From Myxococcota bacterium (GTDB lineage: Bacteria > Myxococcota_A > SURF-8 > G963663525): a stretch of DNA of 64,000 nt. The notes beneath the pieces were generated by a model. It did no database searches. It was given only the letters and a program-made list of their open reading frames with translations, and was not told the origin of the DNA. A program made the translations under genes and the position numbers. This document shows positions 1 through 64,000 of this stretch, piece after piece. How positions within the stretch are numbered: the first letter of the stretch is position 1; the number at the start of each line of letters is the position of its first letter. The stretch is from NCBI GenBank assembly GCA_963676915.2, contig CAXXVK010000059.1, positions 18,735 through 82,734 of the forward strand, read 5' to 3'.

Positions 1-135
1 CGCCGAGGTCAGGCGATTGGCCAGAGCCTGGGTCACTTTCTCCGAGTCCGAACCGCTGGAGCAGGCAAAAGCGGCCAGTAGGGCCAGGATCAAAATCGAC
101 AAGATGGTTTTTCGATGGATGAAATTCGTTGTCAT
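1..135 (-). CDS. Lipoprotein, N-terminal part (runs off window)
   Basis: Read manually, not in ORF track: ATG at 135 after AAGGGGGG; MTTNFIHRKTILSILILALLAAFAC-SSGSDSEK is a signal peptide with lipobox Cys. Confidence 0.7.
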   Translation of the reverse strand, partial: MTTNFIHRKTILSILILALLAAFACSSGSDSEKVTQALANRLTSA

Positions 136-359
136 GATGTTCCCCCCTTTTCGGAGTTCGATGTTTTCTGTGCAATACCTTTTCAGTATAAATGATTTAT
201 CCCTTCGAATCAATTTCATGGTGGGAAGCTATTGCGAATTGTACCAAACAAGACGGAAATGTTCCGACTTCGCAGAATTGTTTCAAAAATCAAATGAATC
301 GTTCCAACCCTGCACACAAAGGGTTGTTGAATCGGGAACCGTCGGCGTACAATACGAGA

Positions 360-1073
360 ATGAAGAAGACGAAACCACTCGAACCGGCTCGTCCGTCCCG
401 AAAAGCCTTGGAACTAGCGATTTTCATCGCAGGATCGGCACTGGCCTGCCTGCCGGTCGCGCTTGTTCTTGCCGAAGGATGGTTTGCCGAAAATTCAGCG
501 GTTTCATGGACAACCTGCCTTGCCGGATCGTTCTGTTTGTTGTTTTTGTTTTTCATCACGTTCGCTCTTGCCCTTTTTTGGGAAAAAACGAAGGCTTCGT
601 GGGTGGCTTTGCTGGTATTGCTTGCCCTTGACATCGCTCTTTTGGCGGACAAAAGCGACCCACAGGACGTACGATTCGTGAACCAATCTTCACGAACTCT
701 TCACGGCGTGATTCTGGCGCTGGGAGGACATTTCGATGCGGAACGACGAATGGAACCCGGCGCGGAACACACGTTTCGACTGATCAAGGACTGGAAAAGC
801 CTGCTTTCCGGCGAACCGTTTCGCGTGATGCGAAGCACGGGCGGGCGGTACGCGTTGCTGGGAACTTGCGGGCACGTAGCGTTGTCGCATAAAATTTCGT
901 GGAAGATCGTTCTCAAACCGGACGGTACATTGCAATGCAACCGTCATGTAGAGGACCGGCGCTATGCTCCGTTCACGACCGAATGGCGTGCGGGAGACGA
1001 GACGAAAGCCATGCGGGAGATGCGCCGTGAATATGAGGCATCGCAAGTCCCCTTGTCGAAGGAAGACCGATGA
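360..1073 (+). CDS. Hypothetical membrane protein
   Basis: Three hydrophobic segments then a soluble domain; stop overlaps next start (ATGA at 1070-1073). Start chosen at MKKTK; ORF track starts at 192. Confidence 0.65.
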   Translation: MKKTKPLEPARPSRKALELAIFIAGSALACLPVALVLAEGWFAENSAVSWTTCLAGSFCLLFLFFITFALALFWEKTKASWVALLVLLALDIALLADKSDPQDVRFVNQSSRTLHGVILALGGHFDAERRMEPGAEHTFRLIKDWKSLLSGEPFRVMRSTGGRYALLGTCGHVALSHKISWKIVLKPDGTLQCNRHVEDRRYAPFTTEWRAGDETKAMREMRREYEASQVPLSKEDR

Positions 1074-2869
1074 TCGTCCTTAAGGTAGAACAGCGCAGCA
1101 ACCAAAACGGTCCGTTGGACGGTCATCCCGGCGACGTGCTGGACGATCACCAGGTCCGGCGGGAAATCGAGCTTGCGCAACCGGGGGACGAACTGGTTTT
1201 CGTTGGCGGCGAACCCACATTGAACCCCGATCTGCTCCGTTGGCTCCACCTATGTACCGATTCCGGTCATCCTACGGCGCTCGTCACGAACGGGATGCGT
1301 TTCGCCGATCCTGCCTATGCCCGTGCAGCAGCGACGATGGGATTGGACCGCGCCGTGGTTTCGTTGCATACCGCCTATGAAGAGAAAAACGACCTCCTCG
1401 TCCGAACGCCGGGAGCCTGGAAACTGGCGCTGCAAGGAATCCGAACGCTGTATTCCCTGCCGATCCCCGTTGCGGTTCGTTGTTCGCTGTGCCAGATCAA
1501 CCGCGACGACCTCCCCGGCCTGATTCGCTTGCTCAATGAAACATTCGATAAACCGCTGCCGTTGGTTGTGGAGATTTTCTCACCCGAGACAGGACATCCT
1601 TTCGAAAAAGAAGCCTTGTCGCTGCTGGAAACGGTGCAAGCGCTTGACGAAGCGACGGATCTTGCCGCCTCTCTGAACTTTCCCTTGCGCCTGTCCGACC
1701 GCGACGGTCCACCGCTGTGCCTGCTTCCGGGAAAAGAGCGCTTTTTCGACCGTTTCGACGCGATTCGAAACGATTTTTCCTTCCAGCCCGAAGAAGGATT
1801 TCAACAGGGACCGCCTTGTATGTCCTGCGTCTGGCGGGATCGATGCAGCGGTATCAAGGAAAACACGATTCGGCGTTTCGGTTGGGACGGTCTTCGGTCC
1901 GTCCTCGATGCACCGTCAGAGCCGGGCCGGGGTCGCGACCGTCCCGCTCGGGGATTCGAGTCTGCCGGGAGACGGCAAGTGCTTGATTTTTCATTAGGTT
2001 CCCACTGTGTAAATGATTGCCTGTTCTGTGTCGAAGGCGGAAAATCGCCTCGGCGGGAAATCCACGATGTGCAAACCGTGGAAACGATCATGCGCCAGGC
2101 GGATGATCCCTCGTGGGTGACTTTCGCCGGAGGGGAACCGACTCTCAATCCTTCGTTTTTCGACGTTCTTCAGCGTGCTCGCCGCCATGGCGCCAAGAGA
2201 ATATCCGTCGTTTCCAACGGCTGCCGGTTTGTCGAGTTGTCGTTTCTGCAAAAGGCGGTAGACAGCGGCCTGAGCGAGTTACGGCTCTCGGTACATGGCG
2301 TTTCCGCAGGAACGCACGATGCCTTGACCTGTCGCAAAGGCAGTTTCGAAGATCTTCGCCGCGCCTGCGCCAACGTGCGTTCGATTCGGCAAAACGGCGA
2401 AAAGCTGTCCTTGATCGTGCAAACCTGCGTCAATCGGGAAAACATGCGAGAGCTTGGAGCCATGCATGCTTTGCTGTCTCGCTGGGGTGTGAATCGCTGG
2501 TCGCTCAACGTGATCGAACCCGCCGGTTCGGCGATTCGCCATTTCGACGATCTCGTCCCGAAGATGAGCACGTTAGGCCCGTTGCTCGAAGAACAACTCG
2601 GCGAGGTCGAACCCGAGTCGGACCCTGAAATCCGTATCGACAGCCTGCCCGCCTGTGTGGCTCCGAACCTGCGGACGGCGTTCGGCCTGCGAACGACGAT
2701 AAGCAAACCCGGCTTGAACGGTGCGTTGGAAGTGGAAGAACCGCTGCGAGGAAAATCCTTCGGTCCCCCCTGTGAGACCTGTACCGAGCGGGGCAAACAC
2801 TGCGAAGGTGTCTGGAACGAATACATCCGCCGTTTCGGCTGGGAGGAGTTCGAGCCGCTCGAAGATTGA
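1070..2869 (+). CDS. Tandem radical SAM domain protein (HxsC-like); first domain lacks CX3CX2C
   Basis: Two repeats each with GGEP, (T/S)NG and a C-terminal CxxC-x5/6-C-x-G motif; CVNDCLFC only in the second. Confidence 0.85.
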   Translation: MIVLKVEQRSNQNGPLDGHPGDVLDDHQVRREIELAQPGDELVFVGGEPTLNPDLLRWLHLCTDSGHPTALVTNGMRFADPAYARAAATMGLDRAVVSLHTAYEEKNDLLVRTPGAWKLALQGIRTLYSLPIPVAVRCSLCQINRDDLPGLIRLLNETFDKPLPLVVEIFSPETGHPFEKEALSLLETVQALDEATDLAASLNFPLRLSDRDGPPLCLLPGKERFFDRFDAIRNDFSFQPEEGFQQGPPCMSCVWRDRCSGIKENTIRRFGWDGLRSVLDAPSEPGRGRDRPARGFESAGRRQVLDFSLGSHCVNDCLFCVEGGKSPRREIHDVQTVETIMRQADDPSWVTFAGGEPTLNPSFFDVLQRARRHGAKRISVVSNGCRFVELSFLQKAVDSGLSELRLSVHGVSAGTHDALTCRKGSFEDLRRACANVRSIRQNGEKLSLIVQTCVNRENMRELGAMHALLSRWGVNRWSLNVIEPAGSAIRHFDDLVPKMSTLGPLLEEQLGEVEPESDPEIRIDSLPACVAPNLRTAFGLRTTISKPGLNGALEVEEPLRGKSFGPPCETCTERGKHCEGVWNEYIRRFGWEEFEPLED

Positions 2870-2879
2870 CGAGAGTGAA

Positions 2880-3275
2880 TCAGGCCGCCCCACCGAAATG
2901 GTGAACGAAAAAACCGATTCCGGACCACAGAACGCCTTGCCAGACAACTAGTTGCAGTCCCCATCCACGAAACCAGATTCCTAAAATTCCTGTCCAGACC
3001 AAGGCCATCGCCGCGCAAAAACCGCCCCAGATCGGCCAATCGCCGCTCAAAGCCGGATACACGAAAAACGCCGGAATCGTGAAAACGAACGCCACGAACG
3101 ATGAGGTGAGAATTCCCAGAATCCACAAGCGCCGATCCGCCGTGTCACGGACCCACGGACCGAACTCCTTGCGTAAAAAGCTCAGAACCCAGTCCCGCAT
3201 CAATACGGAAGCCAGCGCCACAAGCGTCGCCGTTGCACCCGCCGCCGCAATGTTGTTCGACCAGGATGATTCCAC
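2880..3275 (-). CDS. Small membrane protein
   Basis: 131-aa ORF with about four hydrophobic segments; start uncertain. Confidence 0.6.
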   Translation of the reverse strand: MESSWSNNIAAAGATATLVALASVLMRDWVLSFLRKEFGPWVRDTADRRLWILGILTSSFVAFVFTIPAFFVYPALSGDWPIWGGFCAAMALVWTGILGIWFRGWGLQLVVWQGVLWSGIGFFVHHFGGAA

Positions 3276-3432
3276 GAGATTCCTTCGTTCCCTTCGTTGA
3301 GCTTTTCCAAGTGCTCATGATTATTTTAAGTATAATTCTAACATGAAAGCCCATTCGGGGCAAGGTTTGGATGGTACGGAAAACCTGGGATAGCAAAACG
3401 GAACATATCTTGAGAGGAAAAATGCAAACAGC

Positions 3433-4908
3433 TTACGGCAAGATTTTCCGCAATCTCCTGCGGTCTTCCTCATCGACTTCCCCCGTCACCCACAACACCA
3501 GCGGAAACGTCAGCCCGGCAGCGGCAAGACGAAGCCATACCCAAAGCACCGACGTACCGGGAATCGCCCAGGCAAGGGTCGTCGCTATCGCAAGCCCCAA
3601 CAAGACTCGCAATAACGTTTTGGCGGGAAACAGCGTCCCGAACTGGCGATAGATCGCGACAAATGCGGCAAGACAACCCAGGAAAAACGCGCCGGATGTG
3701 GCGACACCCGCGCCAAGCAGTTGCATTTGGGGAATCAGCAGGTAATTCAAGGAAACGCTGGCCGCCAACGTGATTCCGGCTATGGCGAGCGCGTACCAGG
3801 GCTTTCCGGCGGCATTGAGCATCGCCAGTACGACGCCCAGCAGGGTAAATGCGATATATCCCAACGCAAGCAGGCGCAGCACCGGGGCGGCATCAGCATA
3901 CGCGGGCGGAAACACCAGTTGCATCGCCAAAGCCGGAGCCGCCACGAAAGGCGTGGCAAACAAGGTCGAACCCACCAGCGCATAACGCAGCGACCCGGAA
4001 ACCGTACGGCGCAAACCTTCGATATCTTTCGAGAAAACAGCCGAAGAGACAAAAGGGAACATGACCAGTGTAATCGCCATGGTCGCTTGATAAGGAAGCC
4101 TCGCCAGGTTTACGGCAGCGGCATACAATCCGGCAAAGGCATAGTCTTCTCCCGAACCGAGCCGTCCCTTGACGAGAAAAAGATCCGCCTGAAGAATCAG
4201 GTTGAGAACGAGGGCATAGCACAACACGGGAAAGACAAATCGCAGAATCTCTCGCACACCGGGCGGTTCCGTTTTACCGTCAATTTTCGTGTCTTCGGGA
4301 GGTGTACGCAGCACTGCCAGAATGCTCAGTCCCAGGAAAAGAGCGACCGTTCCCACAAATCCGGCGACCGCACCCATCACGCCATACCCCAACGCAACGA
4401 GAAGCAGGATCGATCCGATTTTGACGGTGGCGAACCCGGCATCCAATCCAGCCTGAACGTGGAAGCGTTTCTGTCCGTTGACAATCCCGACGAACAGGGC
4501 ATAAAAGCTGTATCCCAACGTCACCGCCGATCCCAGCCGAAGGTACGGCGCAAGGCTGGGATCTCCCAGACGCCGAGAGACTTCCGGAGCAGCGACAATC
4601 AACCCAGCACAAAGCGTAAACCCTAGAAACGACTGAACTTTCACCATAGGACGCGCCACGAGCCAGGGTTGGCTTGGACAATGGCTGGCAAAGCGTGAGG
4701 CGGCTTGCAAAGCACCGGTGATCATCACCATGTTCAGCACGGCCAGCGTTCCCATCACGATCGAGAACTTCCCGTACAACCCTACGCCGTTGGATCCGAG
4801 CAGACGCGGCAGCACCAGCACCAATAAAGCGCCCATTCCAAGGAAATACCCCTTGGCCGCCGTGATATACAAGGCTCCCCGTCCGGCCTGTTTGGAAACG
4901 TCCGCCAT
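3433..4908 (-). CDS. Oligosaccharide flippase / polysaccharide biosynthesis transporter (Wzx/MOP superfamily)
   Basis: About 490 aa, 12-14 TM pattern, ADLFLVK..AGLYAAA..LARLP motif; start MADVSK at 4908. Confidence 0.85.
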   Translation of the reverse strand: MADVSKQAGRGALYITAAKGYFLGMGALLVLVLPRLLGSNGVGLYGKFSIVMGTLAVLNMVMITGALQAASRFASHCPSQPWLVARPMVKVQSFLGFTLCAGLIVAAPEVSRRLGDPSLAPYLRLGSAVTLGYSFYALFVGIVNGQKRFHVQAGLDAGFATVKIGSILLLVALGYGVMGAVAGFVGTVALFLGLSILAVLRTPPEDTKIDGKTEPPGVREILRFVFPVLCYALVLNLILQADLFLVKGRLGSGEDYAFAGLYAAAVNLARLPYQATMAITLVMFPFVSSAVFSKDIEGLRRTVSGSLRYALVGSTLFATPFVAAPALAMQLVFPPAYADAAPVLRLLALGYIAFTLLGVVLAMLNAAGKPWYALAIAGITLAASVSLNYLLIPQMQLLGAGVATSGAFFLGCLAAFVAIYRQFGTLFPAKTLLRVLLGLAIATTLAWAIPGTSVLWVWLRLAAAGLTFPLVLWVTGEVDEEDRRRLRKILP

Positions 4909-5254
4909 TTGTCGTCCTCGGTTCTTTGGATCGATTCCCGCACGAAACGACATCGTTATACACGGTTTTGCATGGATTGCGTGAATTATTTGTCGGAAAC
5001 GGGCAAGAAAGGGGCCGTTATCCATCGAATTGAAGCAAGACATCGCCGGAAAATCCATTCCCCTTACATGGTCGTCAGCTGACGGGAAAACCGGTCTGCA
5101 TGTCTAGCTTTTCCAACGCTTCGACCAATACTTTCACTTGACGCTTTTTTATGCGGCATGCGAATATGCTTTCATTTCGGACAGCAATGCCTGAGAGTTA
5201 TAAAATCTTTGCTTTTTTCCGAAGGATGTTGTAAAAACTCTGAAATTTTGAGAT

Positions 5255-5330
5255 GCCAACGTAGCTCAGTTGGTAGAGCAGCTGATTCGTAATCAGCAGG
5301 TCAGGAGTTCAAGTCTCCTCGTTGGCTCCA
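5255..5330 (+). tRNA. tRNA-Thr (anticodon CGT)
   Basis: GCCAACG..CGTTGGC acceptor stem, D arm AGCTCAGTTGGTAGAGC, anticodon arm GCTGA-TTCGTAA-TCAGC, GTTCAAGT T loop, CCA end; 76 nt. Confidence 0.97.
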
Positions 5331-5349
5331 GTAAATTCAAGCACTTACG
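5285..5349 (+). repeat. attL-like copy (tRNA 3' half plus start of terminator)
   Basis: 63/65 nt identical to 21973-22037 by manual alignment. Confidence 0.92.
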
Positions 5350-5372
5350 TTAAATCGTGAGTGCTTTTTTAT
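5339..5372 (+). terminator. Intrinsic terminator after tRNA-Thr
   Basis: AAGCACTTACG..CGTGAGTGCTT hairpin followed by a T run. Confidence 0.75.
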
Positions 5373-5377
5373 TGTCC

Positions 5378-5397
5378 GAGTAAGCAATGAGTAAGCA
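5378..5397 (+). promoter_or_regulatory. Putative integrase arm-type binding sites (GAGTAAGCA x2)
   Basis: Direct repeat with 11-bp period next to attL; a similar pair GGGCTAGCA x2 lies at 21821-21840. Confidence 0.6.
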
Positions 5398-5532
5398 TTT
5401 GACGAAAAGAAAATCAGTCGAAAAAGGCTATCGCCCATTTTCCCTATCGCTGAAATCGTGACTATTTCTTTTTTTGGGGAGGTGGCTACACAAGCACTCC
5501 GTCTGTGTTCGTAGTCCGTTTCAAAGCCTCAG

Positions 5533-5760
5533 TTAAAAACCTTCTACTTGGCTCTTTCGGCAGGTGTCCCCATTCAACCGATGGTCGTCTTGGGAACGGA
5601 AAGAATCCTTCCGCCGGGTTCGAGGCGGATTCACTCCGGTTCGGCCATATTGCGGTTCGGCAAGCCGATTGAACTCAAAGAAAACGAGACGGTCGAAAGC
5701 TTGATGGAACGCACAAGGAGTTCCATCCAAGAATTGATCGATCAAGGCGAAGCGGGATAA
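5533..5760 (+). pseudogene. C-terminal fragment of a lysophospholipid acyltransferase (PlsC-like)
   Basis: FYLALSAGVPIQPMVVLGTERILPPG..ILRFGKPI matches the PlsC C-terminus; no N-terminal HX4D part upstream. Confidence 0.7.
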
Positions 5761-5952
5761 TTACAAGGATCAACGCACGCGTATTGTATGCATTGCAAAA
5801 ATGTAAAGATTATATTTATAAAACTTTTCCAAACTGACTGTACGCCTTATATATTTATATCACGTTAATACTATGTCTCTCGAATTGGAGTGGAATCCGG
5901 CTAAATTTTCCCGTTTCACCACTCTGTTTTTGGAGTGGTGGCAGCGCTTCGG

Positions 5953-6263
5953 CTATGCAACCTTTTTTCTTTGTCTCGCCCTGCTTTTGAACTCCACAAT
6001 ATCAGCCATTGGCAAAGGGTATTTGATTCTGTACTTATTTGTTTGTGTGTGAATGGCGGATTTTCCGTCTGGCTGCTTTTCCCTTTTCACTTCAATGTAT
6101 TCCTTTTCTTCGAGTTCTTTGCAGGCATTACAAATGCCCTGGTCTTTCAAGCCGGTATAAAAATTGATTACACTGTACGCCGCTTCGAACCATTCTCCGG
6201 GTTTCACACCTTGATCCGTCATGATGTGCGATATTCCAGCCATGAATTTTAACTGATTGCCTT
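5953..6263 (-). pseudogene. Hypothetical (winged-HTH-like) ORF abutting or interrupted by IS5
   Basis: INFYTGLKDQGICNACKELEEKEYIEV pattern; the frame continues about 28 codons past the IS when the IS is removed. Confidence 0.45.
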
Positions 6264-6265
6264 TA

Positions 6266-7132
6266 GACAGTGTCGACACGAGAAAACGATTTATCTGGAC
6301 AAAATCCTCGGCTTCTCGATATATTTCTATTTACTAGAATATATCGAGAGGAATTACCATGGAAGCTGCCTACCATCGTCACGATATTTCCGATCACGTA
6401 TGGAATCTCCTGGAACCCCATCTACCTGGACGCTCCGGCGAGTGGGGAGGCGTGGCGGAAGACAATCGACGATTCATCAATGCTGTTTTCTGGATTCTGC
6501 GTACCGGTGCGCCGTGGCGTGACCTACCCCCGGATTACGGTGGCTGGAACAACACGAACCGTCGTTTTTGCCGATGGCGCGACAAGGGAATCTGGGAGAA
6601 ATTGCTTGAGATCCTCATTGACGATCCCGACTACGAATGGTTGATGATCGACGCCAGCCACGTCAAAGTGCATCCTGACGCCGCAGGAGCGAAGGGTGGC
6701 AATCAAGCGATGGGCCGTACAAAAGGGGGCTCAACAGTAAGATACATTTGGCCGTGGATGCGCATGGTAATCCAGTCCGAGCGATTGTTACAGAGGGTAC
6801 CCGAGCAGATTGCAAGGAAGCTTGCGCATTGATCGAAGGAATCGACGCCGAGTATTTATTGGCTGATCGCGGCTACGATACGAACGTGATCCTTGAAAAA
6901 GCCGAAAACGCGGAGATGGTGGCAGTCATTCCTCCGAAAAAGAATCGGAAAGTTCAACGACCATACGATAAAGAGCTTTATCGTGTTCGACATCTGGTCG
7001 AAAACGCTTTTCTGAAACTGAAACGATGGCGAGGAATCGCTACACGATACGCAAAAAACGCGGCATCTTTCCTCGCAGCCGTTCATATCAGATGTCTCGC
7101 TCTCTGGCTTGATATCTCGTGACGACACTGCC
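6266..7132 (+). mobile_element. IS5 family (IS427-like) insertion sequence, 867 bp
   Basis: 17-bp imperfect terminal inverted repeats GACAGTGTCGACACGAG / CTCGTGACGACACTGCC, TA on both flanks, two-ORF transposase. Confidence 0.9.
6359..7122 (+). CDS. IS5 family transposase (two ORFs joined by probable -1 frameshift)
   Basis: WILRTGAPWRDLP, IDAS, ADRGYD, YRVRHLVENAFLKLKRWRGIATRYAK; slippery AAAAGGGGG at 6721-6729. Confidence 0.92.
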
Positions 7133-7235
7133 TAGCAAAAATGTTGACAAATCGCCAGTTTTGGGTAACCTGTTTCCAGTGTAGCTTCCCCAGGTTCGAA
7201 GCCTTTTCACGACAAGGCTAAAAGCCGAAGGAATC

Positions 7236-7267
7236 CGCCCCACCTTCCGGTGGGGCGACCTTTTTTT
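7236..7267 (+). terminator. Strong intrinsic terminator
   Basis: GCCCCACC-TTCC-GGTGGGGC hairpin followed by GACC and T7. Confidence 0.7.
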
Positions 7268-7349
7268 AGAGTCCTGCCAAAGTTCAAATTACGATCGTAC
7301 TTGGTCATTCCGATAAATATACCTTCTACTTCTCTCTTGTCACAGTTTG

Positions 7350-7449
7350 TTCCACCATCCCCGCCCAGACCTCAAACTGAGCATCGAGCAACGCCCGTTC
7401 CAGGTCTTCCGTCTCCTCATCCCTAAGCGGACGTAGGGTGAGGGTTTCC
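7350..7449. repeat. 100-bp direct repeat, left copy
   Basis: 89/100 ungapped identity to 13987-14086 by manual alignment. Confidence 0.9.
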
Positions 7450-7899
7450 GTCGGCGGGATGAAATGATCCGAATACCGCCTCTTATAATGACCTACAGCA
7501 GCCGAAATCCCGGATGGCGGGTTTTGACCCTCACGATGACCTGATCGTTGCTTAGGCGAGCAATTTCGTGGTGGATGACTTTGAAACAAGATATCTGCGT
7601 TTCAATCAACAGATCGGGACTCTGAGTGTTTTCTGGCAGACCACAGGACCAAGTATCGAATATGAATAACAGCGACGTCCAAAGGTCAAAAAAAACAAAA
7701 AGGATACTTGTAGAAAAATGGAATTTGGCGTGAAATTATTGGGTGTTTTCACGCAAATACAAAACCTGATCGCTGTTTTTTTCCTTGAAGGAAATTGGTA
7801 CTCCATATTTGTTAAATCGAGTCATTGTGCTAAACTCGGTGCATATTTGACGCACAATGAACCGATTTCGCATCTTTTTGATAAGGAAGCTTTCGTACC

Positions 7900-8769
7900 A
7901 TGCAAACGATTTCGTGGTGGATCATCAAGGCAACATCGATCCTGGCAGTAACGTTCATTCTTATCGGGGGATTGCCCTCACTTCACGCCCAGCAAAAAAC
8001 CGAAGGCATCGTGGTCTGGCGTATCGAGGCCAAATCCGGCGTTTCACAAGAGGATGTCGAGTCGCTGTCTGGCTACTTGGATGCCGAGGTACAGCGCCTT
8101 TCGGGAATGCGTGTCTTGTCGCAGGCGGATATCGAAACGGTGTTGCGCGTCGAGGAAACACGGCAGAAATGCGACTCCACCAATACTGCCTGCATGGCGG
8201 AAATTGGCGCGGCACTGGGAGTACCGGAAGCTGTAAGTGGTGACTTGGGGCGTGTAGGGGATGTCTGGATTCTCAACTTGCGGCGGGTGAACCTGCGGGA
8301 GGTCGGAGTGCTCAAGCGTGCCAGCCGACAGGCCAAAGGGCGTTCGATCACCACGATGGTGGATGCTCTTCCCGGAGCCGTGGCGGAGCTTTTCGATAAA
8401 AAGACTGAAAAAAAGAGTCCTTACGAAATCGCCGCCTACTCGACGTTTTTTCCCGGTTTGGCGCTGGTGGCATTGGGAGGTGTCGGTACTTGGCAGATGA
8501 AGGATGCTTGGGACGAGTACAAGGCTGCGCCCATCGGTTCCCAAAAGGAAAAGGATGCCAAAGACTGCCATGCTACCTGGAAAGGCGTCTCCACGGCGGC
8601 GTATGTAGTTGGTGGCGCGGCCATGGTCACCGGCATTACGTTGTGGATCGTCGATGCCGTGAAAAAGAATCCGTCTACCGAGAAAAAAGCCGACGAGGCC
8701 ACGGAGGTCGGGTGGATCGTCGGACCTTCCGAAAATGGTATGACCCTGGGAGTCTGGGGGAGGTGGTGA
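7900..8769 (+). CDS. Secreted CsgG/DUF2380-like domain protein with C-terminal membrane segments ending GRW
   Basis: Signal peptide; C..AEIGAALGVPEAVSGDLGR motif; paralog of 54093-55127. Confidence 0.75.
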   Translation: MQTISWWIIKATSILAVTFILIGGLPSLHAQQKTEGIVVWRIEAKSGVSQEDVESLSGYLDAEVQRLSGMRVLSQADIETVLRVEETRQKCDSTNTACMAEIGAALGVPEAVSGDLGRVGDVWILNLRRVNLREVGVLKRASRQAKGRSITTMVDALPGAVAELFDKKTEKKSPYEIAAYSTFFPGLALVALGGVGTWQMKDAWDEYKAAPIGSQKEKDAKDCHATWKGVSTAAYVVGGAAMVTGITLWIVDAVKKNPSTEKKADEATEVGWIVGPSENGMTLGVWGRW

Positions 8770-8770
8770 G

Positions 8771-9199
8771 ATGAGAATCCTACTGATATTGAGTGCTTGG
8801 GGTCTTCTTCTACTCTCTGGTTGCGAGTTCTGGAACCTTTCGGACAAGCATTCTTCGTTTGATGGAGACGAAGACCAGGACATCGACCTCACAGATACTG
8901 ATATCGATCAGGTTGCGGACGAGGACGCCGTTTCGGAAACCGATGATTCGGCTGATGGGGACGAGGAAGACACGGTAGATGAAAACGACTCATCCGATAA
9001 CGAGGAAACCGACAACGATGCTGTGGCACCAGGCTTCACGTTGCGTAACGGAACCTTTGCGCCGGGAGCTGTTACCCATTCGACAAGTACAAGCTGGGGT
9101 GTTTATGGGGGAATCGTCTCCACGCCACGAGCCACGGATTCGAAAAGCACGAGTTTTACGGTCACAGGCAAGACCGTTTGGAATGCACCGGAGGAGTAA
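8771..9199 (+). CDS. Asp-rich lipoprotein
   Basis: LLSGC lipobox, acidic linker, short beta-rich C-terminus. Confidence 0.8.
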   Translation: MRILLILSAWGLLLLSGCEFWNLSDKHSSFDGDEDQDIDLTDTDIDQVADEDAVSETDDSADGDEEDTVDENDSSDNEETDNDAVAPGFTLRNGTFAPGAVTHSTSTSWGVYGGIVSTPRATDSKSTSFTVTGKTVWNAPEE

Positions 9200-9200
9200 A

Positions 9201-11636
9201 ATGAGGAATTTGTTCCATCTTTTCACCGTTCTTTTCCTGGTTTCGGCCCTGGGTGTTGCTTACGCTCAGACCAACACCACGCTCCAGTATCAGGGGAGCC
9301 TTTTTGATTCTCAAGGTGCACCGGTGACGACCAACAAGACCATCACCTTCCGGCTTTTCAACGATGCGGAAACGGGGGAAAGCGGCGATGCCTTGTGGAC
9401 CGAAACCTTGGCCGTGGACATTGCCGACGGCTTTTTTACCGTGCCTCTGGGAAGTGTGAACGCTTTCGACGAATCCGTCTTCAAGGAAACCGAACTCTGG
9501 CTGGAGTTGGAGATCGATAGCGAAACTCTCTCGCCTAGACAACCGGTTACCGCTGTTCCTTGGGCGCGACGAGCGTTTTCGGTGGAAGGCAAGGTGGAGG
9601 CTACGAGCATCACCAGCGAAGGTTCCGTGACAGTGGGTGGCAGCGAAGTCATCAACGCCAGTGGTCAGTGGGTGGGATCGACCCAGATGGCTACCGATCT
9701 TAACTGCTCTGAGTGTGTATCCAGCAGCGAAGTTGACTTCAACTATGCAGACAGTGCCAGCAAAGGCGGTCCCGCCGCCAGTGCTTTGACGGCAGATAGT
9801 GCCTCTGACTTGTCTTGTTTGGGCTGTGTCAGCGATACGGAGGTGGTGTTCAATGTTTGCGCCGCCAATGAGAACGGAGATGCAAATTACGCACTTAATA
9901 GCGATAAGCTGGATAATTTAGATTCCACGGCGTTTGAAGCTGCCGGTTCATCCGAAGCTGCGGTAGCGACTCACGAGGCGAATTATTCGCACCTTTCCCC
10001 CGAACAATTACAAGAGTTGGCTGGCTCTAAAGTCAGATCTTTTCAAGGGGATCGCGTACTTGGACCAAACGGCTCTTTTCAAAGCTATGTTCACGTTTTT
10101 GAGTCTGTGGAACCCAAAGTATATCTTTACCTGTATGGAAAATCGACGGCTTCGAATTCGGGTTACCCGACCATGCCTTTGGGAACAATCATTGCGTGGG
10201 ACAAAAGCCTCAATGATGCCACAGGTGATTTACCCGATGGGTTTGTTGAATGCAATGGACAATCGATCTCTGATCCAAATAGTCCTTTAAATGGTATCAC
10301 AATACCCAATCTAAATGGCGATAGTGAGAATCCCAAGAGATTTCTGCGAGGTGGCAATACATCCGGCAATTTTGTAGGAGAAGATGAACATACTCTAACC
10401 ATTGCAGAACTACCTCCTCACTCTCATTCTGTTGGAGGCAGTTACAGCACTAATGGCTCTGAACAGAAAATTGGAAATACCACGAGAGGTGATAGTAACA
10501 ATCAACCATATTCTATCACAAGCGGTTCAACTGGAAATGGAACTCCTTTCAACATTGTCCCTTCAAGTTACGAAGTTGTATGGATAATCAAGATCAAGGA
10601 GCCTCAAGTTTCTCCCACATCAATAGAAATTTGGATTGACGGTATGAATCAGACGGCTGAACTTTCCGATCAAAACAGCATGGGAGCTTCACACTACGAT
10701 TCTGAAAACAACCGGTGGGGAACCGGATCGGTTTGGGAAACCGGAAGGCTGGATCTTTCGAATATCATTTCATGGGATATTGGAACACATTCCATTGAAT
10801 TCAAGGAAACCGGCGGCACGGGAGGACGATTGATATATTTCCTTTACGTCGTGCAGGCCGCTCCACAGTCCATTGCATTCGCTAATGATACCTGCCAATC
10901 CCCTCAAGAAATCAACATTTCCTCGGGAGTGGCTACCGTTGGTGGAAGTACGGAGGATATGCTGGGAGAACATGCAGCGGAGGATGATTTATCCCCAGCG
11001 GATTGTGGTGGTGAAGGCGGTGGCGATGTGGTCTACAGCGTTACCTTACTGGAACGTTCCAGCCTGGAATTTAATGTAAACGCTCCATTTTCCCCTCGTA
11101 CCTACGTGCTCGACTCGCCTTGTGAAAACGAATCCGTTATTGCGTGTGGGGAGGATTCGATATCTACGGGGGAACTCGAAATCGGAACTTATTATTTCGT
11201 TGTAGATTCGGATGCCGCAGATCAAAATGGTGATTTTTCATTCACCGTCACGTCCAGTTCAACACCTCTGCCAGACAATGATAGTTGCTCATCGAGTGAA
11301 ACTCTTGATGTTTCTTCAGAAAATGCCTCGACATCCGGGACGAATGAATTCGCCGTCAACCGGTATGGCGGATCATGTGGCGGTGACGTGGGTTCGGATG
11401 TTGTCTATCAGTTCACCTTAACTGAAACACATGATCTGACCGCCACCTTAACTCCAACCTTCTCTGCCGTCATGTATCTTCGAGCCAATGACTGCGAATC
11501 GGGATTTGTAGTGACTTGTTCCGATACGAACACCATCAACCTTTCCGGGCTTGGCGCTGGAACGTATTACCTCTTCGTCGATGGGGAAACTGCGCTTGAT
11601 GAAGGCACTTTTGATCTGAGCATTCAGTTGGATTAG
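9201..11636 (+). CDS. Secreted fibre-like protein with phage tail-collar-like segment and C-terminal PPC-like repeats
   Basis: Start MRNLF at 9201, signal peptide, LQYQGSL..SPRQPVTAVPWA domain, PLGTIIAW..GFVECNG..IPNL..FLRG collar motif, two GTYY(F/L)xVD repeats. Confidence 0.75.
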   Translation: MRNLFHLFTVLFLVSALGVAYAQTNTTLQYQGSLFDSQGAPVTTNKTITFRLFNDAETGESGDALWTETLAVDIADGFFTVPLGSVNAFDESVFKETELWLELEIDSETLSPRQPVTAVPWARRAFSVEGKVEATSITSEGSVTVGGSEVINASGQWVGSTQMATDLNCSECVSSSEVDFNYADSASKGGPAASALTADSASDLSCLGCVSDTEVVFNVCAANENGDANYALNSDKLDNLDSTAFEAAGSSEAAVATHEANYSHLSPEQLQELAGSKVRSFQGDRVLGPNGSFQSYVHVFESVEPKVYLYLYGKSTASNSGYPTMPLGTIIAWDKSLNDATGDLPDGFVECNGQSISDPNSPLNGITIPNLNGDSENPKRFLRGGNTSGNFVGEDEHTLTIAELPPHSHSVGGSYSTNGSEQKIGNTTRGDSNNQPYSITSGSTGNGTPFNIVPSSYEVVWIIKIKEPQVSPTSIEIWIDGMNQTAELSDQNSMGASHYDSENNRWGTGSVWETGRLDLSNIISWDIGTHSIEFKETGGTGGRLIYFLYVVQAAPQSIAFANDTCQSPQEINISSGVATVGGSTEDMLGEHAAEDDLSPADCGGEGGGDVVYSVTLLERSSLEFNVNAPFSPRTYVLDSPCENESVIACGEDSISTGELEIGTYYFVVDSDAADQNGDFSFTVTSSSTPLPDNDSCSSSETLDVSSENASTSGTNEFAVNRYGGSCGGDVGSDVVYQFTLTETHDLTATLTPTFSAVMYLRANDCESGFVVTCSDTNTINLSGLGAGTYYLFVDGETALDEGTFDLSIQLD
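9261..9709 (+). repeat. About 450-bp repeat shared by the two fibre genes (second copy 11703-12151)
   Basis: Near-identical DNA and protein over the mature N-terminal about 150 aa. Confidence 0.9.
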
Positions 11637-11645
11637 GAGACGATC

Positions 11646-13802
11646 ATGCTGAAAAAATCCTGTTTCCTGATAGCTCTTGCAATCTTTTTCCCAGTTATCG
11701 TATACGCCCAAACCAACACCACCCTCCAATATCAAGGCAGCCTTTTCGATTCGCAGGGTGCGCCGGTGACGACCAACAAGACCATTACCTTCCGGCTTTT
11801 CAGCGATGCGGAAACGGGTGAAAGCAGCGATGCTTTGTGGACCGAAACCTTGGCTGTGGATATCGCCGACGGCTTTTTTACCGTGCCTCTGGGAAGCGTG
11901 AACGCTTTTGACGAATCCGTCTTCAAGGAAACCGAACTCTGGTTAGAGTTGGAAATCGATAGCGAAACTCTCTCGCCCCGGCAACCGGTCGCCGCCGTTC
12001 CCTGGGCACGACGGGCGTTTTCAGTGGAAGGCAAGGTGGAGGCCACGAGCATCACGAGCGAAGGTTCCGTGACGGTGGGCGGCAGCGAAGTCATCAACGC
12101 CAGCGGCCAGTGGGTAGGATCGACTCAGACGGCTACCGATCTTAACTGCTCCGGTTGCGTGGATACCTCCGAGGTGAGTTTCAACGTCTGTATCGCAGAT
12201 GAATCCGGCAATGCGGCGTATGCCGACGAGGCGGGTACAGCTTCGGCGCTAGATTGTACGGGTTGCGTTGCGGCGTCGCAGCTGGCCGACGATTACACTA
12301 CCGCTGCAGAAGTGGAAGCCATGATCGGCGATCTCCCTGCCGACGGTCTTTCCGAAGTGTCCAACGGCATTCTGGACAACGTACTCTCCCAGACGCACCA
12401 CGCTACCGATGTTCCCAAAACGATTACCGACCATTTTCCGGCAGGGATCAACTCGACCATCGCCATTCCTACGACGGGCACGATCCGTTCGGTGTCGGTA
12501 ACGGTGGACATCACCCATACCGACATCGGCGAGTTGCAGATCAAGCTCTTTCCGCCCGTAGGAGGCGTGATAACGTTGCACGACCAGGGGCAGACCGGTA
12601 CCTCCGATCTCTCCACCATGTATCCAACCGAAACCGTTCCTGCCGCCGGAAGTTTCGATAACCTGACGGGAATGTCCCCCAACGGCAACTGGACGCTGCA
12701 AATCATCGACGACGTGGAGAATCTCGAAGGCATTCTGAACACCTGGGCGGTGAATATCGAGTACATCTCGGACATCGACATCACCCTGGACGGAAATCTC
12801 AACGTGACGGGGAATCTGGATGTGACCGGGCAACTTAGCAGTGAAAATGTACCGTATGTTTTGTCCGATAACAAATACATCCAACTAGCCAGATTTTCGA
12901 AGTATGCTCATTCTCTGGTAATTGGAAACGAGTTTCCGGCACCAAGAGATTCGCCTAAAGGAATGTATTATAATAATTTTTCAGAGAATACATGTGGAAG
13001 CCAAGCAGGATTAAAATATAAAAATGGGCAATACAGCCGTGGGACTCCAGGTTCATTCTGCCTTGAGACCAATCTTTTTTCCAAAGGGATAGTCGATAAT
13101 AAAGGCTTTTTCGGGTTTGATTACGAAGTTTGGAAAGTCATTGATGAATTCGAAGATGGTGTGGTTGACGAAGAAAAATGGACAGGAGAGGGAATTGAAG
13201 AAAACGATTCAGGTCTCAGGGGTGGTGGTGGAGATTATGTCACAAGCACAAGTCTCGCTTTCAATGGAGCGATTAAAATCGGTTGGTCTTTGTCAGGCAC
13301 TTATTATTCAGTGCAGAGTCAAAATGGTTACATGCTTTTTACCGACGGGTCATCTTCGTATAATGTAATTAGTGCCGGTGGAGCACAATACCAGAATAAT
13401 GATATTATTAGTGGAGAAACAACGATCTATGTGAACTGGGACCAAAAAACAGTGTTCTACTCTAATACGTTCATTAATAAAAAAGGCAGTGCGGTTAATC
13501 AAACCAGAACTCAACAAAAACTGAATCTTTCAGCTTGGAATGACTTTAAAGTAAAGTTTTATACAAGTGAAGATGGAGGAAGTTTTACTATCCATTATGC
13601 TCGCTCTCTCCTCACCGATCCACAACATTCCGAAATCGACATTTTGGCAAGTAATGACGGGGGACAGATCTGGGAAAATACTCAAAATTATTCAGAACAT
13701 ATTTTTCAAAATTCAGGGGATACCTTAAAAGGGAAAATATGTGGAACCGTTTATGAAAATGAAGTCGTAACCATTCAGTCAACATATATTATTTCAGAAT
13801 GA
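11646..13802 (+). CDS. Secreted fibre-like protein with proprotein convertase P-domain
   Basis: Same N-terminal domain as 9201 gene; VDITHTDIGELQIKL..GNWTLQIID..G.LNTW P-domain motif; AT-rich C-terminus. Confidence 0.8.
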   Translation: MLKKSCFLIALAIFFPVIVYAQTNTTLQYQGSLFDSQGAPVTTNKTITFRLFSDAETGESSDALWTETLAVDIADGFFTVPLGSVNAFDESVFKETELWLELEIDSETLSPRQPVAAVPWARRAFSVEGKVEATSITSEGSVTVGGSEVINASGQWVGSTQTATDLNCSGCVDTSEVSFNVCIADESGNAAYADEAGTASALDCTGCVAASQLADDYTTAAEVEAMIGDLPADGLSEVSNGILDNVLSQTHHATDVPKTITDHFPAGINSTIAIPTTGTIRSVSVTVDITHTDIGELQIKLFPPVGGVITLHDQGQTGTSDLSTMYPTETVPAAGSFDNLTGMSPNGNWTLQIIDDVENLEGILNTWAVNIEYISDIDITLDGNLNVTGNLDVTGQLSSENVPYVLSDNKYIQLARFSKYAHSLVIGNEFPAPRDSPKGMYYNNFSENTCGSQAGLKYKNGQYSRGTPGSFCLETNLFSKGIVDNKGFFGFDYEVWKVIDEFEDGVVDEEKWTGEGIEENDSGLRGGGGDYVTSTSLAFNGAIKIGWSLSGTYYSVQSQNGYMLFTDGSSSYNVISAGGAQYQNNDIISGETTIYVNWDQKTVFYSNTFINKKGSAVNQTRTQQKLNLSAWNDFKVKFYTSEDGGSFTIHYARSLLTDPQHSEIDILASNDGGQIWENTQNYSEHIFQNSGDTLKGKICGTVYENEVVTIQSTYIISE

Positions 13803-13980
13803 TGGAAATGTAAAATTCTACATTCCGAAATAATTTTGTCCCTAACCAAACGCATGATACAAGGCAATCCCGGTTTGTTCCTTGCTGTTGTCGATGGCGT
13901 AGGCAGTATTTCAAAAAACACCGCTACTCTCTTCAACCGCTTTTTATCAGCAAATTCATTTACTTGAAGGATTGCGGTAT

Positions 13981-14121
13981 CTATTCTTCCACCATCCCCG
14001 CCCAGGTTTCAAACTGGGCATCGAGCAACGCCCGTTCCAGGTCTTCAGCCTCCTTTTCCGTAAGCGGGCGTAGGGTGAGGGGTTCCTCCAGTGGGAGGTT
14101 CTCCCGCCAGTTTGCAATCAT
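13981..14121 (-). CDS. Small hypothetical protein (46 aa) containing the right repeat copy
   Basis: Read manually: MIANWRENLPLEEPLTLRPLTEKEAEDLERALLDAQFETWAGMVEE; most of the peptide is conserved in the 7350-7449 copy. Confidence 0.55.
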   Translation of the reverse strand: MIANWRENLPLEEPLTLRPLTEKEAEDLERALLDAQFETWAGMVEE

Positions 14122-14156
14122 GTACCAGCGTTTGTCGATCTGGACGTAAGGTAGGA

Positions 14157-14456
14157 TCATCGGTATTTCCTGTTGTATTCATCCATGAGTTTGCCCAAGG
14201 TGCCTTTGCGTTTACGGCTGATTCTGTCGATGGCAACGACCTTCCAGTCCTCCTCGGACATCGCGACCAGCAGAGGAAGGCCGATCAGCGCGTAAGCTTT
14301 GCCATGTTCATCCCGAACGACTTCGAAAGAGATGATTTCGGTGCGTACTTCTTGACCGTCCTCGTAAAACGTCCGTTCCACCGTGATTTCATGGTCTCCG
14401 GCGTCGGCAATGCATTCCAATTGTGTGTTCAGTTTTTTCTTTTGGCCTGTAAACAT
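14157..14456 (-). CDS. Hypothetical protein
   Basis: MFTGQKKK start after AAGAAGGA; directly downstream of the resolvase. Confidence 0.6.
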   Translation of the reverse strand: MFTGQKKKLNTQLECIADAGDHEITVERTFYEDGQEVRTEIISFEVVRDEHGKAYALIGLPLLVAMSEEDWKVVAIDRISRKRKGTLGKLMDEYNRKYR

Positions 14457-15091
14457 GGCTTGGTTCCTTCTTGCTCCGGGTTTAGGCGGGTGATTCCGCG
14501 TTTTTTCATCCACTTGCAGAGGTTCGCCTCTGTCGTGTGGTACCTGGTAGCAATGTATTTTTGGGTCGATCCCACATTGAGCAGGGCTTCGATCTCCGGT
14601 CGAAACGGATCGAGCTTGCTCTTGCCCGGTCCCCTGGGGCGTCCGATGGGTTCTCCACGGGCTTTTTTCGCTCGTAAAGCTTCTCGGGTGCGGCTGGAAA
14701 TCAGTTCCCGTTCGATCTCCGCCGCCATGCTGAACGCCATGGCGATGATTTTCGATTGGATCGTGCCGTCCAGCGTCCAATGACCCTTGATGGCATAGAC
14801 TTTGATGCCTTTTTCCGTGGCGATGGAGAGGATTTCCATGCACTCCAGCATGGAACGCCCCAGCCGGGACAATTCGCTGACGATGAGGTGATCGCCTTGG
14901 CCGAGGTCGCTCAACACCGTGGCGATCTTGCGCTTCTTCCACGACACCTTGCCGGAGATTTTCTCCTCGGCCCATTGGACGTGACCGAGCTTTTTATCGT
15001 TGGCGAAAGTGAGGATGTCGGCTTTGTTTTTGTCGAGATCCTGATCGATGGTCGAGACCCGTAAATAGGCGACGGTGCGGGTTTGGGACAT
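14429..15091 (-). CDS. Serine recombinase (resolvase/invertase) with C-terminal HTH
   Basis: YLRVST catalytic motif, SELSRLGRS, AEIERELISSRTREAL, GRP. Confidence 0.93.
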   Translation of the reverse strand: MSQTRTVAYLRVSTIDQDLDKNKADILTFANDKKLGHVQWAEEKISGKVSWKKRKIATVLSDLGQGDHLIVSELSRLGRSMLECMEILSIATEKGIKVYAIKGHWTLDGTIQSKIIAMAFSMAAEIERELISSRTREALRAKKARGEPIGRPRGPGKSKLDPFRPEIEALLNVGSTQKYIATRYHTTEANLCKWMKKRGITRLNPEQEGTKPCLQAKRKN

Positions 15092-15188
15092 GCATTTCTC
15101 CTTCCATTCGCCAAAAGACGCCAATATTCGTTATTGGGATAAGATTTCTTGTTCAGTACTCAATGCTTTTCAGTTGAAACGACTGCAA

Positions 15189-15207
15189 CGAAAATCGATC
15201 GTTTTCG
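15189..15207. promoter_or_regulatory. Candidate res / operator palindrome upstream of resolvase
   Basis: CGAAAA-TCGATCG-TTTTCG inverted repeat about 100 bp upstream of the resolvase start. Confidence 0.45.
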
Positions 15208-15282
15208 GTAAAGACTACAAAGAGTGAAACAGAGCGAGCTTTCACCAACTCGGAGCAACTTTTCGATGTAACGGTTAACCTG

Positions 15283-15555
15283 TTAACGCTCATCGAGAAT
15301 CTCCGCGATCAAGGGCCAGGTTTCCCGGTGGACACGCAGTAAGCAGGGACGACAGACCATCAGGAATTTGAATCGGATAGTGCCTACGGATATGAGGTCT
15401 GTAACAAATCGACCGCAGTAGTAGCAGGCGTCGGGATCGATATGAATGATCTCCGCACCCATGAATTCTTCGTAGAATTCAACAAGAGCGATGACATCTT
15501 CAAAGGGTGTGAAGTGCTTGATATCGTCTATCATGGATTCATTCATCCTTTGCAT
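15283..15555 (-). CDS. Small Zn-finger-like protein
   Basis: CYYC..CRPC; overlaps upstream gene. Confidence 0.6.
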   Translation of the reverse strand: MQRMNESMIDDIKHFTPFEDVIALVEFYEEFMGAEIIHIDPDACYYCGRFVTDLISVGTIRFKFLMVCRPCLLRVHRETWPLIAEILDER

Positions 15556-16159
15556 CCATCAGGACGCAACCGTTCAAGCGGACACGGAAGAAATCCTCGA
15601 CCGGTTCAAACTCCCATACCTGGAGAGAGGATTTTGGCCAACCCCGTTTTCGTAAGTGACGATAGATCATGCCGCAGGTGCCGAGCGAGACGACCAGATC
15701 GCCGTGATTCATGAAGGCTTTGGGCGGGACTCGTTCAAAGCTCCTGGGACGGCCCTCACGATCCTTGATTCTCGATCCCTGAAACAATGCCTTTAAAAAC
15801 GTGTCGGTTGCCCCTTCTACAACGCCCGTTTCCGGCTGAAACCCTACTGGCCCCCGCCCGACCCACGTATCGTTGCGTAGACGCCAACTATGGGCCTTCA
15901 ACGCTGATTCCGGCTGACGAGCCTGTACGAAACAGACCAAAGAGAAAAAATCGACCAAGAACTTCAGGTTGCCCGGTTCCGGCAGGACGATGTGGAGACC
16001 GGCATAGGCTCGGATCTCTTCGGTGGTTCCGATCATCCCTTCCACTTTGCGTGACATTTTACAGGCGTTATAGGACTCAAGGGTCGGCATACGATCTCGC
16101 AGGATTCGTAGGATGCGTAGTTTGGATCGCTTATCCATGAGGGTGTTCCTCCACGACAA
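15539..16159 (-). CDS. Hypothetical protein
   Basis: 206-aa ORF within a co-directional overlapping gene string. Confidence 0.6.
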   Translation of the reverse strand: MSWRNTLMDKRSKLRILRILRDRMPTLESYNACKMSRKVEGMIGTTEEIRAYAGLHIVLPEPGNLKFLVDFFSLVCFVQARQPESALKAHSWRLRNDTWVGRGPVGFQPETGVVEGATDTFLKALFQGSRIKDREGRPRSFERVPPKAFMNHGDLVVSLGTCGMIYRHLRKRGWPKSSLQVWEFEPVEDFFRVRLNGCVLMDAKDE

Positions 16160-16541
16160 TGTTCTGCTGCTCCTGGATGTTTCTCATCCACGTATTGGCA
16201 AAGGAGGTTAGAGATTCTTGAAGACTCGGAATGAAGCGGTCGTAGCGATAATAGGACGGTTTGACGGCAAACTGCTCGATCATCGCGTTGCGGAAGTAGA
16301 CCGGGTAGAATTGCCCCTCCTGATGGACAAACACCATTTCGGGATCGGGAACGAGGTCGCCGTTCATTTCATAGTAATGCGCCACACTGATGAGGTCGTA
16401 ACCCTGATCGGTTTGACCGAATTTCTCCACCACAGCGGCCATGAACGATGTCGATTGGTTGAACTTCCTCATCTCTCCGACGGGAATGTCGTGGGAGAGG
16501 TGTTCAAGGATGGCATTGGCCTTCGAATCCAACGATTTCAT
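16131..16541 (-). CDS. DUF6908/DUF1249-like protein
   Basis: ISVAHYYEMNGDLVPDPEM and FANTWMRNI motifs. Confidence 0.75.
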   Translation of the reverse strand: MKSLDSKANAILEHLSHDIPVGEMRKFNQSTSFMAAVVEKFGQTDQGYDLISVAHYYEMNGDLVPDPEMVFVHQEGQFYPVYFRNAMIEQFAVKPSYYRYDRFIPSLQESLTSFANTWMRNIQEQQNIVVEEHPHG

Positions 16542-17551
16542 GATGATTTCCTTTCCTTGGTTTTCTTTTCGAGAACGCAGCCCGCCCAGTTGTCGGCGTA
16601 TTGCAGCAGGCGGGTGAGCTTGGTTTCCTTGTGAGCCACGCCTTTGTTTTCATCGATGTACTGACCGTCATGAAAACGGATGGCCTGGCCTTCGTCCGCC
16701 GTGAGCTTGATGTGCTGGGAGACAAGAAACAGCGAGCGTGAGGCGATATCCATCCACGGGAGATCGTGATTGGTGATGTAGGTGATGTTGCGGTTGCGGA
16801 CGTGCCATTGGCTGGGATTCGGGATGTAATACGGCTTCCCCGGCAGTCCGACCTTGCCGACATCATGGTAAAGCGCCACGATCACGCAGCTTTCCTCTTC
16901 GATCTCCGGGGCCAGGACCGGGCGAAGTTTGAGGATGGTGTTGGCAACGTTCAACGAATGGATCAGCAAACCGCCTTCGATGTTGAGATGGTAGCGGGTG
17001 GACGCCGGTGCCGTCAGCCAGGCGGTTTCTTTTCGCAAGAAGCGGTCGAATCGTTGGACGGCCTCCGCTCGTTCGGTGATTTTTTCGAGAAGCTGGTCAT
17101 ACGAGAGGTTATCCGATGGATTCTTATGGCCGAGAAGCACTTTGGCCTGCTGAACGGCTTCCGTCCAGTTGCCCTCGAAGCGCAATGCCCTGTCATCGAT
17201 ATACAGATCGGCCAAGGGTTTGGAGGAAGTCCATGGGCCTTCCGGGTCGGTTTGGATGGCGTCATACGGGATGCGGTTCACGCGCAGGTAGGAGTGCAAC
17301 TTCGCGACGTGATCGTCCGAATTCGGCCTAGCGGTGTGGATGATGAGACGATAGCCGAGCTTCTTCAAATCTCTGAGCGCCTTCTGAACGCCTTCGATGG
17401 GTTCTCCGAACTCCTCGATACTCGATACCATTTGGGCAATGACGCCATCGAAATCCACACAGATGACTTTGCTGCGTGGTGGCGATGGGCTTCGATCTTC
17501 GTGACCGCCCGGGCTGAGGACGCAGTTGTCCGGTTGTTCGTTCTTTTCCAT
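16538..17551 (-). CDS. HAD phosphatase-HD hydrolase fusion
   Basis: DFDG, HTAR, K..YIDD (HAD); APAS..H..GGLLIHSLNV, HD, HDG, AD (HD). Confidence 0.8.
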   Translation of the reverse strand: MEKNEQPDNCVLSPGGHEDRSPSPPRSKVICVDFDGVIAQMVSSIEEFGEPIEGVQKALRDLKKLGYRLIIHTARPNSDDHVAKLHSYLRVNRIPYDAIQTDPEGPWTSSKPLADLYIDDRALRFEGNWTEAVQQAKVLLGHKNPSDNLSYDQLLEKITERAEAVQRFDRFLRKETAWLTAPASTRYHLNIEGGLLIHSLNVANTILKLRPVLAPEIEEESCVIVALYHDVGKVGLPGKPYYIPNPSQWHVRNRNITYITNHDLPWMDIASRSLFLVSQHIKLTADEGQAIRFHDGQYIDENKGVAHKETKLTRLLQYADNWAGCVLEKKTKERKSS

Positions 17552-17566
17552 GTCGATTCTCCTTCG

Positions 17567-18985
17567 TTAGATCAATTCGAGGCCGAGAAAGCCCCTCGTA
17601 TGAACCCCCGTGATTCGTCGCGTAGTGGTATGGAAACCGCGCTGCTTCAAGGCACGGCTCAAGGCTTTTTGACTCATGGGCTTGAGGGCGTGATCCAAGG
17701 CCCAGGTTTCATAGGATCGATAAAGATCCGCACTGGCAGAAAACCTGCTGCTGGACTCGTAACAGGCTTCGATCAGCCAATCCTCCACCTGGTCGCCTTC
17801 CTGACGATAAGCATCGGTCGCCAGCAAAACGGAATCCGGCGGGGTCAATCCCTTCTCCAGATAGTCCTGACAGCCCTGCAAGGCCCAATTGAGGATGCCG
17901 GGACCGGAAACGGAGGGATCGCAGAGGGTGCGTTTCAGGTAAGGATCGCGTTGAGGCTCCGGGACACTACGGGGAAACGGCAGGCAGAGAATCCGCCGCC
18001 AGAGGGCATCATCCTCCTGATCGGCCAGAGGCGGATCGTTGGCGACTAGCCAGAGCGTGAATTGCGGTTTCCACTCCTGGGCTTCCTGATAGAGCGCTCT
18101 GGCGACGATGGTATCGCCGCCGGTCAGCATTTTGATGGTGGCTTCGGAGAGTTTCGCTCCCTTGTAGACTTCGTTGGCGACGACCAGGCGGGCTCCACGC
18201 AGTCGTGCGAGATCGTCCCGAGGGCCGCTGGAGGCACGATGTCGCAGGAACGAGGAAAAATCGGCGGTTCGGGCATAATCGCCGAAGACCATTTTGATGG
18301 CTTCGATGAACGTGGATTTTCCAGAAGCACCGGGACCGTAGACGAAAAAGAGCTTTTCCTCTTCGTTGGAGCCGAAAAGCGAATATCCGACGGCTCGTTG
18401 GATAAAGGCTTGCAGGGCGGCGTCTCCCTCGGTGGATTGATCGAGGAAACGGAGCCAATCGTCACTTTCGGCGTCGGCATCGAAGAGGACCGGGGAGATT
18501 TTGGAGACAAGATGCGCCGGTTGCGTCGGAATCAGATCCATCCTCATCAGGTCGATAAGGCCGTTTTTACAGCCGAGGAAATGAGGATCGGTATCGAAAT
18601 CCTCTTCCCGAACGATGATCTCGGATTCGCTCTGTGCCGTCTCGATCATGGCTTTGAGACGTGCCAGGCTCTCGCAGGACCGTACATGCTTTTCGGTGGC
18701 ATGTCGCTGTTTGGCGTCCTCGATGAGCTTGCAGTCGTCCTTCAACGCCTGAACGGACTCCTTGGCCCATCGCATGACCTGGCCGGTGTCATCAATACGC
18801 CACTTGGAACCGTCGAAGACGTACCAGCATCGTGTGCCATGACTGTACCGGATGCACTCGCCATGACGAGCAATGAAACGACGGGCGATACCGATGTCGG
18901 TAAAGCCGAAAGCGGAATCATCAGAGCTGGTGTGAGTGTTGGCTTGAGAAGAGGAAACAACGGAAATGGGAGAGCGTTTGGCCAT
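17567..18985 (-). CDS. P4/D5-family primase-associated SF3 helicase (no primase domain)
   Basis: D5_N-like TDIGIARRF..WYVFDG..W; Walker A GPGASGKST; KMLTGGD..ARALY; ALWRR. Confidence 0.88.
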   Translation of the reverse strand: MAKRSPISVVSSSQANTHTSSDDSAFGFTDIGIARRFIARHGECIRYSHGTRCWYVFDGSKWRIDDTGQVMRWAKESVQALKDDCKLIEDAKQRHATEKHVRSCESLARLKAMIETAQSESEIIVREEDFDTDPHFLGCKNGLIDLMRMDLIPTQPAHLVSKISPVLFDADAESDDWLRFLDQSTEGDAALQAFIQRAVGYSLFGSNEEEKLFFVYGPGASGKSTFIEAIKMVFGDYARTADFSSFLRHRASSGPRDDLARLRGARLVVANEVYKGAKLSEATIKMLTGGDTIVARALYQEAQEWKPQFTLWLVANDPPLADQEDDALWRRILCLPFPRSVPEPQRDPYLKRTLCDPSVSGPGILNWALQGCQDYLEKGLTPPDSVLLATDAYRQEGDQVEDWLIEACYESSSRFSASADLYRSYETWALDHALKPMSQKALSRALKQRGFHTTTRRITGVHTRGFLGLELI

Positions 18986-19117
18986 GCCGAAAGCCCTCGA
19001 TACAGGAAAGAAAGGGAATTCAAAAAACAGCAAAACCCCTCCCGAATGAACGGAAGGGATTGTTTAACATACTGATAATACTACAGTATTGGTGAATTGT
19101 CAAATGGAGAAATTGAA

Positions 19118-19522
19118 TCATTTCTTTGTTTCGGGTTTATCCGTTGTCGGTTGCGCTTCCATTGGGTTGTCGTTGGATTCTTCTTCAATCGTTTGCTCGA
19201 TAAAGCGCTGCTTGCTTTCGTCCCAACACCATACGTTGATTTGATCGGGATGCTTCTGGCACTCCCACGGAGCGAGGGGACCATCGATCCCCTGAAGCTT
19301 CAGTGATTCGGTGGCGACCGTACCAACGGCTTGTCTTAGTTTTTCGGTCGCACGCTCTGTGATCTCCTGGTGGTTGGCGCAACTGACGGCAGAAAAACTA
19401 AAGAACAAGAGGACTATGCAGATTGTTAGACAGTTTTCTGGAAATAGATCTGCAAAACGACCATTGCTGGAAATATTCCGAGATATATCATTCCACTTTA
19501 ATGAAGCTTTCATTTCTAACAA
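19118..19522 (-). CDS. Putative lipoprotein
   Basis: Hydrophobic stretch ending SAVSC; start uncertain. Confidence 0.45.
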   Translation of the reverse strand: MLEMKASLKWNDISRNISSNGRFADLFPENCLTICIVLLFFSFSAVSCANHQEITERATEKLRQAVGTVATESLKLQGIDGPLAPWECQKHPDQINVWCWDESKQRFIEQTIEEESNDNPMEAQPTTDKPETKK

Positions 19523-20228
19523 CCAAACGCTTTTTACATGCTTTGCACGTTACACCCTTTGCCGTAGTGTCTGCCGAAATCTGGGTTTGGCACCAAGGGC
19601 AAGGACCTTTTAATCGCTTTATCGTCGAGACAGTTTTCCTGAATATCATGATAATCCCAACAATAAACAGCGGACCTCCAATAATGGCACCAACTACACT
19701 CAAGGATAGGGCCAACCCAATTACCATCAATACAATACCAAGGACAGGATGTGAGCCAGAATCTGTTCTTTCATACAGAATTGTCTTCAGAGGGTCTTTA
19801 AATTTTATCGAGGTAATTTCTCTTACCTCGGCTGCTAAGTGGTTTTCGACAACGGTATTGGAGCCCTTTACCTTCTGAAGAGTTAGCATACAATCAGTAC
19901 ACATGAATTCGCCACTTTTTAGTGTTGTTTTTAGACTTCCAAGTGCGCATCCACAGACAGCACATTGACCGGAGGTTACGGGTGGTAATGATTCAGAATG
20001 TGGGTTGGAGCTACCTTCATTTTCAGTGGATTTGCTTAAATCTTCTGGCTCAACATAGGTGCCATTTATTTTATTTGCAATGTCTTCAATTGTCATGTTT
20101 TTTGAAACAACGCCAAACCCCTCAACTTTCACGAGCTTTCTATGGCAAGCGCAGCAGTATAATTCACCAGTCAGGCTTTTATTTTTTAAAAGGCCAAGTT
20201 TATTACCACAGATCGCACAGTTTTCCAT
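19488..20228 (-). CDS. Zn-ribbon membrane protein
   Basis: Repeated CxxC pairs around a TM hairpin; AT-rich. Confidence 0.7.
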   Translation of the reverse strand: MENCAICGNKLGLLKNKSLTGELYCCACHRKLVKVEGFGVVSKNMTIEDIANKINGTYVEPEDLSKSTENEGSSNPHSESLPPVTSGQCAVCGCALGSLKTTLKSGEFMCTDCMLTLQKVKGSNTVVENHLAAEVREITSIKFKDPLKTILYERTDSGSHPVLGIVLMVIGLALSLSVVGAIIGGPLFIVGIIMIFRKTVSTIKRLKGPCPWCQTQISADTTAKGVTCKACKKRLVVRNESFIKVE

Positions 20229-20331
20229 AGGTTACATCCTTCCTGAAGGCCATTGTGCTACTCTTAGTGTTCAGCATAAATGATACTTATAGACTGTAGA
20301 CTGTCAAGTATTCTCGCAAGACAATCCCCGC

Positions 20332-20547
20332 ATGAAAAAGGAGAAGAACAAAGCATGTGTGGATTTCGGTCGGAAAGTCCGCCAATTACGAGAAGAGCAA
20401 GGCTATTCTCAGGAAAGATTTGCCTTGGAAATCGAGATCCATCGGACGTATATCGGCGGCATCGAACGCGGTGAACGAAATCCTACCCTCATCACCATCC
20501 ACAAGATCGCGAAGGCGTTGAACGTCAAACCGAGTGAACTTCTGTAG
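20332..20547 (+). CDS. XRE-family HTH regulator
   Basis: YSQERFA..HRTYIGGIERGERNPTL..IAKAL. Confidence 0.9.
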   Translation: MKKEKNKACVDFGRKVRQLREEQGYSQERFALEIEIHRTYIGGIERGERNPTLITIHKIAKALNVKPSELL

Positions 20548-21305
20548 CCTTACGAGGACAAGATACAGATTTACCTTCCTGCCAACTCTTCATTTTGAAA
20601 GGATGAGTCGGGCCGGATTCCGTTATCGTTTCTTCAAAAGATCATGCGTCTTCTGGTCTTTCAATGAATCCTAACTCTAATCATTACGGATGGGGAGACG
20701 AAGCTCTCTTTCTCTATTCGGGGACTCATACCATGTCAACGGTGACGAACGCATATGGGACGCCAACAAATCAATATTCAAAAAATCGCCTACATAGCCC
20801 GATCCGGCCTTCAACCCTATTACGCCCTTCGAAAGGTCTGATCGTTGCTGAAAACGAAGATTTCGAGCTTCTTTCGCTATGTATTGCTGCCTTCGCTCTT
20901 GGACTTTTTCCCTGGACGAAGATCCCGGGACGAATCGAGTCAGCGTGATCGAATTTCGGATGTAAAGGAAACATGCCATAAAATTGAAAAAGGCAGCGAA
21001 ATCAAACGATCTCCGCTGCCTTCTGAGTTATCTGAAAATGAGTGGTGAAGTTTCACTTCACGGTGCTCATTGCTATATTCCTGTTGGGAGCGAACCGAAG
21101 CCCGCCCCGCAGGTAATAAAATTATTTACTTATTTATTAGAATAATCATTAGGCATATTAAGAGTTTCTTTATTCATTTTTTTGTCTTTGTTATTCATGC
21201 TGTTATTAGCTTTAGTATTGTTTTTTTTGGTTCTATTGGTTCGTTCCGTTCGCCAATGCCTATCCGACCACGTTCATCCCAACGCTGATAGGGTGACGCG
21301 AACGT

Positions 21306-21803
21306 TTAAGAATAGTCACTATCCAGCACCTTTTTCAATATGGCTTTGATTTCTTTTTTCTTGACGGTTTTTGCCATCATTTTGCCAATGGCTGGAAGGA
21401 TATCATGCTCATGAACACGGCTATATTCAGAATAGGTTCTGGCCGCTCGGTTCGGTTTGATAACCTCTTCCAAGTATTGCTCTGACAGATCTTCGATTAC
21501 CTGCGATTTTATCTTTTCGATACGTTGATTCAGAGGAACGGTCGCCGGATCATACCCCTGCTCAAGTCTTCGCACTGCATCACCATAAGCAGCGTGAGCC
21601 TTGGCGACTGTCATTTCTGGGTACTGCCCGAGTGTAAGCATTCTGGATTTGTTGTTGTACCGATACATGAAAATCCAGGATCTACGTCCAGTTGGAAAGA
21701 TCCTAATGCCAAGATTTCCAAAACCGTAAGAATTCTCCTCCCAAACGTTGTAACGCTTGTCTCTTGGTTTCAGGCTAGAGATCTGTTTATCGGTGAATTT
21801 CAT
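21306..21803 (-). pseudogene. Truncated tyrosine integrase (arm-binding and partial core-binding domains only)
   Basis: MKFTDKQISSLKP..LGIRI..G..SW.F.YR..LTLGQYP; stops after about 165 aa with no catalytic domain; adjacent to att. Confidence 0.85.
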
Positions 21804-21972
21804 AATCAGTTGGTCTATTCGGGCTAGCACTGGGCTAGCATTTACAGGGTTGCAGTGGGTGAAAACCAATGACACGGCATGAATACATAATACAGATAAC
21901 ATGTTGTAATTGCAAGTAATTCTAAAAACCTTCTGAATGCCATTGAAAGTCTATGAAATGCCATAGCTACTA

Positions 21973-22037
21973 ATTCGTAATCAGCAGGTCAGGAGTTCAA
22001 GTCTCCTCGTTAGCTCCAGTAAAATCAAGCACTTACG
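21973..22037 (+). repeat. attR-like copy of tRNA-Thr 3' half
   Basis: 63/65 identical to 5285-5349; followed by its own terminator hairpin to about 22063. Confidence 0.92.
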
Positions 22038-22380
22038 GCTTCGGCAGTAAGTGCTTTTTTTATTCCGTCGTGCATCCGTCGTACAGGGGAAGGGATTTGG
22101 GGCAAACTATTTTTCAGGTTTGTCCTTGGATTGGTGGGGTGTACGTTCATTTGTGCGGTCTTGTACGTTCATTCAAGAAAACAGATTACTCGCCTTCCTG
22201 AGCAAATTTACTCAATACATTGAGAATTCTGTAGCTGGTGCCAGTGGGAACCAATACTGCTGTAAACGTTTTTCTTGCAAAGTACCTATTCGTAACTGTT
22301 TTTCACGTCTTGTAATCGTTTTTCTCGGAAACTCGTTCGATGATGGAAAAATTGCAACCAGATATCAAGAAGTGGATGCA

Positions 22381-22959
22381 CTATTGTCCAGTAGGCAATT
22401 TTCTATCGGCATTCTGGATCTGGCGGCGAGTGATCAGCCCCCGCTTAAGTGCTTCGGAAATAGCCTGCTCCAGAAGATCCCTAGGAAACGCTTCATCACC
22501 GGCAACATCCAGGATCGTTCGCATGGGGGGCGTCACAGCAACGCCGTGCATTTGCTGAATATCGGATGGTGAAAGATCGGCAACATGAAGATGGAGAATA
22601 TTCGGGATCTCGCTGTTGCGTCGAAATCCCTTCGGTACAATCATGTGGAGCCGGTCCGGATTGACATCACTGAGATCGTGCAGCGCGAGGGCCGTGTCGT
22701 ACGAGTAAACACCCTGGGGCTCTTCATTGCGGTTACGTGACCAGAGGTACCAGAGCATCAGATCTGGACGTTCGGTCTGGGGGTAGTTCGCCAGTCGGTA
22801 AATCCCCCGGTGCTCCCGGATCCAGTTACCCATTTCGACATGGTAGCCGATGGATTGTTCAAAGTATCCCACGTCTTTCGCCTGTTTGGCCGTAAAGAAG
22901 CCCTGCTGGGCATCGGCAATATCGAACAGGCGTTTTGCTGTTTCAGTACTATCTCTCAT
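22381..22959 (-). CDS. Type IV TA AbiEi-family antitoxin (orphan)
   Basis: QQGFFTAKQA..RGIYRL..SYDTALALHDLSD..VTPPMRTILD. Confidence 0.85.
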   Translation of the reverse strand: MRDSTETAKRLFDIADAQQGFFTAKQAKDVGYFEQSIGYHVEMGNWIREHRGIYRLANYPQTERPDLMLWYLWSRNRNEEPQGVYSYDTALALHDLSDVNPDRLHMIVPKGFRRNSEIPNILHLHVADLSPSDIQQMHGVAVTPPMRTILDVAGDEAFPRDLLEQAISEALKRGLITRRQIQNADRKLPTGQ

Positions 22960-23029
22960 TGCATATTCCTCAAACTATCTTTGAGGATTATGCTTAGTTG
23001 AGCGCAAATTCCAACGAATAGACCTTCTT

Positions 23030-23620
23030 TTAGGGATTGGGAAGAGTGCAGCAAAGCCGAATTACAATAGTCTGCAGGATAGTTTCGGGCGAATCATGAT
23101 CAGTTGAAAGAGGTGGAAGAACAGTGCATGGAAGTCTGCGCGCCAGCTGTTCCGCATGATCGCTTACCTTCAAAAAGAACTGCATCAATTCCGTTGTTGG
23201 TCCTTGCTCACTCAGTCTTCGGCTCAAGGTATCAGTATCTATCCGTAATGGTTGAATCAATACTTTCTTCTCTATCGCACTTAGGAACCTCTGAATGACC
23301 GATAGATAGTGCAAATAGACATCCCTGTTTCGCATGGCGGCATAAGCGAGGTTTCCCGGATGCCATGTTTCAACGATACGGGGGGCTTTGCATAACACGT
23401 CGCGAGCAATCTCTTCCTCGATGACCTTGCGGTCGAAAAGTGCTTCACTGTTGGCTGCGTGCGTTCCATCCGGTTTGGTCTGTTCAATTTCTCGATAGTA
23501 GCGCCCTATCTCGTCTTCAAAGGGAACTCCCAACCTTTCCGACAACATTTTTCCCAGTGTCGTCTTGCCGCTACCATGAGGTCCAATGAGGACCAAGATT
23601 GTATTTTCATACAGCTTCAT
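23030..23620 (-). CDS. P-loop nucleotide kinase-like protein
   Basis: GPHGSGKTT Walker A, NMP-kinase-like layout, ETWHPGNLAYA; ATGA overlap with radical SAM gene. Confidence 0.8.
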   Translation of the reverse strand: MKLYENTILVLIGPHGSGKTTLGKMLSERLGVPFEDEIGRYYREIEQTKPDGTHAANSEALFDRKVIEEEIARDVLCKAPRIVETWHPGNLAYAAMRNRDVYLHYLSVIQRFLSAIEKKVLIQPLRIDTDTLSRRLSEQGPTTELMQFFLKVSDHAEQLARRLPCTVLPPLSTDHDSPETILQTIVIRLCCTLPNP

Positions 23621-24513
23621 ATTGCCTCCCACCATGTTAATACGTCTTCAGGATTTTCGACTTTTTTCATGTCGAAGGCTTGATCGCGGCGGAGCATGCA
23701 GGGTACGAGCAGACCGTCCGGCGTCAGACGCGCCGCATGAATGCCCTCTCTGCAAATCTTCCTTTGACTGCAACTCTTGCACATGTGATAGGGGGCAAAT
23801 TTTCCGAGCCGCTCGTGCTTGATCTCGACGATCATCTTACCGTAGTGGAGATGCTCAGTGGGCAGGCTGTAAGGGTCCGGGGCGACCACAATTTCATCAG
23901 GTCTTCCGAGAATGCGCTTCACGACCGCCTTCATGTCCTCAGGAGTCAGGTGTCCATTCAAGTCATCCAGGGGATTCATGGTAGCGTTGTTCGACCGGGC
24001 CCAGTGCAACAGCTCGTGCAGATCACTAAAATCGCGTTCGCCCCGATAGACATAGTTTAGTTTGGGGTTGTAGGAGTGGGCAAGCAGATAGTCCAAGACG
24101 CGCATGCGCTGGTGGAATTGGCGATTGGAAGTTCCCGAACGGACGGCGGCTTCTTCCAGCGTGAAGCCGTGCAGGCTCAGGTTGATGCGGTCTAATCCGT
24201 TGGACAAGGCTGCTTTCACGACTTCCAGCGGTACGCAGCCGTTCGTGACTACAGAGAGGTCCGTAGTCGGAAAAACGTCGCGGATCTTACACAAGATGGA
24301 GATCAGGTGCGGATGTAAAAAAGCCTCACCTCCTAGGAGCTTGATTTTGCCGAGCAGCATCTCGGATAACAGGTTCAGCCAGCGACCGAGATCCTCTGGC
24401 ACCATGTCGGATTTCGGTTTCACATCGGCTCCCTCGCGGTGACAGTAGTTGCATTTCAGACCGCAGCGCTCCGTAATCTGAATGCGCAGGTAGCGGGGAA
24501 TAGGGTTCAGCAT
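23617..24513 (-). CDS. MoaA-like radical SAM enzyme (not a canonical MoaA)
   Basis: YLR..CGLKCNYC, GGEA, TNG, RINLSL, KLN, CxxC-x5-C..RLTPDG..PC; lacks the MoaA C-terminal GG; no moaC in window. Confidence 0.85.
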   Translation of the reverse strand: MLNPIPRYLRIQITERCGLKCNYCHREGADVKPKSDMVPEDLGRWLNLLSEMLLGKIKLLGGEAFLHPHLISILCKIRDVFPTTDLSVVTNGCVPLEVVKAALSNGLDRINLSLHGFTLEEAAVRSGTSNRQFHQRMRVLDYLLAHSYNPKLNYVYRGERDFSDLHELLHWARSNNATMNPLDDLNGHLTPEDMKAVVKRILGRPDEIVVAPDPYSLPTEHLHYGKMIVEIKHERLGKFAPYHMCKSCSQRKICREGIHAARLTPDGLLVPCMLRRDQAFDMKKVENPEDVLTWWEAI

Positions 24514-25094
24514 ACCGCCACCTCCTGCATCATGCCCATAGCGAGCTCAACCACTTCCTTTGGAGCGAGTTCAGTGGTATCGATGGAAATGACCCGCCCA
24601 TGATATTCTTGCTGAAGCTCAGCTTGGTAGATCGTGCATAGTCGATCCGCCCGTTCCAGACTGTCACGGTCGATGCGGGTGGTCTTATCGCGACCACGTA
24701 TGCGCTGGTCCCTGACATCGGCGCCTGCCGTCAGAAAGAGCGTGACATCCGGCGTGAGGCAGTCACGTTCCAGAGCATCTCGGCAAGGCTCGAACCCACC
24801 CAGGCGAGCGTATGCGATCGTGCTCGCCAGGTAACGGTCCATGACGTCCGAACGGCCACCAAGAAGAAGCTCCTGCGCCCTAACGCTAGCTCTCAGTACA
24901 GTGGAAGCGTAATAGTAAAAGCGCGCCGGGTAGATATCGGCAAGGTTGCTGTCGATCGTATCCCGCACCGCTGATAATTCTTTGGGCGGCGTGGTCAGCA
25001 GCTCCGCCTTCAGCGATGTGGCCAGTAGATCAGCGACGGTCGATTTTCCCACTCCGTCCAGCCCTTCCACTACAACGAAGATCGGTTTCAGCAT
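24507..25094 (-). CDS. Thymidylate-kinase family protein, CMPK2-like
   Basis: EGLDGVGKST, L.A.LL.TPP, DRY.ASTIAY, PDVTLFL. Confidence 0.85.
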   Translation of the reverse strand: MLKPIFVVVEGLDGVGKSTVADLLATSLKAELLTTPPKELSAVRDTIDSNLADIYPARFYYYASTVLRASVRAQELLLGGRSDVMDRYLASTIAYARLGGFEPCRDALERDCLTPDVTLFLTAGADVRDQRIRGRDKTTRIDRDSLERADRLCTIYQAELQQEYHGRVISIDTTELAPKEVVELAMGMMQEVAVC

Positions 25095-25097
25095 GGC

Positions 25098-25589
25098 TTA
25101 CACCTCCTCTTCGCACGCTGCTTCGATAGCCACCACTTCCGCTTGCCGTGATTTGCCTGCGAGACTGATGACGACCTCGTCGCTGATTTCCTTGCCGATC
25201 AGGTATTGTCCGAGGGGCGCATTGTAGGCTACCCGATTTCTGGCGGGGTCGCTGTCGTCGTAGCTGCCGATCACGAGGCGACGTTCTTCCTCCTCGTCCT
25301 CGAACAGGATCGTGACCGCGCATCCTGGAGTGACCCGCTCCGGGTCGGTCGGCGGCACGATCAGGTCGACACGGGTTAGGATTTCCTCCATTTCTTTGAT
25401 TCGGCGGGCAAGTTGGTGCATCTGACGCTGGTTTTCTTCGTAGGCGAAGTTGTCATGCCACACAGAATTGTCACCGGCATCGGCGGCATCCTCGTTCGTG
25501 GCGGTAACGCTGAAGTAAGCCTCGCGTACTTTTGAATATTGGTCGTTGAAGCGGGCCAAGCCGCCCTTGGTCATGATATAGCGGTTCAT
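25098..25589 (-). CDS. GreA/GreB-family factor, divergent tip (GDNSVWHDNF)
   Basis: MT..G N-terminal coiled coil, V.PG..V, APLGQYLIGK..D.V C-terminal domain. Confidence 0.88.
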   Translation of the reverse strand: MNRYIMTKGGLARFNDQYSKVREAYFSVTATNEDAADAGDNSVWHDNFAYEENQRQMHQLARRIKEMEEILTRVDLIVPPTDPERVTPGCAVTILFEDEEEERRLVIGSYDDSDPARNRVAYNAPLGQYLIGKEISDEVVISLAGKSRQAEVVAIEAACEEEV

Positions 25590-25867
25590 CTCCCACCTCC
25601 CTGCCAATGGGCTGGGACGGATCCATCCAACTTGTAAACGGTTTTGATCAATCCCTGCGGTGTTAGGATTACGACCAAACGCTTGAGCTTACCGCGGATT
25701 TCTGCGGGAAGGGCCTTCCACTCCGGCTTTGAATTTTTACTGGGTAGGAAATATGCGAGGTCACCTGACCCTGCGTAATACTCCCGTCCGAATGACAAGG
25801 CACAATCAATAGCGAAGTCTCGAATGCCGCGCTGTTGAGCTCGTATCTCTGAGTGTCTGCTTTTCAT
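25586..25867 (-). CDS. DUF4258-like small protein
   Basis: SRH..R.QQRGI..G..LVV..G.IKTVY pattern; GGAGG RBS. Confidence 0.7.
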   Translation of the reverse strand: MKSRHSEIRAQQRGIRDFAIDCALSFGREYYAGSGDLAYFLPSKNSKPEWKALPAEIRGKLKRLVVILTPQGLIKTVYKLDGSVPAHWQGGGR

Positions 25868-25963
25868 TTTCGCCTCCAGTTTTGTTTTTCTGAAGGCGAT
25901 TTTCCTAGATTATCGAGGTGTTATTGAAAGTTTCCCAAAACGGCAGGGGAAGGGCTTGGAGCT

Positions 25964-26647
25964 TTATTCGTCGGACTCATATTCTTCTGTAATTTTATGC
26001 ACATATACTTGAACAGATGGTGCCTTTGCCGTCCGATCAACCCATTTAACGAATTCAGTAAAATTGTCTGGTTTCGGGTCTAGGTCGTCAACAGTATCGC
26101 TCGCGAACAGCCAGAAGGTCACTCGACCTTCTGAATCTTCAATTCTGTAGTCATCGACTTTACGTGGTTCGAAGGGCAGATCACTTACTGTATTTCTTTC
26201 GTCGGTCAAAATATGAAACTCTTCTTGATCATTGGTCGCCACAACCATCGCCCTTGCGGGAGTGGAAGTTAGATAGACCTTGATTCTGAATAGCCTCTTA
26301 TCTTCGTCGTCCCGGATTAGATGTAGTCCCTCCGCATAGTCAATACATTGTGGAGTTCCACAAAGTGTTGCAACAGCCCTGAAAGTGGTAATGGGTTGGT
26401 CAAATACGGCCTTACCTTTTTCCCATAACGAAGTGACGAAAAAGGACAGTGTCTGGATTGATTCTGAACAGATGTGATCTTGCTTTTCCTGGTTCCATTC
26501 GAAGCCAAGATAGTCGAGCACATTCAGAATTCGATCATCCTGGCATCGGCCCAACCAGAGGTCAACTTCGATCCGGTCTTCACGTGTGAGTTGTCCCCGA
26601 ACAAGCTTGCGGAGGGTGGCAACATCTGGTGGAAGTTTGATAGGCAT
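25964..26647 (-). CDS. Hypothetical protein, anti-sigma-like N-terminus
   Basis: TGATG coupling to upstream gene; PD..L..GQL..V..L..C resembles a degenerate zf-HC2 region. Confidence 0.6.
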   Translation of the reverse strand: MPIKLPPDVATLRKLVRGQLTREDRIEVDLWLGRCQDDRILNVLDYLGFEWNQEKQDHICSESIQTLSFFVTSLWEKGKAVFDQPITTFRAVATLCGTPQCIDYAEGLHLIRDDEDKRLFRIKVYLTSTPARAMVVATNDQEEFHILTDERNTVSDLPFEPRKVDDYRIEDSEGRVTFWLFASDTVDDLDPKPDNFTEFVKWVDRTAKAPSVQVYVHKITEEYESDE

Positions 26648-27264
26648 CAGGAAAAATTCTCCTTCCACATTTCTATCGTTTTTGCAATCTCACGCTGCTC
26701 TGTTTCCGATAGAACCTCATCAATTTTCAGAAAATCCGTTATCGAACCACGAATGGCCAATGCAATAAATGGTTCTTCGTGGATCGAGCAATCTCGACCA
26801 ACCAACTCCATCACAGTGTCCTTGCTACCTTTAGCTGATTCGAGCCGTAATTCCCTTGCTGTTTTCCATTTTTCACCAAATCCAGGAGCACTCTTTAGTC
26901 TTCCCGCAAATGAGTAAGGTGGCTCATCCTTCTCAAACTTTGAAAAGTATACAGCAGTTATCGCATCGAGGTACTCAGGTTTCCTAAAAATAGAAACATC
27001 GCCCAAAATCCCTTTCCAAACCACGCAATGCCGCCAAGCAGCCAGAAGTCCATATTTCGATCGATTGCCTTTAGTGAAATTAAGCATTTCAGAAGGCAGT
27101 TCAGTGTTAATTGGCTCAGGCTGAAATCCTAACACCCTTAAAGCCCGTTTAGCATGCCGAAACCAGATTGGTCGCATGGCAGGACAGGTCGTATCCGCCA
27201 TATCTCCGAGGGCGATAATGATTTCCCTGTAAAGTTTCTCTTTAGCAGAATCACTCATGTTCAC
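26647..27264 (-). CDS. Hypothetical protein coupled to CHAT gene
   Basis: 205-aa ORF starting right after the CHAT stop. Confidence 0.65.
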   Translation of the reverse strand: MNMSDSAKEKLYREIIIALGDMADTTCPAMRPIWFRHAKRALRVLGFQPEPINTELPSEMLNFTKGNRSKYGLLAAWRHCVVWKGILGDVSIFRKPEYLDAITAVYFSKFEKDEPPYSFAGRLKSAPGFGEKWKTARELRLESAKGSKDTVMELVGRDCSIHEEPFIALAIRGSITDFLKIDEVLSETEQREIAKTIEMWKENFS

Positions 27265-27265
27265 A

Positions 27266-30200
27266 TCAGTTCGCTATTGCGGATAGATCACTTGCCAATA
27301 CTCTCCAACCAGCCCAGGTCCAGGGTGCTCGAAGTACATCCATTAATTTGTCAATTGCGGCGTCTGGTTGCTTTATCCATGCATCTTCCCGGCCCTGATT
27401 CTTTCGCTTGACAGGTCCAAGCATCACTTGGTCAAAAGAAACTATGGAAAAATCCTCGTATCTGATGTGTGGAACATCGGGATCCAACCGTTGGTGAGAG
27501 GCTATTAGAGCTCCAACTATTGATCGTCTTTTTACCTCATCTCCATTAAAACCACCACTGATAGCGTTTTGGGCAAACTCGCGCAAAGTGCTTTCGAAAA
27601 TTCCCTTTGCCGTCATCAAGTCACGGTACCAGAAGATGGCTTTACCGAGAGCACGTGCGTCTTCAGTTGCCGAATGAGAATTCTCCGCGAAACGGTTAAA
27701 TGCATCGGCAATCAGTATTGCAGAAATTGGATGTTGCTTCCAGGATGATCCGATAACACGCTTGGCTCCTGCTACCAAGAAAGCTGTGGCTATCCCTCGT
27801 GGTTCATCAAAATCAAGTGAATAGCTTAGAGGGTCAAAATAATGTGCTGAATCGCAAGCCCAAAGTTCAACACGTGCGCACCTCGTCAGATCAGCACATC
27901 GAATTTCCGATATTCCCCAAGGAAAAATGATTGGCTCAGCCAGTTTCCTGTCGTCAAGCATGATGCCGCTGGCCGAATCTGGAAAATTGTAGTATTTCCC
28001 ATGCGCAAAGATCTTTAGGTTCCTAGCCTGTGAAAACTGGCTTTCAAGTTCTATCCTGGCAGCCTCTGTATCCATACCATCTTTTGCGCAATGGGCTACT
28101 CTGGATGTATCCCTGGACAGAAGCGGACCTGCCAGATGCAGTATTGAATCATGATCTTTTGGCGTACCAATGTACAGAACGTCAGTTGAGTTATCATCGC
28201 TGTTTGTAGATAGCCTTGCGGATAACGTATTCAGACGGATAATTGCTATGACCTCTGATAGTGTTTCTAGTCCAGTCGATATGGGAATCGCCTCCAAAGG
28301 CAATTCCCGTACTCCTTTTCGATCGAGGAGGACAAGCGAATGTATATCGTTTTCTTCCGTAATCTTGTGGAGTTTTTCTCCAATGGGAAGTAAGTCGGAT
28401 AGGAGTTGATTCAACAAGTCATTGAACTCTTCAAGTGCTGATTCAGAAATTCCCAGAGACCTAAGCTTGGGCATGTATTTTAGAAGGTCATCTTCTAGGC
28501 CGGAAAAATGGTCTGGACTTATTATCGATCCAGTTTCAATATTTTGCACCGATTCGAAATCAATTCTACTCCGAACATCCATCAAACGATCCAAGGCCTC
28601 CAAAAGTTGGTCATTCTGATCGTTTGATTCTCCAAATACTGGTATTTCCCGGATTTCATGTCCATCCAATAGGAACAGACTTATCGTGGCATTTCGATTC
28701 TCGTTGTTATAACCACCAATCGTCAGGATTCCTGTACGGCTATTCTTCTCTAGCCAATTTATCAATTCTTCAAGATCAAGTCTTGGAATTTTAAGATTTC
28801 CAGAAGGAAGGAATCCTTTTTCCTGCCCTTCCTTGAACAAATCACCCAGCAACGCCGCTTCTCGAAACATCTCTTCTGTGGGATTCTTGTTTTGCTCTTG
28901 GGTAATATTTCCATCAGGGTTGAAATTGTAGTTGAAGCTCTCTATAGGTAACTTCTGAATACTTGAAAGGATTGGGTCGTTAACATCCAGAGCCAATTCA
29001 TGGAAGTGGTGGTCGGCCCATTTTTCGAGGGTCACCCTAGTCCGGTACAAATTCATTCGCCAGACCGCTTCGCTATATGTTTTAACCTCGCCTTGACCAT
29101 AAAACCCCATATCGCTCCGATAACAAGCGGCTCCGGACATTTCGGCGAGTTCGAGAAATTTTTCTGCAGATACTACTCGCTTATTTCTTGCTGGATCCAA
29201 GATGGAAAGAAAATTCATTTGCCTGGAAATCAACAACCTGTAAACATTTGGAAGCCTGACATCTACCAGCTGAGACTCTAGATCAGCCAATCGTTTTGAT
29301 AGGTAGGTGCTTAAAGCTTCATCTCCAATATTTTTAAGGTGCCGTTTTAAGAACATCCACTCTTGAATAAGCACCACTTTGGTTTCTTTCAATCCAGTAT
29401 CGAGAAGATTTATATGTTGCAAACATGTGCGAAGAGACGGCAATGCTTCACTTGGGTTTTCGCGAATCGACATGAGGGCTGACGAAAGATGTCCAGCATC
29501 CGTTCGCCCCAGAATTCCGTTTCCTGCGATTCGCATGAGCAATGAGTCCAGACCTGTTCTTGGATCAACAGCAGTTTCAAGATTCGCTAGCTGTTCATAA
29601 ACCTGGATATTTTGTGCGACGCCAGAGGTGTGACGTCTTGGGTGCTTTTTCAAAAGTGGTAGTATTCTGTCCGCAAGAAGTTTTAGCCTCTCTTCTTTTT
29701 CCTCTTCTGTTACTTCACCTCTCTGATGCAGGAAATGGATGTATTCACGTTTGGCATTGGAGAAATTTAATTCCTTCTCAATGCGCTCAATTGACATGGG
29801 TTGCTTGCGATAGTATTCAGCCAAAGATTCTTCATGGATATCTATTGCATTGAGATAATATAGGTGTCGATCCTCATCATCTGTGCAGTTGTCAGCCAAG
29901 TACTTATAGGCGGAAGCCAGAGAGGACTGTGTCATCCAGAATTGGTTTGGACTATTTATTCTTTCCTGAATAGAATTCGCTTTTCGAAAGTATTCTACTG
30001 CCTTCTGCAAGTTTGACGTGCGGTCACCTGACGACTCATCCTTCATTGCTTCTGCAAGATTATGAAGAATCTGACCAAGAAGACCCGATAGATTTGGATC
30101 ATACGTGTCGTCTAACATCCTCTCTGAAACAGATACGAGTTCTTGAAGTATTCCATTCCCCCAATCACGGTCACTCAAATACGGTGAATTTACTAAGCAC

Positions 30201-30688
30201 ATACCGAGGCGCATTCGGATGTCGATCAGAAGGGATTGACTATTGGGTTTGTTTGAATTTCTCAGACTTGAGAGGGGGACGAGGTTATTGACTTCCAATA
30301 TTAACGTGAGTGCAAGAGGATCATCAACTTGGGTTTTCCCCACATAGACCCATGCGAATCCAATAACAGCAGTAATATCTTCGGAAGAAAATACTTTGGA
30401 TTTTGTTGCAGAAATATACTTAAGCAGCAATAGCAGAAAGAATGGATTGGCTATCCTTTGAGGATCACCGAGTATTTCCTTCCTTCTTTGTTTCGATGGA
30501 ACCTTGCCATATTTCATCACCTGAGCGACTGTTTCTGCTGCCTTTTCTGGATGGACACCCTCATCTTCGATCAAGGAAACAAAATGCTTCCAACCTTTTC
30601 GGAAAATATTTCCACCTTTATAGCGTAATCGAGAAGATGACTTGATTTGTTTCTTATTCTTCGGCATGCAGATAAAGTTTCTATTCAC
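27266..30688 (-). CDS. TPR-CHAT (caspase-like) protease
   Basis: TPR-like GDRTSNLQKAVEYF..MTQSSLA; CHAT LPLEAI, AHG, LWACDS, GIATAFLVAGA..VIGS.W, PWTWAGW. Confidence 0.88.
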   Translation of the reverse strand: MNRNFICMPKNKKQIKSSSRLRYKGGNIFRKGWKHFVSLIEDEGVHPEKAAETVAQVMKYGKVPSKQRRKEILGDPQRIANPFFLLLLLKYISATKSKVFSSEDITAVIGFAWVYVGKTQVDDPLALTLILEVNNLVPLSSLRNSNKPNSQSLLIDIRMRLGMCLVNSPYLSDRDWGNGILQELVSVSERMLDDTYDPNLSGLLGQILHNLAEAMKDESSGDRTSNLQKAVEYFRKANSIQERINSPNQFWMTQSSLASAYKYLADNCTDDEDRHLYYLNAIDIHEESLAEYYRKQPMSIERIEKELNFSNAKREYIHFLHQRGEVTEEEKEERLKLLADRILPLLKKHPRRHTSGVAQNIQVYEQLANLETAVDPRTGLDSLLMRIAGNGILGRTDAGHLSSALMSIRENPSEALPSLRTCLQHINLLDTGLKETKVVLIQEWMFLKRHLKNIGDEALSTYLSKRLADLESQLVDVRLPNVYRLLISRQMNFLSILDPARNKRVVSAEKFLELAEMSGAACYRSDMGFYGQGEVKTYSEAVWRMNLYRTRVTLEKWADHHFHELALDVNDPILSSIQKLPIESFNYNFNPDGNITQEQNKNPTEEMFREAALLGDLFKEGQEKGFLPSGNLKIPRLDLEELINWLEKNSRTGILTIGGYNNENRNATISLFLLDGHEIREIPVFGESNDQNDQLLEALDRLMDVRSRIDFESVQNIETGSIISPDHFSGLEDDLLKYMPKLRSLGISESALEEFNDLLNQLLSDLLPIGEKLHKITEENDIHSLVLLDRKGVRELPLEAIPISTGLETLSEVIAIIRLNTLSARLSTNSDDNSTDVLYIGTPKDHDSILHLAGPLLSRDTSRVAHCAKDGMDTEAARIELESQFSQARNLKIFAHGKYYNFPDSASGIMLDDRKLAEPIIFPWGISEIRCADLTRCARVELWACDSAHYFDPLSYSLDFDEPRGIATAFLVAGAKRVIGSSWKQHPISAILIADAFNRFAENSHSATEDARALGKAIFWYRDLMTAKGIFESTLREFAQNAISGGFNGDEVKRRSIVGALIASHQRLDPDVPHIRYEDFSIVSFDQVMLGPVKRKNQGREDAWIKQPDAAIDKLMDVLRAPWTWAGWRVLASDLSAIAN

Positions 30689-30736
30689 AAATTTGAGTTG
30701 AATTCTCGATTTATAATCCTGGTTCTGACATGATAT

Positions 30737-31006
30737 TTATCCATTATTAGGATCATAACCACTTTCCCCTCTTGCCGTTTCTTTCTTAAATATCTGCTGC
30801 CCGCAATTCCTACACTCCCACTTCGGATCATCATCGGTTAGACTGCATCCGCCCACGATTAGTTTTCCGGATTCAACATCCCGGTAATACTGCTCCGTAG
30901 GTATCGGCATTCCGTATAAGATTACACCCATCGGTTTAAAACCGCAGCTTGGACACTTTCCTGGGCGTCTCACTCGTTCAATACGCTTATTATTGGGTTC
31001 TGGCAC
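30737..31006 (-). CDS. Small Zn-ribbon protein
   Basis: CPSC..ILYGMP..GGC..PKWECRNC. Confidence 0.7.
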   Translation of the reverse strand: MPEPNNKRIERVRRPGKCPSCGFKPMGVILYGMPIPTEQYYRDVESGKLIVGGCSLTDDDPKWECRNCGQQIFKKETARGESGYDPNNG

Positions 31007-31707
31007 TACATCTCTCCCAAGGCACTGATCGTTGTGCGAACTAAGCTCTGAGCGCTTTCTTCACGTATATCGAAAGGGTCGTAGCCGATATCATCTGCCA
31101 GCCAGAGCGTTCCCGTTGTTTCCATACAGATACGAGGCTCACCATTTTTCCTGAGAAACCAGAAGCGATAGGCCGATTGACCAAGAAAGTCATCCGGCAG
31201 TTGTTGGGACAGTCTTTCCTTGGCTGGCCTGAACCGATCGAAATCATATACTACGAAGCAACCATCCATTCCGGAACTGTCGAAATAGCCGTTGCGGCAT
31301 TGCCACTCATTCGAGACATCCGCCATGTACTGAAGATAGGCGGAAATAAACCTGTATATCTCAACGTGAACGCCGGGAGAGGTCTCTATTGATGATTCTG
31401 TAAGTCCAGCCCAATTCAGCACTTGCAGGTTCAATTCCTCAGGGCTATCAAACATACCTTGCCAATCGTGAGAACTTTGCGTCCCATGGTCTGCACCATC
31501 CAGCCGGTTAAAAACATGGAAACGACCGTTGAGATTTAGATCGGCAATATGCGTTTGGTCCGTGCTGTAGAGGGACAGGCAGTCATACTGTCCCCCGCCC
31601 GGATGGGTTTCGATTATGCGAAGATCGGGACGTCGACTCACAATGGCGGTGAGCAGTTTCCAAGCTCGTGCATGGAGCGACGTCACGTTATGAATGGGAG
31701 TTCTCAT
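31006..31707 (-). CDS. TY-Chap2-like (YbjN/T3SS chaperone-like) protein
   Basis: IIETHPGGGQYDCLSL motif, recalled from that family. Confidence 0.6.
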   Translation of the reverse strand: MRTPIHNVTSLHARAWKLLTAIVSRRPDLRIIETHPGGGQYDCLSLYSTDQTHIADLNLNGRFHVFNRLDGADHGTQSSHDWQGMFDSPEELNLQVLNWAGLTESSIETSPGVHVEIYRFISAYLQYMADVSNEWQCRNGYFDSSGMDGCFVVYDFDRFRPAKERLSQQLPDDFLGQSAYRFWFLRKNGEPRICMETTGTLWLADDIGYDPFDIREESAQSLVRTTISALGEM

Positions 31708-31720
31708 GCTGATCGTCCCT

Positions 31721-33073
31721 TCATATCGCGATTCGCAAGATTCGGATATTTGAGTCTGACTCAACGCCAAAAGTCAACTGCCTTGCGAACTGCTGTTTCC
31801 CCCGCTCGGTCTGGATGCTTTTCGGTGCGTCAATCCACTTCACCAGTTCTGTTAGGTATACCGGGCGCAGACGGACTTCGCTCATCTTCTTGCCGGATAC
31901 GGGTTCGTGAATGGCGATCCGTGACTCGCTGGCCCTGGAACTCATCGTTGGATAGAGGATCGTTGAGGCTTTCACCTGTGGATGCGCCAGGGCGTACATG
32001 CCAAGTTGATAGAGCATATCGCGAGGCAGCGCGTGTTCCCACAGATCCCGGTATTTTGCGTCTAGAACTTCTACTGTCCGCGCCTCTTTACGAATAATAA
32101 AGTCGGGTCGCGGCAACGGTGCGCGTCGACGCTTGGGGTTGAAATCCGGCTGATAGGCGAACATACCCTTCAATGAATGCTCTTCCAGAACCTCGAATTC
32201 CGGTAGGTTCTCACGTAGAAAGCGACCAAGCACGCTCTGATACAAGCGGTTCATGTCAAACAGGAAGCCCGGTATCGGCTGTTCGCTTTCGCTCGAATCC
32301 AGCAGGATGCCGTGCGACTGGGCCAATAGCTTTGCAAGGGTAATGGCCGGTTTGTAGTGGCGCAACAGCCTTCCGTGCTGTCGATCCAGCTCATCAAAAA
32401 ATGCTTTGGATAATCGTTGTTCAGATACATCTTCTGACATCACGGACGATAGCTGGCGACATCGAAATGCCAGCTGCTTATCGATGGTTAAACGCGCCGC
32501 AAGAGCGAGGGACGCCCGCAGGCACTGATTGTGTGGAATGTCGAGAAGACGCGGGTGAATCCGACATGGCAGGCGGCTGTCCTGGCGAAAGCCGTCTCTT
32601 GCGATGCGTGGGATATCGAGGCGCCCCCTGGGCAACGCCAAATAGCGTTGCTGATCGATGTAACGTTTTGACAGACCACGCTGCATCAGCGTCTTGATCT
32701 CCGCCAGCAGCTGAACGATGAGCAGTTCCACGAGGCCGGATTCTTCGGTATGGATCTCCGATGGATCGAAGAGGTGTAGTTTGTTCAGATCGTAAGCATA
32801 CCGAAAAAGAGAAAGCAGCGGGAGTCGGTCGATCTTGGGTTGAATGTTGAACAGGACCGGGCCGACCTGCAAACGCCCGACATAGGACGTGGTTTCAATT
32901 TCCAATCCTGATTTCAGATCCTTAACCTGAAGAAATCCGGCACGCGATAGCTTCTCGGCCAGGTTGCGATCCGGTTCACTCAACGAGATCGGAACGGATG
33001 CGCCTCTGTCGTCGACAAGCGTTTTTCGTTGCCACTCATGAAGATTCAGAGAGATATCCGCCTGATTGGTCAT
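31721..33073 (-). CDS. mcrC: McrC-family restriction endonuclease subunit
   Basis: SYVG, IQPKI, LFDMN.LY, PD..LDAKY..D.LYQL..YA; ATGA overlap with mcrB. Confidence 0.9.
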   Translation of the reverse strand: MTNQADISLNLHEWQRKTLVDDRGASVPISLSEPDRNLAEKLSRAGFLQVKDLKSGLEIETTSYVGRLQVGPVLFNIQPKIDRLPLLSLFRYAYDLNKLHLFDPSEIHTEESGLVELLIVQLLAEIKTLMQRGLSKRYIDQQRYLALPRGRLDIPRIARDGFRQDSRLPCRIHPRLLDIPHNQCLRASLALAARLTIDKQLAFRCRQLSSVMSEDVSEQRLSKAFFDELDRQHGRLLRHYKPAITLAKLLAQSHGILLDSSESEQPIPGFLFDMNRLYQSVLGRFLRENLPEFEVLEEHSLKGMFAYQPDFNPKRRRAPLPRPDFIIRKEARTVEVLDAKYRDLWEHALPRDMLYQLGMYALAHPQVKASTILYPTMSSRASESRIAIHEPVSGKKMSEVRLRPVYLTELVKWIDAPKSIQTERGKQQFARQLTFGVESDSNIRILRIAI

Positions 33074-35839
33074 TCCTCGTTGCTCTCATCCTCTGTATCG
33101 GAATCGGCTTCCTCGATTTCTTCATCGGTCGTGTCTTCTTCAGCCTCCACGGACTTATCTGAGGTGGCGATGTCCGGATTGGGAGCCAATAGCGCTTTTG
33201 TCAGTTTGTCGGCATCCATGTTATCGAAAAGCTCCTGACGAATACGCCAGCCCTTCTCGTCGATGAACGCCACGCCCAGAATGTGTGTCAACAGACCGTA
33301 ATCCTCGTAGCAGTATTCCTCCAGAAGCGGCACGATATCGTCGCGCAGGATGCGGGCGAACTCACGCATGGTGGAAACCGTTTTTCCGCCAGGCATGAAG
33401 TAGGCGTGGCCAATTTGCAGGTTACGGGCATCCTGTCCAATGTTTTGACGGATGCGCTCGTTCAGCGCCTCCAGCCAAAGGCGTATCGGAATCCCTTCGA
33501 TGACCGCGTCTTCCAGGATGGATGTATCCGGCATCAGTTCCACGAAACCGAAGCGACGGCGCAGGGCGGTATCAAGTAGGGCAATGGAACGATCCGCTGT
33601 GTTCATCGTGCCAATCAAATGCACGTTTTCCGGCACGCTGAATGCCTGCTTGGATACCGGAAGTGTCAGGCTCAAACCGCGCTTGTCCGCTTCCAGCAGC
33701 ATGAGAAGTTCGCCGAAGATGCGTGGAATGTCGCCCCGGTTGATCTCGTCGATAATCAGATAGTAGCTTTTGTTTCTGTTCTCAGACTTGGCAGCGTCCA
33801 GACACATCTGCTTGAAGATGCCGTTTTCCAGATGAAAGGAGACCTGTCCGCTTTGCTCTTTCGGCGAGTAGCCTTCGATGAAATTCTCGTAGCCGTATTC
33901 CGGATGGAAACAGCAGGTGCGAACCAAACCGGGCTTTTCATCCGTTCCATTGATTGCCGACTGTTCTTTCAATGACAGACTGTCAAAGCCCTTTTTGAAG
34001 TTCGAGCGGGCAGCAAGCTCCCGCGCCGTGTTCATCGCCCAATAGGTTTTGCCCGTTCCTGGCGGGCCGTACAGAATGACCTGCTTTTTGCGCTCAAGAA
34101 TGGTCTGTATGTGTGCGGGGATGCCGGTGAGTTTTCCAAGTGTCGGAGGTTTGATCTCATCGCTGTCGATGGGTTTTCCTTCCAAGAGGCGTCGTTCGAC
34201 CTGCAGCAAGATTTCGGCGTGTTTTTCATGGCGTATTTCACGAACCGATGAGAGAAGAAGCCCTTTCCAAACAGGAAGTACCCATTCATCCAGCGACAAC
34301 CATTCAACCGAGTGCCGATGCGGAAACTCTGATCCCTCGTGAAACTCGTAGCCTCCCATTACACGAGCAATACCGCGGACTGTTTTGCCGTCACAGGCCA
34401 ACACGATATCGTTCTCAGCAATCTGATGGCAAAACGCCAATAGCTGTCCGGCTTGATTTGAGGCTGTTGAAGGATTATCTGGCCAGATGTCTTTCATCTC
34501 TTCGGCAAGCACGTCCTTGTTCTTCTTGGATTGCTCGACTTCAGATAAATCGCCTATCCCCGACCAGCCTACCGCGATGAAGCGGCCTGCCTTCATGTCT
34601 TCCCATATGGCTGGCCCGTCATTGCCCAACTTCGTTCCGATTCGCCAGTATTTGTGCCAAATCTTATGTAATTCATTCAGAGCAACCGTTAGTGAGTGAA
34701 CGTGTATGCCCAACTCCTGGGCCAGCGAAAGAAAGAAATGGGCGGCCTGGTAGCGGCCATCTTTTTTCGGAGGGTCGATCAGGAGTTTGGTCAGGTGAAA
34801 CTGCTGGAGCTGAAAATTATGATAGTCGTCGAGGATATCCGGGAACATCAGGGCAAAATACTTGTGCCCCCCAGGCTTTATAAGCAACATCGGGAATTTC
34901 CTCGAACATGGCTTCTTCTAGTTTCCGGTAATCCTCGGCATCCGCATCGGAGGGCATTTGCTTTAGCAGTTCGACGCCTCGGACGAGTTGCTCGCGATGC
35001 ATCTTGGCAATACTCACCGCTTCGTCGATGCTTAGTTCCACTTGCTTGGTCGGATGGCCTTTCATCCATTTTCCGGTTTCTTTTCGTCGGTAGATCCCGA
35101 ACTTCAAGGCGCTGCCGCCTGCTATGCTGCCGAAAATGGCCGGAAACTCGGAATCGTCTTTGAATTCCAGCCAATAAACCAGACTATCGTGGCTGGAATG
35201 ATTGTGCATGTAGTTCAAGAGGTCTTCGCCATCCAAAGCCATCAAGGCATCCGGACCGAACTTTTCACGGAAGAGATCGTAATAGCCCTGACGAACATCA
35301 TCGGACGGGATGTCGCCTTTCCCTTCAAGCTCTTTCACGGTTTTTAGAATACGATCGTAAACGGGTGAAGCGCCGCCGGTATACTCGCCCTTGCGGACCT
35401 TTGCCGGGATTTCCATCACTTCGGCCTGAGTGAGCGCTTCTCCAAGCGGTGTGCTGCGCCAAATCCCCCGCCCGACATTTTCAATTGCTCCCGCCTTGTT
35501 CAGGTAAGTACGCGCCCAAGCCAGACGGTATTGGACTTCGGTCTGCTCTGTGTTGGCATGTATCACTCGCTGGAGCCTCGGCGGCATCTCCATCAGACGG
35601 ATGACGGCGGCAAGATGCTCCTGGATGTTCAAAGGCTGATCGGATTCTTTCAGCGCCTGAAGCCCCGGCCATAATAAGGCATCATAGGAAGGCATCGGCA
35701 TTTCGCCATCTCCCAATTGTTCCTCGCGCCATCTGGCTCCCTCCGAGCCTTTCCAAAGCTCACCGATCTTTTCGAATGGTAGTCCTTTCAGACGTTTTTC
35801 CTGGGCGAATTGATTGTAAGGATTTAAAGGTTTTGCCAT
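33070..35839 (-). pseudogene. mcrB: McrB-family GTPase with Mrr-N-terminal fusion, frameshifted at a C6/G6 run
   Basis: GPPGTGKT, FHPEYGYE.F.EG, DEINRG, NTADRS..D.ALRRRF; Mrr_N YRLAWARTYL; frames join as KAWG-HKYF if one G at 34867-34872 is removed. Confidence 0.85.
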
Positions 35840-35876
35840 GAGTTCCTCTCTTGCGTTCCCAGTTTCCTAAAAACAT

Positions 35877-36598
35877 TTACCGCCGGGACCATAACCCAGT
35901 ACCGTTTTCGTTAGGTTTGAAAGCGTATGACTTTTCTTTGAAACGGTCCACGTGCCGGACGATACACATCGGAGTCAGATCCGTGAAACTGTAAAACGTC
36001 ACTGTGACCGTACTACCTTTATACGACACGTTCGGTCGCCAATCCTCCGGTTTCTCTTTTTCCCAGTGCCACGCTTCAAGCATTTCGGGTCATAGCCGAA
36101 AAATGAGTTCTTTTTATCCATTCGAAAGGGATCGGTGTCGAGCACAATGTGTTCGCCCCAGGAAATGCCGTGCCAGATTGCACCGAATTCGGCCAGCTCA
36201 CGCGCTAGGATGGAAGCTTCGAGGTAGGAGCGCAGCGAACCGTCGCCGTCGATGGCCTGCATGTAGTCGTCCAATGCACCCGCAACAATGGGCGGTTCGA
36301 GAAAAACATCTTCCCGTCGCTCGCATGTATCGGGATCGGGCAACGGCACATCTTCAGGCAACGCGTAAACGATGGCGTTGCCGTTGAATCCTTCGCGGAA
36401 CTGGTAGGCGCGCAGAATGTAGCCGTCCCGTACATGCAACTTCGGGAAGGCATCGACAAGCACCATCGGGCTGGGCGTACTCTCATTCCAACCCTGCAGG
36501 CCTTCCATGTCGATTTCGCCCAAGCGGTTGGCCTTATTCCGCCAGCGTTTGATTATCGTGGCGGTGAAGGTTTCGGTGTTAGAAAAGGTTTTCTTCAT
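35877..36598 (-). pseudogene. Hypothetical protein split by a frameshift
   Basis: Two overlapping ORFs (35999-36598, 35877-36083) that read as one protein with a shift near 36090-36115. Confidence 0.5.
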
Positions 36599-36722
36599 TG
36601 TTTAAAGGTCCATTCAAATCAACATATGCATATCATCGTGTCCCAGATGGTCATCGTGCCATTTGGTGTCATTTATACCTTTCTAAAGTTCACCGATCTT
36701 TTTAAAGGGCAGTCTAAGGCTG

Positions 36723-37280
36723 CTATTTTCTCCAAAAGATCTGCTTCATTTCATCCCAGTGTTTGCGAATATACGAACTGTCGATGGAATTTCTGTGAAA
36801 CAAACTCTCCTCGTAATCTTCAATCAGTTGATGTTCAGACAGATTTTGGGACAACAATAACCACCGAACCGGTCGAGGATAAAACTGGTATCTCAGTAAC
36901 CTAAAGTTCTCCATGTAGAACCCCAGACTTTGGGTGTTGGATAAAAGGATTAGTGACATTTCAGGAAGCTCAAACGCGAAGTGTGGATATTTTGTGCGGG
37001 CGTTCCCATCCCTTTGATGTTCTTGCTTTACGCTTTCCCAGAATGCGGGTTTCTCAGTTTTGAAGGAATAACCAACTGTTGCGACCCAGTATTGATTCGT
37101 CTTGGGAGTGTTGCCATTCTGCAACCCTTCTTTTAGACCTGGAAATAGCATGTGGTTATAAAGCTTGCCTATCGTATGGTCGTATATCGCAATGTTATTG
37201 CGCTTTCGTTGGTTTTGAGTTGTTTTACTGCCAGGCCGAAGCTGTATCATGAGCAAAGTCGGAATTGCGTTTACGATCAT
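36723..37280 (-). CDS. Hypothetical protein downstream of zorD
   Basis: 185-aa ORF with GGAG RBS, co-directional. Confidence 0.55.
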   Translation of the reverse strand: MIVNAIPTLLMIQLRPGSKTTQNQRKRNNIAIYDHTIGKLYNHMLFPGLKEGLQNGNTPKTNQYWVATVGYSFKTEKPAFWESVKQEHQRDGNARTKYPHFAFELPEMSLILLSNTQSLGFYMENFRLLRYQFYPRPVRWLLLSQNLSEHQLIEDYEESLFHRNSIDSSYIRKHWDEMKQIFWRK

Positions 37281-37349
37281 TTTTGCTCCTCAATTCTTTT
37301 CTGTTATCAACAGATCTTTTCCAATAATCTTACGAATCATTTGGATCGT

Positions 37350-40300
37350 CTACTGTTCTCGTATTTCCTGAAAGATAGAATCCACAGAACCTCGATCTAT
37401 AATCATTACTGACTTTTTCTTTGCGAGTCGACGGCTGCCTCGTGAGAATCCAGCAGCGTTCGTAACCACGGCCAACTTTATTGGATCAGGAAGCCCGTAA
37501 CGATTTGCCGCCCTTAAAACTTCCTCCACAGCACCCTTTCCAATCAATCTGCTGGGGGATTGTGTATGTTTGCATTGCAATATCAGGTTTGGCAAACTGG
37601 ATGTTTTTGGGGCTAATGCGATTCCATCAGCTCCGGCATCATGGGAGGTAGGAGTTGTTTGAACGGTGTATCCCTCAGACTTCAGTTGACCAAGTACCCA
37701 ATTTTCAAAAGCAACAGGTTCCATTAGATCAATGGTCGTAAGAATGCTTTCTCTGCTCCCTGTTTTGCCAGTAGCATAACCATGCACAGTATCTTCAAAT
37801 AGTTCTGTTGCATCACCACTAGAAAAAGCTGTTGGGGCCAATACCGTTTGCGACAACTGTCTTTTCCTGTCCAGCAAGGCATTCAATTTCAAATCAAAGC
37901 TGTTTTCCCTGTAGTCAGGATGAATTGCAAGTGGGTAGTAGACATTCACGTCTTTTGATTGGCCAATTCTGTATGCTCTATCGGTGCATTGATCCTCCAC
38001 AGCCGGATTCCACCATCGTGAGAGATGAATCACATGGTTTGCAGCTGTTAGTGTCAAACCAACGCCACCCGCTTTCGGGGAAAGGATCATGCAATCGAAG
38101 CCTTGTTTTTCCTGAAATTGGTCTACCCGAAGTTTTCGCTTCTCTCCGCTGACAGTCCCGTTGATAAGCAATGGTGGAGAACATAACGAATATCGCTTTT
38201 GAATGATCGTGCTTAAATTTGATTGCATGTCACAGGATTCAACAAAAATCAAAGCCTTCTCACCCTTATCTTTGACAGAGTCAAGTGTATTAAATAATTG
38301 ATGTAACCGGGCGGACTGGCGTATGTACATTTCATCCGATGCTTCAGGGCTAATAAAGGGATGCAACGAAATGCTTCTAAGACGATGCAAAGTTTCCAGC
38401 ATCAATCCTTTTTGCCGCCCCTCACTCGATCGGGCCATCTCAATTGCTTGCGAATAAGCACTTGCTTGAGTCGGCGGCATTGTCTCTTCAAGGTTGTGAA
38501 ATTGGATCTTGGGGAGGGAAGATAACTCTTCGTTCTTCATTCTACGAAGCATCAATTGGGGCGAACTCTCGGTTAACAGTATCCGATTTAGTTTGTTTGC
38601 AGATTCAATATGTTCAGCGGTTGCTTCGTATTCTTTTACAAAATCCTTTAATGAACCGAGAACTCCCGGTTGCACCATATCCAAAATGCACCAAAGATCC
38701 GCCATTCGATTCTCAACGGGTGTTCCCGTCATCGCAATACAGAATTCAATTTGCATCGCTTTGGCTGCTTCCGTCATCGCAGTACTGGGATTTTTCACTT
38801 TCTGAGCTTCATCAAAGATGGCGGCAGCCCATTTTATTTTACCGAAGCTATGCTGATAATCTCGGAGTGTCTCGTAAGTCGTTAAAACCCAATCATTCCT
38901 TTCAATGGCGCGTATATCAAGCAAAGCAATTCCATGGGTCAATTCATTTCCTTTTTCCGCCCCTTGGATTTTTAAGCATCTGAGTTCTTTCCCGTAAGCG
39001 AGCAGTGGCTTTCCGAGTCCTGGTGATTGAAGATGTAGGCCGTGCTCATCACTCCAGTTTTTCAAAAGACCGGTTGGAGCAACGATAAGGATCGGATTGG
39101 AAGGGATCTGACCTCGTTCCATTAACTGGCGCAACCAGAGCAAAAACGCCAACGAAGTGAATGTCTTTCCCAATCCCATATCATCTGCAAGCAGTGCACC
39201 CGAAGTCCCTTTAATAAGATGTTCCTGAAGCCAGTTTAAGCCTGCTACCTGATGATCTTTTAGCGTAGAACGGAGCTTTTCTGGTATCGATTTACTGAAT
39301 GAACGTTGATTGGATGTGCAGGCAATATATTCGAGATCTTCGATTTGATCTCGGATGAGCAATACTGTTTTTTCCTTTGGAACAGAAGATTCTTTTTGCC
39401 CCCTATCTTCCCCCTTTTCTGTTGGCTTAGGCTGGGCTTTTTCCGTCAGAGTCTGTAAAGAATCTAAAACATTCTGTGTTGCTGGAAGCTCGTATTCACC
39501 GTATTTTATCGTATCGACGTTTTCTTCTATAGCCGTCCTGACTTTATCTCTGATTTCCGGCAAATCTTCAGGTGGAATTGTTACGAATTGATCTCCAAGT
39601 CGGATTCCTAGTTGTTCGGGCGGAAGCCAGGGTTCCTTGACTGCTTTGATCCATGGGATTACTTTGGGCTGCCAAAGCCCTATGGCCTTTACGCGATCAC
39701 TGTAGCCCTCTTCTGAAAATAGGCTTTCGAGGATTTCATCAACAATTTGGTCGCCGATTTCATTTTTAAGAAAAGATCGAGGATTGCGGATAAACGCCTT
39801 ACGGACTTCGACCGGTCTCTGTTGATATTCGTGAACAACTTCAAGCCCTCTGCGGATTGGTTCAGTAAGAACAACATACCAGTTATCCTGAGCAGGATAA
39901 TGCTTCATAACTTTTCGGCGCTTACGGAAGTATTCTCCAAAGTTGCGACAATACACAGGAGGTAAAGCTTCGGAAATGATATCTCCCTCAAACGGGCTTT
40001 CAATGTCTGATTCTTCCCTGTTAATTGGAACAGGGTTGAAATCCGGTTCACCTGAGTCGTTAATAAAGGGGGCTAAAGTAAAAGCATTTGGAAATGCAAT
40101 GTTCATTTCTCTAAGGTATGGATCAACATCTGCTTCATAGTCGAAATCCGGAATTAGCGATTTGATCAGAGCAAGAAGACGCCATTTGACATCAAGGGGT
40201 TGTGCAGCCTCGGTATTGAAATCGTCGATAATCGAAATAATCGAAAATAGCGGATCAAGCAGGGTATATTTCGAGTTTCCGATTTCTGCAATACAGCCGG

Positions 40301-40676
40301 TTCGATGCTCTATGCTTACAGGTCGTCCACTATGATTGTACAAGGCATACCTGAATCGAAATTCCGGTTCAGTGATTATTTCTTTTGAGGGCGGTAGCGT
40401 GAGAACAACCGGAGGAGTAGAAGGCAACCCCAGTGCAGTAAGTTTTCCAGGGGTGAGTGAAGCGATACGCCCGTGTGGAATTAAGAGATAATGATTATCC
40501 AGCATCTTGGCTTCTTCAGATTCAAGAAATGATTGCAGAATTCCTAATCTTGCAGGCTTGCCATCCTGTGTGTTGCATGAATCAAGACCCCATGAATCAT
40601 AGGAAATATTCCCCGAAGTTCCAAAAACATTAAAACGAATGCCATTTGGCAGCACTGACCATTCAAGTATGTTCAT
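37350..40676 (-). CDS. zorD: ZorD: SNF2 helicase with C-terminal Mrr-like nuclease
   Basis: LADDMGLGKT, DEAQ, TGTPVEN, WWNPAVEDQCTDRAYRIGQ; FE..D.GAD..QCK. Confidence 0.9.
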   Translation of the reverse strand: MNILEWSVLPNGIRFNVFGTSGNISYDSWGLDSCNTQDGKPARLGILQSFLESEEAKMLDNHYLLIPHGRIASLTPGKLTALGLPSTPPVVLTLPPSKEIITEPEFRFRYALYNHSGRPVSIEHRTGCIAEIGNSKYTLLDPLFSIISIIDDFNTEAAQPLDVKWRLLALIKSLIPDFDYEADVDPYLREMNIAFPNAFTLAPFINDSGEPDFNPVPINREESDIESPFEGDIISEALPPVYCRNFGEYFRKRRKVMKHYPAQDNWYVVLTEPIRRGLEVVHEYQQRPVEVRKAFIRNPRSFLKNEIGDQIVDEILESLFSEEGYSDRVKAIGLWQPKVIPWIKAVKEPWLPPEQLGIRLGDQFVTIPPEDLPEIRDKVRTAIEENVDTIKYGEYELPATQNVLDSLQTLTEKAQPKPTEKGEDRGQKESSVPKEKTVLLIRDQIEDLEYIACTSNQRSFSKSIPEKLRSTLKDHQVAGLNWLQEHLIKGTSGALLADDMGLGKTFTSLAFLLWLRQLMERGQIPSNPILIVAPTGLLKNWSDEHGLHLQSPGLGKPLLAYGKELRCLKIQGAEKGNELTHGIALLDIRAIERNDWVLTTYETLRDYQHSFGKIKWAAAIFDEAQKVKNPSTAMTEAAKAMQIEFCIAMTGTPVENRMADLWCILDMVQPGVLGSLKDFVKEYEATAEHIESANKLNRILLTESSPQLMLRRMKNEELSSLPKIQFHNLEETMPPTQASAYSQAIEMARSSEGRQKGLMLETLHRLRSISLHPFISPEASDEMYIRQSARLHQLFNTLDSVKDKGEKALIFVESCDMQSNLSTIIQKRYSLCSPPLLINGTVSGEKRKLRVDQFQEKQGFDCMILSPKAGGVGLTLTAANHVIHLSRWWNPAVEDQCTDRAYRIGQSKDVNVYYPLAIHPDYRENSFDLKLNALLDRKRQLSQTVLAPTAFSSGDATELFEDTVHGYATGKTGSRESILTTIDLMEPVAFENWVLGQLKSEGYTVQTTPTSHDAGADGIALAPKTSSLPNLILQCKHTQSPSRLIGKGAVEEVLRAANRYGLPDPIKLAVVTNAAGFSRGSRRLAKKKSVMIIDRGSVDSIFQEIREQ

Positions 40677-40697
40677 TTCGCTCCTCTACTGGCATTG

Positions 40698-42107
40698 TTA
40701 CGGCATGTAATCTGACCAATCAATCATAATGCCGGTGTGATCACGTACATAGCTTGCGATTGAATACTGCCATTTTCCCGATTCGGATTGACGATGCGCA
40801 AAGTAGCCATCGGCATTGTCATTTATCAGTCGATTCGTGGAGTATTCATCACGATAAAATTTTGGAGCCCAGCTGTTGTCTGACAAGAATATTCTACAGG
40901 CACCATTATGGCTCCACTCTGAAATAATCAGATTTCTGATTTTCAGAAGCAATACCGAATGGCTAGCAGTTCCTCCAATCAGCTTTCCATACTCCAGGTT
41001 TTGTTCTCCACGATACCGTTTTGCTTGAAGTTTTGCCGACCTACCAAGAACTACCCATGCATCTTCAATGAGCCCTTTCCTCAAATATGCCGACCAAAAA
41101 GCCCGACGATATTCCCAATGGAATTGATATGCGGTATCGTCAAGTAGGTTGAAGAAATCTTCCAAAGCAATTTCGACCAACCACCGTGTCATTACCCGTC
41201 GAAGATTATCCTGAACGTTTGGCCAATGATTCCCTTTAAAACGCGGATCCTTAAAATGCCTCAAAAGGCGATTTCTTATTAAGTCCTTTAACTCAGACGA
41301 AGGATCCGTGTTGATAAATGGCTTAAGAAGAGATTCAGCGTAGGAAGATTGAAGTTCAACAAATCTAAGTCTTCTATCTTCACCTTCAATCAATTCCAAG
41401 CAGTGCAGTAGCCATTCAGAATTTGCCGAGTCTTGACTCAGTTTTGCCTGTATCTCAGCCAATAGCTCTGTCAAGGTGTGTCTAATAAATTCGGAAGTTC
41501 TTAGCTTCGGAGTCAATCCGCTTTGATCCTCTTGAAAATCCGCCTGAGGATTTTGGGCTAGTATTCTCGCAAATTTGTGAGAACCTTCTGGCTCAAGGTA
41601 GCCAGTGTAGTTGCAATATTTTTGCAACTTTGCAAGGCGGGTTCCATTTTCTTTAGCAAGTATAGTTGCTAAAGCTTCGCGCCAAAACTTAAACAGAGGA
41701 GATTTAACTGGATAATTGTATACGAACGACCGAAAAAGAACGCCGATTGAAGATGGCTTGGCATGAGCTTGGAGCCATTTGATGTAAGAATTTGCGAATG
41801 CCTGATTATTGAAAAGCCACTTTTTAGGCTTATCGATGGGATAACAGATCACCCACGGGGCAAGCCGTAGCGTTCTTGGGGAAACATATTTAAAGCCAAA
41901 CAGTGACCTCGTTGAGTCTTCCAATTCTTTACGGATCGCAGCAAAATCCAAATTTGGTGGAGGATTTTCTGATAGAACATCAAAACGCCTCTGAATCTGC
42001 ATCACTTCTCGGATTGTAGCCCGAGGCTCGAAATTTGGAGGAAACGGATGCGGCCCGACAGCATCAGGGAGTATTGATTTCAGTCCATTTGGAAGCAGTC
42101 TGGTCAT
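40698..42107 (-). CDS. zorC: ZorC: EH-signature domain protein
   Basis: R..FW..Y, ISEWSHNGAC, H..W; position between motB-like and SNF2 genes. Confidence 0.88.
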   Translation of the reverse strand: MTRLLPNGLKSILPDAVGPHPFPPNFEPRATIREVMQIQRRFDVLSENPPPNLDFAAIRKELEDSTRSLFGFKYVSPRTLRLAPWVICYPIDKPKKWLFNNQAFANSYIKWLQAHAKPSSIGVLFRSFVYNYPVKSPLFKFWREALATILAKENGTRLAKLQKYCNYTGYLEPEGSHKFARILAQNPQADFQEDQSGLTPKLRTSEFIRHTLTELLAEIQAKLSQDSANSEWLLHCLELIEGEDRRLRFVELQSSYAESLLKPFINTDPSSELKDLIRNRLLRHFKDPRFKGNHWPNVQDNLRRVMTRWLVEIALEDFFNLLDDTAYQFHWEYRRAFWSAYLRKGLIEDAWVVLGRSAKLQAKRYRGEQNLEYGKLIGGTASHSVLLLKIRNLIISEWSHNGACRIFLSDNSWAPKFYRDEYSTNRLINDNADGYFAHRQSESGKWQYSIASYVRDHTGIMIDWSDYMP

Positions 42108-42112
42108 TGTTG

Positions 42113-42913
42113 TCAGTGGCTCATTTGTTCACGGGTTTTAGTCACAGGCTCGGGTTCAACGGAAGGCGGCTCCATGATAAAGCGCAGATCGATCCTCCGA
42201 TTGCGCGCTCGTGATTCATTGTCAGTGTTCGGTACCACCGGACGCTGATCGGCATAGCCGCTTACACCGAAGATGATTTCATGATTACTATTCGCGAGTG
42301 TGAGCAGATCATTACCATCGTATAATAGTCCATTACCGGCTTCCCGCAATTCCTTTGATGTTTCGATCGAACGAGCAGTAGATAGTTCCCAGTTGTCATG
42401 GAATTTTTTGTGGCCAAGCGAGACTTTTATGTCGTCTGTGTGGCCCTCAATAAATACAGCATTTACCTTGGCCTTGTATCGGTTCAGCTTCCTTTCCTGG
42501 CAATAGGGTGCATCAAGATGGGTACTGACGTAACATGGCATTACAAGAGCCAGCGCAGATGCTAATTTGCGGATGTTTTCTCTGCCATTTCTATCCAACC
42601 TTGCACTTCCGGAACGGAAAAGAACTTCTTCCGGAAGACGGAGTACACCTTGTTCAAGGTCGATCACGACTTCGACACCTGCATCTTTCAGGCTTTTTTC
42701 CAGTTCCGTCAATAATTCATTACGGGCTTCTTTATTGGCGCGAAGTGCTTTTACTTCCTCATTTTTTTCCTGTTCCGCTTCTTTAAGGCTGAGAGCGAAA
42801 ACCATGAGTGCAATGATGAAAAGAAAGAGTAATCCCGCCATCAGATCGCTGACCGAAACTAGATATCCCTGACCGTCTTCGGGACTTAGCGTCTGTGAAC
42901 CATTTCCTTTCAT
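42113..42913 (-). CDS. zorB: ZorB: MotB/OmpA-like protein
   Basis: SVSDLMAGLLFLF TM with Asp; EGHTD, NWELS.AR, NRRIDLR. Confidence 0.92.
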   Translation of the reverse strand: MKGNGSQTLSPEDGQGYLVSVSDLMAGLLFLFIIALMVFALSLKEAEQEKNEEVKALRANKEARNELLTELEKSLKDAGVEVVIDLEQGVLRLPEEVLFRSGSARLDRNGRENIRKLASALALVMPCYVSTHLDAPYCQERKLNRYKAKVNAVFIEGHTDDIKVSLGHKKFHDNWELSTARSIETSKELREAGNGLLYDGNDLLTLANSNHEIIFGVSGYADQRPVVPNTDNESRARNRRIDLRFIMEPPSVEPEPVTKTREQMSH

Positions 42914-44688
42914 CTAGCAGCCTTCCCAAGCGTATCAGAGAGGTCGTCTAGTGTACTCTGGAGTTCCTCAATTACACCACGTAGATGCTGCATACCCTTA
43001 GCGGTCTCTGCATCTAGGCGTGTGCTAAACTCAATAACTCTCGACTTGTAGCTCTCGAATCGACTGTCAAGCTCTTCAAATACGTTTTGCAGGGATTTAT
43101 CCACACCTTCAAAGCGCTGGCGGTATTCCTCCCAAATCTGTTTAAAGCGATCCTGGGTTGCTTGGATAGACTGTACGGAATTATGGAGAGCTTCAGCGAT
43201 AACTTTGTTCTGTTCCAGGTTTCGTTCGCTTGCTTCCGACAAAGCACTGAGTGAAGCTCCTGTTTGCTCGATGCTTTGCAATGTAGACTGGGTTGTCCTC
43301 AAAATGGATGCCAGTTGATCGTTAACTTCCTTGGTTTGTATAAGTTGATCACGGCTACCGGAAATGATTGCATCGATGCGGTCAGCTGTATGGTCGAGCT
43401 CCTCCACCCGGGTCTTGAATCCCGACAAGGCATTGGTCATTGATGTCGCTGCGCTTTGTGACGCCTCGCGAAGTTCTCCTGCGATCCCTCCCGCCATTTT
43501 CTTTGTGATCTCGGTTAATTGCTGGATTCCCTGAGAAACCTGTTGTTGAAATGCGGCAGCGCCGGAATTGAACGTTTGTTCCAGTCCGTTACGCATCGAT
43601 TGAGTATTTGCAGAAATGCTCTGCACCAAGTGTTGCGTTGATTTTTCGGATTCTTCTTGGAAGGATTGCAGGGTATTTGCGCTTTGACTAATTGTCTGAT
43701 CGAGACGGGAGAGGGTTTCAGCCATTGATTGGAATTGACTGCCGGTCGCGCCTGATAGGCTTTCTTGAAACTTTTCTACAACGTTTTCCAGAAGCTTTTC
43801 AGTTGAATCTCCACGATCTGCGCGCAAACCTTCAATAGCTGCAATCATTTTGTCTATGCTGGGCATCAAGCGGCCAGCCACCTTTTCATCCAATGCATCT
43901 GCAATGGAAACCGCCAGGTCAGTATTGAATTTCTTCAGGTGGTGTGTTTGGGCTTCCAGTTCCGCCTGGAGCTTACCGGCCATCTTCTCAACGGTGAGGA
44001 ACTGAACGTGACGATCAACTTCTCTGTTCCACTTGTCGATTGTGATTTCAGCGTCACTTAGGAGGCGCTGTTTACCGAAAGAAAAGGCCATAGACGATGC
44101 AAGGCCGCAAATAGATGTCAGGAATGCCAGAGAAGCTCCTCCTAGAAGGTCGGAAAGACCGCTTTTCACTTGTTCGAGGTCTGCAGCCATCATCGCATCG
44201 GAAGCGAGAAAGATGCCAGCTGCCAAACCGATGAAGGTTCCCAGGATTCCTAGACCAGTAAGGATGTTTGGAAAGATATTAAAGAATGAAAGTCGTAAAG
44301 TAGTAGCCACAAGACTTTGGAAAGAGAAATACTCATCGGACTGGCGACTATTTCTTATAATCTTGTCGGAAATAGTTTGATCCGGAAACACCAGGTTTTC
44401 GGTGTATTCTTTCCAGGCGTGAGCAATTATTGGGTACTTTAATAAAATGGCTCTATTGAATTCTTCAAACCTGGAAGCAAATTCTGATTCATCGGTTATT
44501 GCGGAGAGTTCTTTTATTGCCCTGTTGATTTGTCGCTTCACTAGGGAAACTCGTGTATGAAAATACAGACTAATGACAATCAGTCCCAGAACGATTGCCA
44601 AGCAATAGATAAGTACAAATTTCCCACCGATCACGGAACGGGCTAGACTTTCTAACAACACACTATCAACAATTGACTCAATGCTCAT
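42910..44688 (-). CDS. zorA: ZorA: MotA-like membrane protein with long helical tail
   Basis: PNILTGLGILGTFIGL, AFLTSICG, long coiled-coil C-terminus; ATGA overlap with zorB. Confidence 0.92.
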   Translation of the reverse strand: MSIESIVDSVLLESLARSVIGGKFVLIYCLAIVLGLIVISLYFHTRVSLVKRQINRAIKELSAITDESEFASRFEEFNRAILLKYPIIAHAWKEYTENLVFPDQTISDKIIRNSRQSDEYFSFQSLVATTLRLSFFNIFPNILTGLGILGTFIGLAAGIFLASDAMMAADLEQVKSGLSDLLGGASLAFLTSICGLASSMAFSFGKQRLLSDAEITIDKWNREVDRHVQFLTVEKMAGKLQAELEAQTHHLKKFNTDLAVSIADALDEKVAGRLMPSIDKMIAAIEGLRADRGDSTEKLLENVVEKFQESLSGATGSQFQSMAETLSRLDQTISQSANTLQSFQEESEKSTQHLVQSISANTQSMRNGLEQTFNSGAAAFQQQVSQGIQQLTEITKKMAGGIAGELREASQSAATSMTNALSGFKTRVEELDHTADRIDAIISGSRDQLIQTKEVNDQLASILRTTQSTLQSIEQTGASLSALSEASERNLEQNKVIAEALHNSVQSIQATQDRFKQIWEEYRQRFEGVDKSLQNVFEELDSRFESYKSRVIEFSTRLDAETAKGMQHLRGVIEELQSTLDDLSDTLGKAAR

Positions 44689-44699
44689 GTGATACCTGC

Positions 44700-44806
44700 C
44701 TATTCATCTTCATCTCTCTCAACCGGCATCCGGGGTGGGGCCGTTTGCCACATCAGGTCGATTTCCTCGGGGGTGAGACTTTAAGCCTGGTTGACGAGGT
44801 CGGCCA
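44700..44806 (-). pseudogene. C-terminal remnant of a type IIG / N6-methyltransferase RM gene
   Basis: Manual translation ADLVNQA*SLTPEEIDLMWQTAPPRMP resembles known RM-fusion C-termini; in-frame stop. Confidence 0.5.
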
Positions 44807-45049
44807 AAGGCCCGCCATCGCCTTGGCGAGTGTCTTTTCATGAAACAAAGGTTTGACGTGACCTGTGGGCATCCGCTACCTGCTTGAAATTGCGAACAGA
44901 ATGAATCATTTCATGAAAAATCTTCTTTGGTGATTTATCCGAATCGATAACCAATTTATACCATCGGTGTGGCATAAGGAGAAAAGAAAATTGGTTGGAA
45001 CATTGGAATTCCATATGTTTGAAGGGAGTTGTCTACTTAGACAAGTGAA

Positions 45050-45430
45050 TTACTTCCTTGCGGATTTCGTGCCTGCCTGTTTCTTCGTCTTTCCCGGATA
45101 CGTCTCGAACACCCGCGCCATCAAATCAAGCGCCATCTTGCCTTCTTTGGTACCACGATCACGCATAAGCGCCCGAAATCGTTGGGTCAGGACATCCAAG
45201 TCGGACTCCTTTTTGTCGAGACTGATCTGAAAGAACTCGGAGAACGGCACGCCCAAAGCTTTGGCAAGGCGGTAGAACGTTTCGACACCAGGTAATTGCA
45301 CGCCGCGTTCCAAACGGCTGATGCTCTCGACGGACAAATTTGCCTGTTCAGAGAGTCGGACCTGGCTTACTCCCGCCTGTTTGCGCAGTTTCTTTACCTG
45401 CTGGCCGATTTTCGCTTTCAGTTCCTTCAT
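45050..45430 (-). CDS. XRE-family HTH regulator
   Basis: IGQQVKKLRK..SQ..LSE..ISRLERG..P..LAKALGV. Confidence 0.88.
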   Translation of the reverse strand: MKELKAKIGQQVKKLRKQAGVSQVRLSEQANLSVESISRLERGVQLPGVETFYRLAKALGVPFSEFFQISLDKKESDLDVLTQRFRALMRDRGTKEGKMALDLMARVFETYPGKTKKQAGTKSARK

Positions 45431-45656
45431 GGGCTTCTCCAAAGATTGAGAAATAATCCCAAATCCTTGCCCAAGCCGGAAGGAACTGAAAAGACCACAA
45501 ACAATGCTATTGACTAGCATCTTTACGACTATTATGCTGATTCACACCAGAACGAATGGGATGATTCTGCGGACAACATCACCGAAAAATCGCCTCGATT
45601 CTTGCCATAAGAATAATGAAGGCGATTTATCCAATTTATGAAATAGGAGACCTGAC

Positions 45657-47537
45657 ATGAAACGACTGCTTGGACTTTGGATTGGACTTTTGGTGTGGAG
45701 TTGCTCGGATTCGACGCTAACGACCTTCGATCATGCCGATCACGACACCGACATGGAGGAAACAGAGAACTCGAATATGAACGGTGATGTAGATCTCTCA
45801 GATTTTGGCGATGACGATCCTGAAAAGGAAAACGGGGCATGTGAACCGGATTTCCACTGGTGTGAAGGAAATGTCCTCCACGTCTGCAATGAGGATGGAA
45901 CCGACGAGTACATCCCGGTAGATTGTGGACCGATCGGTTGTGAAGCCGGGGCGTGCATCGAAGAGTACGCTGTTGCTTTTGATGGTGCTGACGGTTGGCT
46001 TGACCTTGGTAATCGATTCATTGCCCGTGACATGGAAACGGCGACGATCGAACTTTGGCTTCGTTGGGATGGAATCGTTGATGGCGGTGCAAGCCAGATT
46101 GTGTATGGCGAGGGCGATCCCATAGAACTGCAAATCACGGCCATGACCGACGGAACCATCGCTTTTGGACAACGTTCAGTACCGTCAAGCTGGTTCAATG
46201 TCTATTCGGTGACTTCGATGGACGATGGCAATTGGCACCACGTCTGTGGGATCAAGGAATACGGTGAACTTACATTGTACATCGATGGACGATTCGAAGC
46301 TCGTGACATAGATGAAAATTACACATCGGAGCCGCTCGGCGAGCCTCGCGCCTACTTCGGAAAACGCATCCCGATTCTTGGTGAGAACAGGCTGTTCCAC
46401 GGCGTAATTGACGAAGTGCGTATCTCCAACATCGTTCGATACACCGAGGACTTCGAACCTGACTACCGCCACGAACCGGACGAACACACTATTGCCCTGT
46501 GGCACTTCGACAAAGGAACGGGACGGATTGCCGTTGATTCCAGTGGAAACAACCTCAACGGAATTCTATCCGATGATGGCACGACCTGGACCGACTTTGC
46601 CGTCTGGCGAAACTGGGTTTGTACACCACAATGGGGCCAGTGCCAGCCGGACTCCACCGAGCGCAAGGTTTGTCAGGAAGATGGGTTGGGTTGGGAGGAG
46701 TCAACCGACTGCGGGCCGATCGGTTGCGAGGATCGAAGTTGCGTGGAAGAGCACGCGTTGGAATTCGATGGTACTGGATATGTTCGACTTGCCGATGACT
46801 TCCTGACTCGTAAGCAAGATCAGTCCACGGTCGAAGCTTGGATCTATTGGCCTGGAGCCGACGAGGACGCCGGTCACGTCTATAGCGAAGGTCATAACTC
46901 GAAGTTGATGTTGAAGCTCGGTCCTGCTACCGATCAGCATGCGGAGTTTTCCGTATATTGCCCTGGCGATAGTTGGAGCATTGCCCGCTGGGGGCATGCT
47001 CTCCCGGAAGGTTGGCATCACCTGGCGGGAGTCAATACGCTACAGAAACGGACGCTGTTCGTGGACGGCGTGCCGGTTGCCGAATCCGTCAAGGAATGCC
47101 CATTCGATTTAACCGACCAAGAGGCAAGCTTCCTCGGTGCGACGTATTATTCAGGAGAGGTTCTTCCCGATTTCAATGGCATCATCGATGAGGTACGTGT
47201 CTCCGACACTGTACGATATACCGAGGCTTTCGAACCCGTGTATCGCCACGAACAGGACAAAGACACCATCGGATTGTGGCACTTTGACAAAGGAACGGGC
47301 GAAATCGTTACCGATTCCAGTGGGAACGATTTCGACGGGGATCTTTCCAACAACGGCGTCACCTGGACCGACCAAGCTGTCTGGCGCAACTGGAACTGCG
47401 TCTCCGGTTGGATGAGCTGCGGGGACGAAACCACCCTGAATCGCTGCAACGCCAACGGGCGCTGGGTCGAAGAAGAGGTCTGCTCCGGCGAGCAGTCCTG
47501 TGAGGTGATCAACTCCTCCGAGGCGGTTTGCCAGTAA
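45657..47537 (+). CDS. Lipoprotein with two LamG-like domains
   Basis: VWSC lipobox, acidic linker, duplicated WHH..G..L(Y/F).DG..G.IDEVR.S..WHFD module. Confidence 0.85.
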   Translation: MKRLLGLWIGLLVWSCSDSTLTTFDHADHDTDMEETENSNMNGDVDLSDFGDDDPEKENGACEPDFHWCEGNVLHVCNEDGTDEYIPVDCGPIGCEAGACIEEYAVAFDGADGWLDLGNRFIARDMETATIELWLRWDGIVDGGASQIVYGEGDPIELQITAMTDGTIAFGQRSVPSSWFNVYSVTSMDDGNWHHVCGIKEYGELTLYIDGRFEARDIDENYTSEPLGEPRAYFGKRIPILGENRLFHGVIDEVRISNIVRYTEDFEPDYRHEPDEHTIALWHFDKGTGRIAVDSSGNNLNGILSDDGTTWTDFAVWRNWVCTPQWGQCQPDSTERKVCQEDGLGWEESTDCGPIGCEDRSCVEEHALEFDGTGYVRLADDFLTRKQDQSTVEAWIYWPGADEDAGHVYSEGHNSKLMLKLGPATDQHAEFSVYCPGDSWSIARWGHALPEGWHHLAGVNTLQKRTLFVDGVPVAESVKECPFDLTDQEASFLGATYYSGEVLPDFNGIIDEVRVSDTVRYTEAFEPVYRHEQDKDTIGLWHFDKGTGEIVTDSSGNDFDGDLSNNGVTWTDQAVWRNWNCVSGWMSCGDETTLNRCNANGRWVEEEVCSGEQSCEVINSSEAVCQ

Positions 47538-48187
47538 CTCTGAAAAATTGTAAAATCAGAAACGATCGGTTTCGGGAGAGATTTCCATCCCGTCCGGTCG
47601 TTTCTTTTACCTGCCGATAAATCGAGTATCGGATTTTCGCAGTATTCGAAAATCGACCTGATGGGTAGTAGAGGGAGACCCCTTTTCCAGGCCGAAACGA
47701 AAACTCCCATAGCTCTTGGTGTATATGAGGGAATTCGACACTTGTTTCTTCTTAAGGAATAATGGGAAGCACTGGCCTGTTCGTGGTCGTTTCCGATGCC
47801 TGGAATCGAGTAGCGGCCAGGGACTTCTGATGTAACAGTGAAGGTATCTTCGTCTGTGTCATTTTTTTGCGTTGCAGACATCAAAGTGCCGTCCTGAGCC
47901 ATAAGAATGGAACCGCCGAAACTCTGGAACACAGCATTATCGCCACCGAAACTGACGATGGTCTGCTGCACGTCGCCCCATGGGCTTTGACGGCTTCTTC
48001 GGTCATGTTTCGAAGCATGGTACACTTGGCAGTACCAATGATGCCCTCTGCCTCCAGACGTTCGACCATACCTTTGCTTTGTGGTCTGCCGTCCAGGCTG
48101 CGGCGGCAGCGGGGTGGCGAATCCTAACTGCACGGCTAAACACCGAAGAGTAGTAGGTTTGTAGTCAGTGGTCATGGTAATCTACCA

Positions 48188-51100
48188 TCAGTTGTCTTTG
48201 CAGCAAAGGACGCCGGAAATATAATCGGGCGCATTGCCGCAACCATCTTCTAATGAACCGGAAACATTTGCAATATGGGTGGCTCCAAGCCAAACCGTGT
48301 CTTGACAGCTTCCCTCGTCAGTAGCATTTCCACAGGCAATCGCTTCGGAACATCTACCACTGGACAAACATCCGTAGGAATCTGAATAAACACATGGATC
48401 ACTGCTTGTGCAATGCGAAGACGCCGCCACGAAAATCCCCTCTCCCGCCGTATCAGAATTGCATTCTGCGGCTGAAATCCGGTCGCTTAGGTCCGCGCTC
48501 AGGCCGTTTCTCATGCAGATATGCCAGCCTTCGGCGCAGAGATCCTCCGCCGTGGGGCAGGTCGCATCCAGGCTGTTTCCGCATGTCGTGTTGCTTCGTG
48601 TGGCGCGCAGGTTGCGGTCGGTGAACTCTCCAGCACAGGAGGCAATATCCGGGAAACGTTCGCCATTCACAAATCCCTCGCGGGTGTTGTCGGAACAGCC
48701 TTCGTAGACCACTTGATCCGTCGTGCGGACGAGGCGGAAACCCATTCCGTATGTTTTTCTTTCGGGTAAATCGTAGGGACGAAACGCGGATCTGCATTCA
48801 TTTGAAGGTCGAGTCCAACTGCCACCGCGCTTCATGCGGCTTGTACCATCGCATTCAGAACTTTCAGGGTCTACGAAATCGTAGGTTTCGTAATTTGCGC
48901 AATATTTATCCCATATCCACTCGAATTCGTTACCCACCATATCAAATAGTCCCCAGGCATTTTCCCTTAATTGTTTTACAGAATGGATAGAACCACTACT
49001 ACTGTACCACCCGATCTGATCCAAGTTTGCGCTCGTTCCATCCATTCCAGCCGCCGTGTGGAAGGCGGTCTGACTTCCAGCCCTGGCGGAATATTCCCAT
49101 TCGGCCTCCGTAGGCAGGCGATATCCTTCGCAGTCTTGGGGTTTATTCACGCCGTTTAAAGCAACCGTGCATTCGTACCCTCCAGTAGTACAGGCTCCAT
49201 CGGAAGATGCACAACCCTCCCCCGGCGTTCCCGTACATTCCGTAAGGATATAGCAAGACGCAAGTCCCGCTTCGGTAGACAAATGGTTGGCGTAAGCCAA
49301 TGCCTCGTACCAGTTGACACGCTCGACCGGGCAGTCGTCGTCGCAATCCGCACCGTCGCCATTGGGACCGAAGTAGCTGGGATTGTTGGCAAATGCCGCA
49401 AACCACTCCCCTTGCGTGACCTCGTGATCCATCATGGTGAAATCATAGGTCAAGGTGACTTCGTGCAGGGTTTCGTCGTCATTGCGCCCGGATTCAGCGG
49501 TACAATCCCCCGATTCCAAAGGACAAGGATCTTCGCCGTTGGGCGATCCCATCCAGAACGTTCCATGCGGCACGTTGACCCAACCGTCGCAGGAGTCGCC
49601 TATACCGTTTCCATCGTAGTCTACCTGGTCGGGGTTTTTCATGGTTGGGCAGTTGTCGGTGGTGTCGGAAATGCCGTCGCGGTCGCCGTCGTCTACGATG
49701 ATATCTCGGACGCAGCGGAAACCGAAGTTAACTCCTGGCTCAATACCTCTATCGGATATTCTGTTATTTGATGCATACCTGATAAAACTTCCACCCCTTA
49801 GCACTCGACTTGACGAGCATTCATCTACTTCCCAGACAGAGCCATTGGTTGGTGCATCTAAATAATTATCTCGATGACAATCCTCCACCCATTCCCAAAC
49901 ATTTCCCAACACATCATACAAGTTCAAACCATTTGGACTTTTCAGTCCCACTGGATGCGTTGTATTATCACTGTTGTCCATGTACCAAGCGATGTTTTCG
50001 ACACAAACATCTTCATCGCCGCAATAATACTTCGTCGTCGTTTCTGCTCTCGCGGCATACTCCCATTCTGCTTCAGAGGGCAGACGCCCCCCGACAGCTT
50101 CACAGAAACTCTTTGCTTCTTGCCAGGTTACACTTTCAACTGGGCAATCCTCCCCGCAATTCTCTCCATCCCCGTTTGGACCAAAATAACTCGGATTCGT
50201 TCCCGTGACCGCTTTGTATTGTGCCTGCGTAACTTCGTACTGCATCATTTCGAATGCAGCCACTTCAACCCTATGGCGTGGGAATTCGTCATCATCACAT
50301 TCCGTATCCCCCGGCGAGCAGCCCATCCAGTAGGTTCCGGCGGGGATTTCAACCCAATTTATACGAAACACATCGCACGCATCCCCCACGCCGTTATTAT
50401 CAAGGTCGTATTGTTCCGGGTTCGCCACCAGCGGGCAGTTGTCGTCGCAGTTTGTATCTTCGGGACCACTGCACGGATGGTCGCCCGAAGCCAGCGAACC
50501 GTCGCCATCGTCGGAGATGCCGTCGCCGTCCGAGTCCAGCGGGTCGCCGCTTGGGTCGGTCAAGGCTCCCAACTGGTGGGACGCTAACGGGTAGTGCAGG
50601 AATTCGTCGGGGGCGAGGGCGCGGTTCATGATGCGGACGGAATCGATGAGGCCATCTACAATCCTCCCAGTATATGCAACATTGTGACGGCCAATGAACA
50701 AAGGTTTATCATTGATACCGATAGACGACAAACCGCATTGAGCTTGAGCGAAGTGATTCCAATCAAAGCCATTGAAAATCGTTTCTCCATCCCAGACGCC
50801 AAGTAGCGCTTCCCAATCGTTGATTGAGACTTCCTCATCTTGGATTTCATTCAGTCCGCAGCTTTCGATTCCACCGTCTCCACGAATCGAGAAACGGGGC
50901 GAACCTTCCGTCGTTCCTGTATCTAAATATAGAGCAAACAGGTTCAGACCCGACGCTTCCGGCTTGGCGACAATCGTCGGATTTTCTTGGCCTCCTGGCC
51001 TGAGATCGTGCATGTAGACAGAAGCTTCCATACTGATTGAACTGGCGAATTGAAAATCTTCCGAGTCGGGAATTTCCACGTAATCATCCACCCCATCGAA

Positions 51101-54091
51101 CTCCAGAGCCGTTCCTTCAAACCCAGCCACCCACTGGGGCGGGCCATCCGTGCCTTCGAGCGTCCCGTTATTCTTATTCACGCTCGAATCTACGGCGATG
51201 CTCCCCACCCCCTCATTGAACCGCCACCAACCCGCGTACCCGGTGCATTCGGAGAGCAGCCCGTAACAAGCTCGGAAATTTTCGCGGTAGGCGTGATGGG
51301 CGAGTTCCACGGGTCGCAGGCTAGCGTCCGAATCGGCCCAGTGCAGCGCGTAACTCAGCCACGAAAACGGCCCGTCGGAGCCGTCCTGGGTGTCCAGAGG
51401 CTCCGTATGCGCCAGGAACCGCACGGTAGGCAGGTTCGGGTGAGCGCGCCGGTAGATGTATTCCGGGGATTTGGCGACCGAGTGGATGAGGACGTCGTCT
51501 AATGCTCCATGGAATGGGACGGAAAAAGAACCGCTGGCATCGTCCGGTTCTGCACCAATGAGCAAAGGAATACTATCGTTATATAAAATTGGACCTGTAA
51601 AATCCGTTGACCCCGCTACAATTCCATTGATATAAACGCTGATCTTCGTTTGGGTAACAACTAAGGCCAAATGACAATATCTTCCGCAACACGAAGAATA
51701 ATCAGCAAATGCCGTAATATAAGAATACTGGTTCCCTTCATTGTTTTTTACACTAAATTTCATTTCTTGCGTTTCGCTCAGATAATATGCACTAAAACCT
51801 CCTCCTTGAGTATTTGAAATTAGGCTTTGTGCGCTTATTGATTCAATGTGCGGCACTTTGGCCCACATTTCGATGGTTAGATAGTGAGTTGGCCGGAATG
51901 CATCATTTGATCCAAGATTTATCATACTTTCGCCATCAAACGCCATCGCCCCTTCGTTATCCCCGAAACTACCCTTGGCCGGTGTCGCTCCGTGGTTTTC
52001 GCCATCATGCTCATTTCCACTCGAATCCAGCGCATTCCCATCCAATTTCCAATACCCCACAACCCCGCAGAAATCCTCGCGGTCGGCGATGTGGGGGATT
52101 TCCGCCGGGTCTACTCCGTCGTATTCAGCAGGGCAAGGCGTGTCCGAATGCGGACGCGGGCCGAGGATTTCGTGGGGGATCAAATGCTCGTCGCTTGCCC
52201 CTGGTAGCTGGTCGCTGGTTTCTGTGATACGGAGGTCGTCGAAGTCGTCCTGCGCGCCGGGGACGTTCTTTGTGCCGTAGGGGGCGCGGGAGTCGTAGTA
52301 GGCGCGGATTTCGTCGGGGGAGAGGGCGCGGTTGAAGAGAATGAAATCATCGACTTTGAAGGAACTGGTCATACTTCCGACTTGTATGCTTCCAACTGTT
52401 GTAGCTGGTGGAGCAGTCGATAGACAACGCTTTCTAAGGATTCCGTTTACAAAAACGGAAATACCTTGACTGTCTCTCGTGCACGCAAGATGTGTCCATG
52501 CTTGATTCGGCACCAAGCCACCTTCCGTCTCGCATTCGATATGGTTTCCCTGATCGTCGTTGTAATCGCATCCCACCCCTTTGTTTTCAATCCGACTGAG
52601 ATCGAAGTTACGATCATAATTCATCGCGAGACCCTTGTGACTGATGCCGCAGCTTCCGTCACCATCAATGATAACCCAGATTCCGATAGTAAAATATGGA
52701 AAATACATTGACGTTGAATCAGAAAAAGACAGATATTGATCGCTATCAATGAATAGTGCCGAATTGTTGTTGGATAAGCGGTCGCTGACGAATGGGGGCG
52801 CACCATACATCGTAATAGGTGCAGCATTTCCGCTTGCGTCTTCCCCATTCCCATCGAACTTCCAATATCCCACCACGGAATCGTCCAGAATGCCGTTGAC
52901 GAGCGGCAGCTCCACCGGTTCGTTCGTGCGTCTCCAAGTGGAATTTTCGCCATTTTCCGAGAGCGTGACCGCCCTTTGAGCGCCGAATTCCGCACTGTGG
53001 AGGCTCCAGACGTCGCAGAGACTCGGATCGTTGTCCGGGTTCCAGACCGTCGGGCAGGTGTCGGCTTCTACCGGATCGCAGTCCGGCGAAAAACACAGGC
53101 CGTCGTGGTCGTAGTCGGGCACGGCTTCCAGGCAGTTGCCCTCGTGCATAAACGCCCCGGCCTCGGTGTCGCAGACCTCGCATAAATCGCCCGACCAGCG
53201 TTGATCACAATTCGTACAAGTACCATCGCCAACGCAGGTTCCGCCGTGCTGGCAGGTGTAGCTCGTTCCCTCGCACGCACCTCCGGCGCTGCAGGCGTCG
53301 TCGGTGCTGCACGAGTCGCCGTCGTCGCAGGGGCCGGTGGTCAGGATGGTCCAGGCGTCGTCGTGGTTCAATGGCGAGCAGATGCGGCAGGAATCGTCGC
53401 CCGACAAGCCTTGCAGCGCGTTTTCTTCAACACAGGTGGAATCGATATAGCAGCCGGAAAGGATTTCGTCCACCACGCAAGCCCCGGACTCGCAGACTTC
53501 GGCGACGCAATCCGTTCCATCGGCATCGCAGGTGTTTTGGTCGTCGTTGAGTTCCACGCAGTCGTTTTCGACGCACGCAAGACTCGTACAGGGATTTGCA
53601 TCCTCGGTAACATCCTCGCAGCCCGTCTCATCGATGCAATCGACACACGCCCCGCTCAAACATTGGTCCTGTGCGCCGCAGGCGGTGCCGTCCTCGACGG
53701 GCGAGCAGCCGTCCGGGCAGCAGGTCGAAACGCCGGAACAGGCGCATTCCGGCTCGGTTTCTTCCGTTAGGTCATCGAGGTCGGCATCTTGTTCCGTCGT
53801 GTCGTCTTCCGTGGCGTCGTCGAGATCGGTATCCGGGATTTCGTTCACATCCAAATCCGTGTCGGCATCGCTTTCACCGGGATCATCGGTTTCATCATCC
53901 AGGTTTTCCAAATCCACGTCACCGTCACCCATGCAGGATTCCAAGCACACGCCGTCACAGCACTCCAACTCGCCCTTGCAGGTTCCGTTGCCGAAGCAAG
54001 GTTGCCCTAAACTTCCGAGATCATTTATGAACCAGTCGCAGCCGGAGAGAAAAAGAGCCACCATTGCCACAAAAACCACGCTTCGGTTCAT
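48188..54091 (-). CDS. Giant surface lipoprotein: Cys-rich repeats, three LamG, TSP3 repeats, two FGE-sulfatase (C-type lectin fold) domains
   Basis: LSGC lipobox; GYW(K/R).D/E motifs; DNCP..NP.Q.D; RLP(S/T)EAEWEY, GN..EW, RGGS, GFR twice. Confidence 0.88.
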   Translation of the reverse strand: MNRSVVFVAMVALFLSGCDWFINDLGSLGQPCFGNGTCKGELECCDGVCLESCMGDGDVDLENLDDETDDPGESDADTDLDVNEIPDTDLDDATEDDTTEQDADLDDLTEETEPECACSGVSTCCPDGCSPVEDGTACGAQDQCLSGACVDCIDETGCEDVTEDANPCTSLACVENDCVELNDDQNTCDADGTDCVAEVCESGACVVDEILSGCYIDSTCVEENALQGLSGDDSCRICSPLNHDDAWTILTTGPCDDGDSCSTDDACSAGGACEGTSYTCQHGGTCVGDGTCTNCDQRWSGDLCEVCDTEAGAFMHEGNCLEAVPDYDHDGLCFSPDCDPVEADTCPTVWNPDNDPSLCDVWSLHSAEFGAQRAVTLSENGENSTWRRTNEPVELPLVNGILDDSVVGYWKFDGNGEDASGNAAPITMYGAPPFVSDRLSNNNSALFIDSDQYLSFSDSTSMYFPYFTIGIWVIIDGDGSCGISHKGLAMNYDRNFDLSRIENKGVGCDYNDDQGNHIECETEGGLVPNQAWTHLACTRDSQGISVFVNGILRKRCLSTAPPATTVGSIQVGSMTSSFKVDDFILFNRALSPDEIRAYYDSRAPYGTKNVPGAQDDFDDLRITETSDQLPGASDEHLIPHEILGPRPHSDTPCPAEYDGVDPAEIPHIADREDFCGVVGYWKLDGNALDSSGNEHDGENHGATPAKGSFGDNEGAMAFDGESMINLGSNDAFRPTHYLTIEMWAKVPHIESISAQSLISNTQGGGFSAYYLSETQEMKFSVKNNEGNQYSYITAFADYSSCCGRYCHLALVVTQTKISVYINGIVAGSTDFTGPILYNDSIPLLIGAEPDDASGSFSVPFHGALDDVLIHSVAKSPEYIYRRAHPNLPTVRFLAHTEPLDTQDGSDGPFSWLSYALHWADSDASLRPVELAHHAYRENFRACYGLLSECTGYAGWWRFNEGVGSIAVDSSVNKNNGTLEGTDGPPQWVAGFEGTALEFDGVDDYVEIPDSEDFQFASSISMEASVYMHDLRPGGQENPTIVAKPEASGLNLFALYLDTGTTEGSPRFSIRGDGGIESCGLNEIQDEEVSINDWEALLGVWDGETIFNGFDWNHFAQAQCGLSSIGINDKPLFIGRHNVAYTGRIVDGLIDSVRIMNRALAPDEFLHYPLASHQLGALTDPSGDPLDSDGDGISDDGDGSLASGDHPCSGPEDTNCDDNCPLVANPEQYDLDNNGVGDACDVFRINWVEIPAGTYWMGCSPGDTECDDDEFPRHRVEVAAFEMMQYEVTQAQYKAVTGTNPSYFGPNGDGENCGEDCPVESVTWQEAKSFCEAVGGRLPSEAEWEYAARAETTTKYYCGDEDVCVENIAWYMDNSDNTTHPVGLKSPNGLNLYDVLGNVWEWVEDCHRDNYLDAPTNGSVWEVDECSSSRVLRGGSFIRYASNNRISDRGIEPGVNFGFRCVRDIIVDDGDRDGISDTTDNCPTMKNPDQVDYDGNGIGDSCDGWVNVPHGTFWMGSPNGEDPCPLESGDCTAESGRNDDETLHEVTLTYDFTMMDHEVTQGEWFAAFANNPSYFGPNGDGADCDDDCPVERVNWYEALAYANHLSTEAGLASCYILTECTGTPGEGCASSDGACTTGGYECTVALNGVNKPQDCEGYRLPTEAEWEYSARAGSQTAFHTAAGMDGTSANLDQIGWYSSSGSIHSVKQLRENAWGLFDMVGNEFEWIWDKYCANYETYDFVDPESSECDGTSRMKRGGSWTRPSNECRSAFRPYDLPERKTYGMGFRLVRTTDQVVYEGCSDNTREGFVNGERFPDIASCAGEFTDRNLRATRSNTTCGNSLDATCPTAEDLCAEGWHICMRNGLSADLSDRISAAECNSDTAGEGIFVAASSHCTSSDPCVYSDSYGCLSSGRCSEAIACGNATDEGSCQDTVWLGATHIANVSGSLEDGCGNAPDYISGVLCCKDN

Positions 54092-54092
54092 C

Positions 54093-55127
54093 TCACCACC
54101 TCCCCGAAAGCGTTACGGCCATGCCACGACCATCCGGACCAGGAACTACCGATACAGTTTGCTTTTTTGTACTTTCGGAATCACCGGGATCCAATACCCA
54201 TAGCGTCACACCCGTGATCATGGCTGCTGCACCCAGGCTGTAACCGGCAATTGCTGCGCCTGTCCAAGAGTGACTTTTGCGCTCATCGCTGGCTTTTCCT
54301 GTAAAATTGTAATTGTCTCCGGCCTCCTTGGCCTGCCAGGTGGCAATCCCGCCAAAAGCTACAAGACCCACGCCGGAAAAGAAGGTGGCATACGCTGCCG
54401 TTCGATAAGGATTGAACGGAACGGGCTTTAGGGCAGTTTGAATCTCCGTACGCTCGCCGGGTTTGAGTTCTATTAGACGCTTTTCAGAAAAATAACCGCT
54501 ACGAGACACCTCGACGGTATAGTTTCCTTCCAGTAACGGATGCGTAAGTGGAGTTTCGCCGACGGTCTTGCCATCGATGACGACTTTTGAGCCATTCGGG
54601 GTGACGGAAACCACGAGAGATCCCGGCTGATCGGAAAGTTTGACGCCGAAAAGCTCCGCTACTGCAAAGGGAATCGCTACGACGAGGCTGTCGATGTCAC
54701 CCGTAACCTGACGACTGGAACGAGAAACAACCTCCGCTGTGCGCACGTTGATGCGCCGAAGGTTGAGCATCCAGATCGCACCCAAGCGTCCGATATCGCC
54801 ACTGACCGCTTCTGGAACTCCCAAGGCCGCACCGATTTCCACGAGGCAGGAGGTATCTTCCACGCCACATTCCTGGCGTTTTTCTTCTCCCATCAGAATC
54901 GTGTGAATGTCCGATTCGGAGATGACTTTCGAACCGGAGTATTTGTCCACCTGATTGGCGACGTAGTTCGAGATCAGGTTTACATCCTCGTTCATAACCC
55001 CTTGATTGGCGACGAGTTTCCATACGACGATACCGGAACGGTTTTTCGTTTCAGCCATCACTGGAGTGATCTGTCCTACCAAGAACGTAAATACGGCAAC
55101 CGCTGTCAGTCCAACGAATAATTTCAT
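54093..55127 (-). CDS. CsgG/DUF2380-like plus PEGA domain protein ending GRW
   Basis: EIGAALGVPEAVSGD motif; PEGA P.G..V.IDG..G.TP..G.Y.V..GY; paralog of 7900-8769. Confidence 0.8.
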   Translation of the reverse strand: MKLFVGLTAVAVFTFLVGQITPVMAETKNRSGIVVWKLVANQGVMNEDVNLISNYVANQVDKYSGSKVISESDIHTILMGEEKRQECGVEDTSCLVEIGAALGVPEAVSGDIGRLGAIWMLNLRRINVRTAEVVSRSSRQVTGDIDSLVVAIPFAVAELFGVKLSDQPGSLVVSVTPNGSKVVIDGKTVGETPLTHPLLEGNYTVEVSRSGYFSEKRLIELKPGERTEIQTALKPVPFNPYRTAAYATFFSGVGLVAFGGIATWQAKEAGDNYNFTGKASDERKSHSWTGAAIAGYSLGAAAMITGVTLWVLDPGDSESTKKQTVSVVPGPDGRGMAVTLSGRW

Positions 55128-55541
55128 CGCTATCAACCCTGTCCGTTTCCGGATGATCTTGAAAAACATAGTGATTTCGTGCAATATGGCAGGTCGAATA
55201 TACCACAAAAAGGAAGGGCTTCAAGAAGATTCAAGGAGAGGTTGAACCCTACTTCATGGATCGGTACGACAAAATCCATCCGAAAGACTGAAAAGCCAGT
55301 GAAAGATCTGGAATCCCTATTAACGTTGTCCAATTGTCTCAAAAGTAAAATCGATGAACATTTAATAATACATTGATATTAGTGGCCTTTTTTGTTTACC
55401 TCTCGCAAGGTTACTTTTCCGCAATTGCTATAGGCAGACAATCCACCCAAATCCGTAACCACTAAAAGAAGAGCCTTGCGCTCTTCCCGCCGCAGGAGTG
55501 TGGCAGCTGGTGGGATCGTTGGTGGTAGATTTGGGGCAGTT

Positions 55542-55646
55542 TCAGGATTTCTTCAAACGTTTCGTGGCACGGTCGAACAGTTTTCCGGCGAGAATCACCG
55601 CCGCTTGCAAGACCGCTGCTTTCAGTACTTGGATGGCACCATTCAC
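55542..55646 (-). CDS. 34-aa amphipathic peptide
   Basis: Read manually: GTG overlapping upstream TGA, GAGGAG RBS, MNGAIQVLKAAVLQAAVILAGKLFDRATKRLKKS. Confidence 0.5.
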   Translation of the reverse strand: MNGAIQVLKAAVLQAAVILAGKLFDRATKRLKKS

Positions 55647-55897
55647 GTGGGATTCTCCTCGCTGGGTGTTATGGTGATGTCGGCACCGTTCGTTGCGTTG
55701 GTGTGCCGATCGAATGTATTGCCGACCAGTCCGCCGATGGCGCCACCCACCGCCGATCCGACGGATCCAGCGACCCGTGCGCCAATGGACGCCAGCACTC
55801 CTGCGCCGACAGCGGCGTATTTGTTGTCGTTGACGATGGCGAGAACACCTTCCCGCGCCTCGTCAAGATCCAACGGCTGTTTCTTCAAATCATGCAT
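55643..55897 (-). CDS. Glycine-zipper small membrane protein
   Basis: GSVGSAVGGAIGGLVG; AGGAG RBS. Confidence 0.7.
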   Translation of the reverse strand: MHDLKKQPLDLDEAREGVLAIVNDNKYAAVGAGVLASIGARVAGSVGSAVGGAIGGLVGNTFDRHTNATNGADITITPSEENPT

Positions 55898-55925
55898 TCG
55901 CTCTCCTATCTATAAGGTATTGTAG

Positions 55926-56633
55926 CTACTCGGTCATGATGCCAAACGTGGAGCAATCCACGGCGATCTTGCGCGGAAGCGGCTGTCCCAAGGCGTGTTT
56001 CTTTACGAGGATCGCTACCAGCGCACCGGTGAGCATGGAGTTGTAGATCACCGCCCGCGCCGTGCAAGGCAGCTGCATCGACTCCCCCGCAGGATGCAAA
56101 GTTTCTTCGTAAGCCTGTACCCCTAGCAGATCGCCATGGGATTTCGCGGTGTAGATCACGATGTATTCGCCTCCTTGGCGTGGGTCGATGATCGTGATGG
56201 GTCGTGCCCGGCTTCCCTGGGATTTGGCTTGTTCCCAGATCGTCCGGCGGGCCTCCATGTTGTCCACGCTGGAGATGACCAGGCGCTTGGGATCGTCGTG
56301 GCCGAGGGGTTGATCGGTGTATCGCTGATTGAACTGGCCGGGAAGCGTTTGGGTCAGACGAGTGACTTCACAAGCCAGCGCAACGACTTTCGGACGCGTG
56401 AGGTGTTCGGCACCGAAGATCTGATTGCTGATGTTGTGCGGCTCGACCGTATCGTTGTCGTAGATGTCGACGTCCAAGCAACCCATCTTGGCCAGCGCCA
56501 GTGTGGTGTAGCTGCCGGATGCCCCTGCACCAATGATGGTGATAGGAAAATCCAGCTTGTCGGGGTGGATGATGTCGAGCTGGCGGTGAAACTGGGTATC
56601 GAGGGTGGTACGATCCATGTTGCTTTGATCCAT
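55926..56633 (-). CDS. E1-like ThiF-family adenylyltransferase
   Basis: RQ.D, IIGAGASGS, D.D.VE.HN..NQ, K, VDN..AR, DPR, candidate catalytic Cys in LPCTAR. Confidence 0.9.
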   Translation of the reverse strand: MDQSNMDRTTLDTQFHRQLDIIHPDKLDFPITIIGAGASGSYTTLALAKMGCLDVDIYDNDTVEPHNISNQIFGAEHLTRPKVVALACEVTRLTQTLPGQFNQRYTDQPLGHDDPKRLVISSVDNMEARRTIWEQAKSQGSRARPITIIDPRQGGEYIVIYTAKSHGDLLGVQAYEETLHPAGESMQLPCTARAVIYNSMLTGALVAILVKKHALGQPLPRKIAVDCSTFGIMTE

Positions 56634-56644
56634 GGCAGATCCTT

Positions 56645-56998
56645 TCAGTGGTTACGCTTTTTGATCTCCGGGATTTCGGAAAGCGGCTTGGGTGTGAAGT
56701 GGATGTCACGTTCGATGGCTTGTAGGCCAGGAATGCGCTTGCCGTTGATACGGGCTTCCAGGGATTCGAGTTCCTTCAGACTGAAATAGCCGAGTTCACC
56801 GCAGCCAGGATGGATTTCGGCCCAGCCGAAGCAGGTGTCGCCGCTATCGTGGTCGAACTCGGTCAAGTACCATACTCCGCTGGAACCATAGGCATAGAAC
56901 CAACGAGCATATGCGATGGCATCCATGCCCTTGCCGTCTTGGGCATACAGCGCCGGAAGTCGTTTACGAATCTCTTTCGTCAACAGTTTCTGTTTCAT
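56645..56998 (-). CDS. DUF2958-like protein
   Basis: LP.LYAQ..WYLTE.D..FG..ELGYFSL.EL..IERD.HF.P..L. Confidence 0.8.
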   Translation of the reverse strand: MKQKLLTKEIRKRLPALYAQDGKGMDAIAYARWFYAYGSSGVWYLTEFDHDSGDTCFGWAEIHPGCGELGYFSLKELESLEARINGKRIPGLQAIERDIHFTPKPLSEIPEIKKRNH

Positions 56999-57009
56999 CG
57001 GTATTTCTC

Positions 57010-57939
57010 CTACAATCCGGGATACTCCGTGAAATATCCCCATTCACCGAGTACCTGCAGCACCGACCACGGATCGACTTCGCGGCCATCGCCACCGAGA
57101 ATTCCATCAAGGAGTCCCCAGAAATCCTCCAGGTCGCCCTGCCAGTTTTCGATGTCATCGAGCAGCTCTGCAGCTTGATCGGAGGTCAATCCGACCTGCT
57201 GCAACTCGGTCAAAATGTCGTCGTCGGGTGGAGTGTTGCCGGTATGTTCGGCAAAACGGCGGTTCGGACCGCAACCAAGGCCGAACTTTTCATCCGGCCA
57301 GAGCAATCCCCAGGGCGCGACGGACGTATTGACTTTTTCGTGCAACTCCTTCTCCAAGGCTTCATCGCGCTCCACACTGGAAAGGAAGCCGAGCTTGACC
57401 TGATCGACGGTGATACGCCAGGGATGGTACAAGTCCAATCGGGCGCGGAAATGACCGGCCTTGTTCGTCACGATGCTGATCAGCCAGTCGCCGTTGTCCA
57501 TTTGTTCGATGGTATCCGTGTCTTCCGACGACCAGAAGCAGTCCATGTCGGCATGGCTATGCGCCCAACAACGGAGATCGGATACATCGTACCCAGCTTT
57601 TACAAGTTCGGTCATCAGCATCCCCATGGATTCACGATCGGGACTGGTGTGGGAATTCGTACAGATCTGTTCCGGCAGGAAGAATTTCTTCACGACAATG
57701 GCACCGGAATCTTTGTCTATCTCCGTGACTCCGAAGCAGGAGAATTCTCCCCGCGCCGCCTGTGTCCAGACACGAATCTGCTTTTCAGCTTCAGCCGACA
57801 GCAGCACTTTCGGGGTTCGGTCGGAAATCTTCCGTTTCGTCTCCATCGGTTTCTTCGTCGTCTTCGTCATCTTCGTCGGCCCAGGCTTGGCACTCGTCTC
57901 GGTGCGGACAGTCCGGGCATTCGGGTTCGTTTTGTTCAC
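57010..57939 (-). CDS. JAB/MPN (JAMM) metallo-isopeptidase
   Basis: GEFS, P.Q, WAHSH..M..FWS..D..TI; start uncertain (GTG 57939 or ATG 57846). Confidence 0.88.
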   Translation of the reverse strand: MNKTNPNARTVRTETSAKPGPTKMTKTTKKPMETKRKISDRTPKVLLSAEAEKQIRVWTQAARGEFSCFGVTEIDKDSGAIVVKKFFLPEQICTNSHTSPDRESMGMLMTELVKAGYDVSDLRCWAHSHADMDCFWSSEDTDTIEQMDNGDWLISIVTNKAGHFRARLDLYHPWRITVDQVKLGFLSSVERDEALEKELHEKVNTSVAPWGLLWPDEKFGLGCGPNRRFAEHTGNTPPDDDILTELQQVGLTSDQAAELLDDIENWQGDLEDFWGLLDGILGGDGREVDPWSVLQVLGEWGYFTEYPGL

Positions 57940-59299
57940 GGCAATCCTCCTCGTTTTCGGGGTGCAACAAGCACCATTCGCGTTGGCACATAAGGCAATC
58001 GTAGGGCGAGCCATCGTTGCGGCAGTCGTCGCGCACGTCGTCGATGAACGGACATTCCGGGTTGGCGCAGTCCAGGCAATCACTGGAACTGGAGTTCTCG
58101 TAACAACGCTCCCATCGACTGATCCAGTGCGGACAGTCACGGTCGTGGCAATCAGTACAGCTGGCTTCACCGGCGTCCAGGCAGTCGTCATACTCGTCGC
58201 GATCCGGATCGAACCACTGTGTGTACGGGTCCAGCGGGTTGTAGGACATCAGGAATTCGTCGAGTAGCAGCAGCAACGTTCCCCATTCGCGCTGGGCCAT
58301 GAGCTTGTTGACGTCGTCGCCGATGTTGCCCAAACACGGGCTGCCATCGGTCGAGACATGCGGGTGGAAATAATTTCCACGCCACTCGTTGTTTCCCGTC
58401 GGTTCGAACTTGATGAGTTCACGTCCGGTCAACTCGATCCGGCAGCGGATGTCGCCCAGTTCCGACTCTTCACCCGAATCCGGGTCTTCAAGCCTCACAT
58501 CGGTGTGGACCGCCACCAGTTCGGTGTCGCTGATGTTGATGGATTGAAAGCGCTCGCCGACGAGGGATTGCAGCTGCTTGCTGATGCGCTTGACCGCATT
58601 CACAGTGCGTCCGCATTTCTCGTTGACGGCTAAGCGAAGCAGGCGTTCCTGCTCTCGTTGGCGTGCCAGCGTGGCCACGAGTTGATGGTACTGGCGGTTC
58701 AGTTCAAGCAGATTGGCCTCGTTGTCGCAGATGTCCTGCTGAGTGCGCTCCAGGCTCTGGCGCGAGAGGGCGGTGTAGAAGCTCCCGAATCGACGCGCTG
58801 TCTCGACCGGATTCGGCACCCGCATGGCATGGCGGCAGGCCCAGTCGAAGCCGTCCTTGAAGATGCTGGTCAACAGGGCGCGCTTGGCTCCGAAGGTCAC
58901 CTCCAGGCCGTTCTGAAAGCGGATGCTGTTCTCGTCGACACGCCCGATGTAACCGTCCAGCGCCCATGCGCCGTGTATGTATGGCACCTGAAGGTCGATG
59001 CCACTGGCTCTGGGAATCCACCGCTTGCGATCTTCGTTCAACAACTTCCGCTTCTCGTAGGATATCGCCGCGTTAGTCGGAGCAAGGTAGAAACGAAAAT
59101 CGCCATCCAGCGCGGTGACCTCGTATTCCCGGCTGGTGACGATGGTCACGACCGGCCCGAGCATGTACGCCGCGTCGGATCGGTTATCTTCTTTCACTTG
59201 GACCATGGGTCGTTGATCGGCAGGAAACATCAACAACCACTCTAGCATCAAGGCCTTCAGGATCTCGGCAATACGAGTGGTTTCATGTAAGTTCTCCAT
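57791..59299 (-). CDS. Prokaryotic E2-like protein with coiled coil and Cys-rich acidic tail
   Basis: HPHV..G.PCLG E2-type motif, L.SYN..D.Y; repeated CxxCxxxxC in the tail. Confidence 0.75.
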   Translation of the reverse strand: MENLHETTRIAEILKALMLEWLLMFPADQRPMVQVKEDNRSDAAYMLGPVVTIVTSREYEVTALDGDFRFYLAPTNAAISYEKRKLLNEDRKRWIPRASGIDLQVPYIHGAWALDGYIGRVDENSIRFQNGLEVTFGAKRALLTSIFKDGFDWACRHAMRVPNPVETARRFGSFYTALSRQSLERTQQDICDNEANLLELNRQYHQLVATLARQREQERLLRLAVNEKCGRTVNAVKRISKQLQSLVGERFQSINISDTELVAVHTDVRLEDPDSGEESELGDIRCRIELTGRELIKFEPTGNNEWRGNYFHPHVSTDGSPCLGNIGDDVNKLMAQREWGTLLLLLDEFLMSYNPLDPYTQWFDPDRDEYDDCLDAGEASCTDCHDRDCPHWISRWERCYENSSSSDCLDCANPECPFIDDVRDDCRNDGSPYDCLMCQREWCLLHPENEEDCREQNEPECPDCPHRDECQAWADEDDEDDEETDGDETEDFRPNPESAAVG

Positions 59300-59370
59300 G
59301 TTGCCTCCGTAAAGATATGAACGGCGGAGAGTTTCTCCTCCGCCGCTCAGGTTCGATCACCTCCTTCCGG

Positions 59371-59625
59371 TTACCGATGGAGCATCACGCCTCCATCGAC
59401 TTTCGGCGTTAACGCAAGGATGTCGCCGTCGTCGGGACGTTCGTGCAACTGGGTGTGGACGCCGTTCAGCGTCAAGGCGTAGCCCTGGGCGTCGAAACCC
59501 GCCAAGGTGAGCGCGTCGGCGCAGGTCGAGCCCGCCGGGACGGTGACCTGGCGCTGGCGGCCAATGCTGACGACGGTTACGCGGATTCCGTGATTGCGGG
59601 ACGGGTGATCGTTCTGGTCGTTCAT
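59371..59625 (-). CDS. Ubiquitin-like (beta-grasp) protein with GG plus 5-residue extension
   Basis: V..G.T..DAL..LNG..DGD.L.L.PKVDGG-VMLHR; AGGAG RBS. Confidence 0.82.
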   Translation of the reverse strand: MNDQNDHPSRNHGIRVTVVSIGRQRQVTVPAGSTCADALTLAGFDAQGYALTLNGVHTQLHERPDDGDILALTPKVDGGVMLHR

Positions 59626-59671
59626 GGGATTTCTCCTGGAATGGATGAATGGGCGATGTTGCCCGGGAATG

Positions 59672-59695
59672 AAAAGGCCGCCCAACTAGGCGGCC
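59672..59695 (-). terminator. Hairpin/terminator between leader ORF and Ubl gene
   Basis: GGCCGCC-6nt-GGCGGCC followed by TTTT on the minus strand. Confidence 0.5.
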
Positions 59696-59727
59696 ACACG
59701 GTAAGGGGTTGATTCTGAAGTTGAGTA

Positions 59728-59952
59728 CTACTCTGCGGTGTCGCCGTTCAACGTGTTGACGAACACGTCCTTTGGAGCCCATGAGCCGTCTGGCAATCGA
59801 CGTTTGGTGTTGTAGGCGAAGGAAGGGAGTGGCCGGTCTTCGGCGTCCAGATGGGACAAGGCCTGAAGACCGGCCAACTCGTTGGCGAGGGACGTGGGGA
59901 GGGGAAGTTGGTGGTGGGTATCGGTCGCCGTGCTGACCACGTTCGTTGACAT
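59728..59952 (-). CDS. Small hypothetical protein leading the Ubl operon
   Basis: GGAGG RBS, 74 aa. Confidence 0.6.
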   Translation of the reverse strand: MSTNVVSTATDTHHQLPLPTSLANELAGLQALSHLDAEDRPLPSFAYNTKRRLPDGSWAPKDVFVNTLNGDTAE

Positions 59953-61086
59953 GGGAAACCTCCGAGATTGATGGTTGCAGTTGGTGTACGTACACACGAA
60001 ACGACGAGCTCAAACCGTGACTGCGGCTAAAGTGCCTGTCGTTGGTGAGTTGAAGGACTGGATGACCAGTGTAGATCTTCCAGCTTCCTAAATGACTTAT
60101 GTCCATGAAATAGCTGGATTTACGCTTGACTGCCGTGTACGTACAGTGAAAATCCTATGGATAAAAAAATTGGCCTGTAATACTGGGACTCCAGTGAGTC
60201 GTTACCGGATTGAGATTCGATTTCATTTTAGCGCTAAAGGAAGACGAAGATGCGGTTTTGATCCAAGGCAACCCAATCCTTTGCATTTCATCAGATTGCG
60301 GACTGAGTGCAAGCGCCGGAAAGTGGCGGTATAGCGATTTACGGAAGAACTATCGAATCTCTATAGGATGTTGCCTCGTACGCGATTATTACTCCGGCAT
60401 CTAAAGAAGCAACATTACCAGCGATTTTTTGCCAAAGAGAAGAAGTATTGTTAATCGTTGATATTGTTAAGTTATTCCGATTTTTAACCGGGGTGAAAGT
60501 TCACTTGTCGATGTCGGAAGTTTAAGTGCCCGCGTAATAATCAGATCGTTCTACTAGATCGAGGGCCTTTTTCGACGTATAATGGGTATGATTCAATTCT
60601 CGGGCCATCGCCCGCCAGCTCAATCCTTCTACTTTTTACCTTTTTCCGAATTCGTTCGTAATCTGCCACTATCAACATCTTTCCCGCTTTCCTGATTACT
60701 GATAATAGTCAATGAAATCAAACATCTACAACTTTGGAAAAACTTCAAACAGTGGCGATGTTTTGCAGGCTTCTTACGTCAATGACTAGCTTCATTTTGC
60801 ATATACACTACCAGGGAAAGGTTTAAAATAAGAATAGTGGATAGATGGAAGGAAATACCAAAATCACTTTTGTAGAATTTTCGTTGCAAAAACTATCAAA
60901 AGCGCATTTTCATCGGTTCTGACGAAGGGAATCTCTATCTCTTCCAACGATTTGAAAAGATTGCTGAAAAGCCTTCGTAAATCTTGGACCTGTAGTGTGC
61001 ATCGGATAAAGAATTTGTCCGATACACACTACAGGTCTTGCTTTGTCAACGGATTGCTTTACCCAAAACGCAAAGACCGAGAATAT

Positions 61087-64000
61087 TTACGGAATCGTCC
61101 TACAGATTCGGAAACCGATAGTGCTGTAGCGCGAATAGGGCGCACCGTTGCTGCGGGACGCAGACCGGCAGTCCTGGGCGGTGTAATTCATTGAGCCGCC
61201 GCGCTTGACTTGGCTCGATCCCGTACTCGGTCCCACCGGATCGGTTCCCACGTCCGTCTCGTAAGCATACTGAAACCTGTCCCAAACCAACTCACTTACG
61301 TTCCCGCTCATATCGTACAGGCCCCAAGCGTTTGCCTCCTTACCGCCTACAGGCTTCGTTCCGTATGGATCAACGTTGTAGTAATTCCAGGCTATCTGGT
61401 CCAGGTTCGGATCGCTGCTCGTGCTCGTGATCGTCCCATTATTCCCATCACTCAGATAAAACGCCGTATACTGATTCCCTGCTCGAATCGCATACTCCCA
61501 CTCGGCCTCCGTGGGTAGCCGATACCCCTCGCAATCCTGAGGTTTCCCCACCCCGTTCAAAGCCACCGTGCAAATATACAAATTCTCTCCATAAAAACAT
61601 CTACTTTCCGACGATTCGCAACCGCTACCAAAAGTCCCCGAGCAGCTTGTGAGCGTGTAACAGGGCGTCAAACCATGCTCCGTCGAAAGCCAGTTCGCGT
61701 ATACCAGAACCTCATACCAGTTTACACGTTCCACAGGGCAGTTATCCCCACAATCCGGTTTATCTCCATTCGGTCCGTAATAGCTTGGATTGTACCCGAA
61801 AGCAGCGAACCACTCTCCCTGGGTCACTTCATGCACCTGCAATTCGAAATCGTAGGTCAACGTCACTCTGTGAAGTTTTTCTCGAGCTGAAGCCCCTGTA
61901 GGTCGCCCCATCTCGCTGGTGCAGGAAGCCGGATACCCCGCCGGGCAGTCGCCATCCGGGCTACCCATCCAGAAAGTACCGGCCTGAATGGCTACAAATC
62001 CCTCCGTGTGGCAGTCCGGATGCCCACTGAATCCCTCTTGACAATCCCCGCAATCCGACGTCATGAACTCGTTGTCGCAGGTGCAATTTCCATTCGCCTG
62101 ATTGCAGGTTCCGTGTCCGTGGCAAGGATCGGGCTCGCAAGGGTCGTCACGGCAGGTCGGGTACTCTAGGTAGCCTTCGGCGCAAACTCCACAGCCGCTG
62201 CCGTCGTAGCCCGTGTTGCACTCGCAACTTCCGTCTGCCGAATCGCAGGTTCCGTGTCCGTTGCAGGGATCGGGATCGCAGGGGTCGTCACGGCAGGTCG
62301 GGTACTCGATGGTACCCTCTTGACAATCCCCGCAGTCCGACGTCATGAAGGCGTTGTCGCATTCGCAACTTCCGTCCGCCTGATCGCAGGTGCCGTGATT
62401 GTTGCAAGGATCGGGTTCACAGGGGTCGTCACGGCAGTCCGGGAAGTCAAGGTAGCCCTCCCGACACGCCAGGCAATCTTCCGTCATGAACGCGTTGTTG
62501 CAGGTGCAGGAGCCATCGGCAGTGTCGCAGGTGCTGTACTGATTGCAGGGATCGGGATCGCAGGGATTGTCCCTACAGTTCGGATAATCGATATACTCTC
62601 CCTGACAAGCCCCACAGTCCACCGTCATGAACGCATTGTCGCAAGTACAGCTTCCGTCCGCCGAATCACACGTTCCATGGCCATTGCAAGGGTCGGGGAC
62701 ACAGGGGTCGTCCCGGCAGTCCGGGTACTCGATCGTCCCGCTTTGACAATCCCCGCAATCTGCTGTCATGAACGCATTGTCGCATTCGCAACTTCCATCT
62801 GCCTGATCACAGGTGCCGTGGTTATTACAGGGGTCAGGCTCGCAAGGGTCGTCCCGGCAGTCTGGGAAATCGATGGCACCCTCTTGACAGGCCGAGCAGT
62901 CCGCTGTCATGAATGCGTTGTCACAGGTACAACTTCCGTCCGCTTGGTCGCAGGTACCATGATCGTTGCAAGGATCGGGTTCGCAGGGGTTGTCCCTGCA
63001 GTCCGGGTAGTCGATGGTCCCTTCTTGACAATCCCCGCAATCCGCCGTCATGAATTCGTTGTCACATTCGCAACTTCCGTCCGCAGAATCGCAGGTGCCG
63101 TGACCGTTGCAGGGATCGGGTTCGCAGGGGTCGTCCCGACAGTCCGGGTAGTCGATGGTTCCCTCCTGGCAATCTCCGCAATTCGCCGTCATGAATTCGT
63201 TGTCGCAGGTGCAACTCCCGTCCGCTTGGTCGCAAGTTCCGTGACTGTTACACGGATCGGGTTCGCAGGGGTCGTCCCGGCAGTCCGGGAAGTCGATAGT
63301 CCCCTCCTGGCAAGCCGAGCAATCCGCCGTCATGAACGCATTGTGGCAGACGCACTCGCCCTCACCGTTGCAGGTTCCGTGGTCATTTCGGCAACTTGTG
63401 CCGTTTCCAAAAGGTTCGTAACCGCAGGTTTCCGTCTCCCAAAGGTAGATTCCCGACTTGCACACCTCCGGTGGACAGGTCGGCGCAACCGTTTGAAAAT
63501 GCAGGACAAATTTTACTTCACGTTCATTGCCGGAGAGATCCGCCAGCCCAGCTCCCAACGTGAAGGTGTAGGTGAAGCCGTCTACGAACTCGGCATCCGG
63601 CGTGAATACCACCGTGGTCCCGTTTTCCAGGATTGCCGTGCCGGAAACGGCCTCGTCGGTCAATGTCCGTTTCAACGTCGCCCGGAGACTCGCCGGGGCC
63701 AGCGTCTCGTCGAAAACCACTCGGACTTCCGTCAATCCCACGAGGTTTTCCTGCCCTTCATCTGGCATCGTCCATAGGATACGTGGCGGCTCTGTGTCCG
63801 GCGCTTCGTTTAGAATGATTTCGCCAAGATTCCACTCGTCGTTCTCCGGGATCGAGCCCGAAATCTCTTTGTATAATCGCAACTCGTCGTGGGAAATCTC
63901 CACCCGTGCCGCTCCGGCTGGCACCGCCGAGACCACGAAACGCCCCTCGGCGTCGGTCTGACTGACCAAATCCCAGCCCAAGACGGGATGCACCGTCACA
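61087..64000 (-). CDS. Large surface protein (5' end outside window): Ig-like, EGF-like tandem repeats, C-terminal FGE-sulfatase domain
   Basis: DTEPP..V.FDE..DLSGN Ig-like; 47-aa Cys repeats; RLPTEAEWEY, GLYDMSGNV.E, RGGS, GFR. Confidence 0.88.
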   Translation of the reverse strand, partial: VTVHPVLGWDLVSQTDAEGRFVVSAVPAGAARVEISHDELRLYKEISGSIPENDEWNLGEIILNEAPDTEPPRILWTMPDEGQENLVGLTEVRVVFDETLAPASLRATLKRTLTDEAVSGTAILENGTTVVFTPDAEFVDGFTYTFTLGAGLADLSGNEREVKFVLHFQTVAPTCPPEVCKSGIYLWETETCGYEPFGNGTSCRNDHGTCNGEGECVCHNAFMTADCSACQEGTIDFPDCRDDPCEPDPCNSHGTCDQADGSCTCDNEFMTANCGDCQEGTIDYPDCRDDPCEPDPCNGHGTCDSADGSCECDNEFMTADCGDCQEGTIDYPDCRDNPCEPDPCNDHGTCDQADGSCTCDNAFMTADCSACQEGAIDFPDCRDDPCEPDPCNNHGTCDQADGSCECDNAFMTADCGDCQSGTIEYPDCRDDPCVPDPCNGHGTCDSADGSCTCDNAFMTVDCGACQGEYIDYPNCRDNPCDPDPCNQYSTCDTADGSCTCNNAFMTEDCLACREGYLDFPDCRDDPCEPDPCNNHGTCDQADGSCECDNAFMTSDCGDCQEGTIEYPTCRDDPCDPDPCNGHGTCDSADGSCECNTGYDGSGCGVCAEGYLEYPTCRDDPCEPDPCHGHGTCNQANGNCTCDNEFMTSDCGDCQEGFSGHPDCHTEGFVAIQAGTFWMGSPDGDCPAGYPASCTSEMGRPTGASAREKLHRVTLTYDFELQVHEVTQGEWFAAFGYNPSYYGPNGDKPDCGDNCPVERVNWYEVLVYANWLSTEHGLTPCYTLTSCSGTFGSGCESSESRCFYGENLYICTVALNGVGKPQDCEGYRLPTEAEWEYAIRAGNQYTAFYLSDGNNGTITSTSSDPNLDQIAWNYYNVDPYGTKPVGGKEANAWGLYDMSGNVSELVWDRFQYAYETDVGTDPVGPSTGSSQVKRGGSMNYTAQDCRSASRSNGAPYSRYSTIGFRICRTIP
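62013..63393 (-). repeat. Intragenic 141-bp tandem repeat (nine full copies plus one partial)
   Basis: CRDDPCEPDPCNxHGTCDxADGSCxCDNxFMTxDCxxCQEG.. counted in the translation. Confidence 0.9.

Follow-up and report, generated by a model that had tools for sequence, protein, structure and literature searches.

Five co-directional genes on the minus strand of the window, by which we mean the whole 64,000-nucleotide stretch of Myxococcota DNA analyzed here, encode a ubiquitin-like protein (Ubl), an E2-like protein, a JAB/JAMM peptidase, a DUF2958 protein, and an E1. A first-pass annotation of this DNA had proposed a Ubl-E2-JAB-DUF2958-E1 operon, and we confirm it: the genes lie in that order, and all five reading frames are intact. 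The span assigned to the operon, 55926..59952, does hold the five genes, but its upper limit is the ATG of a 74-amino-acid (aa) ORF upstream of the Ubl gene and not the Ubl start. Neither the E2-like protein nor the JAB peptidase matched any Pfam (JAB models included), NCBIfam, PADLOC, or PHROG model, and their identities were therefore drawn from structure prediction and profile searches.

Genes of the cassette

The Ubl gene (59371..59625, minus strand) encodes an 84-aa beta-grasp protein, which profile matches assign to the ThiS/SAMP2 type. The ThiS model PF02597 matched it at an E value of 0.0028, under the gathering score, and the family profile matched P. furiosus PF1061/SAMP2 end to end (1rws, E = 3.6e-6; 5lda_B, E = 3.4e-5), with the GG of the Ubl aligned on the C-terminal GG of SAMP2. 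The protein is a precursor ending in TPKVDGG-VMLHR, five residues beyond the GG. All family members (25/25) have a GG followed by a variable tail of 1 to 5 residues, a pattern consistent with JAB pre-processing and with the earlier proposal that the extension past the GG would need it.

The E2-like protein (502 aa; 57791..59299, minus strand), identified by predicted structure and profiles, includes the motif stretch ...YFHPHVSTDGSPCLGNI... and is laid out as an N-terminal domain (residues 1-135, poorly modelled), long helices or coiled coil (136-246), a UBC-fold core (229-367, by structure prediction), four Cys4 repeats (C373-C470), and an acidic tail. The “large coiled-coil E2” of the annotation is borne out by the AlphaFold2 model, which predicts a near-continuous helix (136-158, 164-225, and 230-246) N-terminal to the core. 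The motif H312-P313-H314, separated by seven residues from the catalytic candidate C322, aligns on the HPN-x8-C site of UBE2L3, and HPH-x7-C, including C322, is invariant in 86 sequences. The protein therefore has what defines the UBC/E2 superfamily, a UBC fold and an HPx motif with a cysteine about eight residues downstream. One point stands against a conjugation reading: where the HPN motif ends in Asn, the window E2 has a His.

Overlapping the 3' end of the E2 gene in a different frame is the JAB gene (57010..57846, minus strand), whose product, recognized by motif and predicted fold, is a JAB/JAMM metallopeptidase of 278 aa (286 aa from an alternative ATG at 57870). An MPN core (about residues 20-185) is followed by a C-terminal helical domain. 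Residues E42, H104, S105, H106, S114, and D117 are invariant in 24/24 aligned homologues, and the E...HxHx7Sx2D zinc site and MPN fold place the protein among the JAMM/MPN+ metallopeptidases. Compared with the PDB by Foldseek, its AlphaFold2 model gave 173 matches at E ≤ 1e-3; Rpn11 and CSN5 head the list, which also includes BRCC36, the Rpn11 homologue of Caldiarchaeum, and a bacterial Ubl-DUB complex (8tyx_B).

The E1 (55926..56633, minus strand) is a 235-aa single-domain adenylating enzyme of the ThiF/UBA5 type, with homologues of 217 to 254 aa. PF00899 matched it once, over residues 31-139 (E = 7.1e-14; 52 bits against a cut-off of 28.1), and the Rossmann-type ATP site of that family makes it a member of the ThiF/MoeB/E1 adenylating enzymes. 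Its invariant residues are those of GxGxxG (G35, G37, and G40), D59, D61, N67, Q71, K82, D124, R129, and C190; the nucleotide-binding residues and Cys190 are unchanged in 14/14 aligned E1s, down to about 30% identity. The family profile matched UBA5 at 5.9e-16 and ThiF at 6e-15. Matches to PDB profiles span residues 18-143 only, and Cys190 is the candidate catalytic cysteine. The E1 also matched phrog_15670 (E = 1.5e-13); its NCBIfam matches all fell under their cut-offs, and the best among the NCBIfam and PADLOC models were CBASS/6A-MBL-type E1 domains. Conservation of the catalytic residues across the cassette supports the earlier claim that the locus may encode the four activities of Ubl conjugation and deconjugation, and we infer a conjugation biochemistry for it.

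Between the JAB and E1 genes lies a lineage-specific insert (56645..56998, minus strand) encoding a 117-aa protein of the DUF2958 family (PF11171; E = 3.4e-15, 56.8 bits against a gathering cut-off of 21). It is paired with the E1 in two relatives, G003 and G007, but is absent from the cassette in 4/4 viral genomes examined and 5/5 distant Myxococcota loci, and in one genome of the same genus the JAB gene and DUF2958-E1 stand 4 kb apart, with unrelated genes between them. Contrary to the earlier suggestion, the embedded DUF2958 does not define the subtype.

Borders and neighbors

The 74-aa ORF upstream of the Ubl gene (ORF0; 59728..59952, minus strand) aligns through residues 1-74 with the N terminus of 249- to 268-aa ORFs in G003, G006, G007, and G010. 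Judging by this alignment, it is what remains of the 5' part of a gene of about 250 aa conserved in relatives (ORF0L), some 590 bp of which are missing from the window copy. ORF0L had no match in Pfam or PADLOC; it matched phrog_23155 (E = 1.6e-6), and its nearest ESM-Atlas clusters are 96 to 97% viral. ORF0/ORF0L and DUF2958 are additions to the cassette, seen only in this bacterial order. If the truncated first gene is needed, the window copy may be impaired.

A conserved non-coding leader (59987..60252, minus strand) lies 5' of the first ORF. Over 269 nt it is 78% identical to its counterpart in G003, a genome of the same genus, and upstream of it the two sequences are no longer similar; it is probably the promoter or 5' region of the cassette. 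Between the Ubl and E2 genes lies an attenuator- or terminator-like hairpin (59318..59349, minus strand) with a 13-bp stem and a T-rich tail; the stem is kept in 7/7 loci compared, the loops differ, and the most distant copy has a canonical hairpin followed by T7. A consensus scan also found a terminator-like GC-rich hairpin and T run 3' of the truncated ORF0 (59676..59695, minus strand), one of the terminator-like sites whose number in the region (7) is not above that in shuffles (6.7).

Directly 3' of the E1 and co-directional with it is a gene for an 84-aa protein (55643..55897, minus strand) known by weak glycine-zipper matches only. No relative was found by tblastn to carry a homologue of it beside the cassette, synteny with G003 stops at 55951, and the protein probably lies outside the system. 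No integrase or att repeats were found at the borders of the window unit. A defense island (Zorya type I, McrBC-like, AbiEi, and a viperin-like radical SAM protein) lies in the window 11 to 33 kb from the cassette, and large secreted-protein genes stand between the two. The statement that the window lacks sulfur-transfer biosynthesis genes was upheld by a Pfam scan, which found none of these families among its 37 large ORFs.

Distribution and phage context

The conserved unit is the four genes Ubl-E2-JAB-E1. They are contiguous in 5/5 distant Myxococcota loci, with the Ubl detected in 4/5, and the set recurs in four viral genomes of IMG/VR, two of which have the order Ubl-E2-JAB-E1. One genome with that order is a complete 65-kb sequence with direct terminal repeats. 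Neighbors in the viral genomes include genes for terminase, HNH endonuclease, RNA ligase, UvsX, and helicases. IMG/VR contigs can contain mis-binned host DNA; here the genome with terminal repeats speaks against it. In the phylum the cassette is sporadic (17/301 genomes). In relatives it is multi-copy and lies within integrase/primase elements, with an integrase and a D5_N primase upstream of one copy; in a metagenome-assembled copy, the DUF2958-E1 pair adjoins WCX, PD-(D/E)XK nuclease, helicase, and SMC-like genes. The cassette family is largely phage-borne. Its genes are under purifying selection: dN/dS against the G003 copy is 0.10 to 0.15 for E2, JAB, DUF2958 (0.12), and E1, values that average over the whole divergence, so that a recent loss of function remains compatible with them.

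Comparison with known systems

The first-pass annotation had suggested a distinct mobile-element subtype, and neither profile searches nor published descriptions yielded a gene-for-gene match to Bil, Bub, PRTRC, or CBASS Cap2/Cap3. A scan of the cassette proteins against PADLOC-DB 2.0.0 at E ≤ 0.1 gave no match for the Ubl, E2, or JAB, a result that bears on the models of that release.

Bil systems, of types I and II, comprise BilA (Ubl), BilB (E2), BilC (JAB), and BilD (E1); the JAB pre-processes the Ubl, exposing a Gly, and the four activities serve defense (10.1101/2023.09.26.559546; 10.1101/2024.11.21.623953). Like Bil, the cassette has separate genes for a Ubl, a Cys-type UBC-fold E2, a JAB, and an E1, without an E3, so that gene set and folds agree with the Bil pattern while JAB processing of the Ubl is itself predicted; the JAB model also matches the bacterial complex 8tyx_B (E = 2.1e-5). 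Unlike Bil, its E1 is one 235-aa ThiF domain with the cysteine after the crossover region, which is not the Bil E1 architecture; its E2 bears an N-terminal domain, a coiled coil, and four Cys4 repeats; and its Ubl is ThiS/SAMP2-like.

In Bub (6e/DUF6527), E1 and E2 are described as lacking catalytic cysteines and using oxyester chemistry, and the operons also employ fused proteins and a serine protease of the DUF6527 type (10.1101/2024.11.21.623953). Like Bub, the cassette is a bacterial operon that combines Ubl, E2, and E1 genes with one for a peptidase, but it differs in the invariant cysteines of its E2 (C322, 86 sequences) and E1 (C190, 14/14), and DUF6527 matched no cassette ORF. Class 6d/PRTRC of Iyer, Burroughs, and Aravind (2006) likewise has a mobile-element-borne small Ubl with a C-terminal Gly, an E2-like protein, a JAB, and a stand-alone E1-like protein, but its E2s are described as lacking the His at the classical position and having one downstream, and its JAB as carrying a JAB-N domain (PMC1779556). 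The cassette has His-Pro-His at the classical position and a JAB without an N-terminal extension, its MPN core beginning at about residue 20. Among the NCBIfam PRTRC models (ThiF, ParB, and A-F), only PRTRC_ThiF matched, to the E1 at 39 bits against a cut-off of 144.75; none matched the Ubl, E2, JAB, or DUF2958 protein at E ≤ 0.01, and there is no ParB gene.

In NCBIfam and PADLOC, the best matches of the E1 are to E1 domains of the CBASS Cap2 and 6a groups: 6A-MBL cap2_3 (NF058523; 47.7 bits, where the cut-off is 320) and PADLOC E1-E2 models (down to 8.7e-10, over about residues 30-130 only), all of these scores lying far under cut-off. The catalytic cysteine of Cap2 is described as lying on a crossover loop that has no helical insert, and the sequence suggests that Cys190 may be similarly placed. 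Cap2/Cap3 and 6a, however, are E1-E2(-JAB) fusions that conjugate a CD-NTase or have no Ubl, whereas the cassette has separate genes and a Ubl. No nucleotidyltransferase matched in or beside the cassette ORFs, which together with the separate E1 and E2 sets it apart from type II CBASS (class 6b); the separate genes and the lack of a metallo-beta-lactamase match among the ORFs scanned set it apart from class 6a.

Among archaeal systems, SAMP/UbaA/JAMM shares with the cassette a JAMM peptidase and an E1 that is small and of the ThiF type, and of all solved structures it is P. furiosus SAMP2 that the Ubl profile matches best, one of the matched chains (5lda_B) having been solved together with its JAMM. 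Sampylation is described as E2-independent, whereas the cassette always includes a UBC-fold E2, and the E1 scored 23 bits against an NCBIfam UbaA cut-off of 450. The Caldiarchaeum Ub/E1/E2/RING-E3/Rpn11 operons share the classical HPx...C core of the E2 and an Rpn11-like JAB (6fnn_A is among the best-fitting matches, with a target TM-score of 0.67 and an rmsd of 3.7) but, as far as they are described, differ in that the cassette has no separate RING E3 gene, a minimal E1, and a Ubl that is ThiS-like, not ubiquitin-like (PMC5654768).

Since the cassette lacks defining features of Bil, Bub, CBASS Cap2/Cap3, PRTRC, and class 6a, we read it as a separate and previously undescribed variant among prokaryotic E1-E2-JAB conjugation systems, borne by phages or mobile elements. 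Our literature search found no description or test of such a Ubl-E2-JAB-E1 cassette.

Proposed mechanism and role

We think it rather likely that the window carries a compact copy, on the chromosome, of a Ubl-E2-JAB-E1 cassette whose four genes circulate in tailed phages and integrative elements and which in this bacterial order has gained two further genes, DUF2958 and the ORF0L gene of about 250 aa, truncated here. In the proposed mechanism, the JAMM peptidase would remove the five residues after Gly79, exposing a di-glycine end, which the small, presumably homodimeric ThiF/UBA5-type E1 would adenylate, taking the Ubl as a thioester on Cys190 before it passed to Cys322 of the UBC-fold E2. 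Having no partner E3, the E2 would select targets with parts of its own (the N-terminal domain, the coiled coil, and the four Cys4 repeats, which would bind metal) and transfer the Ubl to them; the JAB could also reverse this tagging. The conserved hairpin 3' of the Ubl gene would hold Ubl transcripts in excess of enzyme transcripts.

The biological role, defense or phage offense, we likewise infer, and we propose that the cassette would act on behalf of the mobile element where phages are in conflict with hosts or with one another. The same biochemistry could instead defend the host or a resident element by conjugating the Ubl to invading phage proteins, as in Bil, which puts the same four activities to that use; this strikes us as possible but unlikely, and the Bil-like defensive role raised by the annotation did not gain support. 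Defense systems often ride on prophages, and presence on viral contigs is therefore compatible with such a role, to which the defense island of the window and the nuclease, helicase, and SMC-like neighbors of the metagenome-assembled copy also lend weight. Against it, the cassette sits within a complete phage genome and beside replication or packaging genes in other viral records, the secreted-protein genes separate it from the island, PADLOC models are silent on the Ubl, E2, and JAB, and Pfam revealed no CapW/CapH-CapP-type regulator among the ORFs adjoining it.

That the locus is a decaying, non-functional mobile-element remnant, its genes open but idle in this genome, seems improbable. The deletion in the first gene, the unit borders bare of integrase or att repeats, and the fragments and stop-containing JAB and E1 copies in related genomes would suit such decay, but the remaining five frames are intact, the catalytic residues are all present, and the low dN/dS of the four enzyme-sized genes, averaged as it is over the whole divergence from G003, argues against it. 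A ThiS/MoaD-ThiF sulfur-carrier pathway for small-molecule biosynthesis, in which the JAB would release the product as in CysO/Mec cysteine synthesis, would accord with the ThiS/SAMP2-like Ubl, with an E1 equally close to ThiF and UBA5, and with the JAB-ThiS-ThiF neighborhoods for sulfur transfer that Iyer et al. (2006) reportedly described, yet it is very improbable given that no sulfurtransferase, ThiG/ThiH, MoaE, or CysM was found among the window ORFs scanned or beside the relatives' cassettes, that the E1 is a single ThiF domain without a rhodanese domain, that the context is one of phages, and that a UBC-fold E2 with an invariant cysteine is always present.

Organization and State of the Window Copy

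The genes for a ubiquitin-like protein (Ubl), E2, JAB, DUF2958, and E1 are all encoded on the minus strand with intact reading frames, bearing out the co-directional order proposed in the first-pass annotation. At the 5' end of the region lies a 74-aa ORF (59952..59728), followed by a GC hairpin, the 84-aa Ubl gene (59625..59371), a second hairpin with a 13-bp stem, and the 502-aa E2 gene (59299..57791), the end of which is overlapped in another frame by the JAB gene (57846 or 57870..57010; 278 or 286 aa). The DUF2958 gene (56998..56645; 117 aa; PF11171, Pfam E 3.4e-15) and the E1 gene (56633..55926; 235 aa; ThiF PF00899, Pfam E 7.1e-14) complete the unit and are the only two genes of the region recognized by family libraries. 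The 502-aa E2 and 278-aa JAB had no matches in Pfam, NCBIfam, PADLOC, or PHROGs, permissive thresholds included, and neither matched the Prok-E2, UQ_con, or JAB families at E≤10 in Pfam. Between the window and the copy in a genome of the same genus (G003), dN/dS was 0.15 for E2, 0.10 for JAB, 0.12 for DUF2958, 0.11 for E1, and 0.34 for Ubl, and synteny between the two extends over four blocks (60252-59987, 59953-59741, 59666-57037, and 57001-55951), ending with the last.

The hairpin separating the Ubl and E2 genes was retained in all seven loci. Its loop varies from locus to locus and its tail is T rich, and taken together this suggests partial termination that would favor Ubl transcripts; counts of promoter-like and terminator-like sites in the region were no higher than in shuffles. 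The first gene has lost approximately 590 bp in the window relative to its relatives, where it encodes a protein of about 250 aa for which no matches were found among PDB sequences at E≤10 or in Pfam and PADLOC. Neither direct repeats flanking the unit nor mobility genes at its borders were found in the window. The truncated first gene and these borders mark the window copy as a stranded, reduced version of the cassette.

Directly 3' of E1 is an 84-aa glycine-zipper ORF (55897..55643, minus strand), rejected as a member of the system because it is not conserved beside the cassette in relatives. Next comes what may be a 34-codon overlapping ORF, which is also absent there. On the opposite side, an AT-rich stretch of about 830 bp (60253-61086; 2-kb bin GC, about 0.47) separates the cassette leader from the next gene, containing no convincing ORF and showing no conservation in G003.

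A Classical Core in a Large E2

An exhaustive HMMER search recovered E2 homologues in 518 cluster representatives at E≤1e-3 (73 at 1e-10 and 6 at 1e-30), with similarity spanning residues ~170-490. In an alignment of 86 E2 sequences, P313, H314, C322, and G324 were invariant, and H312 and G319 were almost so. In the AlphaFold2 model (mean pLDDT, 77.9), the N-terminal domain is partly disordered; long helices (136-246) come next, then a beta-meander flanked by helices, and the Cys-rich tail is helical. Foldseek comparison of this model with the PDB gave nothing at E≤1e-3; all 49 matches listed (ranks 1 to 50) were entries containing a UBC E2, the best being 3sy2_C (E 4.4e-3, probability 1.00). 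Searches of the PDB with phmmer returned chance-level matches alone. A core profile built from 21 bacterial and viral sequences matched 22 PDB sequences at E≤10, 21 of which are E2 enzymes. In the alignment with the best of these, UBE2L3 (E 0.0064), the family sequence aHPHvskdGePCLGNis lies over YHPNIDEKGQVCLPVIS, and the His-Pro and the Cys coincide. The E2-only Foldseek listing and the core-profile matches with this alignment lead us to accept a predicted classical Cys-type UBC core in which His replaces the Asn of HPN.

In the tail, 16 cysteines (C373...C470) were invariant in 14 E2 sequences and form four C-x7/8-C-x2-C-x4/5-C repeats that putatively bind metal, either zinc or iron-sulfur. 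A loose version of the active-site motif was found in 105 of the best 150 of the 518 representatives, and 59 of those 105 carry at least 16 cysteines after the motif.

JAB, E1, and Ubl

JAB homologues numbered 24 at E≤1e-3 among 1006 candidates, and none of them had a precomputed Pfam domain. The JAMM site, E...HxHx7Sx2D, was invariant across these proteins (E42, H104, S105, H106, S114, and D117). Rpn11, CSN5, and BRCC36 headed the 173 PDB matches that Foldseek found for the JAB model (pLDDT, 70.9) at E≤1e-3; the Rpn11 homologue of Caldiarchaeum (target TM-score, 0.67) was among them, as was 8tyx_B, a bacterial Ubl-deubiquitinase complex (E 2.1e-5).

The ATP-site residues of E1 and its Cys190, located in a (P/V)CTx(R/K) motif, were invariant in 14 sequences with identities as low as ~30%. 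The E1 family profile came closest to UBA5 (5.9e-16) and ThiF (6e-15); since these matches span only the N-terminal half of E1, Cys190 is by its position a candidate equivalent of the known catalytic cysteines. Matches to the NCBIfam models 6A-MBL cap2_3, ThiF, and PRTRC_ThiF all fell far under the cut-off.

The window Ubl matched ThiS with an E value of 0.0028, under the Pfam gathering score. A profile of 18 family members matched P. furiosus PF1061/SAMP2 (1rws, E 3.6e-6; 5lda_B, 3.4e-5) end to end, with the GG of the family lying on the terminal GG of SAMP2. The window protein had been described as a beta-grasp protein ending in KVDGG-VMLHR; its C-terminus is ...TPKVDGG-VMLHR, and all 25 family members aligned end in PK[VI][DE]GG followed by 1 to 5 variable residues. 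A further viral copy ends in GG-NL. One viral candidate (L054:6443-6670) aligned poorly and was dropped; it is outside the 25-member count.

Distribution in Myxococcota

JAB was present in 7 of 10 genomes of the same order, frequently in multiple copies and as fragments. One complete Myxococcota MAG chromosome carries three E2 copies, five copies of DUF2958, and six of E1, of which five are intact and one has a stop codon. The two halves of the cassette are 9-27 kb apart in this MAG, and an integrase and a D5_N primase lie upstream of one of its cassette copies. In G003, JAB and DUF2958-E1 stand 4 kb apart, with genes for two Lcl_C-domain proteins in between. When the single window E2 was used as the search query, it found one MAG and nothing in viral contigs; the E2 core profile matched 17 of 301 phylum genomes sampled, with up to six copies per genome.

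Five loci from the wider phylum were examined, and all had the order E2-JAB-E1 without a gap gene, four with Ubl upstream. DUF2958 and the full-length version of the first gene were in none of the five. The embedding of DUF2958 in the operon, part of the architecture first proposed, thus holds for the window, where the gene sits between JAB and E1, and does not extend to these loci.

Occurrence in Viral Genomes

A degenerate DNA pattern for the E2 active-site motif identified 16 loci on 14 IMG/VR contigs. Within 2 kb of these loci, tblastn detected JAB at nine, E1 at eight, and Ubl at three. E1 was present in four of five viral records searched. Among these four is a genome of 65,182 bp that has direct terminal repeats and is rated 100% complete. 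Viral gene orders were E2-JAB-E1, E2-JAB-E1-Ubl, Ubl-E2-JAB-E1, and Ubl-E2-JAB with E1 4 kb upstream, and the neighboring genes encode the terminase large subunit, HNH endonuclease, RNA ligase, a UvsX-like recombinase, helicases, and DNA polymerase. All four viral E1s matched phrog_15670, and the viral E2 and JAB proteins had no PHROG match. The best BFVD matches of the E2 model were uncharacterized phage proteins of 408-542 aa (six at E≤1e-3), and ESM-Atlas neighbors of E2 and of the full-length first protein, which serve as leads only, were mostly viral. A tblastn search of 50,697 INPHARED phage records with the window E2 gave no match at E≤1e-3.

Relation to Known Systems and Possible Role

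Type II CBASS, Bil, and Bub are, to our knowledge, the few bacterial systems for ubiquitin-like conjugation that have been put to the test, and all three have been read as host defense. Set beside these, the cassette combines its parts in a further, compact way: its E1 is minimal and UBA5/ThiF-like, its E2 is of the classical Cys type with extra domains built in, its peptidase is Rpn11-like and its tag SAMP2-like, and no separate E3 is in the cassette. The Ubl and E1 are similar to SAMP and UbaA of archaea, a pair described as E2 independent.

The expectation that no described operon would match gene for gene held against Bil, Bub, PRTRC, and CBASS. Bil (10.1101/2023.09.26.559546) is built from the same list of parts, but there BilD is a multidomain E1, whereas the cassette E1 is one small domain. 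Bub (10.1101/2024.11.21.623953) is without the E1 and E2 cysteines that the cassette has. Cap2 and class 6a are fusion proteins, unlike the unfused genes of the cassette, which also fails the PRTRC models. From class 6d, as outlined by Iyer et al. 2006 (PMC1779556), the cassette departs in its E2 and JAB. Our literature search, which stopped short of the E1/E2 natural-history papers and the Bil and Bub supplements, found no description of the family or of a phage-borne Ubl-E2-JAB-E1 cassette.

Because the cassette occurs in a complete phage genome beside replication and packaging genes, we lean toward a role on behalf of the phage or element that carries it. The cassette may instead act in defense, as Bil does, since the window contains a defense island (type I Zorya, McrBC-like genes, AbiEi, and a viperin-like radical SAM protein with a kinase) and defense-like genes lie close to one MAG copy; however, the nearest gene of the window island is 11 kb from the cassette, past large secreted-protein genes, and the phage genome context points away from this role. 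We offer tentatively, as a possible rather than a probable account, the joint reading that tailed phages and satellite-like elements carry a complete Ubl conjugation machinery of their own, the E2 of which would be a self-contained E2/E3 hybrid (a classical HPx-Cys UBC core to which a coiled coil and four Cys4 metal clusters are joined) that tags proteins of the host or of rival phages during infection. On the same tentative reading, this E2 may be one of the nearest relatives that canonical eukaryotic E2s have in prokaryotes. If this reading is true, Ubl tagging would be an offensive viral tool in prokaryotes, besides its use in host defense. An active cassette would provide a small, tractable four-protein model for E1-E2 chemistry, a way to ask directly if ubiquitin-like tagging is put to use by phages themselves, and annotation handles for ~500 sequence clusters now labeled hypothetical.

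Surroundings of the Cassette

In the window, G003, and the MAG alike, the cassette is flanked or interrupted by genes for very large secreted proteins, whose domains are of the FGE-sulfatase, Lcl_C, Laminin_G_3, EGF, or Kelch type (window 48188-54091 and 61087-63999; the G003 locus, L033:10565-13970 and 16617-17804; further loci L060/L061). Diversity-generating retroelements often target C-type-lectin-fold domains such as these. The G003 locus also encodes a 702-aa double-AAA ATPase (L033:4029-6137, minus strand; PADLOC IetA 1.6e-39, TRIP13-like 6e-17), divergent from and upstream of the full-length first gene and adjoining an ISL3 transposase; no counterpart was found in the window.

The type I Zorya system of the window is complete (37350-44688, minus strand), with ZorA at 42910-44688, ZorB at 42113-42913, ZorC at 40698-42107, and ZorD at 37350-40676 (PADLOC E values from 7e-46 down to 0). 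Also on the minus strand are an McrBC-like pair with weak PADLOC matches, comprising an AAA_5 ATPase (33070-34890) and an McrC-family protein (31721-33073), with an Mrr_N protein (34817-35839) upstream. Farther along the same strand (27266-31770), a 1140-aa CHAT-domain (caspase-like) protein adjoins a TY-Chap2 chaperone-like protein, with two unassigned ORFs downstream, a region without a PADLOC match. The minus-strand segment at 22381-25607 encodes a radical SAM protein with weak matches to viperin (pVip; E 4.7e-12), a thymidylate-kinase-like protein (PADLOC PDC-M51B 2.7e-41, VakA 7e-19), and a GreA/GreB-C-terminal-domain protein; it also has an AbiEi antitoxin-like gene, for which no AbiEii partner is obvious.

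An integrative element has left remnants across 5255-21902. They include a tRNA-Thr (5255-5330), an IS4/5 fragment (6359-6832), and genes for a DUF4428 protein, for a D5_N/DUF5906 primase (17567-19033), and for an integrase of which only the arm-binding and SAM-like N-terminus is left (21306-21902). This pairing of integrase and D5_N primase is the same as that upstream of one of the MAG cassette copies.
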